64,000 nt of DNA from Cyanidioschyzon merolae (lineage: Eukaryota), in NCBI GenBank assembly GCA_000091205.1, contig AP006497.2; one strand, given 5' to 3'. Under the pieces are notes generated by a model. That model saw only the letters and a program-made list of their open reading frames with translations. It had not been told where the DNA came from and did no database searches. Position 1 is the stretch's first letter, and every line of letters begins with the position of its first letter. Below, one piece after another: positions 1 to 64,000 of this stretch. A program made the translations under genes and the position numbers.

Positions 1-3000
1 AAGTTCCTTGTCCGCTGCACGCGTAAAGCTTACACAGTCCCATTTGATACAGAATTTTTGGAACGCAATGTTGTCCATGATGAGAGGGGCATCAAATGGA
101 AAGTCTGGGCTCATAGTCGAGTCGTGAAAATTCGATTCGTCTACGCTCTTATCGCGCAAAGCTGAGACGCACTGTCGACTGGAACAAATGGCTGCAATGA
201 CACAGACCCGGGCCCAGGACGCTTTTCCACGCAATAAGAAGAGAAAAGTGCATCTGATAGCATACTCTGTAAGGGTGGTATGCTGCTGTCGTGTCCTGTT
301 TTTGTCAATGTGCGTGAAGAGCGGAGGGTTCGTCTTTCGCTTAGAATCATGTATTTGAGGAAAAATTTTAGTGAACTTGTGGCATGAGTTTATGACGAAA
401 TCTCCAAGAAACGGCGTCAGGCTTTTTCGTTTTCAATGCACTGGTGGTGATCGCTGCGCCAACGACGCTGCTGCAAACGGAAAGGGCGAAAACCTGAAGA
501 ATGCTTGATTTTTTTAGTGCATACTACGCGTAAGTAGACGAGAAGAGAGGTGTCTCGTTCGTACGCATCGGACAATATCATCTGTCATTTTACGAACGCT
601 TGCCCGCAGGTGTCACAAATCACCTTGGTGCAGGTGACGTTCGGAATTCCAGCTCCAAGGAGTCAAATGTGTCACTATGAAAAACTGACCGAAGATACTG
701 GGAGCATACGTAAATCGGTACGCCTTCACTGCTGCACTTCGATTTTTGAGGTTGCGCAAATGAAATAGCTCTGAAAACTATCAAAAGGCAGTAAAAGAAC
801 GAGTATATCCATGTTCCATTACAATCTGATACGCGAAAACGCGGACACATCGCTGTCAACAACTGCAGACGAGCCGAAGCACCCGGCGGGTGCATCGCTG
901 CGCGCCAAATTCCTCTGCATGCGCGTGCGGGATTTGTTCTCCCGAGCGAGTGCCTGATATCTGCCGCTGCAACGCGGTGGGACTTTCCCAGAGGGAGCTC
1001 GCTTCCTCTGGAACTGAGGCTCTCGAACCTTGAGGATCATCAGAGATCCTTGCATAGAGACCTTCTTGAATTTGAGCAGCAGATTCGTGGCGATCTGGCT
1101 GCGTTGGAGGGCGCAATGCTTGGTAAATTTCGCGCCTTGCTTGCCTTTCTGAAGAAGAGCTCCGTTGTCGGTGCTTCTAGCCAAACGGAAGCTGTCGGGG
1201 CGTCGAGAGTCCTGGCCACAATTCGACCTGCTTGAGAGATGCGGTTGGGAACGTCCGTTACTGCACGCGAAGCGCTGAAGCGCAAGCGGAAACAGCGCCA
1301 CCGAGCGGTGTGTCGACACCGTGTTTCACGTGTTCAGGCCAACTAGATCGTGATCGATATTCCCGTTGGATTTGAGAGTTTCGCCTCGCACTGGCTCGAG
1401 TGGAGCGAGCTCGTGAGGAGCTCGCGAAAAGACTGGACATGGTCGAAACCACGACCGCAAACCTAGTGCACATGGTCGAGTCAAGAGCCCGTCGTTTCGG
1501 CCCAGGTGGCCGCTTCGCGGCAAGCGGCGACGCCTGGAATGAAATATTCCAAAAGGACGGAACGAGCTCGCGCGTTCAGCTGTACCTATTGCGTATGATT
1601 GACGGTGTCGAAGAAAAAATAGCAGGTATGGTCCGCGACCAGGCAACATGCTTTCGACGACCATGAGGTGTCGACTGCAACAACCAAGATGCGATAACGA
1701 GTCACACGAAATCAGGCGCCTTCGAACGACGAAATCCTGAGACATTACAGTTTTTTACGGCAAAAATCTATTACTGCAGCGTTGTGTACGTGGTTATATC
1801 GAATAATGGAACATTACGGTCGATTAGCAATTACCGAGGAAAATTTTTCACGGCGTACGTGCAAGGCGCTTCAGACGTTCTGGATAACTGACCATACAAT
1901 TGAAATGCGTTGCTCCGTGAGAGAATCCGATGCTCGCTCCGCAGGCCAAGAATCCTTTTCACCGCACTTCTTCCGCATTGGAGCAGAATTTCCATATGGA
2001 ATACTGAACGACTCCCTCGCAAGTATGCATGACAGAAAGCCGCTGAACGATCCGGAAGCACATGACTCTTCCTGATTTTGATCGAGGCGTTTAAGCCGCG
2101 GTGTGAAAAGTGCCTGCGCACGTTTTAGCTGGTGGAATCAGACCAGAATAATCAGGTAGTTTTTGGTTTCCTTGCAATCTGACACTCATTCAGCCTACCG
2201 TACACTATATCGTAAATCCGTATCTGTTTCAAGCTCTTTTTCTGTATCTGTTTCTGTGTGCACTCGTGCCCGTGATGTGTGAATCTCACTCCAAGCTCAT
2301 CGACAAGAATCAAACAGAATCGATCCCCGCACTAGTTGTAAGCTTTCGTGTGCGGAGCCGGCATGCAACATTTGCGCGCTAAAGCACGTCCAGCGCCGCA
2401 AGATACCACCACCGAACGACGTGACATATATATATCTATCCATTTCTAACTTGCAGTGCATTTTGGTCGATGCACGCTTCTTGCATGCGCACAACTGACT
2501 CTGCTTGCGAACCAAGCACGCTCCCTTGTACTCGTGCAAAAAATCGTCCGTTTGAGTCAGTTGGACTCTACGGAGTATAAGTTTAACGCAGACCGATCTG
2601 CTCGATTCGATGCCCAGAGCGTCGAGATGGGTTCCGACCCGGCCACTCGACACGCTGGTATATCTCCTGACGTCCTGCGTACCCAGCTCTCGCTGGTACG
2701 GAGGTCTGGGAAAACTGAATGCCTGCACCAGCTTTCCTTTCAGGTCTTTGGGTTCGGCCCCTTGGTTTGGAGATGCGGCGCTGGTTTTGACGCCTTCCAA
2801 CCTGGGATCCACGCCAAACACAAACGCTTGCTTTTCGCTTACCTTGAAGGGTTGAAAATGAGTGTCGTTACTCGACTCAGGCTTTGTCCTCAAGACTTTG
2901 ACAAAGTACACGTAGACTGATATTCCGTCGGCCTCCACCGTCGCTGTGGATTGCTTTTTATATTCTCCCTGTAAAGGAGAAAGCTCCGATTCGCTCCATC

Positions 3001-5289
3001 AATGCTGCTCGACGTTGTTCGAATGCTTCATATTTGCTCTTAGAAACCGGCCGTGGCTCACCGACAACGCCATACACTGGACGAGTGTCTACGATGAGCA
3101 TACGGGCTCTGATGAAAGATATCCCAATAACGTCGCATAGACACTTCAGGAAGCCATGGAGCTGGGATTCACAGAGCAGTTGTGCCATGCTCTTGCGGGC
3201 TCTGTTCAGGAACACTTCGAAACGCAAAATCCGAGGAATGTAGGCATCCCGTTTCACCGATCGTTTGGATATCACGTCCGCCAGTTCTGGGGAAAGGCTA
3301 TCACAATGAGTTGGAACTGTACGAAGCTACCCATATTCTCGTTGAGACATCTCTTCTGAGCTCGCTACCATTTCGAACGTTCCAGGTATCAGCTCTGGAC
3401 ATGATTTAATCGACGCACCCGCGATCGTTTTCTTCAGTATTCACCTTTCTGAACCAGTAACGTGAGGCTACGATACCCACAGTGTGATCCTAATGAAGCG
3501 CTCTAGACTAAACCGCATCTCACTCCGGTTTTTGAGGTCTGCTTGATACTTTTTCAATCTGGTTCTATAGACTTTTATTCCGATCGATGCGGCACCGCGA
3601 AGACTCGGGCATGCTGGAAAGCGTTCCAGCGAATCTCGGATCCTAGTAACAGGCAGTGATGCATCTTTAGCCCCGGGAGTCAGCAGTGCTCCAACATGAA
3701 GGCTAGATCGAAAATTTCGAGGGGAATATAGACAGCTCGTCGTCCTACGTCCCGTACTCGTGCGAAAATCTGTTTGACGTGGTGCGTCCAGGCAAGGGAA
3801 ACTGGGCTAGGCTTCCTCAAGAAAGCTGCTACGCAATCCCTACTGGCGCCATCTGTAATATGTTTTGGAATATTCTCTCCAGTGATGAGATTGAATACGG
3901 AGCCATTGAAAGCGCTCTCAGACTGATTTTGCGGCGCCGACATTATTCCCTTCCAGTGAATCCTCATCGTCGTGGCTGGAGGGTCTTTCTCTTCTTTGCC
4001 GGGTGGTTTCCTCTTCTTCTCCTTCACACGGTGGAATGCCATGGATGTGATTGCGTTACTCCATATCGATTTGGTTCCCTTGAGATTCAGACACATGGGG
4101 AGAACGACCGGTACAAAGCTCGCCTTCCCTACGAATCTATCCACAGCTATCAAATTTCCTTTTGTCACTATCTCTGTTGCGAGCATGTCCACGATCTGTA
4201 GTGCTTTTTAGCGTCCCATCACGCATAAGAGCGGAGGAGTGGCACGCTGGTTCGTGGATGATACAGGGTAAAAACGACTTGAGAGAGAACCGTGGCATGG
4301 ACGCGAACGACTCCTGAATTCATCCACAAGCGCACATGCGACGTTAAACAACATCGATGACGCCCTCAACTGCAATAAACTGGAGAGAATAGGTTGAAAC
4401 GAAATATAGCTCAACGCCTGTCTCAGCTGCATGTCGTCCTTTGTGTTTTGTAAAGGAAAGCGGCCATTTCGAAAAGTGAGAAAGACTAGTGAGGCGAAAA
4501 GCCCCGAAGTGCGTCGGCGACGAGTCCAATATGTGATGATGGTATCCTTTTTAGATTTTGTACACTATCACATGATTCGAATGCCGGTTGGACTTCTATT
4601 CCAGGAGTGCTGGCTTGTTTTGTGGTGATGGACATCGGGTTGACTTCTTCCACCGTCGAGTGACAAGCAGAATATTTCTCCCGCATGAATTCTCATCGAG
4701 TGAGTCAAACACCATTCTTTGCTGTCATCAGCGTTCACATTTGAGTACGAGATCCATTCTCTGTGCTTCAACACTTGACGGTCTCCTGTGGAAGCACAAT
4801 TTTCTCTTTTATCTATCCGTATCTGTTCATTAGCGGTCGATTCTGCGGTAGAGATCCTCCATATCCTGTGCCTTCTTAGATAATAATTCCAAGAAAACGC
4901 AGTGAATAGAATGAACCAACAAGGTTAACAACATGAAGGTAGAGTTTGATTAGTTCTGTTTTGGTGTAGAGCGTTTTGGATAAGGACTACGAGATAGGTG
5001 GCTCATCTACCAGGTGCCTGAAGAATTACTGAGTTGTTCATTTCGAACCTTTCGCGCCAAAGCTGTCAATGAAAGAATAAACTGCTGCCGCGACCGTTCT
5101 CCGTATTAGATGATATATTCCTTATGTTGAGAGCATTCGATAAAAACAAAAACAAAAAGTTCATGCACGTACGGGTGTTCAAGGGACACGCTAATTTCAT
5201 AGTCCTTCAACTCAGGATTTTTCACGCCCGCAGCAGTGCATAGCAGGAGATCGAAATCACGATACAATGTATTCTATAGACCATTGATC

Positions 5290-6470
5290 ACTTGCCTGTA
5301 AGATATATACTCCTTACAGAACAGTGCCTGGAGGACTCCATTCCTCATTCATCTCAGGCATATCACAGTACTCAGATGAACGAGAAACACTCAAAGAAAC
5401 AAGAACAAGGGCTTCGCGTCGAAAACCGGTATTCTTAACAGGTGCTTGCGGTCAATGGTAGAAAACGACCCCTTGATCATATATTCCTGAAGGCAAAAGC
5501 GATGATAGTTGCCAGGATGGGCGTCTCTGTTTCTCAACAGCTTGTTCGTTTGGCCCTGAAAACACTTGGATACACTCGCGAAAAAGATCCCTATTTCACG
5601 CACAGCCATCGTCCACCAAAGTCGCGACGACAGCGTTCCCGGAACTTCGTTATCCATATGAAGCAGCGGGACGTCAATTCATCCTCGTCGCCGAGACTTG
5701 CTTCAGACGATACGGGTGGAGCGTATATGGGTATTCGAGGAGCAGGGCGGCCGTTGATAATACGGCCGAACTCGTGGAGACCGAGGACGTTATCAACTGT
5801 TCTGGCTGCAGTGGATTTACATGGCGGCCCCAGTTTCGCTCGTTGAGAAGCCTCATGCAATAGCACCAGCTTCGCCTTATCATTGACGACTTTTCCATGA
5901 CGTGTAGCGACGTCATTCTACTGGACGACATAGCATTTGGCCATTCCCATCGCGTTCGATTTTTTGGAGATCCTGTCCGGGTAGAGCTGCTCTTCAGTAG
6001 TCCGTTCTCTATGTGGTTCAAACGCATCGAAGAATGGTTTATTCTACTGAAACGTAATGGTCGCTCAACTCGTCGATTCGCTGAAGCGCTCAGTTCGGAG
6101 ACATCGGGACACATTTTTGTCTTTTTCCCGCAAGTGCTTTTCCCTCCGGGAAGGTCCTTACCTAAGGGCATCAAGAATTATGTTCATTTCAAAATGCTAT
6201 GGGATGAGTTGGGGTGTACACTTCAGAAGTTCGATATCGAGAAAAGCCAGCGGAACGCTTCGGCTATTGAAAAGTATGGAGAGCTGACCGAGCCGCAAAT
6301 GGCACCGAGGACACGAGTTCGAGGACTCTTTGCATTGGCAAGTTTAAGCGGCGTCATGAAAAGAATTAAATTCGTACGTCGAGACCAGAACGCCGCCATC
6401 AATATCGGGAGATGTCCTGTGCTGAACACGAGACCCGAGGAGCTGAGGCGAGACAACCTTGTGGGGTAGC
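5290..6470 (+). mobile_element. Decayed composite element: Tc1/mariner(IS630)-like DDE transposase remnant (about 5290-6060) followed by a Fanzor/TnpB-type RuvC-III module (about 6170-6470; RRDQNAAINI at 6377-6406)
   Basis: ORF 5442..5846 has an HTH-like N-terminus and a DETGF-like first catalytic region (LASDDTGGAYMGIRGAGRPL). The next frame (from 5897) has the third catalytic region (VILLDDIAFGHS) and the DDE_3 tail ELLFSSPFSMWFKRIEEWFILLKRN (compare FIPPYAPWLNRIDGVFSIVKRN at 30.9 kb). The 3' part (KSQRNASAIEKYGELTEPQMAPRTRVRGLFALASLSGVMKRIKFVRRDQNAAINIGRC) is homologous to the C-termini of the other Fanzor-like copies. Frameshifted, so non-functional. Confidence 0.5.
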
Positions 6471-7245
6471 CTCTCGGGCTCGAGTTGTACAAGGAAAAGC
6501 TGAAACTGATAGAAAGAGGCTCGTCAAAAAGGGATGGGAGGCATCTGCACAGGAGTTTTCATTTACTCTTCTTGGGCGTTGGACATAGTTTTGATTCACT
6601 GGCGATGATATGTCTAGTATAACTCTTTCGCTACACGCATGTTCCGAGAATTTCCGCGAATCCGGTTTTGTCCGTGATCAATTTTATGGGATCAAAATAC
6701 ATTGGTCAGATAAGAGAGCTTTTAGTTGGCTGCTAATGCTGAAGGTTCATTTGATCTCTTGAATGCAGCAGATTAGATGCTTATTTCATAAAACCTCTGC
6801 TGTAGATCTTAATTTCGGTGGGTTCTTGCGATGGAAATAGTGGAGTATGTTGTATCGAAACGGTATCCGCGGAGTGCCCAGTTGAAAGCTCGACGCTTGA
6901 TGGTAAGTTTTCGACGCTTTGAATTCGGCAGCTAGGGTCGTGAAAGAGTTTGTGCTGGAGAGAAAGCGCGCATATTCAGCGGAATGCAACGAGGCACAAA
7001 ACGCCCAGAGCCGACCATTGCAGAGATCGGAGGCAACTGAGCGTGAACGTGTTTATTCCACAAGCGCCTCTGTACTACAGCCTCAGGTGAGCGCTCGCTG
7101 AATTGCTCACTGGCGGCAGCATCTCATCGTATTTAGATGCCGTTGGATCGCAAGCGGGTCGCAGCGCCAGAATTGACTCCCAGAACGACGCCCAACTTGA
7201 GAACCTCATTTTGATTCAAGTTCAACACGGAAACTTTATGTACGG

Positions 7246-8865
7246 CTATGGAATGAGTTTCTTCTCTTTGCCTACTTTTGCGAAAGCGGCAACGCACTGC
7301 TCGATATCATCAGTGGAGTGGGCCGCTGAGATCTGGACCCGAATACGCGCCTTGTCCCGCGGCACCACGGGGTATGAAAATCCAACGACGTAAATACCCT
7401 CCTCAAGAAGAGCCTTGGCCATGTCGGCTGCTATTTGGGCATCTCCGATCATGACAGGTACTATAGGATGCCACTCGCCGCCCAGACGAAAACCTGCGGC
7501 GCCCATTTTCGTACGAAAGAGTCGAGTATTTCTGGCGAGTCGAGCACGTAATTCAGAGGCTTCCAAGGCCTCAGCGCCACCTGTTTCCGTCGTACTGGCT
7601 CCGGTTCCATCACTGCGAGCAGTGTCCGCACCAGAAGCCGGCGATCGCTTGCGCATTAGCATATCAAAGACGGTCAAACTGCCGGCTACAATAGATGGCG
7701 GCAATGCATTGCTGAAGAGGTACGGCCGGCTGCGTTGTCGCAGAATCTCAATGATCTCCTTCCGGCCAGTGGTGTAACCGCCCGCGCCGCCACCGAGCGC
7801 CTTTCCTAATGTGGATGTAACGATATCAACTCGATCCATGACGCCGCATAGCTCTGGAGTCCCGCGTCCTTTTGCACCGACAAAGCCAGTCGCATGGCAG
7901 TCGTCGACCATGACGATCGCGTCGTATTGGTCCGCGAGGAAGCAAATCTGCTCCAGAGGCGCGACATCGCCGTCCATACTGAAAACACCGTCGGTTGCTA
8001 TGAGCTTATGGCGCGCACCTTCCTGATTCGCTTTCTCCAGTTGACGCTCGAGGTCCTCCATGTCGAGGTGGCGATAACGATAACGCCGAGCTTTGCACAG
8101 GCGAACGCCATCAATGATGCTCGCGTGATTCAGCTCATCACTTAAAATCGCATCCTCCGGGCCCAGCAATACTTCGAAAAGCCCCTCGTTCGCGCCGAAA
8201 CAAGAATGATAGAGTATCGTGTCCTCAGTATCGTGGAACGTTGAGATTTTCCGCTCAAGTTCTTTGTGTACATCTTGTGTTCCGCAGATGAAACGCACCG
8301 AGGCAACACCAAAACCGTGGCTATCCAGTGCATCACGAGCAGACTGTTTGATTTCGGGATGATTCGCCAAACCGAGGTAGTTGTTGGCGCAAAAGTTCAA
8401 CACTTTGCGCGGCTTGTTGTTGGTCTCCGGACTCTCCACAACCACGTCTGCGGCTTGAGGGGAGAGAATGCGTCTCTCCGACTTGTAAAGCCCAGCGGAG
8501 CGAATGCCGTCCAGCTCTTGGTGAATCCACTGATATAGGCCGGTGTCGCGCCACTTTCTCCGCCGTGCTTCCGTGCTCTGCTCAGGCGTCGCCGCCAGGT
8601 GTCGCCGAGTTTGCCAGCCCCATAAACACGACGTGCGCTCGCTGTTTCTTGTGAACACCCCAGGAGAAGGCGCTCCGCTGTACCGTCTTACAAATGATCT
8701 TCCATACGAAAAACAATGGAGAAAGTTTCTTCCCATATCGTGTGCAACTAGTTCCAAAGCCGAGGAGGATGCGAATGCAGGTCGATGCAGACCCCCATTT
8801 GCCCTCAGCGAATGCATCGCTGAGCACACGACGATGCGCCCCGCTGCGCAACGGATGGGCCGCAT
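7246..8865 (-). CDS. GCAT: Glycine C-acetyltransferase / 2-amino-3-ketobutyrate CoA ligase (KBL, class-II aminotransferase, PLP-dependent), with N-terminal presequence-like extension
   Basis: Single 539-aa ORF with hallmark KBL/AONS-family motifs: [54 protein letters not shown]. About 90 N-terminal residues lack homology and look like a targeting peptide; the true start may be an internal Met. Confidence 0.85.
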
Positions 8866-10321
8866 TCATCGCCGTTCCGTCTCTGCCAGATGCAATTGGA
8901 AGAGTGAATAGCTCGAGCTGTTCCTGCTTTTTCATTCTTCCGAACTTTTTTACACATGCAGCATTGACGTTCAGATTGCATGAACGAGCGGTACATGATT
9001 CTTACGTACTTGTAGGATTCTCGGTCTTTTTTTAGATTTTGTTCTTACGAGACGTTGCGGCGGGAATTCGTTCTGCCACTGAAACCATGGTGATTCGCAA
9101 CGTCATCAACGAACAGATCGTAAAACAATCTATATCATTCTATAATGCGTACGCGGGAATCGCCAGACTTTCAAGTTCTTTACATGCAGCATGTTCAGAT
9201 CACGCATGCATCACCGTTTCGATCTTACTATTTCATGGCAACCCGTGAGCGCTGCAATTTGGGCGGATAGATTGACGAGGAAAACAACACCTCGTCGTCC
9301 CCCTGATGACTCGTTCACAAGTTCATGCCTAGAGTTCAATGAACTTGTCGCGTCTAATAGTCGATCCGTTTGCAGAGACAAAGACTCTTCTCTCTTGGGC
9401 AGTCGAGAAAACCAGAATCCGCAGCAGCATAATACCTCTCACGAGATATGCTTCCAGAGGCTTCCATCTCTTCTCTTTGCATAAAAAAGGTATTGGAGTC
9501 GGACTTGAGTTATCGCAGCGATCACTTCCAGTGCGGAATGCTTTGCCGCTCTGCGCGAAGGTAGCATACAGACACCGAAATTTCTCGACTTGTTCTCACG
9601 CCAGAATTTACCTTCCAGTACATGTTTCATCATGGGCAACCTCGCGTTCTGCATGTCCTCTATCGAGTGCAACAGCGTACACTTGCGCGTCCAGCATACA
9701 GAGTGCTAGACGATAGGATCGGCCAAGGCAAGCCCCCCATATAGGAGCGCTTCAAAGAAGGCGGATACGGAGTGACGCGCGGACAGGAGCCTTCTGTACC
9801 TGCCATTGGCATGCAACGAGCGTTGAAGCAAGCGTTCACGCGTTGTAGGACGGCGCTCGGAGTGCGATACCGTGTGCTGGATACCTTTTTGCTCCTGACA
9901 ACACTCAAATGTCAGCGGTACGAACTGCACACCGAGGCTGTCTGCAAACAAGATGAAAATGGCTAGCGAAGCATAGATGACAACTTCCATCGATGCATGA
10001 AATACATCAACAATAGCCAGAATCAGAGAAATCGGGATTTGCATGATTTCTTGACCATTCTTCGATAGCTGACAGCGGAGCTGGAGGGCAAGGAGAGATC
10101 AGCGTACTCAAAGCCGGAGACAAGATGGCGGAAATGGAAGACGTCAAAGATAGAGCCTGCAAAAGCTTGTGTTGATGGCAGTGTGAACTGACCCAAATCG
10201 TAATGTGCGCGTTCGCGTTCATCTAGTAGACCTATTCCATTTTTTATTCTGACATGGGTGGACGCTCGCGAACAGGCGGATCACTGCACAACAGCTGATC
10301 TCAACAAAACGGAGAATTGCA

Positions 10322-10490
10322 GAAGAATCCACATACACTCTTGTCTTGGGACGTATAGTCTCTGATCTCTGCCCTATCAAGTGGCACCAGAGGTTGTAGC
10401 GCATGCAAATCCACATACACTCTTGTCTCGGGATGTATAGTCTCTGGTCTCTGACCTATCAAGTGGCACCAGAGGTCGTAGCGCATGCAA
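10322..10490. repeat. Tandem repeat, about 84-bp unit x2
   Basis: The unit 'atccacatacactcttgtct.gggacgtatagtctctg.tctctg.cctatcaagtggcaccagaggt.gtagcgcatgcaa' occurs twice in direct succession. Confidence 0.8.
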
Positions 10491-10857
10491 GGCGCACTCA
10501 CAATCCGGCCGCTCCCGCTGTCGGCAATCATGAGTACCACGTCGCTTTGATACAAAACCAGGTGGCGCTGCGTCACAGCATCTTCGTACGCGGGCACCTC
10601 ACATCTGAGGCTCAAACAAAATAATCAATAATCGGGATTCTGCGCCAGCGTCTCAGAGCCTTGTCTTTGTGCACCTAAGGGCGCGCGCAGCGGCAGACTG
10701 TCATGGATGGGATACCAGCATCCGTACGGAAAACACGTCTCCGGCGACTGCGTGATTGGAACGCTACTCCGTGAGCCGGCTCACGCCCGAACTGGTGCTG
10801 CTGCCGACAAGCAGCTCAGCCATCGAAACAACGAATCTGTTTTCCATCTGGACAACA

Positions 10858-13392
10858 TCAGTTCCTTTCGAGTAAACGATGCGCGAACATCTCATCAACC
10901 CGTTCATATTTGCAGAAAGACGCTTCGAAGGAGGCACGTCCACCAGTCAAGCTGCGGAGCGCGTTCGCATAGCCGATCAGACCCTCGAGCGGTACGAGCG
11001 CCTCGACCACAGAGCCGCTTGCATCTGTGCCGAGCACCTGCCCGCGGCGTTGCGGGGACGTCAGGTCCCGAATCACGACGCCATACAAATGCTGCTTATC
11101 GACGCTCGTGTCGGAACGCGTAGGCTCGTCGGGCTCGCTTGCAAGCTCTCCAACTGCATCCAGTCGTACCTCAACTCTCATGACAGGCTCGACGAGTGCG
11201 ACTGTTGATCGACCGAGTGCATCGTGGACAGCATCCACAGCACAAGCTCGGAGCGCGGTTTCCACTGGATTTTCCGCAGAAATCTGATGAATGACTGCCC
11301 TGACCCCAACGACAGGGAGACCTGCTCGAGGGCCGCGCTGGAGCGCCGCTCGCGCACCGTCCGTGATAGCGTCCCGAATTGACGCTGGGATTTCGCGACT
11401 TGAAGGCGCGAGACCCTCTTGTGGCGACGCGCCCCTGAACACGAGGTTGGGGCACAGACACACCTCGCGTTCAAGTCGAATTCCATCATTGCTCTCGTTT
11501 CGAGGCAGTGGGTGCAACGTCACACGCATCGATGCTCGTAAACGAGTCGCGCCCACAGTACGGTCCATTGTGGAAAGCGGCATCTGATCGTGGCTCTTCA
11601 GCGTGCACTGGACGCTGTTCACAGCGGATACGCACCCAGCACCAGGCTCAGCGACCGTTTCAAAGAGCGCCACTCGCGGCGCACTCGCATGGAGGTCCTT
11701 TATTCCGAACTCCCTCTCGAGCCTTTTGCAGGCAATATCAAGGTGAAGCTCACCCATGCCGCTTAAAAGCAACTCTCCCGTGCGTTCATCTTCGTGAAAG
11801 CGAAGACTTGGGTCATCAAGTACCAGAACCTGCAGCGCGGCAATCAGTGCCTCCTGCGCTGAGCGCTGGTATCCCGTGTCACGCGCTAGCGCGACGCTAA
11901 ACATAGGCTCTGGTACCGGCACTGGCGGGAGACGCACCACACTGATGGGATCGGCATCTGACGAGACCAATGTGTCACCGGTGCGGACCCTTTTCAGACC
12001 GCTCAACGCATAGATACCTCCTGTTTGCACGTGCTGGATAGGCATGAAGTGGTCTGCGTGCACGCGGAAGACGCCTGTCACGCGTTCCTGTACGGCATCA
12101 TGCCATTTGACTCTGTCTGTCGAGAGAATTTTCAGGACAGACCCCGTCTGCAGGCACGCTGTGGCTCCCGCGGAAAACACGCGGACAAATGTAAGTGGTC
12201 CGCGGTGCAGATCCTGCTGAACCTTGAATGCGTACGCTACTAAAGCGTCTTTCGAATTCATGGCGATCTTCCGAGTCGACCCCCCATCGAGCGCCTCCCC
12301 CAGTCTCGCCGGACGCTCCTCCGGCGAGGGAAGCAGCTCCTCGACCGCATCCAACAAGGGTTGAATGCCCATACCACGTAACGCTGACCCGCAAAATACC
12401 GGCACAACGTGGCGTTCCAGCGTGGCACTACGAAGCGCACGGCTCAAGTCGTCGTCGTGGACGGGCTTACCGTCCAGATACTGTGTACACAAGCGATCAT
12501 CATATTCTGCTAAAGTCTCGACAAGTGCCTCTCGTAGATCTGTTGCGAGCTTCGACCAGGTCAGCGGGGTGTTTCGATTCACTGTCAGAAGCGGCTGGAC
12601 GGATGCTTCCGCATCCATCGCAATGCGCTCAACTGCTTCGCCGTGCGATCCGGTGAAAAGCAGCATATGGTTGGTGGCCCTCAAATCCACGATCCCTACA
12701 TGTCCGTTCCATGCTACCGGCGCTGTCAACAATACTGGTCGTCCGCCCAGGGAAGTGCGAATTTGCTGCAGACACCGAGACACATCCGCCTCTTTTCGAT
12801 CGCACTTGTTCAAGAAAATAAGCCTTGGCAGCCCGTATCGATTCGTCTGTCTCCAAACTGTGGCAGTTTGCGCCTGAATCCCCGCGATTGCGTCGACGAG
12901 CACCACAGCGCCATCCATGACGCTTAGAGAGCGCTCCACCTCGAAGGTGAAGTCCACGTGACCAGGCGTGTCGACGATGTTGATGAGTACAGCGGACTTG
13001 CGATCCTTGGGTTGCGGGAACGGCGGCCACGTTACACTGGTAGCTGCAGCTTGGATCGTAATCCCCCGCTGGCGCTCTTCCCACAGGTAGTCCATGACAG
13101 TGTCGCCGTGATCAACGTTTCCGACCCGCCGCGAAACTCCCGCATAGTACAAGATCTTCTCCGTCAAGGTCGTTTTCCCTGCATCAACATGCGCGACTAT
13201 CCCTATATTTCGTATAGAGTTCGGGCGTACCTCAGTCTCTGAAACGGAGGATGCAGCCTCACTCCAGAAGCGCCACTGGCTGTGGCGTTGTCGAAACGGT
13301 GCACACTTTTTCGTTATTCGAACTGGATTCAAGGGCAACCAGCTTCTAAAACTCGCCCAGAACGTGAAAGTTCCCTGTCTCAGCAAGCCCAT
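10858..13392 (-). CDS. Translation elongation factor G family GTPase, mitochondrial type (EF-G1mt or EF-G2mt/RRF2mt-like)
   Basis: 844-aa ORF with G1-G5 GTPase motifs (NIGIVAHVDAGKTTLTEKILYYAG, DTPGHVDF, NKCDR) followed by EF-G domains II-V. The N-terminal 70 aa are basic and presequence-like. Confidence 0.85.
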   Translation of the reverse strand: MGLLRQGTFTFWASFRSWLPLNPVRITKKCAPFRQRHSQWRFWSEAASSVSETEVRPNSIRNIGIVAHVDAGKTTLTEKILYYAGVSRRVGNVDHGDTVMDYLWEERQRGITIQAAATSVTWPPFPQPKDRKSAVLINIVDTPGHVDFTFEVERSLSVMDGAVVLVDAIAGIQAQTATVWRQTNRYGLPRLIFLNKCDRKEADVSRCLQQIRTSLGGRPVLLTAPVAWNGHVGIVDLRATNHMLLFTGSHGEAVERIAMDAEASVQPLLTVNRNTPLTWSKLATDLREALVETLAEYDDRLCTQYLDGKPVHDDDLSRALRSATLERHVVPVFCGSALRGMGIQPLLDAVEELLPSPEERPARLGEALDGGSTRKIAMNSKDALVAYAFKVQQDLHRGPLTFVRVFSAGATACLQTGSVLKILSTDRVKWHDAVQERVTGVFRVHADHFMPIQHVQTGGIYALSGLKRVRTGDTLVSSDADPISVVRLPPVPVPEPMFSVALARDTGYQRSAQEALIAALQVLVLDDPSLRFHEDERTGELLLSGMGELHLDIACKRLEREFGIKDLHASAPRVALFETVAEPGAGCVSAVNSVQCTLKSHDQMPLSTMDRTVGATRLRASMRVTLHPLPRNESNDGIRLEREVCLCPNLVFRGASPQEGLAPSSREIPASIRDAITDGARAALQRGPRAGLPVVGVRAVIHQISAENPVETALRACAVDAVHDALGRSTVALVEPVMRVEVRLDAVGELASEPDEPTRSDTSVDKQHLYGVVIRDLTSPQRRGQVLGTDASGSVVEALVPLEGLIGYANALRSLTGGRASFEASFCKYERVDEMFAHRLLERN

Positions 13393-13556
13393 ATGGAGCG
13401 TTTATGGGCAGCGAGCCTCATGCGGTTCCCAGACTTGCGCTTCGACAACGTCGACTACCCGTAAAAAGAAACGTAGCTGCTGTCTGCAGCACGCCCGCAT
13501 TTCGCCTTGTAGTCTCTCGACTGGGCTCTTTTGGTTGCCGGCTCTGTGGGTTATGG
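13393..13556. promoter_or_regulatory. Putative bidirectional promoter region between divergent EF-G (-) and ferredoxin (+) genes
   Basis: Head-to-head gene pair. Only about 165 bp separate the EF-G start codon (13392) from the most plausible ferredoxin ATG (13557). No specific motif identified. Confidence 0.3.
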
Positions 13557-14198
13557 ATGAGGGCTGCAGCAGGTGTCTGCTTGAAATCACTGAGATCTTG
13601 GGTTTTTCTTGGTTCCACTAGAGGTCACCAGTGTACGCTGTCTGGCTTGGTTGCCCGTACTAGTCAGCAGAGAGGACAAGAGGTGTTTTGGCGTCTAGAG
13701 CGGACCTCGGAAAGCGTGCTCGTACCAACACGACGTTGGTCGTCTAGTTGGCGACGATACGTTGCACATCAGTCGACAGGCGCTGCAGTTGAATCAAAGA
13801 GCACAGTGGGAAAGGCTGAAGAGAACCCTGCCGAAGCAGCAGAGACTATTTCTGTAACCTTTGTGGACCGAGAGGGCGTGCGGCACGCTGTTCGAGCACC
13901 GATCGGCTCCTCGATGCTGGAGGTTGCACACGAAAACCACATTGACCTGGAGGGTGCCTGTGAAGGCTCTCTTGCTTGCTCCACTTGTCACGTCTACGTC
14001 AGTGAGGAACACTTCCGACGCCTACCCGAGCCCACTGACGACGAGAACGATATGCTCGATCTTGCCTTTGGGCTGCAAGAGAACTCGCGTCTGGGCTGCC
14101 AAGTCATAGCGACGAAAGAGCTAGACGGCATGGAACTGACCCTCCCGAAAGCTACTCGGAATATGGCAGTTGATGGGTATGTTCCGAAACCACACTAG
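13404..14198 (+). CDS. Adrenodoxin-type [2Fe-2S] ferredoxin, mitochondrial (Yah1/FDX2-like); probable true start at 13557 (MRAAAGV...)
   Basis: The C-terminal about 110 aa carry the adrenodoxin fold signature: VTFVDREG, ACEGSLACSTCHVYV, LDLAFGLQENSRLGCQ. The upstream part is a long presequence-like region. The ORF-track N-terminus overlaps the divergent EF-G gene and is probably over-extended. Confidence 0.75.
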   Translation: MGSEPHAVPRLALRQRRLPVKRNVAAVCSTPAFRLVVSRLGSFGCRLCGLWMRAAAGVCLKSLRSWVFLGSTRGHQCTLSGLVARTSQQRGQEVFWRLERTSESVLVPTRRWSSSWRRYVAHQSTGAAVESKSTVGKAEENPAEAAETISVTFVDREGVRHAVRAPIGSSMLEVAHENHIDLEGACEGSLACSTCHVYVSEEHFRRLPEPTDDENDMLDLAFGLQENSRLGCQVIATKELDGMELTLPKATRNMAVDGYVPKPH

Positions 14199-14879
14199 TC
14201 TTTTCGAGTCAATCGCTTGAACGATAAGAACCGCACGTGAAAGCGTGTCCTGTTGGAAGTAATGACGCTCGCGTGCGAGACCACTGGACATGCAGCCGCC
14301 AGATGTCGGGGAACCAGGCGTTGGGCGAGGAGGCCTAGCGTATGGTGGAGACGCCACCAATGAGGGCCTTGATCAGATATAGCGACCGGGAGACGGACAC
14401 ACAGACAGCATGACTGACGGACTGACAAACCAACCGATCAACTGGCTGACTGAATGGCTAGCAGACTTACTGACTGACAAACTCGAGCAGAGCATGGGAT
14501 CACAGGTCTCATTGCCAACGACAACGACGCAGCAACATGCTCTATGCCTCGCTTTTCATTTCACCGGTTTTGTTGGATGGGTGGCACATTCCTGGAATCC
14601 CACACAAAGAGTGCGGCCAGCATGACCTGACTCTGGCACACGCTCTGCATCCATCGAGCGCTTGAGACCCCAGCCCACGCCAAAGATAAGTCATGCATGA
14701 AGACGTCACTTGTGCTCCAAAAGCAAATCGTGTTTTCCAGGACGCTGAAATTCGGTTTCCTGGTGTGCTTAAAGGCGCTGCAGCCTCGGGAGCTCGACGT
14801 GCTGAACCATACTCTACAGCTCGCTGTCAGAAATCCAGGATGTACGGTACTGCAGGGTGGACAAGCTTTCAAATTCGGG

Positions 14880-15070
14880 GCACGTTGCTGTTTTTCAAAG
14901 GATCAAACGCTGGATATCCAGTTGTCTAGGTCCAAAACCGGTCCAAATTCGGTGTACATCGCTGTTGTTCAAAGGATCAAAAGCTGAATATCCGGTTGTT
15001 TAGGTCCGAAACCATCCAAATTCGGTGTACATCGCTATTTTTCAAACGATCAAAAGCCGTGTATACAGTG
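14880..15070. repeat. Tandem repeat, about 80-bp unit x about 2.5, preceded by a short (ctga/gactga)n low-complexity tract at about 14400-14470
   Basis: The unit '...caaattcggtgtacatcgctgttgttcaaaggatcaaaagctgaatatccggttgtttaggtccgaaacc...' is repeated with minor substitutions. Confidence 0.75.
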
Positions 15071-15573
15071 ATGCAGGTAAAGCATGCCTCGAATCTGGTT
15101 CGCTTTGCTGTTCTGCAAACAGTCATTGATTGTGAGCAAGTGCAACAGCGTCGCCTCGGATAGACGCTTACGAAAGTGTCGTCCTTGATCTGAAACTGGG
15201 TTGGCATACGTATCGTAGACTTGCCCGGATGCGCCAGCGGGGCGCTCCCATCGACGGCATCAAGCTGCATTTAGTGAGCGTACGCTTTCGTCTGCATGAT
15301 TCAGGACTGGTGGATACGTTTGGGTATTCCCTTCCAAACGTCCTCAGCGACTTTTTCCATGAATACGTCCTAGCACATGTGCTCAAGAGGGCAGCCCCGA
15401 AGGGTCTGGCTAGAACTGCTGCACCTCATGCGTGCATGTGCCGCCGCCGAGCTCCCTTTCGCATACCCGGGAGAGAAGCCACAAACACACACACCGTTAT
15501 CGTCGTGCTTTTCGTTGCTCTCGTCAGCATCTTTGTAGCTTTATACAGTGCTGTCACCATGCAGACGAGCAAT

Positions 15574-17163
15574 CTAGTCGCGGTACTTCATTTCCGAAAT
15601 GGACCAACCAACGGGGTCAAACTGTCGAGCGAAGCGGTGCACTTTGTCCCGAAGCTCCAACAAGGAAGGAAAGCGCGTGCCCTCAGCGCCGTCCGCCATT
15701 AAAGCTCGAAAATCCTTGAGCTTGGGTCCAGCAATCTTCTTGAGCTCTCCCGTAACCTTCAGTCCCTCGTCAACGAGCTCGGCAATGCGTGCAAAGTCTT
15801 TTTCTGTGCAGCCCCGAGTCGTCATGGCGTGCGCACCCATCCGAATGCCGGAAGGATTCATCGCACTTAGATCACCTGGTACCGTGTTCTTGTTGAGCGA
15901 AATATCTGCGAGCTCAAGAACTCGCTCAGCACGAGCTCCATCCAAACCACGGGAGCGCAGGTCGCACAACAGCAGATGATTGTCTGTGCCGCCACTCACA
16001 ATGCTAACGCCGCGTTCCGTCAAACCGCGAGCGAGCGCCTGAGCGTTCGCAAGAACCTGGCGCTGGTACTCTTTGAACTCTGGTGATTTGGCCATCTTCA
16101 GGGCTACTGCTAAGGCACAGATTGTATGGTTGTGAGGTCCGCCCTGGAGTCCGGGGAACACGGCGTTCTTAATTGGATTTTCCAGGTCGTACTCCTCTAT
16201 GATTCCTGTTTTGGGGTCCTTGCTCTTCACGCCTTTGCGGTAAAAGATGAGCGCACCGCGCGGGCCCCGAAGCGCCTTGTGTGTCGTCGTCGTGACGACG
16301 TCTGCATATTCGAACGGCGACGGTATCACACCAGCCGCAACCAGACCACTAATATGCGCGATATCGGCAAGGAGGTATGCCCCTTGCGAGTCGGCGATTT
16401 TGCGCATCCGCTCGTAGTCATAGAGCCGCGAGTAAGCCGAAGCGCCCGCAATCAACAAACGGGGTCTGAAGAGGTTCGCCAATTCCTCTAGCTTGTCGTA
16501 ATCGATGCGCCCGGTAGCCTCGTTTAGGCGATAGGGCATGCTCTCGAAAAAGATGCTCGTAGCGGACACACGCTTCTTGGCTGTCATGAACCCGTGACTC
16601 AAATGGCCGCCGTGCGGTAGGTCAAGCGCCATGATGCGATCATGGGGCCGTAGCAGGGCAGTATAGACGGCCATATTCGCTGGTGACCCGGAGAGCGCCT
16701 GCACGTCAACCCCCCAGCGCTCTGGATCCAGGGAAAACGCTTCCAGTGCCCTTTGCGTACATAGCATTTCCGAGCGGTCAATCCACTCATTCCCTCCATA
16801 ATACCTGGCCCCTGGTCGGCCTTCCGAATACTTGTTGGTTAGAGGCGACCCAATGGCCTCGAGAACGGCTCTCGGTGCAAAGTTCTCCGACGGAATGAGC
16901 GTCACACAAGACCACTGACGCTGCTTCTCTCGTTCTATTATTTCCACAATATCTGGGTCCACTTCCGCTAAGGAAGCGTTCAACACCGGTTCCGCTGTTC
17001 CACGACGCTCCGGCGAGGGTACCGGTTGAGCCGCCGCGAAGAAGCGCTGTCCTCTCGTTGAATTCACCGCCAAGAGGCCCCGTAGTGCGTCTAAGGTTTT
17101 ATTCGCCCCCCAGGTGCCCTTCGAACGACTAATGAATGAGCGTAGAGTAGCAGATGAGAGCAT
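15574..17163 (-). CDS. SHMT: Serine hydroxymethyltransferase (SHMT), probably mitochondrial isoform
   Basis: 529-aa single ORF with canonical SHMT motifs: [54 protein letters not shown]. The N-terminal about 50 aa are presequence-like. Confidence 0.9.
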
Positions 17164-18041
17164 AGAGGCAGTTTATTGAGAGTTATAGCGCACAAGGCGT
17201 GTGAAAACTGGCGGAGCGCACCGCAGGCGTCAGCGATGCGAAACAGCCGGTAAAGGACGCAGATGAATTCGTGGCCGCAGGGACGCGCAGCGCCATGGCG
17301 GCACGCTCGGACGCTGTTGCTACCAAAAGCAGGGGAAGCTCCATGCCGCAGGCCCTGGAGGGTTCCCCCAATGCAGCCCAGATGATGCACACCGTGCAGC
17401 TAGATGCACTCTTCTCCCATGCAGCATAGTCTTATCTTCCAGAGGTACATCGCACCGAAGCTGGTGTGGCGTCCTCGGTTGCACCAGCTGCGGGGCGACG
17501 TCTGCGAGAAACTCTTCAGTGCGTACGATTGTGGAATACTGAACGCACCTGGTTTCCATTTGCCAAAATGTCAAGACTGTCCAGGTATAATTCATGTGAA
17601 GAACAGGATATCCGTTTGGTTCATTCGAGGCTTGTCTCCGGAACGGCTTCGAAATGAGACCAATCATCGTGATCGGGGCAGATCTGTGGTCTCCATGTGA
17701 ATGGCGATACCTGCGGGCGGGGCTGTTGCAGCAGCTTGCAAAGAATGAGACGGTTCCGTTTTTGTAAATGCGTGTACAAGACGGGTCTCTCGCAGAGCTC
17801 GAGAACAATATCGCGTACGCTATCGTAGCGTGGTTGATCATGCAGGCATCGTGCGGATGCACTTCGCCCATCGAAAGACTTCGCTGCGCATATCCGTGCC
17901 GGGCAGGGGAGCAGAATGCTATCGATACTGGCTCGGTGTCCTCATTTGCTGCTTCGGCTTACGGAGGCAGTAGCGAATTGTGCACGGGATCGATGTTGTC
18001 GAAAAGAGCGCCTCTGCGATGAGGCGACCTGAGACATTGAA

Positions 18042-18199
18042 TTGATATCGGGCAAATCCATTCCCAGCGGGCAACTGGAAGTTCGACGCTCGGCAGCGGG
18101 ATCTCGTGGAAGGCAGTACCCGTAGCAGCGATTTGATATCGGGTAAATCCATCCCCAGCGGGCAACTGGAAGTTCGACGCTCGGCAGCGGGATCCCGTG
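18042..18199. repeat. Tandem repeat, about 91-bp period x2
   Basis: 'ttgatatcggg.aaatccat.cccagcgggcaactggaagttcgacgctcggcagcgggatc.cgtg' appears twice, 91 bp apart. Confidence 0.8.
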
Positions 18200-19390
18200 T
18201 ACGAGAAGGCCAAAGCACATGAGCACCCCAACGGGACAAGTCGCGAGCCACTCGCACGATTTGCCGCTGCAGCAAGGTCAGCGAATCGAAACAGAAGACC
18301 ATGGATGGGCGGAAGCTGCCCAACACAGCCAGGAATGTCTGCGTTTTTCTCCAGAAAACTCTAAAAGTTGCAAATCTCAGAACGGTTTGCGTATTTGTTG
18401 AACGCTTGGACGCCAACACGGATACGGGACGATTTTCGAGAGTTTCGCCTCAACGCATGTACTGGAGCCTCTGGACGGACAGCATATCCGCGCGAAGAGA
18501 TTCCATATGTTTCCAGAGACAAAAAGTTTACGTTGATCGGGGATCCCATATTGCGGAATGGGTATTGGCTGTCGGGAAAGTGTCCATCATCCTGCGCTAT
18601 ACTCCCAGATTCCATCACCTGTTCTCGGGTGTACTGGTCGTTTTCTACGTTCGATTTTGCACCGAGCCTGCGGTGAGAACCCGCCTCAGCGCTTATACCG
18701 CTAGAGCAGAAGCATCACGGAGACCGGACTGCTTTGTCATACCAGTGAGGGCGGCGACTCGAGGCAGGGTGCACCCCGCACGGAATCCGAGGACAGTATC
18801 ATTCTGGAGCCGACAATCTGCGCAGGCAGACGTACTGCCTGCGGCACCGCAAAGAGATGTGCTGGGAGACCACGTCGACTAGGGCGATGGCTGGGTGCAT
18901 CCGAACCACTCCTGTTCCCAGAATAAACCTGCATTGCGGACGAGCTGCTCAGGTCTCTTCACAGCACTAGGCACTGGGAAGAGCACGACGCACTTACATA
19001 GCAGACTCGGTCGGCACGCCGGACATTCCGCCTCGAAGGTAAACTTTCCACAATACGGAAACCTTTTCCCCCTTTTAACGCCTACTGTGAAGGTCGAACG
19101 AAAGTATCATCGAATTGCCAGTTAGTGTTTAGCTTCTGTTGTTTTTTCTATAGTGCGGTCGATACGCGCACCTCGATTCCTGGCAGGCATGACACACGAG
19201 ATGCATCTCGCAGTTGATGAGAAACGCGATCCTTTTTTCGCGTGTTGCTCTAGCGTACAAGATGTATTTGCCTGAGCGTAATACCAAAGTAAGTTTCCCA
19301 ACTGAATTGTGTTCCATTCCCAAATTAGTGTATTCAAGTGATTTTTCTCGGTTTATAGGAGACGCGTTCGAAGCGCGTTCATCGTCAGAA

Positions 19391-21600
19391 ATGGAAAATA
19401 CCAGAGCAAGTTATGGACATGGAAGTCGAGGATCCTGGAGGGCCGGTGTCGCCGGCTGCCGGAAAAATTAGGGAAAACAGTGGCGAGCAAAGAGGAACAG
19501 AAGAAGAAGAAGCCAAGCCAGGAGGACCGACATCAATGACTGCTAGAAAGACAACAATGCGACGAGTTGGTTGTGACAGCCTGTCTTCTTGGACATATCA
19601 CAGATCCGTGCAAGCCAAAGTTGCAAGCGGCCATCAGAAATCGTGTCATTTCGTACTCCCTGAGTATTCGAAATGCTTCTTCAGGACTAATGAATTTGGT
19701 GAGCAAGATATATCGCAGCGTGACAATTACGAAAACAGTCGAGATTCCGGAGGAATTTATCTACAAGAGCTTCATTTGTCACCTGATGGTTGGCACAAGG
19801 GAATCATCGAGGAGAAATGGGGGAGTGCACACCCTCCACGAAACCGACGGGGCAACAAAGTACCACAAGAGCCTGAAGAATCATATGACCATGAACCTCG
19901 AACGTTTCATGATACGCGCAGTGTTTGCGCCATACCCGGGAATCTCTCGCAAAGGAATATGGGCGACTATCAATGGCATCACGAACGATGGTCATCATGA
20001 AGATGAGATAGAATTCATCGACAAGAAGACGTCACACAGGAGCAAGAATGAAGCTTCTGTAATCCGTGCGCGTATTCAAGAGCGTCGTGGGTTACTGGGC
20101 GGGCGGATCCAACAGAAAAGATATCAGAGTTGAAAAAAAATATGCAAAGATACTATCGCCTCATCCTACGGTATTTCATGTTCCTGGATCGAGAACTCGA
20201 ACGCAAGGCAGAGGTGACGTTAAGTGGGGGAAAATGAAGAGTGGGAGAGACGGAAGGCTCTCCTAATAGGAGAGCGCTTCAAAGTCGTTCCGTTGTGGAA
20301 CATGAAGTCACATTTTGTGACTACCGACTCCAGAGTCCTTTACGGTATCATGGAGGTGATCAGTTCGGAGTTCGATGTAAGGAAGACAGAGTTCTCTGGT
20401 GAAACCCGGGAACGAACTGGAAGAATATCTTCGATTTCAAACGTCTGAAAGTAAGCAAACAAAAGGTATTCACTGGTATGATCGAAACAGATGGGGTAAC
20501 CATGTGTGTACACTATCGGTGCTTGAAGGTGGATCGCCCAGTTCCGCTCGTGACGAAGCATGAAGATGAGAAGGAGGCGGATCCTTCGACGCAGAAAGTG
20601 CAGGATAACGACTTTGTTGTTGGCGCGGACCCCGGGGAATATGAATATCATAACCAACGCAGCACCCAAGCGTGCGGAAGGTGGCATTGACGGTACCTTA
20701 CGTCAGAAAGACATGCGACTTTTCAGGTTTTCGAGAGCGAAATGCTATCTAGAAACGGGTAGAATGAATGCGAGGAAAAAAATCGAGAAATGGAATGCAG
20801 GAATGAGAGAGCACCTGGAAGCTGTGAGCGATGTGACGAGCCACGGAGCGGACGTTCAGGCTTTTCTGAAATTCATGGAAGTTCGCATATGGCGCACCGG
20901 GATGCGCTGTGGGAGGAGTATGCCAAGCCCCGGTGGGCTCGTTTGCGAATGAATCTATACGGTGGTAAGCAGCGGGCATTTGCGAATTTTTTCAATGAGT
21001 TGAGCTCCCTGAAGGAGGACGAGAGTCAGAGGCTGGTTGTAGCATACGGAGCAGGTCGCTGGATGATCCCGAACGAGACTACGCCAGCTCCAAGGACAAG
21101 AACGTACAAAGAGTGCGCATAGCGTTCCGGCACGATACCTGTAGATGAGTTCCGAACATCGTATACACACCATGAACTGGGGTGTATACTCCAGAGGGTG
21201 TAGATGGAAAAGTGTCAGCGGAGTCCTGAGGATATAGCAAAGTACGGAGCGCTGACGGAGGAGCAAATGGAAAGGGGGCGAAAGTTCGAGGACTTCTCGC
21301 ATTGGTACGTACAATCAATGGCAAGAAACGTATGGAGTTTGTGAACCGAGGCTTGAACGCCGCCATCAATATCAGGAGATGTGCGGTGCTGGAGACGAGA
21401 CCTCCAAAGCTGACGAGAGAGAATTTTGTGGGGGAACCTCTTATGGTCATATTATACGGCAAGAAGCTGGAACCACTCGTAGGTTGCCGGTCCAAAAAAA
21501 CCGGGAGGCGTCTGCACGTCAGTTGGACGCTTTTCGTCTGGGGCGCCGGTCGCCGCCACTTTTGTACACCGCCGGCGGCTGCGTTTTTCTTTAGAACGGC
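19391..21600 (+). mobile_element. Fanzor/TnpB-like element, copy C (degenerate; multiple frameshifts)
   Basis: Collinear homology to copies A/B across ORF fragments 19567..20133, 20224..20448, 20478..20690 ([11 protein letters not shown], a RuvC-I-like DPG motif), 20560..20952, 20790..21122 (LVVAYGAGRW) and 21302..21661 (KRMEFVNRGLNAAINIRRCAVLETRP). A 1-nt indel relative to copy B is visible at about 21270. The 5' end 'tatggacatggaagtcgaggatcctggagg' is shared with the 31.1-kb copy. Confidence 0.6.
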
Positions 21601-21633
21601 CTTCGGTGTTAGCGTTGGCACTAGCAGTTTATC

Positions 21634-23037
21634 ATGTTCAGCTACGCTGGAAACGCTTTGACCCGTCTTACATTTAGCAATGGAATAGAACGTGAACATC
21701 GGAGCGAGTTGACGGGTAGCAGTCGCTCCAGACGGTCGCACCGCCAGGTAACGCTGCCGCTGCGGACGTACGCAGCACGTACGCGCGCTTATAGCTCCGC
21801 CGATGCTACCAAATTTTTGGATGCGAGGAAGTTACCGTTTTTGAGAGCAACGAAAGTGATCAATTGCTGCTCGAGCTTGTCGATGCGGGACTCGGGCAGC
21901 AGTGGTGCAACCGGCACCGCCCCTGTTGGCACCAACAGAAACACAGCAGCGCAGCGGGTCGGACGCGCTGCAGTTGACTGGCAGTCTCTCGGTTTCGGGT
22001 TCACGCCGACCAACTGCTACGTCAAAGCGGTCTGGAGAGAGCAAACTGGGACCTGGTCTCCTGTAGAGGTCGTCCCATACGGACCCAACGGTGAAGCTAC
22101 GTTCCCTCTGCACGTCGCGTCGACGGCCCTGCACTATGGACAGTCCATATTCGAGGGCCTCAAAGCGTTTGCATGTGCCGACGGGCACGTTCGATTGTTT
22201 CGTCCACAGGAGAATGCCCGCCGTCTCGAGCGCTCGGCCTTGCGTCTGAATATGCCAGTGGTACCAGCTGCGCTTTTCCTCGAGGCGGTGACCCGATGTG
22301 TATACGAAAATCTGGAATTCGTGCCCCCGTATGTCGAACAAGGCGGTGGCGGATCACTCTATGTACGCCCTGTTCTGTTCGGATCTGGAGGTCGCATTGG
22401 CCTCGGCCCAGCTGATGAGTATACCTTTATGGTGCTGGTGGTGCCGGTCGGCAACTACTACAAGGGCGGCTTATCGCCAGTCACAGCATACATATCCACG
22501 AATTATGATCGAGCTGCGCCCCGCGGTGTGGGTCACGTCAAAGTGGCAGGCAACTACGCCGCCGACTTGAAACCGAGCATGGAAGCGAAACAACGAGGCT
22601 ACCCGATCAATCTCTATTTGGATGCGCGTGAGCAAAAGTTTATCGAGGAATTCGGAACCAGCAATTTTTCTGCGGTACGCTATCTAGATGAAAACGGAAA
22701 CCGATATGTATACGTTACACCAGACAGTCCCTCGGTTCTGGAAGGTGTCACCAACAAAACGCTCATGGAGCTTTCACTAGATGCAGGGATGAAGGTGGAG
22801 CGACGACGCATTCCTGTCGAGGAGTTGGCAACGTTCGATGAGGTGTTCGCCTCGGGAACCGCTGTTGTGATCACAGCTGTGGACCAGATTGTATATGGTG
22901 ATCAGGTCATCGGCATCGGTAAGCATCCCGGCTCTGGTCAGGTAGGACCTGTGGCGCGCCGACTCTACGACACCGTGCGCGGGCTTCAGACGGGGCGATT
23001 GCCAGACCGGCACGGATGGACGTATTTGGTCGCCTGA
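21634..23037 (+). CDS. BCAT: Branched-chain amino acid aminotransferase (BCAT, PLP fold type IV), probably mitochondrial
   Basis: The catalytic domain from about aa 115 has BCAT motifs: GFGFTPTNCYV, YGQSIFEGLKAF, LYVRPVLFGSGG, VKVAGNYAADL, EVFASGTAVV. The first about 110 aa are presequence-like and the start codon choice is uncertain. The ORF begins less than 50 bp after the end of Fanzor-like copy C. Confidence 0.85.
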   Translation: MFSYAGNALTRLTFSNGIEREHRSELTGSSRSRRSHRQVTLPLRTYAARTRAYSSADATKFLDARKLPFLRATKVINCCSSLSMRDSGSSGATGTAPVGTNRNTAAQRVGRAAVDWQSLGFGFTPTNCYVKAVWREQTGTWSPVEVVPYGPNGEATFPLHVASTALHYGQSIFEGLKAFACADGHVRLFRPQENARRLERSALRLNMPVVPAALFLEAVTRCVYENLEFVPPYVEQGGGGSLYVRPVLFGSGGRIGLGPADEYTFMVLVVPVGNYYKGGLSPVTAYISTNYDRAAPRGVGHVKVAGNYAADLKPSMEAKQRGYPINLYLDAREQKFIEEFGTSNFSAVRYLDENGNRYVYVTPDSPSVLEGVTNKTLMELSLDAGMKVERRRIPVEELATFDEVFASGTAVVITAVDQIVYGDQVIGIGKHPGSGQVGPVARRLYDTVRGLQTGRLPDRHGWTYLVA

Positions 23038-23314
23038 GCGCTGTTCACGGTGCGTTTCCACAGCAACAGGCAGCCGCGTTTGCATACCTCTCACAGAAAG
23101 CAGTGACGAATGAAGAACTGTCTGCGAGCATGTCGGCGCATACGATTTTATGATACGAATGCTGTGCGGCTAGCGACTCAGGAACGAAAGCGCACGCGTC
23201 TCAGTACTTGGCCAAGCTCGATCGAATTCCGATGGACTGGGGAGCGTTTGCGTCAGCCAGTGTTCCATTGCTCGCGCTTTCCAGTGTGAATCGCGAGGCT
23301 AGATCGCCCTAGTA

Positions 23315-24427
23315 TCATCCATGCTGGGTTTGGTCGTAGCCGGCTCCCTGGACAAGTTTCTCGACCGCGGCGGCCGCCTTGGGGTCCATGCCGGACTCCG
23401 AGTCGTCAATCATGCTTGCAGCCAAGCGGAAAATTCCGACCAGAGCTGCCAGCTGAATGCGCTCTGAGGTTGCGCTTACGAGACGCCATTCCATGTTGGC
23501 TAGCTGCTCAAACAAAAACGCCTTCACCTTTGGGCTGAGCTCCATGAGCATAACGGCCTCATGGAGGCCGTGGATCATGTCGAGCAGGGCAAAGCCCTTA
23601 CCTTTCTTGATTTCGCTTATTTTGCAAAAGGCTTGTGCGAAAGGATCGTAGAGCAGTATCTGGGCGATCGCATGCAGATCAGCGGGGCTGGGCATGCCAG
23701 CATTCGCATAGACTCCATCTTCTGTGACTCGAGCGGAGGCAGATGCGAGGAATGTGCTTTGCATGAGGTAAATGGCCCGTCGCATGTCGCCTTGTGCGAT
23801 GCGGGCTAGCGCATCGAAAGCGGCCCGATCTACTGGGACGCCTTCGCGATCGGCAATGTACTCAAGACGCTGGATCATCTGCGCAACTGGTACCGGTTGG
23901 AAGCGGAATCGGGTACATCGCGACTGGATGGCGGGAATAATCTTGTTGGCGTAGTTGCAAATCAGGCAGAACCGAATGTTGCTCGTGTACTTTTCCATGA
24001 TCCGGCGTAGCGCTGCTTGGGCCGCGGAGGTCATCGCATCCGCTTCATCAAGGATAACCAGCTTTATCCCGGCCTTCAACGCGTAAATGTGTCGAGTCGA
24101 GGCAAAGGTTTTGATTTGCTCGCGGACGACGTCGATTCCCCGGTCGTCTGAAGCGTTGAGTTCGAGTACCATTGTCTTGAACTGAGCCCCGAACATTTCT
24201 CGTGCACAAGCGAGGATTGCTGTCGTTTTGCCTGTTCCCGGTGGCCCGTAAAAGAGCAAGTGGGGCAAGGTGCGTTCCGCTATCAACCTGCGGAGCGTTC
24301 CGCGGATTTCATCGTGGGCAACGATCTCGTCAAGCTCGCGAGGCCTGTACTTTTCGACCCAGATTGTCTCCGACTGCTCGCTCTGTGTCGCTGTCAGTCG
24401 ACCGTTTGAAGACATTCCGATTCGCAA
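23315..24427 (-). CDS. Replication factor C small subunit (human RFC5 / yeast Rfc3-like AAA+ clamp-loader subunit)
   Basis: WVEKYRP box, Walker A LLFYGPPGTGKTT, DEAD-like ILDEADAMT, SRC motif IQSRCTRFRF. 370 aa. Confidence 0.85.
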   Translation of the reverse strand: MRIGMSSNGRLTATQSEQSETIWVEKYRPRELDEIVAHDEIRGTLRRLIAERTLPHLLFYGPPGTGKTTAILACAREMFGAQFKTMVLELNASDDRGIDVVREQIKTFASTRHIYALKAGIKLVILDEADAMTSAAQAALRRIMEKYTSNIRFCLICNYANKIIPAIQSRCTRFRFQPVPVAQMIQRLEYIADREGVPVDRAAFDALARIAQGDMRRAIYLMQSTFLASASARVTEDGVYANAGMPSPADLHAIAQILLYDPFAQAFCKISEIKKGKGFALLDMIHGLHEAVMLMELSPKVKAFLFEQLANMEWRLVSATSERIQLAALVGIFRLAASMIDDSESGMDPKAAAAVEKLVQGAGYDQTQHG

Positions 24428-25715
24428 AGCGCGGGTCGTGTTCCGGACGCCCAGGAATGCCGTCCCGAGTTCACTTTGACAGCAGCGACGCTCGACAAAG
24501 CTGCTTTTCCTGGTTTACGGAGCAGCCTACAGCGGAATCGTACCCAGCGTAGCGACAGCGCAGCGTCAAGCGACACTGTTTCGCGGGTAGCGTTATCGCC
24601 GCGCGCTCTGCAGCGGGTGTACGCACAGGCCTCGACTCGACGACCGCAGACAGCGGCACACTACGAGGCCGCTATCTCTGCGTCCGAGGACAGCAGTGGT
24701 CATCCAGCGCCATGACTCCGTGTTTGTCCTGGGACTGGGGTGGACTCGAAAGTCGCAGAATCCCTTGATCCGTCGAGCGTCTATGCCCCCGACCACAAGG
24801 TCGGTCTGGAGCTGCTGGAGCGCACATATGTCTGCGCAGGCAGGCGCTAACACCTGTTTCCTGGACTGTGTAGTCTCTTGGTACTCGGGTGCCTCGCTGA
24901 ATCAATGTAGAGCCATTTAGTTTACACCATGAAAGAAAAGTGACGCTGAGTGCTCCAATGTCTGAAAAGGAAACGTATAAACTTGTGTGGAAATGTCGTT
25001 GGCGTGCATCCAGCGAGGCTTACGCGCTCAATGGGAAACAGAACTGTTGGCGTGCTTGCCATCGAAGGATGCCGTACGCCTGCATGCAAACTGACCTCTG
25101 TGGAGATGCTCGCCAGTTAGCACTCGGGGGATGCATCGTACACACCTAGCTTGTCGTCCGTTCGAGCTGCGTCTGTGGTCGACGAAATCACGACATGCTA
25201 GAGAGCGCCAGCACACACGGGTCACGACTTGAACACCGCAGCGCTGGGGGCGCGTACGCCCGTCGTGCGCAAGCGCCGTCAGTATCGACTGCTGCAGGTT
25301 GCGGTTAGCTGCTCGCCACAACAGTACGGGAGTTAGATAGCGTTTGACTCTTGAACGGTGTCGGTGGTAATGATGGAGTGCCCTGCGCGGGATCTGTGTT
25401 GCGTTGACCATGCTTAGTGACTGCAGCGCTTTTGTGGTCGTTCCAAGGTTCTGCTACCGGTTGCACGTGGGCGCGTCGCCGCCCGGAGCGTTGCAGTCGT
25501 CACGACGGCGAGTGGCTAGGTTACGGGAGCGCTCTGCTGGCACGCTTCCCTGGGCACGTGCAACATTCTGCAAGGCTGGGTGTCGTATTGGCAGCAGCAG
25601 TTGCAGCGTGTTGCTTCGCTGGAAGTCGTGCTTTCTTGCCGGTGAGGAGCGTTCGCACCTCCGCCAGCTCGGAAGCTTGGTACAACAACCGGGCGCTCTC
25701 CGTCAGCACGTAAGT

Positions 25716-26531
25716 ATGAGCTTGTTCTCAACGCCTGCTCAAGTCAGTTCTTATGAAATAATTGAGTCATATCCACACGACCCGAGTGCGTTCACGCAAG
25801 GCCTCGTCTACGCTGAGGCGCCGATTCATTCCCCAGACGAGGCCGAGTGGACGATGTTGCAAACCTCGACTGAGGTCTTTTACGAGTCCACCGGTCTTGT
25901 GGGGGAATCTTCACTGCGCTGCGTTCACAAGTTATCAGGGAAAGTCCTAAAATGTGTGCAGGTCCCGGCACCGCATTTCGCTGAGGGCCTCGCGCTCGTT
26001 CCACGACCCACTCGGATGCTGTTCCAGCTCACGTGGCTGACCCGCACAGCCTTCCTCTACGACGGTGTATCGCTGAAACAGGTGCGGGAAATACCGTACG
26101 ATCTCGAAGGCTGGGGAGCAACCTATGATTCCAATCGCCATTGCATCTACACGAGTAATGGAACCGACCGAATCCATATCGTGGACGCAGACACCTTCGA
26201 GATCCTGGACCAAGTTCGGGTCCGTTCGAGTCCGTACAAGTTCTCGCGCTCTTGCCCGACATTGTGGTACCTGAACGATCTCGAAATGATTCCCGATACT
26301 GACGAGCTCTGGTGCAACGTTTTCTTCAGTGACTATGTTGCGGTTGTGGATCCAGCGTCATGGGAACTGAAACGATGGATTGACCTGCGCGGTTTACTCT
26401 TACCCGAGCATTGCCTGCCTTGCCATGAAGTGGATGTCTTGAATGGACTGGCCTGGGACAGAAATCGGCAACTGATGTACGTGACCGGGAAACGCTGGCC
26501 GCGAATGTATGCCATTCGAGAACGCCCATAG
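25716..26531 (+). CDS. Plant/bacterial-type glutaminyl-peptide cyclotransferase (beta-propeller QC), paralog 1; ORF track extends upstream to 25404 without recognisable signal peptide
   Basis: YEIIESYPHDPSAFTQGL, the hallmark N-terminal motif of plant-type QCs, followed by propeller blades (YESTGLVGESSL..., WGATYD..., IHIVDADTFE..., LNGLAWD...MYVTGKRW). Start assigned to the first in-frame ATG before the conserved domain, at 25716. Confidence 0.7.
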   Translation: MSLFSTPAQVSSYEIIESYPHDPSAFTQGLVYAEAPIHSPDEAEWTMLQTSTEVFYESTGLVGESSLRCVHKLSGKVLKCVQVPAPHFAEGLALVPRPTRMLFQLTWLTRTAFLYDGVSLKQVREIPYDLEGWGATYDSNRHCIYTSNGTDRIHIVDADTFEILDQVRVRSSPYKFSRSCPTLWYLNDLEMIPDTDELWCNVFFSDYVAVVDPASWELKRWIDLRGLLLPEHCLPCHEVDVLNGLAWDRNRQLMYVTGKRWPRMYAIRERP

Positions 26532-27954
26532 CCAGCAGCGTGATATAGGCTCTAGCGCCCACCAGGTCGGAACCGGCAGTAACTAGAATCCCCAGTACCT
26601 CTCTGGTGCTGAAGAGCGATAATCCGATTCCGGTACCGGGGGCGATCAGAGCGCAGCATTTGCTGCTGCCCGAGTCGAGGATCTCCTGCAGCAGCGCATG
26701 CGGCACCAAACCTGTTCACAGCGAAATGCATGCAGTATTTATGGGAAGGTAACCCCGCGCTCCGATTCCATCGGATATCACGAATTACTGCAAGCTATGG
26801 TGAAAACAGCTTGCGGTAAGGGAACGTCACGTACGGCGTTTGAATATCGGCATGATGTACAGGCTGAGTCATCGCATGGTGCACCAGGCGTGCTTTTTTC
26901 CGCACTGGTCGTGACGTCATTCATTGGCGCCGTGTGCATGGCAATGCATGCGTACACACAGGCGCGCATTTTCTATATACATAGACTCGAATGCGACACA
27001 TGCGTTCACTACTGATCGCTGTATACAGCGAGCACCAGCAGCAGCACTGGACTTGAGAGCGCCTAAAAAGAATAGAGACTAATCGCTAACTAGCTGCAAC
27101 TGTGCCGGAAGTACAAATACTAACAATTAAGTAGCTACTCGATAACAATTCCGTGCCACCTTCACGGTAAGCTTTGAAAAGGGAGCATTATCCCGTAATT
27201 TCGAAAGTTTACCTCATAGGCGGAGAGTCCCACCAGCCGGACGAATATGTCGGACCTGCGCTCCCTGCTGCTCCCAGACCCGAGTGCTGTGGCAAGACCT
27301 GTACAGATCGTCCATCACGCATTTCATTCACGGACTAGGAATGGGTAGGTTGCATCCAAGTGTCGCCCTGGTCGCTGTCGGCTTGTGGTATAGCGCTTCG
27401 CGTTGCCGCTGGCAGTAGGTCTGTCTGAGTAGCTTGCATGCACCCAGCATGATTATGGATCCCGATCCCGCACCATGCAAACTACACCTCCAGCCGATGC
27501 CCTCATCGATACCGTAAAGCGGTTCTGTCGCCCTAACGCATCTTCCCCAGCGGTATACGCGCTATTGCAGGTGCAGCAAGGCAGGCACTCGGCGCACGCT
27601 AGAACCTACGGAACGACAAGCGTATCCGAAAGGAACTCGCCGAAATGGAACGTGAATGCATGATGCATCATGATGGACGAGTTTCCGATTACCAATATCC
27701 ATCCCACAAACTGACATCCATGTACAAGTAAACGTTCTGACGAATGAGAAACATAGTCTTGAAAATGCTCCTCGACGGCGCCTGTGTCCAGATGATTCCC
27801 GCCAGGAGTGCGCAGCGCCGCAGGCGATCGTGATCCATCCTGCCTTGGACCATGGTATTCACTTTCCGCAGGCGGGGTAGTGTGTGCACAGTTTCAGGAG
27901 AGGCTGACGCACGTAGACGTTGTTTAGGGGAACTTTTGGCCGCGTTTAGGCCCT

Positions 27955-29781
27955 ATGTTAAGGTATGACGTCCATAGATTTGATAGGATAGTGATTGCGA
28001 GGACGTCGGTGGCGCCCGCCGGCTTCGTGGAGGCAGTGACGACGCTGCTTCCGTCGCTGACGAGCAGAATCAGCTGCGTTGGAGCGCACGCCACTCTCGC
28101 GGGTAGGGACGCAGTCGGTTCACGCACGTTGGTGAAGCTATGCAGGCGACCGCTTTACGTATCTGCAAAAAGAGTGGATTGCGCGCGGAGCTTGACGCTG
28201 CACCTCCAGGAGTTTTCCGATGCTGAAGCGGAGGAAGTGCGCGGACCTGTTTCAAGAACGAACAAACGCAGTGCAACTGTGGCGAAAACACCTCAGCATG
28301 CAAATGAACGGGCCCTAATCAATCCGGTGGAGACCAGTTCCGCACCCGTAGAGGCCGGAACTGGGAAACGTGCGCTCAAGTCGCTGCAGGCGTTGTCGCT
28401 GTGGGAGTATCTGTGGCCGCGTGGACTTTTAGTGCTCGTTGCGGCCATCTGGGGCACGAATTTTGCAACTGTAAAATTCATCGGGGACGCGGACTCTTTG
28501 GATGTGTCCGCTGGCGCCTTTGTTCGGTTTGGTATTGCGGCAATCGCGATGGCACCGTTCACCTGGAGGGCCGTTCAGCGCCTCCTTGACGACAAAACTC
28601 CGACCTCGGAGCACGGATCGGATGCAAACGCCGCTCCGCAACCTGAGGTAGCGGGAACGGAAGACCCGTCAGCAACTGTAGAGCAGCGTTTACGCAAACG
28701 TACCTCTGAATTTCTGTTCGGTGTACTCGGTCTTGGGACTGTCGTGTTCACCGGCTATTTTACGCAAGCAATTGGTTTACTCGGCACAGATGCCAACAAG
28801 TCAGCATTTCTGTGCTCACTGACCGTCGTCTTGGTTCCGTTCATGGAAAGAACTTTCCTGGGCAAACGCATCGAGCCGCGGGCGTGGATGTCCGCGTTCT
28901 TGGCCACGATTGGTGTAGGGCTCCTTGAGCTCGATGGCTCTGCGTCTGTGTCGCTCAGCGATTTGTGGTCGTTTTTGCAGGCGGTATGCTTCGGTGCAGG
29001 CTTCATGATTGTCGAAAAGCTCACCCGGAGGTTCCCAGGACACCCATTGGAGATTGCCGCCCTGAACCTGACAATCGTAGCGGTTTACAGTGGCCTATGG
29101 TGTCTGAGCGCAGCTTTCGTGTCCGGGACCACCATGCAAGACCTCTTACAAAGTCTGGCACAGATCCTGATAGATCACGGCTCTGGAGTGGCGGGAGCGC
29201 TCCTCTATACTGGTCTGGTTACAACCGCGCTTGCGGTCATGATGCAGACAGTTGCGATTAGCAAAGTCAGCGCCGAGGAAGCGGCGGTCATTTTTTGTTT
29301 GGAGCCCCTCTTTGCGGTAGCGTTCTCAGCAGCACTACTTGGAGAGAGTATGTCCATGAAAGGCGCGTCCGGCGGTGCGCTCATATTGCTTGCGGTACTC
29401 TGCAACCAGGCGCTGAACCCAGAGATGCGCTCGCGGTTAGGTTTGCAGCGATCGCGTACCAGAAATATTCGCGCGATAGAGGGACACACGAGGACCCTTG
29501 CCCCATCGGATCGTACTCCATCGGTAATCGCGCCGATGAAACCGCGAATGGTTTCCCCAGCTACACCAGAGCAGTTCGTGAACGGTACCGCGCCTGAGTC
29601 CGCTTCGTCCAGTAGTACACATCTGGAGAAGCCGCAGCAGCCTCGAACTCGCCCACGCCCGTCAATCTTGCCGAATGAGATCACCTTCATCGCGTCGAAA
29701 GACAAAAATAGTGCGTCTACCGCATCGCAAGCAGAGGACACGCGATCCGACGAGTCGGAAATGGCGAGTGTCCACAGCTAA
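27955..29781 (+). CDS. EamA-domain (drug/metabolite transporter, DMT superfamily) membrane protein with long N- and C-terminal extensions
   Basis: Two EamA-like halves, each with 4-5 predicted TM helices (LVLVAAIWGTNFATVKFIG..., FLATIGVGLLELDG..., ALLYTGLVTTALAVMMQ...). The roughly 150-aa N-terminal extension could be a transit peptide; the start is uncertain. Confidence 0.6.
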   Translation: MLRYDVHRFDRIVIARTSVAPAGFVEAVTTLLPSLTSRISCVGAHATLAGRDAVGSRTLVKLCRRPLYVSAKRVDCARSLTLHLQEFSDAEAEEVRGPVSRTNKRSATVAKTPQHANERALINPVETSSAPVEAGTGKRALKSLQALSLWEYLWPRGLLVLVAAIWGTNFATVKFIGDADSLDVSAGAFVRFGIAAIAMAPFTWRAVQRLLDDKTPTSEHGSDANAAPQPEVAGTEDPSATVEQRLRKRTSEFLFGVLGLGTVVFTGYFTQAIGLLGTDANKSAFLCSLTVVLVPFMERTFLGKRIEPRAWMSAFLATIGVGLLELDGSASVSLSDLWSFLQAVCFGAGFMIVEKLTRRFPGHPLEIAALNLTIVAVYSGLWCLSAAFVSGTTMQDLLQSLAQILIDHGSGVAGALLYTGLVTTALAVMMQTVAISKVSAEEAAVIFCLEPLFAVAFSAALLGESMSMKGASGGALILLAVLCNQALNPEMRSRLGLQRSRTRNIRAIEGHTRTLAPSDRTPSVIAPMKPRMVSPATPEQFVNGTAPESASSSSTHLEKPQQPRTRPRPSILPNEITFIASKDKNSASTASQAEDTRSDESEMASVHS

Positions 29782-30229
29782 ACACGGCAGCATGAAATTT
29801 TCGGATTCAACTAAAATGTTCTTTTGTATTCAAGGGGGCAATGCGCTACGCTGTGTCCGATATGTAACCACGGAATGACGGATGATGCTGAATTGCTGCA
29901 TCTGATTGGATGTCACCGGAAAGGCAATTGCTGCTGACGACCACGGAGGATGCGTCGTTTCCTGCAAATACGACGATATTGATGGATGGTATCACAATGG
30001 GATAGCGTTTGGCGAAGCTGGGGACGCAGCGAGTCCTTTCTGATCCCAAGTCGCCGTGAATCCGGCGGTGCGTTCCTCGTAACCCGGTGATATGCTGCTT
30101 GTCGAAGTCTTGCGATTCAATTGGTAATACCTCTGTTGCGTCTGGTAGAATGCTTTTCGGCAGTGCCGAACATGAGATCGAAATCCCCATGAAATATACC
30201 GTATAGATCGCAGACGAATTGCCTGTAGG

Positions 30230-31035
30230 ATGTACGTTCCTTACTGAACAGTGCACAGAGTACTGCATTCCGTATTCAGGTCCGTCGTACCACAGAACTC
30301 AGATGGTTGAGGAACACGGAAAAAAAGAAGGATACGCGTTCCGCGTCAGCAACCGATATTCTAAAAGACTGCTTGCGGTCAATGGTGGTGGACGACCCAT
30401 TGATCACCGTACGAAAAGCAGAAAGCGACGATAGTTGCTATCGCGGGCGTATCTGAATCTCGCCAGCTTGTCGCTGTGCTCCTGAAAACACTGAGATGCG
30501 GTCGTAAAAAAGAATCCTAGTTCATGCACGATCAACTTCTGCTGAAATCGCAACTACGACACAGTCCCTGCAAGGTTACGATCGATATGAAGCACAGGGA
30601 CGTCGGTTCCTTTTTGCAGTCGACGAGACCTGCATCGAACGAAACCGTCGGCGCGTATATGGGTATTCGCAGCTAGGGAGCCCGTTGCGTATACGGATGA
30701 AGTCGAAGAGAACGAGGATATCATCTGTTCGATCTGCAGTGGATATATTTGGCGGCCTCAGACGCTTTCACGGAGAAGGCTCACGCAACGGCACCAACCA
30801 TTATGTCGAATCCTTGAGGACTTTTCCCTTGACGCCCAGCAACGCCCCTCTACTGGACAACGTGGCATTTCACCATTCTCTTTGGCTTCGAGCTTTTGCC
30901 GATTCCCGCGGGGCAGATCAGCTTTTCATTCCTCCGTACGCTCCGTGGCTCAACCGCATCGACGGAGTGTTTTCTATCGTGAAACGTAATGATCACTTTA
31001 CAGAGCGCATTGATGAATCCTTCAGGACACGGTGA
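30230..31035 (+). mobile_element. Tc1/mariner(IS630)-like DDE transposase remnant (frameshifted)
   Basis: HTH region (SKRLLAVNGGGRPIDHRT, homologous to 5442 LAVNGRKRPLDH), first catalytic region VDETCIERNRRRVYGY, third catalytic region and DDE_3 tail LLDNVAFHHS...LFIPPYAPWLNRIDGVFSIVKRN. Spread over at least 3 frames. Confidence 0.6.
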
Positions 31036-31136
31036 CACACCAGGGCACAGTACCTCGTTCGTCCACGTGTGCTTCTGCCTCCGGGACGCCCCACTCCCTG
31101 GGTCATATTGAAGTGCTTTCATCAAAGGAAATAGAA

Positions 31137-31623
31137 CATCTATGGGACAGGTATGGACATGGAATTCGGGAATCCTGGAGGCTCGGTCTAGCCGGGTGTC
31201 GGAAGAGAAACGGAAACATCCTCTTCTCGCCAACCAGCAAGCGAAGAAGAGCAAGTCGTGAAGAAGAAGAAGAAGACGAGGAAAAGCGGAGATAGGCGAG
31301 GAAAGTTGGTTGTCCGATGTGACGATGACGGGACTGTAGTGGCGCAGAAGGCGCAAGTTCTAGGAATCCTTGCATTGGTACGTTCCACCAACGGTATTGC
31401 AAGCATGGCGTTCGTAAACAAAGCCTTTAACGCTGCTATCAATATCAGACGATGTGCGGTGCTGAAGACGAGACCCGCGGAGCTTACGCGATCTAAATTT
31501 GTATGGCAGCCGCTAAGGCTCGAAGTGTGCAGGGATAAACCGAAACCGATAGCAGGTGGCAGGTCAAAATACGCTGGGAGGCGTCTACACGTCGGTGTAG
31601 ATACAGACACGCTATCGTCGTGA
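31137..31623 (+). mobile_element. Internally deleted (MITE-like) derivative of the Fanzor-like element: 5' about 190 bp joined to 3' RuvC-III module
   Basis: The 5' part matches the copy C 5' end ('tatggacatggaattcgggaatcctggagg', (gaa)n tract, 'gttggttgt'). It then jumps directly to the 3' module (ORF 31258..31623: ...AFVNKAFNAAINIRRCAVLKTRPAELTR...GRRLHV). It sits immediately downstream of the DDE remnant at 30230..31035. Confidence 0.55.
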
Positions 31624-31897
31624 AGCTTTTCAGGTTTCATCGATAAGGCATGGACATGCTCGTTGGTGGCAGGGAAAACCTCGCGAGACTTGCCGTGCGC
31701 ATGCTGGTGCGATCCGCTACTGCATGCGCCAGCAAGCACTTTATGAGCGCACTCACGGTCATGAGATCACGGAAGACCAGGATCCGCTACGACACGCGCC
31801 AGCAAGCACTTTAGAAGCGCACTCGCGCCCATGACAGGCCGTCATAGATCCGATTTCGACACCACTGGCGAGATTTCACGGGAATCGCCCAACTGGC

Positions 31898-32797
31898 TCA
31901 GGACTCGATGATCATCGTATCCGTGGATGCGGCACCAGTATCCACCGTGGATGCCGTCGTTGGTGCCGTCTGTGCTCGGAAGCCCATGTACTCTGCGTAC
32001 TTGGTTATGCCAGAATCATCATGGGACAAGTTGACCCAGCCATCGGCTTTGACATGATAAACGTTAATGTAGCCGCCGCTGTAAGCATCTCGGTGGGTTG
32101 CGTGGAAGATAGCGCGTCGGCCGAGCTCCGCAGCCTCAGCTGCATCCATGTCCCAGCGATAGAACTGGTCCAGAACTCCGTAAGCAAATGTTGAACCTGA
32201 CCCGACTGAGAATCGTGTCCCCCGTAAACGAACACCATCGCTATCGACGTAGAAAAGCTGCGGGCCGGTTTTATCCCAGCCCGCAATCATCGTGCCCATG
32301 GACAATCCCATGCCCTTGTATTCGTAAACGATATTGGCAAGAAGCTTGGATGCAGCGGCGACTGAGATCCGTTCCCGGTGCTGCAACTCGTGTAGACGAC
32401 ATCGCATTCCGAGATAGCGCTCCCAGAATGAGCAGTCGGCCGCGCCGCCCGCCATGGTGCCCAACAGATATGGATTGATCTCGATGATTTTCTTCACGGT
32501 ACCAGATCCAATGTATTGGCCCATAGACGCTCTCGAGTCGACGGCCACAATAATCCCATCGCGGAAGACAAACGCTAAAGTGGTTGTCCCGTGCAAAAAC
32601 TTCACCAAGGAGCTGTTCTGTTCGTCCCGTAGAACGTCCCGCAACCTCGGTGCGATGCTTGCTCCGCGAGGAACTCGAACTCGCCCAAGACTCAGGTCCA
32701 TGGGTGCAGCGGTGTTGTCACCGTCCGAGCTGGGGCATATGTCGCTCCCGCTGCACAACGAAAACGTCCGATCTAAAAACTCCAGCGGTGCGTACAT
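31898..32797 (-). CDS. PSMB5: 20S proteasome subunit beta type-5 (chymotrypsin-like, PRE2/PSMB5) with propeptide
   Basis: Propeptide junction LHGTTTLAF (mature N-terminus Thr follows Gly), then conserved beta-5 core ([48 protein letters not shown]). Confidence 0.9.
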
Positions 32798-34750
32798 GAG
32801 CGGAACAGGACGCTGAAACTTTGAGCTGTGAAGAGAACCGCGGTTTCCCTAACAAAGAACCGCCTGGTCGATGCAGAGCGCCGTTTGACCAGGAGTACAC
32901 ACAGCAAAGCCAGTCAGAGAAGGGCCTCCAGAAGCGTCCCCGTGCGACAGTAAGGCGTGCCTCAGCCCGAGAACGGACGTGCGAAGTAGCTGCAAGTCTC
33001 CCGTGCTCACTTAAAGGAAACCTTCGGTTTTGTGCGTGGCAAGTCAATGGCCAAGCTGCTGAAGAACGAAGCAATCCTAACGGTGCGAGAACGTTGAACT
33101 GAGCCAGCCGCTCACGTCCACGCGAGAAACGCCTCGAGCCCGCGCAATACGCCTGAAACGTCGTGCCCGGCTTGCGGTTCAGCGCAGAAGCGCTGTCCAT
33201 ATTGGACCATTTTTGTACATAACTGCGCTTCAGCGTCGCTACACCCTTACCTGGAACACGGAACCGCTCGATATGTTTCTGAATTTTGATGTATTCGAAC
33301 TTTTTAGATGTGCAACATCGACATTCAAACTGCATCCGTGCGAGATTACGGATTCGTAGATACTTGTAAGGTGCTCGATCTTCTGCTGGGGTCGCTCTTT
33401 CGAATCGTCTCCGCGGGAATTCGTAATGTCTCTGAAATCAAGATGATTCGCAGAGTTATTGAACACGAGTTGGTAAAATAACTGATACAGGTATCCCATG
33501 CAAATGAACAAGTGCCATACCTTTTCCGTCCTTACTTGTACAACGCTCAAAACACGCATACACTCCGAGCTGTCTACATATCTGCATCAACGGAAATTTT
33601 GGACTCGACACTTTTCGCAGCTTGATTGACGAGGAATCATACTCCACTTTTTCGCATGAAGACTTTTCAAAAATTCATGCATAGAGTTCAATGAACTTGG
33701 CAAGTCGAGTATTCCATGCGGTCCAATAGACATATTCTGCTCTCCTAGTGGCTATCGAAGAGACGCCATTCCACGATAGCATCATGATCGGTCTCATCGG
33801 GCACCATCCTTGAGGCTCCCTGTCCTTTCTGTTTGTATGGGAAAGGATCTTGGACTCGGACCTCAGTCATTCCAGGCATCGCGTCCAATGGAGCATGTCT
33901 TGCCAGCTTGCATGAATCACGCGTACACAATTGCAAAGTTCTCGACATCGCCTTCCGCCTGGATGTTCCCTCCGGTACCTGTGCCACCACGGGCAGCTCC
34001 TCGTTCGACAAATCCTCTCTCTCGTACCGGACAGCGTACGCTCGCATATGCAGCAGACGTTGCACCCACTGGATGCCTTATCCAGAAGAGATCCGCTTTC
34101 CTAGGGTACCGCACTGAGCGCGAGAACGGGGCAGCGCCTCCCAGAGAGCCCCCTGGATCTGTCAAGCGTATGTAGCAAACGGTAGAGCAAGCGTACGCAA
34201 GCTACAAGGCGGCGTTCAGAGCATGAGCTGCGGCACGCATCCGGGAACACCCGGCGAGGTCCACGTTTCACTCCTGGAAAGCGCGCACGGCTGCCGCAGA
34301 TGATGATCATCAAAATGGCAAGCGAAGTATCGTTCGCAACGACCGCCCGTGCATGGAACGCGCGACCAAAGTTCGCGAGCTGCTACATCAGAACTTTCAT
34401 GCTGCTATCCACATGCTTCGGCTGCTGACAATAGAGCTGGAGGCGCTGCGCATACCACGCGAATGAAAGACGTAGCTGGTGGAGCAAGGAAAATCAAGCC
34501 GTCAGATACCTTGCCTCCATTGACTGTTGTTGACGACAATGGCAAGAAATCCTGACTTGAACGTGTACACTCGAGTCCGTATAGTGAAGCTCTTCCATTG
34601 TGGTCTGAAAATGACAAGTGCAAGGCAGAACTGTTCGTGTGCATCGGCAGTCGTGCGTTTACCCGCTGAGGCCGCCCGCGCCCAGCGTCCAGATCCGTCG
34701 AGCGATTCGTTTCCGTTCACAGCGTCTAGGGCTTGACCTTTAACGCTGTC

Positions 34751-34780
34751 TGTATATGTGTGTGTGTGTGTGTGTGGGTG
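34751..34780. repeat. (TG)n microsatellite, about 11 units
   Basis: tgtatatgtgtgtgtgtgtgtgtgtgggtg. Confidence 0.9.
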
Positions 34781-34844
34781 CTCCTGCGTACGCTCGATAG
34801 TCGACTACACCCAAAGAAGAATTTGAAATAGCAATCAAACGCTC

Positions 34845-35687
34845 ATGTTTGTCACATGTTTACTCGTGTCCGGTTCGAGGCGTAAAGGAACCGCTAACTG
34901 TGCATTGAACTTGCACAGAGCACAAACGGCAACCTGGGCAGCCTCGCGAAGCACGCAGCAGTTGCAAGTGCAAGGTTGGCGGAAACCCGTCAAACCAGGG
35001 GCATGCCAGGTCCTAAACGCCCAGTTAACTGTCTTTCGAAATCCGAAAAGCGGAGGGCCCGGCGCTCAAGCGAGCCGCGAGCCGCCGTCATTCGCACAGG
35101 TCTTGCGTGAAATGGCGCCCACTGGAAAACTCGACGACTTTGTCGTTTACGACTCAGACGGAAAACAACACCAGTTGCTCGATGTTGTCGGGAGTTACGG
35201 ACCAGAAGATAAGGATATGAAAGCAACGTTAGTGATCTGGCCGCGGCACTTTGGCTGCGTGCTTTGTCGCCGCCTCGTGAAAGAGCTCGCCGCCCGTGAA
35301 CAAGCCTTTCGACAAGAGCGCAAGTGGCGGCTCATGGTGATAGGTTGCGGCACTCCGGAGCAAGCTGCCAAGTTCCGTACGGATGCAACGCTTGGGCCCT
35401 TACCAGCGAGCATTCCGGTATACACAGATCCGTTGCGTCGTTCGTATCTCGCACTACGTTTCCGACGCGGTATTCTGTCAACGTTCAACTTGCCTGCACT
35501 ACAGAACATCTTGGACAGTTTTCAGAAAGGCGAGCGTCAGCGCTGGGATATGATTCCTCCGGACGCGTTCCAACAGGGTGGTATTGCGCTCATTGAACGG
35601 GATACCGGGGCACTCTGGATGCTGTACCGTAGTCAGTACGCTGGCGATGCGCCCACTGCAGAGGACCTCCTGAATATAGAACTTTGA
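34845..35687 (+). CDS. Peroxiredoxin-like 2 / AhpC-TSA-like thioredoxin-fold protein (PRXL2/FAM213-type, CxxC)
   Basis: WPRHFGCVLCRRLVKEL (CxxC in PRXL2-family context), conserved GCGTPEQAAKF and IALIERDTG blocks. The hydrophobic N-terminus (MFVTCLLVSGS) could be a signal anchor, as in PRXL2A. An alternative start is at 35112 (MAPTGKL). Confidence 0.6.
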   Translation: MFVTCLLVSGSRRKGTANCALNLHRAQTATWAASRSTQQLQVQGWRKPVKPGACQVLNAQLTVFRNPKSGGPGAQASREPPSFAQVLREMAPTGKLDDFVVYDSDGKQHQLLDVVGSYGPEDKDMKATLVIWPRHFGCVLCRRLVKELAAREQAFRQERKWRLMVIGCGTPEQAAKFRTDATLGPLPASIPVYTDPLRRSYLALRFRRGILSTFNLPALQNILDSFQKGERQRWDMIPPDAFQQGGIALIERDTGALWMLYRSQYAGDAPTAEDLLNIEL

Positions 35688-36289
35688 TGCAAGCTGGGAT
35701 ATATTTTGCGCATATTCATGGAACCAAGGCTTGTCGCCTGTTCTGGCATGAAACTCTGGTGCATGATGCCGGCGCGCCAGAACGATTCACGTTTCGACGT
35801 ATGACTTGGTACCGGCCCGGACTCCCTGGCGGGCGCTACTCTTTGGTCACATGGACAGCGTGCCGGGCGAACAGAGCCATAGCAGGAGCCGAGTGTCCCT
35901 ATATGGCCGACGTGTCTGTGTTCAGATAAAACGAACCTGGGATTGTGTGACGCCCACGCAAGGTGCGAGGCACTGGCAGCGGCTGCTGCTTCGCCTTCAG
36001 GAAAGACGCCAGTCGAACAGAGCCTCGTGACCGGCGACGGCACGCGAACGTACGGTCGCAGGTTGCTGCAGCTCACACCCTCTGTTGACAGCGTTTGGCG
36101 GTCATGACGCGTGCCGTCGCAAAGCTTCAAATCGTTCGGGCAATTTTACCCAGCGAGCAGGACCCCACACAGGAGAAGCACCTGAGACATCGTTCACGTA
36201 CGGAATTGCGATCTGTTACCCACCCACGTGAAACTGCACCAGACTGTGCACCCAGACGCTGTCCGCTGCGTACCGTCGACGGGACAGCT

Positions 36290-37555
36290 TCAGTGTGAGG
36301 CCATTTTACGAGCGACCAATTCACGTGTTGCTTGCACTTCAGCGGTTAGTTTCCTGGAGGTATCGTCGTTTTGCGTACGCGATATGGTCAAGCCATCTGC
36401 GAGCCGGCGACGTATTCGTACCAGCACCCGAACCAAGCCAGAAATTGCCATGACGAGTACGGCAACGATGAGCAAAGTACGCATCAGGCGGAGCAGCGCT
36501 CGCTGATGCCTCGCAGCGCCACGGCTGGTATGCCCAGCGACATGCTCACGCAAGCCGAGTTCCAAGGTGTAGAGCTTGCGCCACCATTTGCCCGTAACAT
36601 AAAGATTTCGTGGTCGATTCGCATCCCAGGCAATCCCATTGAGCACTGCATCCGGATGTACGGGGTGCACCGGTGACGGGCCCTGCGCTGTTCGCTCCAG
36701 TGCCAGCACCGACAGGTTCAGTTCACCGACAAACAGCGCATGACGCTGACGCTCCAGACCCGCGCAAATATCCATAACAACGATGTTGCTTGAAAGCCAG
36801 ATATTTGCCCATAATTCGGGGAAGCGTTCCGGCCGATTTGCAGCTGGTCTCATGACGACCTCCAGTTCGTTCAGAGACGAGACCTGCTCTCCCGAGCAGG
36901 GATGGTGTAACGCGGGAAAGCTCGTGAGCCATGCTAGTGTCCGGGGATGTCGCACTGTAATGATGCTCGATCCGTTGCTCATGAGGAAGCAAGCTGGCTC
37001 CTCATCTCGTCGAAGACAGTGCTCCGAGTCGGAGCAGGTCCATTGCCGCAACGCACCCGGGCAGGCTGCCAGGTGGTCCCAGTGGACTGCAGCGAGACCC
37101 CAGGCACCCGAGGGCCCGTACGGAATGTCCTGCCCAAAACGGTATCGGAGCTCCGTGCGATCGAAGGTTAGGGCACGTCCAGCGCTCAAGGTCAAGACGA
37201 CGATAGCATCGTCGAAGGCGCGGTATGCAGCACCTTCGGCAAAGAGGCTAGCAGGTTCCACACGCGCTGTCTGTAGGACGCGACCTGTTGGTAGTTCAAC
37301 GTGTTGCAGCCTCGAACGAAAACGAAGCCCGCTCGACTCGTATAATCGACTGCTATTGATGGGGTCAACGAAGAGACCCTGCGTAAACGTAGTCTCGTCG
37401 TGTGGGAGTGCGTTTAAGACGCGAAAGGGAATAGCGTGTTGAAGGTAGCAGACGCGCTGAGCGTCTGGCGCCCAGGCCCGGTGCAGCACCGCTCCAGAGA
37501 CGACAGCTACGGCACTTGCGATGAACAGAAAGAGCGTGTGGAGTGGTCTGTGCAT
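36290..37555 (-). CDS. Plant-type glutaminyl cyclase paralog 2 with N-terminal signal peptide and C-terminal transmembrane anchor plus charged tail
   Basis: N-terminus MHRPLHTLFLFIASAVAVVSGAV (signal-like), then NALPHDETTFTQGL hallmark motif and propeller blades (VLNGIAWDANRPRNLYVTGKWW). C-terminal LLRLMRTLLIVAVLVMAISGLV hydrophobic helix followed by RVLVRIRRRLADG... basic/coiled tail. Confidence 0.7.
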   Translation of the reverse strand: MHRPLHTLFLFIASAVAVVSGAVLHRAWAPDAQRVCYLQHAIPFRVLNALPHDETTFTQGLFVDPINSSRLYESSGLRFRSRLQHVELPTGRVLQTARVEPASLFAEGAAYRAFDDAIVVLTLSAGRALTFDRTELRYRFGQDIPYGPSGAWGLAAVHWDHLAACPGALRQWTCSDSEHCLRRDEEPACFLMSNGSSIITVRHPRTLAWLTSFPALHHPCSGEQVSSLNELEVVMRPAANRPERFPELWANIWLSSNIVVMDICAGLERQRHALFVGELNLSVLALERTAQGPSPVHPVHPDAVLNGIAWDANRPRNLYVTGKWWRKLYTLELGLREHVAGHTSRGAARHQRALLRLMRTLLIVAVLVMAISGLVRVLVRIRRRLADGLTISRTQNDDTSRKLTAEVQATRELVARKMASH

Positions 37556-37970
37556 GCTCCTCTTTGAATGCAGCTGTGCTCTTTTACGGCAGACGAAGCC
37601 GTGTTGTTCATACTACCGAACAGTGGAATCACTTCATCGGATCCAGTCGATGGCAGAGCTTGTTTGCCGCATGAAGCATTTGCAAAGCGAAGGCAGTTGC
37701 GCTTCGCATGCGGGTGCACTTGTTTTTCCTGGAGCTGTAAACCCCTGCGGGCTCTCATCAACGTACGGTGACGAGGTTGCACACATCCGGGAGACATTTG
37801 GGCAAGCGCCTGTTCTCGAGAAGAGGTGCTGGTTCTGAGGTAGCGCTCACCTGGTGTTTGGTGTCGCTATTCCGCTTTCCGAGACGGTGCTGTTGTGGAG
37901 CATCGTGCGCAGGTCTCCAGGCTTCTGTTCGGTGCTTGGTTTGGTAAGCGTAGCGAGAACAGGCCTCGTG

Positions 37971-38261
37971 ATGGCCCAGAAGCGCCACACGGTTGCACAG
38001 GACCGCGAAACGGCAAACGCTGGGCACGGTGAACCGCAGGATGAGGTTGCAGGTTCGACGTCTGATGCGTGCCAAGCTCTCTTCGACGCCTACATATCCT
38101 GTACACAGCGCTATTTGAGCAGAGGCGGCTTGATCAGAGACGAGTGTCGTCAGGAAGCGAGAGCCTATCGGGAGTGCATAGCGCACTATCTGGAACAGCA
38201 GCGAGCGACCTCGAGTGTCGGTAGAGTGCGGGCAGAACCGACGCGTTTCCAGGACTCGTGA
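37971..38261 (+). CDS. Twin Cx9C (CHCH-domain) small protein, mitochondrial intermembrane-space type (COX19/CMC-like)
   Basis: Two Cx9C pairs, C-QALFDAYIS-C and C-RQEARAYRE-C, separated by a short linker. Start taken as the first ATG (MAQKRH) inside the GTG-initiated ORF 37854..38261. Confidence 0.6.
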   Translation: MAQKRHTVAQDRETANAGHGEPQDEVAGSTSDACQALFDAYISCTQRYLSRGGLIRDECRQEARAYRECIAHYLEQQRATSSVGRVRAEPTRFQDS

Positions 38262-39234
38262 CGCGATACGACTCGAAAGCTACTGCGTAACAGGGCAAGT
38301 ACAGAAACGAGAAGCTGTCACTGCATCCTGTGACGTGGCGCTGTTCAGGGAGCACTGCAATCAAGTCGCTTTACCGAAACTGCTGTATAGCGATGGGGGT
38401 TCTCTCGAGGCCGCTTCGCTGCATCGTTGAAGGAATAGAAGCCCCGAGGAAATCGCTTTGACAGAGAAGTCATGTGAAAACGATTGCACCAGTGAAAGCA
38501 ACTGTTATTCCTGTGTTCTGATTACAACTGCTCAAAATGAAATGGAAGCGGAGTGCGGTGTCATATCATAAAAAATGTGATGCTGGCGCTAGTCGACATC
38601 CATCCAAGCAAGCGCCAACATTGGCCTTGGTTGGTCGTTCATGATACGCTGATACGTGTTCTTTGTTTTATTTCTTTTGAACAAGGTATCCGCTCTGCAG
38701 CGAGCTGCTGGGAAGCCGCTCGGGAAACGCTCATGACAGCCTAAAGTTCTGTGTTCGGATCAAGCGAAACCTCTAGTGCAATCATCTTCGCAATGAGACG
38801 CTTGTCGGCAGGGAGCAGATGTTTACAAAGCCTCCCGTTACAATCGTGCGTTTACGAGAAGCTGCAGCGATAGCCCTGGGGGCCTCCCAGCGTCAAGAGT
38901 CCGCGCAGCATCCTCGCACGACGGCCAAGCTGGCGGTATACTCAGGTCCGAGGTCAGCGATGCTTCCTGGGACGACATTCGCAGCCGCAGCGTCCCGTAC
39001 ACCGCAAAAAGGGTATGGTTGCGTCAGAGACCTGTTCGGGATAGATTCGCTCCCCGACATACGTTCAGCGGCAGTGCTTTCTTTTGCCGAAACGGCTATG
39101 CGATAAAGCAAGCCAGCGAGCGAAAAACCATGGATACCAGTCCAGTTCAGCGCGTTCCACTCGCGACGCTCGCACGACAAGTGCGGCAACTCGGACTGGT
39201 TTGGCACTGAGCACGATTCCAACTTTTCCGGTCG

Positions 39235-40785
39235 CTAGCGGCGAGGAATTGCCCCGCTTCGACCAGACATAAGCTGCTGCATGACGCGCTGGAGGCCACC
39301 CGGACCGCTTCCCAGTTGTTGGAGCATGCGTGGGTCCATCATTCTTTGCATCTGCTGCTCCATAGCGCCTATATTGGGTATGCTGTTTGGGCCGGTACCG
39401 TGGCCAACGCCGCCGTGCCCGGGCTGCATCAGGTGCTTCATATTCTTCCCGATACGACTCCATGCCTTGCTGATCAGTTTGTATTGTGTGAGAACCTCAT
39501 CAACCTCCTGCACAGAACGACCACTACCACGAGCAATGCGACGTTTGCGTGAATCATCCCACCGCACTGAAGTACTTTCATCAAGCTCTTCCCGATTCAT
39601 GGAATCGAGAATGACGAGCATATTCCGCACTCGAGTTTGAGCGTCCTTCTCGGAGCCTTTGGGCAGTATCTCCGCCATGCCCGGCATCATGGAGGCGACT
39701 TTGCTCAGCGGCCCAAGCCGCAGCACATTCGAGTACTGCATCTGCATATCGCGCAGCGTCAGGATGCCCTGTGAAATGCGATTCATTTGCTCCTCATCGG
39801 GATTCTCCAGATCTGCCTCCGCAATGGTCGACACGAGACCACGCACGTCTCCCATGCCTAAAAGGCGTCCGACAAAACTCTGTACCTGGAACTCTTCCAA
39901 GTCGTCTAGGTGTTCGCCAGTGCCCAGGAACACGATCGGTGAATGGGTAGCGGCCACTGCGCTGAGGGCACCACCGCCACGGGCGTGGCCGTCCATCTTG
40001 GTGAGGATGACGGAACCCACTCGAACGCGCTGTTGAAACGCTCGTGCCTGGTCGTAAGCTGCCTGACCGATGGAACCGTCCATCACGAATATCACGTGAT
40101 CTGGAGTCAGCGCTCGGTCCAATTGCTCCATTTCAGCGAAGAGGGCTGCCTCCTGCTTGTGCCGTCCACTCGTATCGACCAGAATGACTTCGAAGCCCTC
40201 GCGACGGAATCTTTCGACGCCCTCGCTCGCAACCTTGACAGCGTCGGTCTCACCGTAGCGCCCATAAAAAGGAACACGTGCACGTGTTGCATTCTGTCGC
40301 AGTTGGTCGAAGGCTCCCGCTCGAAAGGTATCGGCACAAACGAGGCCGGTGCGGTATCCCTTGCGCTTGTAAAAATAGGCTACTTTGACACAGCTGGTAG
40401 TCTTGCCGTTTCCCTGGAGACCGACGAACATGATGACGTTTGATTGGCCGCGTTGTGGTCTATAGGGCGGTATGCCTGGGTCCAGCATACGACATAGCTC
40501 CTCGAAGACGGTTTTGTGGATGAGGCGGCGACGATTGGTGCCCGGCGGGAGCTCGGCTAGTCGAACGCGGTTCTTCACGCGCTGGCGCAGCTCCGAGACC
40601 TGTTTTACGTTGACATCAGCCTCGAGAAGGGCACGTGCTACCTCTTTTAGAGCTGCTTCCAAAGCTGTTTCATCTACGACGACTTGGTTGGTTAGCGACT
40701 GCAGCGCCTTGACGATTTTGGTTCCAAGTGTTTCGAGAACCATGAAGCTGTGCAGGTGGCGCCGAACCGCAACAGCCTCCAGCAC
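39235..40785 (-). CDS. SRP54: Signal recognition particle 54-kDa subunit (SRP54; N, G and M domains)
   Basis: N-domain MVLETLGTKIVKALQSL, G-domain GLQGNGKTTSCVKVAYFY, DTSGRH, TKMDGHARGG, and Met-rich M domain (MMPGM..., QMQRMMDPRMLQQL). Confidence 0.9.
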   Translation of the reverse strand: MLEAVAVRRHLHSFMVLETLGTKIVKALQSLTNQVVVDETALEAALKEVARALLEADVNVKQVSELRQRVKNRVRLAELPPGTNRRRLIHKTVFEELCRMLDPGIPPYRPQRGQSNVIMFVGLQGNGKTTSCVKVAYFYKRKGYRTGLVCADTFRAGAFDQLRQNATRARVPFYGRYGETDAVKVASEGVERFRREGFEVILVDTSGRHKQEAALFAEMEQLDRALTPDHVIFVMDGSIGQAAYDQARAFQQRVRVGSVILTKMDGHARGGGALSAVAATHSPIVFLGTGEHLDDLEEFQVQSFVGRLLGMGDVRGLVSTIAEADLENPDEEQMNRISQGILTLRDMQMQYSNVLRLGPLSKVASMMPGMAEILPKGSEKDAQTRVRNMLVILDSMNREELDESTSVRWDDSRKRRIARGSGRSVQEVDEVLTQYKLISKAWSRIGKNMKHLMQPGHGGVGHGTGPNSIPNIGAMEQQMQRMMDPRMLQQLGSGPGGLQRVMQQLMSGRSGAIPRR

Positions 40786-43700
40786 TTACGGCCGTTTTTT
40801 GACCTTGGAAGGCGCACCCGCTCCAATAAAAAGTGCTGGAGGCAGCCGCTGTTCCTTGTGACAGGTGCGTGCGAAGCACCGCGTACCGCAAAAACGGAGC
40901 GTTCCCCGGTAAACGACTGACCAGGTTGAGGTTTCGGGTCTGGGTAGCTGCTGGGACGTAGCAGCGGGCCCCGGTGCGGCCTGCTGTTCAACTAGATGGG
41001 TGCGTTCATAGAATGAGCAAGTATATACTATGGTGTTCGGAAAGTATAGTTTAGTCGCAGGGGCGAACACGCCTCGCCGATCTGCGCGCCTTGCTGCCCC
41101 GCTGCGTTTGGCAGATGAGCATGGGATGCGACGCTGGTCACTCGGTTCCCGAATTTCGAGTTGTTCCACCAGCATGAGCACCGAGATGCAGACTCGATAT
41201 TCATAGAGTGGCAATCAAGGCTCACGAGCGCCCGGGTAGCTTTCGAATTCGCGGTCGTCGTTTCGGAGTGGATTCTGGGAGACGTTGCAGTTGGAATGCC
41301 TCATGGGAGCGGCATCAAAAAATGATTCGCGACACCTTTGAACAAGGGTTCGTCCAGTAACCGACTTCGCCATCCCGTTTGTACGTATACCGCTCCATGA
41401 TTCGCTTTTGCGTACGTATAGCATGCGCAAACCGCGCATTGTTCAAGTTGCAGGTCTTTTATTTCTAAGAAAACGCAAGGATGCAGCAATGCGCGCTGCT
41501 GCATTCACGAGGCGCGAAGCTCGTCGTCGTCCTTTGGCGACTTGTTCAGAAACGCATGCAGAAACTTCGTTGACCCGATCACGTTAAATACTCAATTCTA
41601 TTCGAAAGAAAAACGCTACTCCTTTCTTTGACCATCGACGCGAATGCAATCGGCGTCAACATGTTCTCGCTCATGGGACATGCTCCCAGAGGTTCGCGTC
41701 TCTTCTGTTTGCGTGGAAGTGGGTCTTGGGGTCGGACCTGATTTGCTGCAGCAATCGCCTGCAGTGGGGAGTGCGTCACTGCTTTGTACGAAGCGGTTTC
41801 GTCCGATCGAAAAGATTTCGATTGTTCTCCAGCCTGGATTCTCCTTCCTGTTCTTGTTTCATCATGGATAACATCGCCGCTCGCGAATTCTCTATCGAAT
41901 GTAAAAGCGTGCACTTGCATGTGAGCGAACAGAACACTCCCTGAGCGGATCGGCATGAAGAGGCCTCTGTTCGTGGTGTACGGCGTCAGGCGCGAAAACG
42001 GAGAAGAGCATCGGGACGACATTGTGTATCCGTCAAGGGCATGGACCGAGCAGTGCAGCAAGCATACGCGTGTGACGAGGCGGCGTTCAGAGGAGGAGAT
42101 GTGGGAGACCTACGGGAACACCTGGCAACGGACAGGTGCCATTGCTGCGACGGACATGCCCTGATCATATGCGAAGGAGACGATACCGGTTGGTGAATCG
42201 TCGATCGATCGCAACTTTCTGCTGTGTATGAACTGGGTAGAAAACAGTGGGAAGCAGCGTCATCGCGACATGAACGATGCCATCAGCATCCTTCGACCTC
42301 GTTCATCGGACCCGAGCTGGCGCGATAGACCTCGGTATGTGAAGCCGGATACCAGAGCGATGAAGTGGAAACATTTGCGGAAGAATCCCGTAAAGGCTGA
42401 CGTTGATCACAGTACGAAGAGACGCAAACTTGCGCGTGCACGCCAGAGTTCGCTACGTGGACTCCCGCCACCTTAGTCCAACACGGATATACTTGTTCAC
42501 GTCGCACAGTCCTATTACCCAACTGTATCTGCTTTCATGGTCGAGACTACCGGTCGCATACGACGCATCAGAGACCGTATCCCGCAGAACTGAAGATAGC
42601 GCTTGTGAGCGCCCGGGAAGTGTTTGCGCGCTCGACATCGCAACGCCACCGCGCGTTGCTCTGCGGTGAATCACCGAGTGTTGCGCATGATTCGATGTAT
42701 TGGGGGCAACATTGCTGACAACGTTCGCGTTAGCCTGTTGGTTTGTTGGGATACCTGCCCTCGACGCAACGAGCGCTTGCCGCAGAGCATTCAGTGTCTG
42801 CAAACCTCGCTCTATGGCACTGCTCTATGAAAAGTCCGCGACCTGGCGTTGGCTCGTGCAGCAGGCGCGACGCTCCACAGCAGGGTTGCTCCGAGTGAGC
42901 GGCGCCTTCATTGCGATAGGTATGGGCACTGGTGTTGCGATTTATGCTTTTAGTGAGTGGTTCTCCGGTGGTGCGGAAGTGCGCGCGGCAAACTACCGGG
43001 CAGCTATGCGTCACGACCCGGAGGCTAAGCGCTACGCCGACCACAGCCGGGACGCGCTGCGAGCACTTTTCGCCCAACGAGCGGACCAGCAGAATGTGGA
43101 GCCGGAGACGAGCTCTGAAAAGAGCTCCGTAGCGCTCCCGAAGATTCCCCGAGTGGCCTGGCACCCCAAGGCCGACCCCAAGCCGGACTCGTGTTCCTAG
43201 ACGACCACGGTCGCTGGTCGCTTCCCCGGGTCGGTTGGGTCCCGGGTGTCGCTCCTCTTCTTGAGTCGTGTTGCACACTCGGGTGCACCTCGCTCGATGC
43301 CCTCATACCACTCCGCCAAAACAGGCAGCCAAGTCGGAGACGCCAACATAGAGGCCTCGACGCTGTCGCCTTGGAGACCAGGGGTGTCTGCTGTTGCGGT
43401 TGGCGCTGAAAGGTTACTCGAGCCCTGGATAGAGCCCTGAGACGCACCTGCTTGCTCGCGAGGTGCCTCTCGGGGTGCTGGCCCCTGCCTCTGAGCTGGC
43501 TGGTCGGAGCGAGTCCGCCGTCGCCAACGAAACCAGCCCCCTGAACCCGTGCGTGCGGCGGGTGCTGTGGACCCTGAACCTGTCGCCTTTAACTCACACA
43601 GTGCCTGTTCACTGCAAAGCATCTCCGCCAATTGCCAAGCTCGCGTTTGAACCAACTGCCTGCGCGCCTCTGCTAGCTGCGACTCGCGGTGCTTAAAGTC

Positions 43701-45128
43701 TGCGATCTGTAACCGCAGGCGCTCTTTATCGTCCTCTAGCTGCGTTTTACGCTCTAAACCCTGCAATGCCACTGCGAGCGCTAAACCAGCACACCCCATA
43801 GCGATCCAGTCCCAACGAGGAGCCATGTTAGTGGCTCAGCAGCGGCCTGCTATCGAAGACACCGACGAAGAACGAAAACGGGGAAGCAGCGCCGACTGCC
43901 AGCATATCTGCACGGCGACCAGAACGGTTCTCAGAGACCGGTTCGATATTGACCGGGCGCGCACACTCATACGCTTCCTCGCCTAATACCTTCAGGGGTT
44001 TATCTAAACATCACTGGTACAGTTGATCATACGACCAGGAGTGTGCGCTCGCCCGAGTCCAGGAACCTGAAAGCGGGACGGGAACAGAACGTCGCCTCGT
44101 GGACAGCGTGGCGCTCTCTGGTGGTGCACTGGACCCAAGCACGCTTGGGTGTTCTTGTGAATAGTTTCAACCGGGGAAGTAGTAACTATTCTGGAATAAG
44201 AATGGAAACCCGTTGGAAAAGCGTCTTGTACACGTTCACGACACCAGTGGGTAGCGAGAGGACCTTCCCGGAACTTCCTCGCAGCTACCTAGCAGGTAGG
44301 TCGTCTGCGGGCACCTGTTTAGAAGAACCAGCGCAGCGAAGCCTGCTGAACGCAAAGTTCGCAAACTTGACGAGTTCTACGCGATGAATTTACAGTGTGT
44401 TTGCAAGGCGGCACGTAAGCGCAACGTTCGAGCACTTGATGGCGAACGGGGGTCGCTTTGCCGCTGCACCGACGATAAGACACCGTTTGAGCTGGTGTCA
44501 ATAACGACGACGGAGAAAAGCGCGTATATTCAAGGACGATTCTGCGAGGCGTGCACGTCGTCATGCATCCAATAGAAACAAGAGTTTATAGAGTGGAAAA
44601 AATGCTCGTTTTCTTGGTCCCTTGGACCCACGAACAGAAGCGCGTCGGTGGCTTTGGTAAACAATGTGCACGACATCGTCGTTCCCTGAACAGAATGCTT
44701 CGAAGCGTGCTTGCGTCATCACACAACGACTCTAGTCACGCCAACGAAGATGTCTGGAATCATCCTGCTCCTGTTTCTATGACGAGTGTTCCATTTCGAT
44801 GCTACGCTGAGCAAACAGACACACAGACGCTTGCACCCAAGCATTCGTCTACTATGGTGCGCGGATCCTAGGGTCTCTGCTGCACCAGCGTAGCAGCTAA
44901 GCGTTTCGTGAATCGAGCCGAAAGCTGCCCGCACCTAGCACACAGGCCAATGCGGAGATGCAGCCAGGCTCCTGGGGACAGCACCACGGGTCCAAGGCAC
45001 GCGACGACACCGCAGCGTGTTCCAGCGACCGAGAAGCTGCAGCAGTAGCGGGCATGGAGGTCAATGTGCTGCCATCCAGAAGCCAAGGTCTTTACACAGA
45101 CAGCCCTGCTGTAGTATCGAGGGCGCAC

Positions 45129-47726
45129 TCAAAATGGAGATTCTGCACCCGATAGGGACGAGACGGCGTACATGCCTTCCAAGTCGGAGGCGCTCCACGC
45201 ATCCATGTTGGCTTCGTCGTCCTCCGCCGAGAGACGCAGATATTCGAGTGCTGCGAAGCGATCCCAGTCCGTTAGGTCGGGGACTGCCCGCTCCTGTCTC
45301 AAGAGTGATGGATCTCGACTTTCGATCGCGATGAACTTGTTCAAGTTGAACAGGATATTGAAGAAATGGCTCTGCATGCGACTGGATCGTAAAGCTGAAC
45401 GCGTGATCACCGGTGGATCAAGATCCTTGCTGATCATGTCCAGCAACTGACAGAGAATATCCTCAAATGCAACTGGTTCGTGCCCCAGACACTCCATTCG
45501 ATGCAGTTGTTCTGAATAGAGCCAATCAACATCGTACAGGGTGATCTTTCCATCGCCGTCCGCATCAATGCAGCGAAACCAATAATCCAAGGCCGTCTCT
45601 GAATTCTTGTCTTCCTCGCTGAGGATAAACCAGATGAAATCCGTATAGCTCATGTAGCCTGGGCGTGCGCAGTCGAGAGGCCTTCCTCGTCCACTAAAGA
45701 TACAGTCAATGATCCGGTAGGTCAGGGCGTGCCCGTTGTAGCGCAGCAGATCCTCGCGGTCGATCATGAGATCATGATCTGTGTCCAATTCCCAGAATCG
45801 ACAGTAAATCACGTAGAAATGCTCGTAGCTGAAACAACTACGCTCCTGGTTGATGTCCTCTTGTTCGTCGACGCTTCGAAAAATGTCCAAGAGACGATGT
45901 CGGCGGATATCCGACAGATACGCCTGCCCATTCGGCCGGTTCAGATAGTAGAATATCCGTTCGATGACTGTCTCAGCGTAGCGATGCTGGAACTCTGGGG
46001 TGGACTGCAGAAACTGTAAGCCGGGATGCGTCGCCAGCAGCGCATCAATGAAGGGTCGAAAGTCGGAACCAACAAGGTATCGGCGCTCATGTGCTTGTCG
46101 GTCGGCTCGATCCCGTTGCCCGTCGAGATTCCGCCGATTCGATGTCCATGAAGCTGCTGCAGACCTGGGCGAGATGCTGCTTCTTGGTGAGGATACGCTG
46201 TGAGCGTCGCTCTCCGTACGCTCCTCGTTCGGAACCGATGCGTGATAGTCACGGGAGCGTTGGAGTGCGTGGAAGAGGCGAGCGTGTCGATCGTAGCCGG
46301 CACAGTCCTCAACATACCATTGCAAGAATATGGACTGATGGATACGCTCACCCGTTGCCCCCGGGATGCTGATCTCCTTTGCGCCCTTCTTGTTCGTACC
46401 TTCTACCTCCGAAGCTACGTTGGACGTTTCGAAGTGCTGTTGGCGTTGGAGCAAGCGCTCGAAAATGACCAGCGAGACAAAGCTCGGCAACCCGACAATG
46501 TCCATAATGAGTTCAACGACCTCGCGCTGGCTCAGTGCTCCGTCTTGGCAATCAAAAGCGGCCTGTATGGCCTGTTGTTCTTCTGCAGCCCGGATGACGT
46601 GTTCGTGCGCGCGCCCATCTGGATAGTAGAAGCGCGGGATCGTCTCCGCCTTTGCGAATGCGCACTCTGATGGTACAAAGAGCGCATTCACCGCTGAACG
46701 CTTGTTCAGACCTCCTGAATGGAGCGCATTTCGCTGGTGTGCTGTCTCCTCACATGCAGGTAATGGTGGCGAGAACGATGCTCCATTCTCAGTCGAAGAG
46801 CCATCGTGGCCTACTCCCGAGTCCATATATGATGCGATCTCATGGCAACGCTCCTCGGTATCGGATTGACCATGTGCCATCGCCGCATCGCTATCCTCAA
46901 CTTCGGACCAGATCCTAAAAACCTCATACTTTCTGATGAAATGTGATACTGGCGACTGTGGGCTCGACGTCAAAGAAGCTTCCTCTGTGGAGCTACTCCG
47001 TGAACGGCCTTGCCTTGCAACGCGTGCTTCGCCACCAGCGGGCGAGCCCGGAGTTTGGCTCAAGATGCGATAGAAGGCGCTGCGCGCCGCTCCGGCCGGG
47101 GAGTTTGGCGTAATGGTATCGGCATTCGTCGGACGCTTTGCGGTTGCCCCGTGCGATGCAGCATTACACGAAGCTGTCGGGCTCGAAAGTCGTTCCTGGC
47201 GGAGCATGGTAGGCTTCGGTGAACCAGCAGTCACAAGATCTTCGTCGGTCACCCTTCCCGTGACGTCCAGTTTCCCCAGGACCTGCTCCAACCAAGCGAG
47301 CGTTTCCGGGAGAAACAACCAACGCATAAAGAGGTACTCTAAGTGCCGTTTCGGCTCTAGCGCAATATCCGTGGCCGATAGCGTCACCAGCAGTTTTGGT
47401 GCGTCCATGGTGCCGGAAATCGCGTGCACACCGGACTCGTCGCCCCCGGTAACAAACACAGCTGTAACCTCTATACCAGACTCTATGGTCTGCTCAGAGG
47501 ACATTATTGAAGCGTTCCTACGTAGATCACTCGAGCTGCTGCAGCTCAGCGGAGTCAGGCCGGGGAGATGTGTGCCAAGCCTCACCCGCTTGCGTCTCAA
47601 GACACGAGGCGAGACTGGAACGCACCTTTCAACTTTACAACCATCGCCAGAAGCCGTTCGAAAGTCGAACGACGTCGGGCGTGTACAGTAGTGGCGGCGA
47701 ACGCGCCCTAGACAAATCGTCTCCAA
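45129..47726 (-). CDS. Protein phosphatase 2A regulatory subunit B-double-prime (PR72/PR130/TON2-type, EF-hand containing)
   Basis: Conserved B-double-prime core: FYYLNRPNGQAYLSDI, FWELDTDHDLMIDREDLLRY, EF-hand DADGDGKITLYDVDWLYSEQ, FEDILCQLLDMISK. The N-terminal about 500 aa are low-complexity and Ser-rich. The first codons overlap the end of Fanzor-like copy A, so the true start is probably downstream. Confidence 0.75.
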   Translation of the reverse strand: METICLGRVRRHYCTRPTSFDFRTASGDGCKVERCVPVSPRVLRRKRVRLGTHLPGLTPLSCSSSSDLRRNASIMSSEQTIESGIEVTAVFVTGGDESGVHAISGTMDAPKLLVTLSATDIALEPKRHLEYLFMRWLFLPETLAWLEQVLGKLDVTGRVTDEDLVTAGSPKPTMLRQERLSSPTASCNAASHGATAKRPTNADTITPNSPAGAARSAFYRILSQTPGSPAGGEARVARQGRSRSSSTEEASLTSSPQSPVSHFIRKYEVFRIWSEVEDSDAAMAHGQSDTEERCHEIASYMDSGVGHDGSSTENGASFSPPLPACEETAHQRNALHSGGLNKRSAVNALFVPSECAFAKAETIPRFYYPDGRAHEHVIRAAEEQQAIQAAFDCQDGALSQREVVELIMDIVGLPSFVSLVIFERLLQRQQHFETSNVASEVEGTNKKGAKEISIPGATGERIHQSIFLQWYVEDCAGYDRHARLFHALQRSRDYHASVPNEERTESDAHSVSSPRSSISPRSAAASWTSNRRNLDGQRDRADRQAHERRYLVGSDFRPFIDALLATHPGLQFLQSTPEFQHRYAETVIERIFYYLNRPNGQAYLSDIRRHRLLDIFRSVDEQEDINQERSCFSYEHFYVIYCRFWELDTDHDLMIDREDLLRYNGHALTYRIIDCIFSGRGRPLDCARPGYMSYTDFIWFILSEEDKNSETALDYWFRCIDADGDGKITLYDVDWLYSEQLHRMECLGHEPVAFEDILCQLLDMISKDLDPPVITRSALRSSRMQSHFFNILFNLNKFIAIESRDPSLLRQERAVPDLTDWDRFAALEYLRLSAEDDEANMDAWSASDLEGMYAVSSLSGAESPF

Positions 47727-50195
47727 TTGCTGTGTAGACGCCTTCCCGTCTTTTTGGAGCGGCCGCCAACTACTGCTTCCAACTTTTTCTCATATAGTTC
47801 GACCTTGAGAGGTTGTCCAACAAAGTTCACTCTTGTCAACGCTGGAGGTCTCGTCTCCAGCGCCGCACATCTCCTTATATTGATGGCGGCGTTAAAGTCT
47901 CGGTTCACAAACTCCATACGTTTCGTGCCATCACTGGTTGTACTTACTGATGCAAGCAATCCTCGAACTTTCGCTCTCCTTTCCATTTGCCCTTCCGGCA
48001 GCGCTCCGTACTTTTTCGTATCCTTAGGGCTCCGCTGGCACTTTTCCATCTCCACCCTCTGGAGTGTACACCCCAGTTCATGGTGTGTATACGATGTTCG
48101 AAACTCATCTACAGGTATTGTTTCAAAACGCCGTGCGCGCTCCCTCTACGTTCTCGTCGTTGGAGCTGGCGTCGTCCTTTTTGGGTCTTCCATCGGCCTG
48201 CTCCGTACGCTACTATGAGCCTCTGACTTTTATCCTCCTTCAAGTCACTCAACTGATTGAGAAAGTTCGCGAACGCACGCTGCATCCCACCGTAGAGATT
48301 CATTCGCAAACGAGCCCACCGGGGCTTGGTATACTCCTCCCACAGCGCATCCCAATGGGCAACACGAACTTCCATGAATTTCCGAAAAGCATCAAGGTCC
48401 GCTCCTCGGCTCGTCACCTCGCTCATAGCTTCCAGGTGATCCTTCATTCCTGAATTCCATGTAACGATTTTCTTCCTCGCATTCACTATACCGGATTCTC
48501 GATAGTATCTCGCTCTCGAGAACCTCAACAGACGCATGTCTTTCTGACGAAAGTTGCCGTCAGCACCATCTTCCGCACGCTTGGGAGCAGCGATGGTGAT
48601 GATATTCGTGTTTCCGGGGTCCGCGCCAAGGACAAAGTCGTTATCCTGCACTTTCTGCATCGCAGGATCCGCCTCCTACTTTTCTTCATGCTTTGCCGCG
48701 TCAGCGACAAAGTCGTTATCCTGTACCTCCAGCGTCTCAGGATCCGCCTCCTTCCCATCTTCATCCTTCGTCACGTCAACGTTAAAGTCGTTATCCTGCA
48801 CTTTCTGCATCGTAGGACCCGCCTTCTTCTCATCTTCATGCTTCGTCACGTCAACGACAAGGTCGTTATGCTCCACCTCCTGCGTCGCAGGACCCGCCTC
48901 CTTCTTTGCTTCATCCTTCGTCACGGGCGCAGCCGAGGGCGGAACTGGCCGATCTTTCCTCAATGCCGATAGTGTACACAGATGGCTACTCCATCGGTTT
49001 CGATCAACCCAGTGAGTACCTTTTGTTTGCTGACTTTGAGAAGTTTGAAATTGAAGATATTCTTCCGGTACGCCTCCTGGTTTTCACCGGAGAACTCCTC
49101 CCTGCGAACATTGAACTCCAGACTGATCTCCTTCATAATGCCGTGAAGGATTCTGGAGTGGATGGACACAAAATCTGACCTTATGTTGCACATTGGAACC
49201 ACGTTGAAGCGCTTCCCCATTAGGAACGCCTTCCGTCTCTCCCGCTCTTCATTTCTTTCCTCACTCAGCTTCATCTCCGCTTTGCGTTCGAGCTCTCGGT
49301 CCAGAAACACGAAATATCGCAGGATGAGGCGATAATATCTTTCCTTATCTTTTTTCAACGCTGATATCTTTTCTGCTGGATTCGCCAGCCCCAAGACTGC
49401 ACAGTGCTCTTGTATAGCCGTACGGATTACAGAATCCTCATTCGTGCTCTCGTTTGACGCCTTCTTGTCAACGAATTCGATCTCATCTTCATGCTAGCGA
49501 TCTTTCGTGATGGCATCGATAATCGCCCATATTCCATTGCGAGATAGGCCCGGGTAGCGTGCAAACACGGCGCGTATCATGAAACGTTCGAGGTTCATAG
49601 TCAAATGCTTCTTCAGGTTCGTGAGCTACTTCATCGCCCCATAGTCGTAAATATTCGAGTCACCCTTGTATCGAGTACCATTGAATCTGTAAAAGGGATG
49701 TTTTTCGTGGAGGGTATGCACTAGCACATTTTCCTTCCGCGCTTTCTCTTTACGAAGCATCAGGTGTTGAATAAACGTCTTATCGATGGACTCGTCCGGA
49801 ATCTCGACCGTTTCGATCTGCGTCACGTCGCGATACATCTCTCTCGCCAAATGCATCAGTCCTGACGAAGCCTTGACAAGACTCTTGGAGTACGAGTCGA
49901 CACGGTTTTCGATTGCGTCTCGCAACTTTTCCCTGTACGGATCCTTGATATGTCCAAGAAGAATGGTTGTCGCCACCTTCTCGACGTACAGCCGTCTTTC
50001 TTGCCGCCTTCGACGTAGGGCCTCTCCCTTTAGGTCCTTCTTCGCTTCCTTGTCTTCTGGACTCGGCACAGTTTTCGTTTTTTTCTGGTAGTCGGCGACA
50101 CTGAGCCTCCAGGATCGTCGGCTTGCTGTTTCATAGCTTTTTTGTTTCTTTGAAAAACAACGCTCTTTGAAGGCTTCTGTTACATACAGCGACAA
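47708..50195 (-). pseudogene. TnpB/Fanzor-like RuvC nuclease pseudogene (about 650 codons over 4 frame-shifted segments)
   Basis: Homologous segments are in-frame and continuous in copy C (for example TLHETDGATKYHKSLKNH) but interrupted by TAG stops here (YGAMK*, KDR*). Confidence 0.6.
48617..48900. repeat. Coding minisatellite (about 69-nt unit, about 4 copies) inside copy A; single copy in copy B
   Basis: Repeated peptide module K[DH]EDEK[KE]AGP..Q.VQDNDF.VDVT (ORF 48676..48963). The corresponding stretch at 55880-55940 in copy B has one unit. Confidence 0.75.
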
Positions 50196-51149
50196 AACGC
50201 TTGACTAGACTTGTTTGAGGTTTGAACCACAAATGAATTAGAAAACTACACTTTGCTACGACCTGAACGGATATCCAATGTTTTACAGCTGAACAACACG
50301 TTACTGATGCCCACGACAGGGACCTTTACCACAATGAACGGAGGGGCGGAGGCAGTAGCAGCAGAAAATATTGACGATAATTCTGAGTAGTTATCCGCTG
50401 CTCCCGAAACAACGCTGCAGCTTCGGGCGCAAAATCTGGGTCCATCCTCGAGCTCGGGCTCAGTTTTACCTCCTTCTTCGGTTTCTACCTCAACTCTGGA
50501 AACAATCTCGGCGGATATTTTGGAAGACGGCTGGCGGTATGTTCGCGTTCGAAGCTGGAACGAACGACTTGCCCGCCTATGTGTTTGGGGAGCGGATACA
50601 AAGCCGCTGAAAGGTTGGTTCGTAGAGTATCCCCAGTGGTTGAGGGGAGCTTCATGTGTCCGGCAAGATAAAGGTCGCATTCGAGTCGACCTTGACTAAT
50701 GTACATCTGATTCTACGCTAGTGCGGCGCCAAGCACTCAATGAACGACTGGAATGCGGGAGGCGCTGGTGGCATGTACGCTCACACACCCCGTGGAGGGT
50801 GCATCTAAATTGACGACGTATCTCTGGAGTACCGCAGCGCTATTCCTATTCCGTTACGCGCTACAAATCGGTAGGTATTGCATCATGGAATATTTGTGGT
50901 GTAGCCTCGAAACTAGAATAAGAGATATCGAATTACTAGTAGAGTAAAGAGGATCAGATACAACTGAAGGACTCTACAAAAGGAAAAGCGATCCAACGAG
51001 ATACGGAGAAGGAGACACAGGAACCTCATGATCCACCTAGATGCAAAATAACCAGAGAAAGCAGCTCAGGAAAGAGCCCGAAGAAGAAGAAGACCAACAA
51101 GAAAAGACAGAAGAATAGAGAGAAGAACTCCCAAGCGAGCCCATCATGA

Positions 51150-53378
51150 GTGATCCCCCGAAAGAGCACCCCAGCAGGAACTCAAGAAAGCCGTCGCCAA
51201 ACCGAGTCACCTACTCACAGCGCTGAAGATCCGAAAAGCCGTGCGTACAAATCTTTAGACCAATTGGCACGCGAGTTTGTAGATGGGAATCAGAAGACTG
51301 CCAGAGAACTGGGACGGCTGGCACCAGAACGCAACAGTTGGAAACCGCAGTACCTGAAACGACGTATCAAAACTCGGATTGATGAATGCCACCGACTCAA
51401 TAAGATCCTCAACCGCACCGCCATACGCGCCAACGCCGGAGACAAGGAAGCGAAGGCAGCGCTACCGGCGCTACAGGCGCAACATGAGGAAGCTATCAAA
51501 AGAAAGAAGAAACTTTCCAGAGAAGACAAACGAGAGGATCGAAACCGCAAAATCGCCTCTCTGATGGAATCTACGCTAGAGAGCACCAACGAAGATGAGA
51601 CCTGGCGCTATATTCGATCGAGACTCGACCCACCGAAAAGTGCTTGGGGCTCACACCAACTGTTAAAAAGAAGAGCTGAGGACGGAGAGTGCCTCAGTGA
51701 ATGAGGCCTGGATAGACCACGGGAGAGAGCTGCATGAAGACGCAACTGGGAACTGCCAAGACCGAATCTATTGGCATCAGTATGCTGCAGAACTACCGCG
51801 CCTCAACCCGGTACCGGAATGGAACGACCCAATCTTCTGGCCTGAATCTGTTCGGACCCTGCTATGCTCAAGCAACCGCAAAACACCTGGCATCGACGGT
51901 ATCGCGACGGAGTGGATGAAACTGGCGACCCCAAAAGACGGGACAACAGGGACACCATCGATACCAGATGAACCTGACACAATCTTAGGCAAACGCCCTC
52001 TGGAGCTCATCCAACGCATGTTTGAAGAAGCATACATCCCTGATGTATGTAGGAGTGTTGAGGTCGTATCGATCCTCAAAAAGGACTCCCACATACACAG
52101 ACATGAACAACTACCGGACTATTCGCCTCATCCCGTCAATCATGAAGCTACTTTGCGCCATGCTCACGAACCGGATCCAGAGGGGCCTCGAGGAGCGCAA
52201 GTTCTTCGCTTCAGAACAGGCTGGATTCCGGAGTCGCGAGGAGTGCATGAGCCATGTCCTGACCCTCATCGGAGTGGCGCAACGTCGCTCCATTAGCGAC
52301 CAACAACCAGCTTACGTATGCTTCATCGACTTTCAAAAGGCCTTTGACACGGTCCCGCACGAGGCTCCATTTCTCAAGATGGAACGCGCCGGAGTCTCCG
52401 AAAAGTGCTTGGCGTTCTTCAGTGCGCTCTATGCAGACTCGTGGATGCGCATCCGACTGGGCGACAGCTCAAGAACCCCTTCCAGAAGAATCCGCCGTGG
52501 ACTGCGACAGGGCGACCGCGCATCCCCGCTCCTTTTCAACATCTTCATCAACGATCTGCTGAACAACGGCAGACAATTCGTGGCTGAGGCGCCGTGGATA
52601 GACTGTGGAGATGTCCGGTGAGGAGCCCTCAGATAGGAACCGCCTCGCAGGCCTTCTATTCGCGGACGATGTCGTGCTGTTGGCACCCACCCCGGAAACG
52701 CTTGCGGCTAGCATGGAACAAGTCAGCGCCTGGACCGATCGCTGGGAGATGAGCATAGGAGCATCGAAGTGCGGCGTCATGGTCATCCATGGAGACTCGC
52801 AGAGCATTCGCAATCGCTCGTGGCGGTTGCAGAATCAGGAAATTCCGGTCGTGGAAAAATATCGCTACCTGGGGGTCGGTCTCATGCTGACGCTCGACGA
52901 AAAGGCACACATCGACGAGATGATCGCCAAGATGCATAGAGGTACAGCGATCGCACGCCCATTCCTATCCGATCCCTCTATCTGCATAGCAATCCGTACG
53001 AGGGCACTAAGGATGTGTATCATCCAGCCTGCGACCTGGGGTGCTGAATTGTGCGGCATAAAGCACAAAAATGCCTCGCGTCTGCAGACAGCCGCCAACA
53101 GGGCAATGCGACTCGTTCGTGTTGGATGCTCAGTGCAGAGCAGAGCAACCAACCCGTTGACACTCGGACCTGAACTCCAAACACCATCGACAGAGGCGAT
53201 AGCAGCAGGCTTCCAGGCACGTGTGTGGGCCAAAGGGCCCATCATGCGCACCTGGTTCAGTCGGAGTTTCATGCAGACCCCAACGCACTCCAAGAAATCT
53301 TGGATGGAATCGACGCAGATTTGGTTGGAGCGCCACTTAGGCGAAAACACGCTCCCCAATCATTCCCCAGGAATATAG
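51150..53378 (+). mobile_element. Non-LTR (LINE-like) retrotransposon fragment: reverse transcriptase, 5'-truncated and frameshifted
   Basis: RT motifs across frames: KTPGIDGI (domain 1), YRTIRLIPSIMKLL, FIDFQKAFDTVPH, GLRQGDRASPLLFNIFIND, LLFADDVVLLA (the YxDD box in its FADD variant), and the thumb region ...YRYLGV. No endonuclease domain upstream; at least two frameshifts. Confidence 0.75.
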
Positions 53379-54477
53379 AAGGCTCCCGCCGCCTCTAGCG
53401 AACGGTCCGAACAACCATATGGGAATTTAGACAAGGTACCAGTCGCGCAAGTAACGCCGGCTTGACCCTATCCGGAACTACACCCTAGCATACACATGCA
53501 AGTACTGGTAGGGGGTGCTGGAATTCCCGGGACTTGCTCGAGGTACCCAGTGGCTCGCCAAAATCCGCGTTGGTGGCTTCCGGCTGGCAGCACCGGCTCT
53601 AAGCCGGAAAGGAGCACTGGAATCGCACTGGGAATCACACTGTCCCTGCTGTGGAGACGAGAGCCCCCGAGAAGCTGACGCATTTACTGTTACAGTGCCC
53701 GCGCTAGAATCAGGAGCGCAGCGAGCTCCTTGAAGGACAGCAGCAGCTGGGCATCAGCGTGATAGTGGAAGGCCGGACACTCATTCTGAGTGTAGCACTG
53801 GCAACTGATGGTCCGCTAACCGAGCCGCAGCGCTCGTTAGTGGCGAACAAACTCACATTCTACCTTCTAAGCGGCAGGTCCAACGAATCGGATGAGCACA
53901 CGGGTTTAGTGCTCTTTGTGCCTGCCTACTGGCGGGTGTCAAGCACAAACCCGCATTGCCGACCGACAACACATTCAATGCATGATCACGAAGGAGAGAG
54001 GCGGCTCCCAGGATTCATCCTAACAGCCAAGTTTCTCCAGCGTGTCGTGCAGCGAAGGTAAGACTGCATTTGCAGACTCGCTGAGCATATATCGACGAAG
54101 AGACCCGATTCTACGTCGGGTGAACCACGCCTCGAGCCGACGCCCTCTGTGGTATAGCAACGCCGTTCTGTCTCTATGAGCTATCTGCTCCAGCATTTAA
54201 GGTGCAAAGGCGAATACGGAGCGGCAGCTACTAGGCACACACGATAGGACGTATGAAACGACCAGAATATCTGAGATGAAGCATAGGTAATCTAACTTGG
54301 AGGCAGGTGCTTCATCATGGACGCTTTCCCGAAAGCCATTATCCATTCCAAATTCTGGGATCCATGGTCAATGGAAACGTCTTGTCAATAACAAAAAAAC
54401 AAATTGCGCTCGGTGGGCGCACCTCGGAGATCGGGAAGTCAACTGACACGACGCGCATGCCGCCGTAGAAGGGTAAC

Positions 54478-56890
54478 GCGATTGGGATCAGTAACGTGTT
54501 GTTCAGCTGTAAAACATTGGATATCCGTTCAGGTCGTAGCAAAGTGTAGTTTTCTAATTCATTTGTGGTTCAAACCTCAAACAAGTCTAGTCAAGCGTTT
54601 TGTCGCTGTATGTAACAGAAGCCTTCAAAGAGCGTTGTTTTTCAAAGAAACAAAAAAGCTATGAAACAGCAAGCCGACGATCCTGGAGGCTCAGTGTCGC
54701 CGACTACCAGAAAAAAACGAAAACTGTGCCGGGTCCAGAAGACAAGGAATCGAAGAAGGACCTAAAGGGAGAGGCCCTACGTCGAAGGCGGCAAGAAAGA
54801 CGGCTGTACGACGAGAAGGTGGCGACAACCATTCTTCTTGGACATATCAAGGATCCGTACAGGGAAAAGTTGCGAGACGCAATCGAAAACCGTGTCGACT
54901 CGTACTCCAAGAGTCTTGTCAAGGCTTCGTCAGGACTGATGCATTTGGCGAGAGAGATGTATCGCGACGTGACGCAGATCGAAACGGTCGAGATTCCGGA
55001 CGAGTCCATCGATAAGACGTTTATTCAACACCTGATGCTTCGTAAAGAGAAAGCGCGGAAGGAAAATGTGCTAGTGCATACCCTCCACGAAAAACATCCC
55101 TTTTACAGATTCAATGGTACTCGATACAAGGGTGACTCGAATATTTACGACTATGGGGCGATGAAGTAGCTCACGAACCTGAAGAACCATTTGACTATGA
55201 ACCTCGAACGTTTCATGATACGCGCCGTGTTTGCACGCTACCCGGGCCTATCTCGCAATGGAATATGGGCGATTATCGATGCCATCACGAAAGATCGCTA
55301 GCATGAAGATGAGATCGAATTCGTTGACAAGAAGGCGTCAAACGAGAGCACGAATGAGGATTCTGTAATCCGTACGGCTATACAAGAGCACTGTGCAGTC
55401 TTGGGGCTGGCGAATCCAGCAGAAAAGATATCAGCGTTGGAAAAAGATAAGGAAAGATATTATCGCCTCATCCTGCGATATTTCGTGTTTCTGGACCGAG
55501 AGCTCGAACGGAAAGCGGAGATGAAGCTGAGTGAGGAAAGAAATGAAGAGCGGGAGAGACGGAAGGCGTTCCCAATGGGGAAGCGCTTCAACGTGGCTCC
55601 AATGTGCAACATAAGGTCAGATTTTGTGTCCATCCACTCCAGAATCCTTCACGGCATTATGAAGGAGATCAGTCTGGAGTTCAATGTTCGCAGGGAGGAG
55701 TTCTCCGGTGAAAACCAGGAGGCGTACCGGAAGAATATCTTCAATTTCAAACTTCTCAAAGTCAGCAAACAAAAGGTATTCACTGGGTTGATCGAAATCG
55801 ATGGAGTAGCCATCTGTGTACACTATCGGCATTGAGGAAAGATCGGCCAGTTCCGCCCTCGGCTGCGCCCGTGACGAAGGATGAAGCAAAGAAGGAGGCG
55901 GGTCCTGCGACGCAGGAGGTGGAGCATAACGACCTTGTCGTTGACGCGGACCCCGGAAACACGAATATCATCACCATCGCTGCTCCCAAGCGTGCGGAAG
56001 ATGGTGCTGACGGCAACTTTCGTCAGAAAGACATGTGTCTGTTGAGGTTCTCGAGAGCGAGGTACTGCCGAGAATCCGGTATAGTAAATGCGAGGAAGAA
56101 AATCGTTACATGGAATTCAGGAATGAAGGATCACCTGGAAGCTATGAGCGAGGTGACGAGCCGAGGAGCGGACCTTGATGCTTTTCGGAAATTCATGGAA
56201 GTTCGTGTTGCCCATTGGGATGCGCTGTGGGAGGAGTATACCAAGCCCCGGTGGGCTCGTTTGCGAATGAATCTCTACGGTGGGATGCAGCGTGCGTTCG
56301 CGAACTTTCTCAATCAGTTGAGTGACTTGAAGGAGGATAAAAGTCAGAGGCTCATAGTAGCGTACGGAGCAGGCCGATGGAAGACCCAAAAAGGACGACG
56401 CCAGCTCCAACGACGAGAACGTAGAGGGAGCGCGCACGGCGTTTTGAAACAATACCTGTAGATGAGTTTCGAACATCGTATACACACCATGAACTGGGGT
56501 GTACACTCCAGAGGGTGGAGATGGAAAAGTGCCAGCGGAGCCCTGAGGATACGAAAAAGTACGGAGCGCTGCCGGAAGGGCAAATGGAAAGGAGAGCGAA
56601 AGTTCGAGGATTGCTTGCATCAGTAAGTACAACCAGTGATGGCACGAAACGTATGGAGTTTGTGAACCGAGACTTTAACGCCGCCATCAATATAAGGAGA
56701 TGTGCGGTGCTGGAGACGAGACCTCCAGCGTTGACAAGAGTGAACTTTGTTGGACAACCTCTCAAAGTCGAACTATATGAGAAAAAGTTGGAAGCAGTAG
56801 TTGGCGGCCGCTCCAAAAAGACGGGAAGGCGTCTACACAGCAGTTGGAGACGATTTGTCTAGGGCGCGTTCGCCGCCACCGCTGAAAACT
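54478..56890 (+). mobile_element. Fanzor/TnpB-like element copy B (right arm of inverted duplication), pseudogenised
   Basis: ORF fragments 54600..55169, 55401..55835, 55832..56461 ([19 protein letters not shown] at 55937-55966; LIVAYGAGRW) and 56515..56862 (NRDFNAAINI at 56665-56694; ...GRRLHSSWRRFV stop). Confidence 0.65.
54600..56862 (+). pseudogene. TnpB/Fanzor-like RuvC nuclease pseudogene
   Basis: Same as the copy A pseudogene; identical premature stops. Confidence 0.6.
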
Positions 56891-57163
56891 GCGGGAAGCA
56901 ACGTCTTTCTTTTGAAAGAGGTTTGTTGTTGCTGGTGGCGGTTGTGCATCTTTATATCCTGGATCGTGTCAGCGATCTCACACGGTACAAAAGTTGAAGG
57001 GGTGCAACACACGTACAGCTTCTCTGTCTGGGCACGTGCAACGCTCGAATCCTGGCGGCGCTCTCGAGACTGATAGAGAAAGCCCGCTTGTGAGGTATGC
57101 TCGGCGCTTGTTTGATTCGCGCTCTTACCCTGCGCAGGAAGCCGTGAACAAAATACTGCTGGC

Positions 57164-59260
57164 ATGGAGGCAGAAGGGGTTGCTGTTGCGACTGCCGCAG
57201 AGCAGGCAGCACTAGTATTCTTCTGCGGTCCGCTGAACGGCAGCATCTTTGTAGCGGAGTGCGCAGAAGTAATAGATGCCGCTATCGTTGAGAGCTCCGA
57301 GGCGTGGCGCTGGACGGTGCGACCAGTGTGGCTGCGCTCTCCCACGAGCGACAACGCATTGAGCCCCGCACTGGCGAGAGCAACCACTGACGGACGCGAA
57401 AGAAAGCGACAGCGGACGAAACCTGCTGACGTATCCGCCAATGTGTCCGAACGAGAGCACCTCCGAGCAGCCAAGGTTGCCGCTGCCCGCTCTCTGCGTG
57501 GCAATGGGGTACGCTGTATCGCGGCTCAGCGCTGCGGGCGGGCGACAAGTCGGGGCGATGGCGAGACCTGCTGGATGCTTGCCGCTGCCGGAGATGATAA
57601 GATACTGCGCGTTTTTCGAGGGAAACACATACAACCCGCGCAAGCGACAGATGCAGCGATGCTCTGGGAGACTGTCGTCGAAAAGTAAGCTGGTTCGGTA
57701 CGAGTACCTCGCTAGCATGCCGAGATCTAAGGATGAAGCGTATAACTGCATTGGACTAGAGTTTCTGAGTCTAATTCTGTGCTGAAAGCGTTGCTTTCCC
57801 TTGGCTGTCTGAAGCTTTCCGGAACGCTGGCCGGGTGCCTCGCACGCTTGACGATACGAGCGTCGCGGATGGAGCCTTTGCTGGACAGATAAACTAACCG
57901 CGGTAATTTTGAGCACAGAGCGAACCCGAAACGGATGACAGCTGTACAGCTGGGTTTCGACGGCCGTGTGGCGCTCACAGCCGACAAATTCGGTGACGTC
58001 TACGCGCTCCAGATCGGGGAGGAAGCGTTGCTGCCAGAGCCGGCTTGGCAGTATTTGTTGCGTCAGCCGGTATATGTTGCGGGGGACGCTTCTGTAGAGC
58101 CAGTCATGGGGCATTTGTCAATCATTACATCGTTGGCAATCGATCCTGGAGGCCGTCTCATAGCTAGTGCTGACATCGAGGGCCAAATTCGCATTTCGGC
58201 ATTTCCGGAGGTGTACAGAGTAGAGCAAATCTACTCTAGTTGCGGCGGTGATCCATCATGGTGCACATCCAGCGACTTTATCACGAGACTCTCCTGGAAG
58301 CATGGTAGTCAAACGCCAACGCTCATAGGCGCTGGGACCGACGTCTGGTTCGTGGCAAAACAAGTGAAGCCGGTGCCCGCGGCACGCGACACTTGCGATG
58401 GTGAATCCTGTTGGCGTATCTGGGGTGGGCGTCTCGGCTCCTTGCGCGGAACTGGAGCGGCCTATGAGGGATCAACTTCAGACGAGAACGCATCAATGGT
58501 GGCCCGAGCGCCTTCTGAGGGTGCAGCTGGCCGCGCACTGGGTCGAGCATCGGGGCTGGAATCTTGCTCGACGCACGGTTTCACGTGGATTTGTCTGGAT
58601 ATCGATGCTCGCCTGACGCTAGCGCTCTGGGGCAACGCTCAGCATCAGACGTGCTTCAGTATTATTTCGTTGATGAACGCGGAATCCGAGAGCGCACTGC
58701 ATCGTTTGAATGAAAGACTGGGCGATGCTCGAGCTCGCTATCGAACGCGTATACCAACCGGATGCTGCTCACTGCCGCTCAGCACGTGCTTGCCCAAGGG
58801 CCGTGAACACCAGCTCCGGTCGTTATCGACGCCCGTAGAACTGTGCTCGATGATCTTCGTTCCGACAGCGCCTGGTCCACTTGATGCCGCGGTCTGCTCG
58901 ATGCATGAGACAGGCGCCCGGTGGACACCTGAGGTGACCCGAACCTCCACAGACGTCTCTGAACCCGAAGCTGTTCGTTTCTTCTTTGTTCTTCCCTTTG
59001 TGGAAAGCGATGACCCAGCAGCGGAGGATGCGCTGTTGCCTCTGGCGGCGACGATGCAGTGGACGCTCAACCAGTCCGTCGCAACTTGCATCCGAGAGTC
59101 CAGCGGGGCGTTCAGTACATCTGAGCGAGCAAACACACCTTACAATGCCTTACATCACTCGGGCTGGAGCTGGATATTCGATCAGGCATGCAACGCCGTG
59201 ACCGGAGGCGACGGAAGCCCAGCGCCCGTGCCGACCCCCACTACGGAAACCTCGAGGTAG
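57164..59260 (+). CDS. WDR4: tRNA (guanine-N7)-methyltransferase non-catalytic WD-repeat subunit (WDR4/Trm82 homolog); two exons inferred (57164..57684 and 57919..59260)
   Basis: Exon 1 ends ...AAAGDDKILRVFRGK... (compare human ALTDDSKRLILFRTK). Exon 2 has TADKFGDVYALQI (WDR4 hallmark DKSGDVYSF) and HLSIITSLAIDPGGRLIASADIEGQIRISAFPEVY (compare [30 protein letters not shown]). Both ORFs are in the same frame, separated by a TAA. GTAAGC at 57685 and CACAG ending at 57918 give a 234-nt in-phase intron. Confidence 0.65.
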
Positions 59261-59735
59261 AGCAGGGACAATTGCCAAGGAAACCTCGAGGTACAGATTG
59301 TGCGTGAGAAAGCCTCACACGAGCGCTTCACGCGCGCAAACTGGTTTTTGGATGACGATTACCGCACGGAGAGTCGCGTCCGAGCCCAACGCGATGCATA
59401 CATCGCGATAAAGCGCACAGACTTTCACAGCATACGTCGGATACTCGCCTATCGCAGCACAGTTCGCGTCGATGACGAGACCGTTACATGGTGCAGTTTT
59501 TAGCGTGCAAATGCTCAGGATATGATATCCCGACGACTCCAAGCTCCGCAAAGCCAATATCGACGCAAATTCTACGCTGCAGCCGGACGCTTTGGTGCTG
59601 CGGCTCTGGGTTACAGGGCTCTAGCGCCTGGTGACGGCATGCGGCTGCACCTGGAGATGTCGGTGACGCCCGGATCCACATATATCCACTATTGCCTGAA
59701 CCAGTTCTCAAATCGACGGCGTATCCGCAGCGATT

Positions 59736-60797
59736 TCAGATATCCACGATAACGAAAACCTCGTAAACGCGCTCGGGGTCGTTGTCGGCAGCTGTCTCTG
59801 CCGGTGTTCGTTTACGAATCGTCATTGCGCTGTACGTGATCGCTTTTACCTCAGTGCCAGTGCCGTGTTTTTGTGGGTCAAAAGCCTCACCGAATGCAGT
59901 GACTTGCATCTGATAGGATTCTCGAGCTTCAGCGGTTAACTGGCCTTCCGAATCATTTAAATCGCTTTCTCGAAATAACTCTTTGTCGGAGACTGGTATT
60001 TGCCACGCCGTCACCAGCACTCGTGCAGCCACGAAGCCGTCCACGTGAAATCGATATAGACCCTCGGACAGAAAGTCGTACAGAAGACTCTTGAGATCGT
60101 GACCCCGAGCGCTCCACGTTTGCGGACTCGCATCCAAGCGCGCACGCACTTGTTCCACGTTGAGCATGACCCCGTAGAGTCCCAGCAGGCACTGGGCGAA
60201 CGCCCCAGGCAATGAGCTCGACCACGCATGGATCATGACGTCGGCAGTGTGGTCAAGATACGTAAACTGGCCACGCGAGTCTAGAATGCTCGCCTCGGCG
60301 ATCGCAACCGGGAACGCGTCGAGTGCCTCAGGCTGCTCCTCCGTTCGCTCCGGGACGTGGTGAGCACCAGAGTCCCGACACAAACGCTGACTTGAACCAG
60401 AGGCGTGGGCGCCTTCCTCGCCCTGCCCCATAGGATCATGCGTTTGGTCAAGTACCGCTTGCCCTGGCTGGTGCAGACTCTCCAGTGAAGAGGCAGCCGT
60501 CGTCGCTGGCTCAGACGTGCGAACCGTAGCCCGCCGCTGGCAACGGGGCCCCGCGGGACGCCTCGGAAGTGAACGGAACCCCCATTCGATCATATGCGGG
60601 TCAAGAGACATACTGTGGCACTGTTTGCTTTCAGGCAAGCGTCCAGTGCTGGCGTCGAGTCGCACGTTCAATACCCGAACTGAGTTTTGTCCACAAGCGA
60701 CTTGTATCGCTGAGAAGCTATCTCCCAGCCGCGTACGGCGTTGCGCATGTGCTGGCGTCCTGCCGACGCACCGATGACTCCCAGGTCGTTGCCGCAT
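59736..60797 (-). CDS. Archease (RtcB tRNA-ligase cofactor) homolog; probable true start at internal Met near 60431
   Basis: The C-terminal about 180 aa match archease: FTYLDHTADVMIHAWSSSL, SLLYDFLSEGLYRF, GTEVKAITYSAMTI, YEVFVIVDI. The N-terminal about 120 aa of the ORF are Arg/Pro-rich without homology, so the ORF is likely over-extended. Confidence 0.7.
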   Translation of the reverse strand: MRQRPGSHRCVGRTPAHAQRRTRLGDSFSAIQVACGQNSVRVLNVRLDASTGRLPESKQCHSMSLDPHMIEWGFRSLPRRPAGPRCQRRATVRTSEPATTAASSLESLHQPGQAVLDQTHDPMGQGEEGAHASGSSQRLCRDSGAHHVPERTEEQPEALDAFPVAIAEASILDSRGQFTYLDHTADVMIHAWSSSLPGAFAQCLLGLYGVMLNVEQVRARLDASPQTWSARGHDLKSLLYDFLSEGLYRFHVDGFVAARVLVTAWQIPVSDKELFRESDLNDSEGQLTAEARESYQMQVTAFGEAFDPQKHGTGTEVKAITYSAMTIRKRTPAETAADNDPERVYEVFVIVDI

Positions 60798-62096
60798 TCA
60801 CTTGTGAACTTGGGTGCCTGTGGGGCCACCTAAACAGCATAAATCCAGAAAGCATGGCGTTTGGAGTGGTTCCGCAGACACCAAGGCAACAGCCGTCTTT
60901 TTTTCGTTCGCGAACGACGTGCTGTTTCGTGCAACGAACTGCGCAGAGCTCTCCCGCAGTCCTGCGAGCGGCTAGTGCGCTCTCCTGGAACGAAGGCGGA
61001 GCCCAGAGGCCGCTTTGGTTCGTTCCCCCGGCCACAGGAGGACAATCTAAACATTGTGCGAGTGGTAGTCTGTTGATCGCTGCCTCTGACGGGAAACCGG
61101 CGCACACGAACTTGAACCGTCAACGTTCGGGGCCTGCATATCGACCGTCGCGGGACACCAGGCGCGGTGGACACCACCGTGCAGGCGGACGCCCCCAAGC
61201 AAGGCGTTCCGAACAGCAGTGTTTCGTGCTCGTCGCCAACCCGTGCAGACGACCAACGCAGCGCCCGATTATTGAAGTTCGGGCAAGCAAGGCTGTCTTT
61301 GGGAAACGAGCAACGGTGCGGACCCGAGCGCGAAGACGCCTTCGCGCTGCTGCACGGCAAGTGCTGGTGATCTGGGGACGCAGCGACTTTTCCTACGTTA
61401 TTCACGGCTTACCGGAATGTCTCTTTGTGTCGTGGAAAGACCTGCTACAGGAAATGATGGAAGCTTTGCAACGGTCTGGTTGTGCGCATGAGAAAGCTCG
61501 TGCTCCGCCACGTCTACCGCAGCACCCACACGACGCCTCCTCTTCATCAAATGGGCAGGCGTCTGCCGCGGAATCCACCAAAGACGGTTCTCCAGCCGCG
61601 CAGTTGACTCAAACAGATGAAAAACCCACTACAGACGCGTTTCGACGACAGTAGCGCCAATGTCACTGCAGTGAAGCGGCGCTCGAACCATACCAGCATG
61701 ACGACTCAGACAAGAGCTGGAAGTACTGTATCGCATGAGCCGATGTTGGCGACCATTCTTCCATTCCATTGAGGAGTAGAATCGATGATGCGAGGAGGTC
61801 GCCATGCGCGCTAGTGGATGATAGCGAATAGAGCGAAACGGCATTCAGTGCTGTGGCCGACGACAGTGCCCCAGATGCATGCCCCTAGCCCAATGCCCCT
61901 ATTCTGATCACGATACCTGCAGCGATGCCTTGGTGTAGCGTTTTTCGGATGCAATACAGGCAGGCTGCATCGAATGGATGCGGAATATGGCGGGAAACGG
62001 GACACGTGTGCCTTGAATGAACCCCGCGATCATGAGGAACAAGCGGACTCGCCCGTGTGTGTATCAACCGCGTCTCCTTGCGGTGTTCACATTCCG

Positions 62097-62540
62097 CTGA
62101 TAAAGCGCTTTGCTGAGTACGAGACGTTCTCGTGATGAGAGCGCAGCCCCGGTGCTTGTCTCTCGCAGTGATCACGCCCATGGCAGAGCACTGGGAACCC
62201 CCGCATTGCACTCATAAAGCGCTTTGCTGAGTACGAGACGTTCTCGTGATGAGAGCGCAGCCCCGGTGCTTGTCTCTCGCAGTGATCACGCCCATGGCAG
62301 AGCACTGGGAACCCCCGCATTGCACTCATAAAGCGCTTTGCTGAGTACGAGACGTTCTCGTGATGAGAGCGCAGCCCCGGTGCTTGTCTCTCGCAGTGAT
62401 CACGCCCATGGCAGAGCACTGGGAACCCCCGCATTCCACTCATAACGCGCTTTGCTGAGTACGAGACGTTCTCGTGATGAGAGCGCAGCCCCGGTGCTTG
62501 TCTCTCGCAGTGATCACGCCCATGGCAGAGCACTAGGAAC
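62097..62540. repeat. Tandem satellite, about 115-bp unit x about 3.9
   Basis: The unit 'cataaagcgctttgctgagtacgagacgttctcgtgatgagagcgcagccccggtgcttgtctctcgcagtgatcacgcccatggcagagcactgggaacccccgcattgcact' is repeated head-to-tail; the last copy has point substitutions. Confidence 0.85.
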
Positions 62541-63900
62541 CGGAACGAGTGCGTGCACTGCGATTCAGCTTGAGAATGAGGAGATCCTCGATACCATGTG
62601 CTAAACGAATACCTGGTGGACAGCAAATATCCCGACCATATCGCCGCTCTTCGAGTTGCATACGCGCCACACTGATTGCTAAAAACGGAGGCGGTATCAC
62701 GTCGCGCTCCACGAACACATCGATGGCTCGTACGATCCAGTTCACGAACCCGAGTTGAAGGTCGGTGCATTCCTCCAGATCGGTCGGACGAACTGGCAGC
62801 CGCATTCGAAAGCCACGGGGGTGCAGTACACCCGATACATCAACGGCATAAAAACCCGCATGAATAGGCAGCATGTTCACCGGATCGATTTGGAGCTGTC
62901 GTAGAACAGCCCGATAACAGTGGTCGATCGGTTGTGCTGATCCGTTTTGCACAGCGCTTAATGCCGCTTCATCAGTGTAAACAATGAGGTTATAGAGTGG
63001 TCCGCAAAACGTCAGTGAGTTACGTCGATTCCGAGCGCAGCGGTGGTAAACATGCAGGTCCGCATAGAGCGGCTCCAACGGCACACTAAGATAGATGTCA
63101 GGCTGTTGATAGCGTTGAATCACCGCAGGGATCATGGTTTTCGAGTGTCTGTTTCGGGACCTTGCCGAGCTGGCACGGTTCGGTCGCAGCATCCCCGTCA
63201 GGCTAGTGAGTGCGGGGTGTAGAGGCGCCAACCACTGAGGCCCCGGTGACTGCTCCACTGCTGCAGACGCTTTCTGCACAGTCGCTGCCTGAGCTGCCTG
63301 CCGGTGCTGTTGGTTGCGTAGGCCCCAGCGCGACTCTTGGAGTGATCTAGCAACGCGACTGGCAACCTGAGGCTGCACGCGAGCCGAGGCTAGCGCCGCT
63401 CGTTGCACAGCGATCCAGCCCTGCATGTGCCTCTCGGAACAACCGGCGTTTGTTGAGCTATACCAACAGCTGGACGTGAAACTCAAACTTCGAAACTGAA
63501 GTATAAACGCTCTGAAAGAAAACAACGCCAACGCTGCAGCGGCAGGTGCGCTGTCGTCTCTCGGAACACTGAAACCGATGATTGTATGCCGCTGAATGCC
63601 ATGGTTGTGGGCAAAGCAGCGAATTCTGGAGAACCTGTACCAGAACACCCTATTTATCTTGGTTTCCCCAAAGGCATGGAACAAAGGGAAAGTATCGAGT
63701 AGAGTGGAGACAAGTCCCGCAACGTCTGTGTGCTGTGCCTGCTGGCATGACCTGTACCAGAACACGCTATTTATCTTGGTTTCCCCAAAGGCATGGAACA
63801 AAGGGAAAGTATCGAGTAGAGTGGAGACAAGTCCCGCAACGACTGTGTGCTGTGCCTGCTGGCATGAAGGAGAACGGCATGACGTGTCGGTGTCAGTCAC
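62533..63900 (-). CDS. Hypothetical protein; only the C-terminal about 300 aa (62533-about 63450) look like a genuine globular domain
   Basis: Long ORF with a non-repetitive, non-low-complexity C-terminal half (…YNLIVYTDEAALSAVQNG…LPIHAGFYAVDVSG…FVNWIVRAIDVFVERD…). I cannot assign a family. The N-terminal part runs through the 117-bp tandem repeats and is probably an artefact. Confidence 0.3.
   Translation of the reverse strand: MTDTDTSCRSPSCQQAQHTVVAGLVSTLLDTFPLFHAFGETKINSVFWYRSCQQAQHTDVAGLVSTLLDTFPLFHAFGETKINRVFWYRFSRIRCFAHNHGIQRHTIIGFSVPRDDSAPAAAALALFSFRAFILQFRSLSFTSSCWYSSTNAGCSERHMQGWIAVQRAALASARVQPQVASRVARSLQESRWGLRNQQHRQAAQAATVQKASAAVEQSPGPQWLAPLHPALTSLTGMLRPNRASSARSRNRHSKTMIPAVIQRYQQPDIYLSVPLEPLYADLHVYHRCARNRRNSLTFCGPLYNLIVYTDEAALSAVQNGSAQPIDHCYRAVLRQLQIDPVNMLPIHAGFYAVDVSGVLHPRGFRMRLPVRPTDLEECTDLQLGFVNWIVRAIDVFVERDVIPPPFLAISVARMQLEERRYGRDICCPPGIRLAHGIEDLLILKLNRSARTRSGS
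63634..63867. repeat. Tandem repeat, 117-bp unit x2
   Basis: 'cctgtaccagaacac.ctatttatcttggtttccccaaaggcatggaacaaagggaaagtatcgagtagagtggagacaagtcccgcaacg.ctgtgtgctgtgcctgctggcatga' occurs twice in direct succession. Confidence 0.85.
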
Positions 63901-64000
63901 TTTTTCGGTCAGCAGGCGGATGAACTACCCGCGCCGTTGTTCCTATGCTGATAGCCTTGCACCGAAAACAGAACTTGGGAAACTCTATTCACACCACTGT

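Follow-up and report, generated by a model that had tools for sequence, protein, structure and literature searches.

The 3′-terminal region of the CMe-1A Fanzor1 elements of Cyanidioschyzon merolae: an ordinary block within a candidate omega-RNA module

Fanzor1 is the eukaryotic form of TnpB. We found five Fanzor-like copies in a 64-kb stretch of nuclear DNA (here called the window), whose neighboring proteins exactly match entries of Cyanidioschyzon merolae 10D (Table 1). Three of these, copies A, B and C, match both the published CMe-1A consensus and the CMe-1 protein and belong to that family, so that the Fanzor-like character noted in the first-pass annotation is confirmed and they can be named as Fanzor1 elements; all three are pseudogenes. 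The other two, D and E, are distant copies that lose tail similarity directly after the GRRLH motif, with the coding part still alignable. CMe-1A was described as a Fanzor1 family of this red alga with a 3,169 bp consensus and about 150 copies, each about 80% identical to the consensus; no terminal inverted repeats (TIRs) were reported, target site duplications (TSDs) could not be determined, and the 3′ end was given no role (Bao and Jurka, 2013; PMC3627910).

Family homology in copy A begins at 54403 and ends at about 56924–56937. The ATG position of its reading frame was checked directly, and the stitched translation agrees with the CMe-1 protein as published, yet the frame needs changes near 54700–54780, 55835 and 56400–56440 and contains in-frame stops. 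Copy B is 85–90% identical to consensus positions 729–3137, has additional 75-nt repeats at 48624–48923, and carries a 5′ flank (50312–50520) that matches the 5′ module of three other loci (L012, L078 and L027). Copy C consists of a 5′ part resembling TE-N2_CMe followed by the core; its three-frame translation is interrupted by frameshifts and stops, and its RuvC-III motif has changed from RD to RG. A search for an empty site through the neighboring aminotransferase gene met contigs that break at the repeat.

The CMe-1 protein is about 734 aa long, with an N-terminus resembling a nuclear localization signal and internal 25-aa repeats. Three-frame translation of copies A and B reveals DADPGNTN ... 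VDEFRTSYTHHELGC...C ... NRDFNAAINI, that is, the RuvC motifs D...E...RD, in the split-RuvC arrangement D-X(125,275)-[TS][TS]-X-X-[zinc finger]-X(5,50)-RD; the zinc-finger cysteines are partly kept, and copy C has RG for RD. Among PDB sequences, phmmer gave no match to the protein at E ≤ 1 and a family profile none at E ≤ 10, and Pfam yielded nothing significant for the protein, the only entry being a weak precomputed DUF8286 match. An AlphaFold2 model built from an 11-sequence alignment (pLDDT 36) was too poor for searching. The putative membership of the protein among the Fanzors rests on the motif and on the phylogeny of Bao and Jurka.

Table 1. Coordinates of CMe-1A copies and of features at their 3′ ends, numbered along the window
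Feature	Position	Strand	Remarks
Copy A, CMe-1A Fanzor1 core unit, pseudogene	54403–56937	+	Consensus 649–3166 matched at 86.4%
Copy A, decayed Fanzor1 reading frame	54661–56862	+	ATG 54661 to TAG 56860–56862
Copy A, 3′-terminal module (candidate omega-RNA scaffold and right end)	56824–56937	+
Copy A, potential 7-bp stem-loop GGCGTCT/AGACGAT	56827–56854	+	Family consensus AGACGYY
Copy A, 39-nt block of the first-pass annotation	56841–56879	+	Exact 39-mer
Copy A, potential short hairpin GGCG...CGCC	56863–56877	+	Outer 4 pairs kept in 41–46/46 copies
Copy A, conserved island	56874–56889	+	Consensus CGCCACTACTGTACAC, degraded in copy A to CGCCACCGCTGAAAAC
Copy A, terminal hairpin, type v1	56888–56937	+	AACGTCTTTC-TTTT-GAAAGAGGTT, core 56900–56923
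Copy B, CMe-1A pseudogene	47641–50520	−	Consensus 729–3137 = 50308–47681
Copy B, 3′-terminal module	47641–47745	−	Block 47691–47729
Copy C, full-length CMe-1A pseudogene	18518–21608	+	Consensus 5–3168 = 18518–21600, 80–86%
Copy C, 3′-terminal module	21503–21608	+	Block 21520–21559
Distant copy D, 3′ end	31347–31600	+	Family similarity ends after GRRLH
Distant copy E, 3′ end	6204–6557	+	Family similarity ends after GRRLH
Solo degenerate terminal module, no Fanzor ORF upstream	25270–25368	+	nhmmer E = 4e-4 for 25308–25361

The first-pass annotation had singled out a short block at the 3′ end of these copies as non-coding, conserved and possibly under selection at the RNA or DNA level. The sequences it quoted are present where it placed them, namely the 39-mer in copy A and a 40-mer in copy C (+ strand), and copy B has the 39-mer on the minus strand with one mismatch. 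Its figure of about 80% identity between A/B and C is also right (32/40 alignment columns), and the match reflects homology, not chance, with 0 matches in shuffled sequence. In the published consensus the block falls within the 3′ end of CMe-1A, at about positions 3089–3127. Only 56863–56879 is non-coding, however: because the family stop codon TAG occupies 56860–56862, the first 22 nt of the block (56841–56862) are coding, with the final 7 codons and the stop (SWRRFV*). Of 55 non-redundant copies, 34 keep this stop as TAG and 8 have TAA. Nor do the three copies differ in frame, as had been supposed; A, B and C share one frame through GRRLH-(S/V)SW, and copy C has merely mutated the TAG to TGG at 21540–21542.

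The block does lie within the 3′-terminal region of the element, but its edge at 56879 is not the element end. We rejected GCCGCCAC as an end, since it is merely the limit of near-identity between A and B, and homology continues beyond it. These two copies have different tail types and different 5′ parts, and the GCCGCCAC edge is the limit of a homogenized tract; another pair, L040 and L041, has the same pattern of a homogenized tract with an edge. The small palindrome CTACACGTCGGTGTAG remarked upon in copy D (31585–31600) is at chance level and is not a family feature: perfect hairpins with a stem of 6 bp and a loop of 4 nt number 22 in the window, about 16 being expected.

Conservation of the block is no better than that of the rest of the element, which makes the block ordinary, though a guide RNA of the family would be expected at that end. 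Copies A and C are 80.7% identical over 1768 nt, and their coding 40-column windows average 0.812 ± 0.079, 68% of them being as similar as the block or more. Across 46 diverged copies the block has a mean pairwise identity of 0.740 and the module described below one of 0.745, compared with 0.73 at third codon positions and 0.87–0.88 at first and second positions. The block thus evolves at the synonymous-site rate, and the argument for RNA- or DNA-level selection from excess conservation fails by the annotation's own yardstick, the comparison of genome-wide copies with their coding part, where there is no excess. The 80% identity of A/B with C is no different from that found elsewhere in the element or from the synonymous-site rate of the family; common descent explains it, with no need for extra selection. 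Synonymous-site conservation in the last 54 codons, which an overlapping RNA might have raised, was not significantly above that upstream (0.755 vs 0.724, p = 0.11); these codons show relaxed protein constraint instead. What can be said of the block was already contained in the published transposon consensus and in the general expectation of 3′-end Fanzor guide RNAs, and it adds nothing beyond these.

The block falls inside a larger 3′-terminal module of about 115 nt, which opens in the last ~12 Fanzor codons, includes the stop, and extends about 75 nt further, up to the final bases of the element. Its 5′ limit comes from ORF-less copies that begin at GGAAGCGTCTGCAC at four loci (L031, L040, L060 and L081). 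At the 3′ side, identity among the 55 non-redundant copies falls to 0.25–0.30, the random level, after about 56924, and the terminal hairpin closes at GGTG (56934–56937). The module accordingly has the position expected of an omega-RNA, in that it overlaps the ORF at its 3′ end and stops where the family homology does. Some long elements carry the module in their 5′ part with no nuclease gene attached, and solo copies sit immediately upstream of host genes. Where the interiors of two copies have become 97–99% identical (A/B and L040/L041), the module at their ends stays distinct. As a whole it is not conserved above neutral decay; only the 16-nt island exceeds the neutral background (mean pairwise identity 0.872 in the best 16-nt window; P = 0.007 in comparison with columns sampled at third codon positions).

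Four candidate helices were examined in the copies, and the pair counts of none exceed shuffled or slid controls. In copy A, 6/7 pairs of the 7-bp stem-loop form, because G56828 faces A56853 (G·A); over 46 copies 84.5% of its cells are paired, with covariation not above shuffles. An alternative pairing, AGAC/GTCT (56848–51 with 56857–60), is 88.6% paired and has no covariation. The inner pairs of the GGCG/CGCC hairpin vary by subfamily (GGCGGG/CTCGCC, GGCGCG/CGCGCC), with pair counts again not above shuffles. RNAalifold found no consensus structure among the 46 copies, and covariation in the helices of the block did not rise above controls; the power of this covariation test is low because most of the variation is decay after insertion. 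An Rfam scan of 56000–57200 gave no match at E ≤ 1, and folding z-scores for the whole module are only −0.8 to −2.0, with +0.2 for copy C.

The terminal hairpin exists in two sequence types, v1 in copy A and v2 (CGTTCGA-CTT-TCGAACG) in copy B, and both fold. Its family-wide mean z-score is −2.17 with RNA parameters and weaker, −1.64, with DNA parameters; the sense strand folds at −19.5 kcal/mol versus −13.3 for the antisense, the difference holding in 44/46 copies, and G·U makes up 21% of the pairs. The two arms of one copy pair more stably with each other than with arms taken from other copies (−21.5 vs −19.5 kcal/mol, permutation p = 2–4e-4). Most of this co-variation of the arms comes from one split that separates the two types, and the signal inside each type is weak (v2, p = 0.02; v2 distal arms, p = 0.19; v1, not significant).

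In characterized Fanzors the omega-RNA scaffold is encoded in the 3′-terminal region of the element (PMC10432273, PMC10530073), and Fanzor RNAs adjoin its right end (PMC10530073). Because of its position and this analogy, we think it fairly probable that the module served in active members of CMe-1A as template for an omega-RNA scaffold and as a cis-acting right-end site. The predicted RNA would start near GGCGTCTGCAC or further upstream in the ORF. Its layout would be the stem-loop GGCGTCT/AGACGYY followed by the short GGCG/CGCC hairpin, then the island CGCCACTACTGTACAC as a conserved single-stranded segment, and finally the long G·U-rich hairpin closing at ...GGTG; the guide would be read from flanking DNA, from 56938 onward in copy A. 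By analogy with other Fanzor1 proteins, the CMe-1 Fanzor would bind this RNA and cut guide-matching DNA beside a short motif. The modules in the window would now be relics, or at most act in trans. The evidence left in favor, namely the island, the strand-specific hairpin and the detached module copies, lies mostly outside the block. If the module is the CMe-1 omega-RNA, it would add a red-algal member to the characterized Fanzor1 guide RNAs, with defined scaffold limits, a length of about 115 nt and a guide after ...GGTG. With about 150 copies in C. merolae, a genetically tractable host, the element could serve to find out in vivo what use Fanzors are to their transposons.

An unlikely alternative is that the module is purely a DNA signal, its hairpin and island marking the right end for recognition and cleavage during transposition by a single-strand or rolling-circle route of an IS200/IS605-like or Helitron2-like kind, with no guide RNA. 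The lack of TIRs would fit: the left end scores 9 against the reverse-complemented right end, compared with 8.4 ± 1.5 for shuffles, in line with Bao and Jurka. So would the left end of the core, which is also hairpin-capable (GCGCTC-GGT-GAGCGC at 54403–54420, and equivalents in other copies) and is joined at exactly the same base to at least four unrelated upstream contexts, usually after ...ATCG, as would the keeping of the terminal hairpin in two sequence types. But that hairpin is more exceptional with RNA than with DNA parameters, and many of its pairs are G·U, which has little strength in DNA; moreover, no transposase is encoded in the element, and the 3′ end reads ...GGTG, not the CTRR of Helitrons. 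A DNA signal is in any case compatible with the omega-RNA reading, because the right end and the omega-RNA overlap in IS200/IS605 elements. It is distinctly improbable that the module is a neutral relic, a functionless 3′ untranslated stretch similar by shared ancestry only: its synonymous-site rate, its short helices without covariation, the missing RNAalifold consensus and the lack of a recognizable tail in D and E, which keep recognizable coding sequence, all agree with this, but the island stands above the synonymous background, the hairpin is specific to one strand and its closure coincides exactly with the end of homology, the module is detached from the ORF with the same 5′ boundary in four diverged elements, and all characterized Fanzors use that region.

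The ORF-less copies, the two hairpin types and the distinct ends of homogenized copies together raise the idea, to which we give very little credence, that the module is a semi-independent guide-RNA/right-end cassette of the Cyanidiales. If Fanzor-induced breaks, mended with other copies as template, were what homogenized the interiors, the pattern would amount to a trace of RNA-guided homing in the nuclear genome of a eukaryote.

Helitrons and Helitron2 elements run from 5′-TC (or T) to CTRR-3′, have a 3′ hairpin 10–30 nt before the end, and encode Rep/helicase in autonomous members. CMe-1A resembles the Fanzor1-carrying Helitron2 elements of Chlamydomonas (CRe-1, 2 and 3; PMC3627910) in its hairpins near both ends, lack of classical TIRs and Fanzor1 cargo. 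Its hairpin, in contrast, reaches the terminus with no spacer after it; neither Rep/helicase in the element nor asymmetric terminal inverted repeats between left and right ends were found. With its 3′ GGTG, hairpin at the terminus and lack of Rep/helicase, CMe-1A does not fit the Helitron or Helitron2 type.

IS200/IS605 elements use a Y1 TnpA transposase, have subterminal hairpins at both ends, and insert 3′ of a fixed 4–5-nt motif. CMe-1A shares with them (e.g., ISDra2) the lack of TIRs and of recognized TSDs, sequences able to form hairpins at either end, a nuclease ORF that overlaps a putative guide-RNA scaffold at its 3′ side, and a short conserved motif (...ATCG) that abuts the core on its left, where a TAM would lie. 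It differs in being eukaryotic and nuclear, 2.5–3.2 kb long and without TnpA.

The published CMe-1A consensus (PMC3627910) aligns to copies A, B and C at 80–90% and includes the block, but breaks off at ...GAAAGGCG, within the terminal hairpin's 3′ arm and about 10–16 nt short of the end placed here. It looks composite, with a 635-bp 5′ part resembling TE-N2_CMe and a 2.5-kb core that also occurs with other 5′ parts.

A further comparison is with the omega-RNAs of SpuFz1, GtFz1 and PpFz1 (PMC10432273, PMC11423790). Neither the protein nor the putative RNA of CMe-1A has similarity to these systems detectable in PDB-sequence and Rfam searches; SpuFz1 also has 30-nt inverted repeats, whereas CMe-1A is without them. 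Omega-RNA expression has been confirmed for 20 Fz loci (PMC10432273). Like the CMe-1A module, these RNAs are encoded at the ORF's 3′ end and reach as far as the right end of the element, with a small overlap of the last codons (17 in GtFz1, PMC10432273; about 12 in the candidate module) and a scaffold of the order of 75–120 nt. In Fz1 omega-RNAs a 7-bp SL1 comes first and 1–3 poorly constrained stem-loops come next (PMC11423790), and the module likewise has a stem-loop of about 7 bp first and less constrained stem-loops after it. The ORF-less "ghost" loci of S. punctatus carry the corresponding region, as do the ORF-less copies of CMe-1A.

The block at the 3′ terminus of the Fanzor copies, proposed in the first-pass annotation as a terminal or guide-RNA region, is a piece of an already published transposon consensus, at about positions 3089-3127 of CMe-1A. 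This is the one Fanzor1 family described in C. merolae, with ~150 copies each ~80% identical to a 3,169-bp consensus that lacks TIRs, has undetermined TSDs, and takes its first (5′) 635 bp from another element, TE-N2_CMe (Bao and Jurka, 2013; PMC3627910). Copies were mapped with the consensus and protein from the supplement of that paper, and the ORFs adjoining them exactly match proteins of Cyanidioschyzon merolae 10D. Copies A, B and C all contain frameshifts and in-frame stops (3/3) and are therefore pseudogenes; in the distant copies D and E, similarity to the consensus ends at ~position 3090, the codons of GRRLH. Membership in Fanzor rests on the RuvC motif (split motifs including NRDFNAAINI are present in the translated copies) and on the 2013 paper (PMC3627910); neither sequence searches nor a predicted model linked the CMe-1 protein to solved Fanzors. 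In a protein search, relatives turned up only in JGI metagenomes; 80 loci that code for the final 211 residues were retrieved.

Copies of CMe-1A and related features in the window
Feature	Position	Strand	Consensus position	Remark
Copy C	18518-21600		5-3168	full length
Copy A	54406-56918		649-3166	core only
Copy B	50308-47681		729-3137	
Copy D	31145-31596		898-968 and 2840-3092	two fragments
Copy E	6204-6550		2737-3086	
Solo TE-N2_CMe-like element	27109-27739	-	7-635	75% match
Inverted TE-N2-like piece	54104-54387	-	4-282	directly upstream of copy A
Solo degenerate module	25270-25368	+		approximate ends; no upstream Fanzor ORF; nhmmer E = 4e-4
75-nt repeat, copy B	48624-48923			four units
75-nt repeat, copy A	55870-55949			one unit

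The 75-nt (25-aa) tandem repeat lies within the Fanzor ORF directly before the RuvC-I motif, and several 25-aa units are present in each of the metagenome proteins P0001 and P0009. Other tandem repeats of 97-99% identity, 114 nt (x4) at 62090-62541 and 117 nt (x2) at 63633-63866, sit in long minus-strand ORFs and are unrelated to the CMe-1A block.

The quoted block sequences do exist and are homologous. A perfect match to the 39-mer occupies 56841-56879 (+) and a one-mismatch version 47691-47729 (-), the 40-mer of copy C is found at 21520-21559, and 32 of 40 aligned columns are identical, in agreement with the ~80% first estimated. The reading frame had been said to differ between copies, yet A, B and C share one frame through GRRLH-(S/V)SW. 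The stop codon is a family one: of 55 non-redundant copies, 34 have TAG (56860-56862 in copy A) and 8 have TAA at this site, where copy C has TGG, with 16 of 46 copies terminating in ...SWRRFV* or similar at exactly this codon. Because the family stop falls there, the first 22 nt of the supposedly non-coding block are coding. The palindrome pointed out at 31585-31600 (copy D) is of a kind expected by chance, with 22 such hairpins in the window against ~16 expected.

The element extends beyond the block. Mean pairwise identity among the 55 non-redundant copies is 0.63-0.88 up to ~56924 and then drops to the random level of 0.25-0.30. On folding, the last ~50 nt form a long hairpin whose 5′ arm starts at CAC(C) of a conserved TGTACAC and whose 3′ arm, within which the published consensus terminates, closes in ...GGTG (copy A 56934-56937). 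An edge at GCCGCCAC, which had shaped the extent of the block, was rejected as the element end; it marks the limit of near-identity between A and B (97-99%, 54484/50311 to 56879/47691). Past it, the copy A hairpin is of sequence type v1 (AACGTTTTTC-TTTC-GAAAGGCGTT) and that of copy B of type v2 (CGTTCGA-CTT-TCGAACG); their 5′ parts differ too. Metagenome loci L040 and L041 repeat the pattern, the interiors of both pairs being 95-99% identical and the terminal ~60-80 nt of different types. The A/B pattern is consistent with ectopic gene conversion between two old copies that are inverted relative to each other and separated by 4-9 kb; in both pairs conversion seemingly halts just inside the element ends.

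We compared site classes across 46 copies and 184 codons, also counting columns with a second allele in at least 5 copies.

Conservation by site class
Site class	Mean pairwise identity	Columns with shared second allele
Codon position 1	0.85-0.87	15-21%
Codon position 2	0.88-0.89	6-11%
Codon position 3	0.73	49-50%
39-nt block	0.740	41%
Post-stop part	0.734	40%
Whole module	0.745	38%

The Fanzor protein has evolved under purifying selection, and the tail changes at about the synonymous rate. Selection at the RNA or DNA level had been suggested on the proviso that the segment be conserved beyond the coding part; the block shows no such excess, so the argument falls. Copies A and C are 80.7% identical over 1768 nt, and coding 40-column windows of their global alignment average 0.812 +/- 0.079, 68% of them equaling or exceeding the block. 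Conservation at synonymous sites does not rise significantly in the last 54 codons (0.755, against 0.724 upstream; p = 0.11). The similarity of the block among copies is what common descent yields. The exception is a 16-nt island at 56874-56889 (consensus CGCCACTACTGTACAC), with identity 0.872 (P = 0.007 against columns from third positions). First and second codon positions are relaxed in the last 54 codons (0.841 vs 0.887 upstream, p = 0.002), and the C-terminal tail may be dispensable. Some diverged copies share premature stops 19 and 27 codons past RuvC-III: RPPE* (L003, L007, L012, L031, L074) and ENFIG* (L001, L014, L047).

RNAalifold found no consensus structure in a 213-column alignment. 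Four candidate helices (GGCGTCT/AGACGYY; AGAC/GTCT with a shifted register; GGCG/CGCC; the hairpin core in two registers) are 76-88% paired, with paired fractions and compensatory counts not above shuffled controls, in tests that are low-powered either way because most between-copy variation is post-insertion decay; one marginal value stems from the v1/v2 split. Folding z for the whole module is -0.8 to -2.0 (copy C, +0.2). The terminal hairpin has mean z = -2.17 in 46 copies (-1.64 under DNA parameters), folds better in sense than antisense (-19.5 vs -13.3 kcal/mol, 44/46 copies), and has 21% G·U pairs. The two arms of one copy pair more stably (-21.5 kcal/mol) than arms exchanged among copies (-19.5 kcal/mol; p = 2-4e-4). 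Inside each type this signal is weak (p = 0.02 for v2 and 0.19 for its distal arms; not significant for v1), so few independent events lie behind it.

A profile of the 3′-terminal ~115 nt (the module, copy A 56824-56937) also finds modules that lack the ORF. Metagenome loci L031, L040, L060 and L081 have a second module on the same strand, ~0.7 kb upstream of the core and ~3.3-3.55 kb before the 3′ tail, which in locus coordinates is at about 1-170 or 320-405 for the second module. Preceded by non-Fanzor conserved sequence (...CGACGAATAACGTAGAGGAGGTA...GGTGGTATGTTATTTT), these all begin at GGAAGCGTCTGCAC, equivalent to 56824, which thus gives the 5′ limit of the module. The solo module in the window stops ~35 nt short of a same-strand ORF (25404-26531). 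ORF-less modules recall the 'ghost' loci of S. punctatus, in which the omega-RNA region is retained although the ORF is absent (PMC10432273). Each of the four terminal modules in the window is closely followed by a host ORF on its own strand (module end/ORF: 21608/21634, 25368/25404, 47641/ORF 45129-47726 (-), 56937/57164) in a very gene-dense genome; 26 nt separate the end of copy C from the start codon of a branched-chain aminotransferase.

At the left, the 2.5-kb core (54403 and equivalents in the metagenome loci L001-L081) is joined at one exact base to four or more unrelated upstream sequences, so the published 3.17-kb consensus looks like a composite of TE-N2_CMe and the core. The junction is usually preceded by ...ATCG (GCATCG in three contexts). 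These bases may be where the core really begins, or they may form a target or TAM-like motif.

Known Fanzor omega-RNAs offer a comparison for the right end. That of GtFz1 overlaps 17 codons, and 20 Fz loci have confirmed omega-RNA expression (PMC10432273); other Fanzor RNAs adjoin the element right end (PMC10530073). The CMe-1A module is suitable in position, size and general layout, and weak primary-sequence constraint alone is no argument against such a role. From prior knowledge and this anatomy, we lean towards the terminus encoding the omega-RNA scaffold of the family. A right end acting at the DNA level, compatible with a coexisting RNA role, is a live rival because CMe-1A resembles IS200/IS605 elements in lacking TIRs, in having hairpin-capable sequences at both ends, and in the ...ATCG that recurs immediately to the left of its core in several unrelated contexts.
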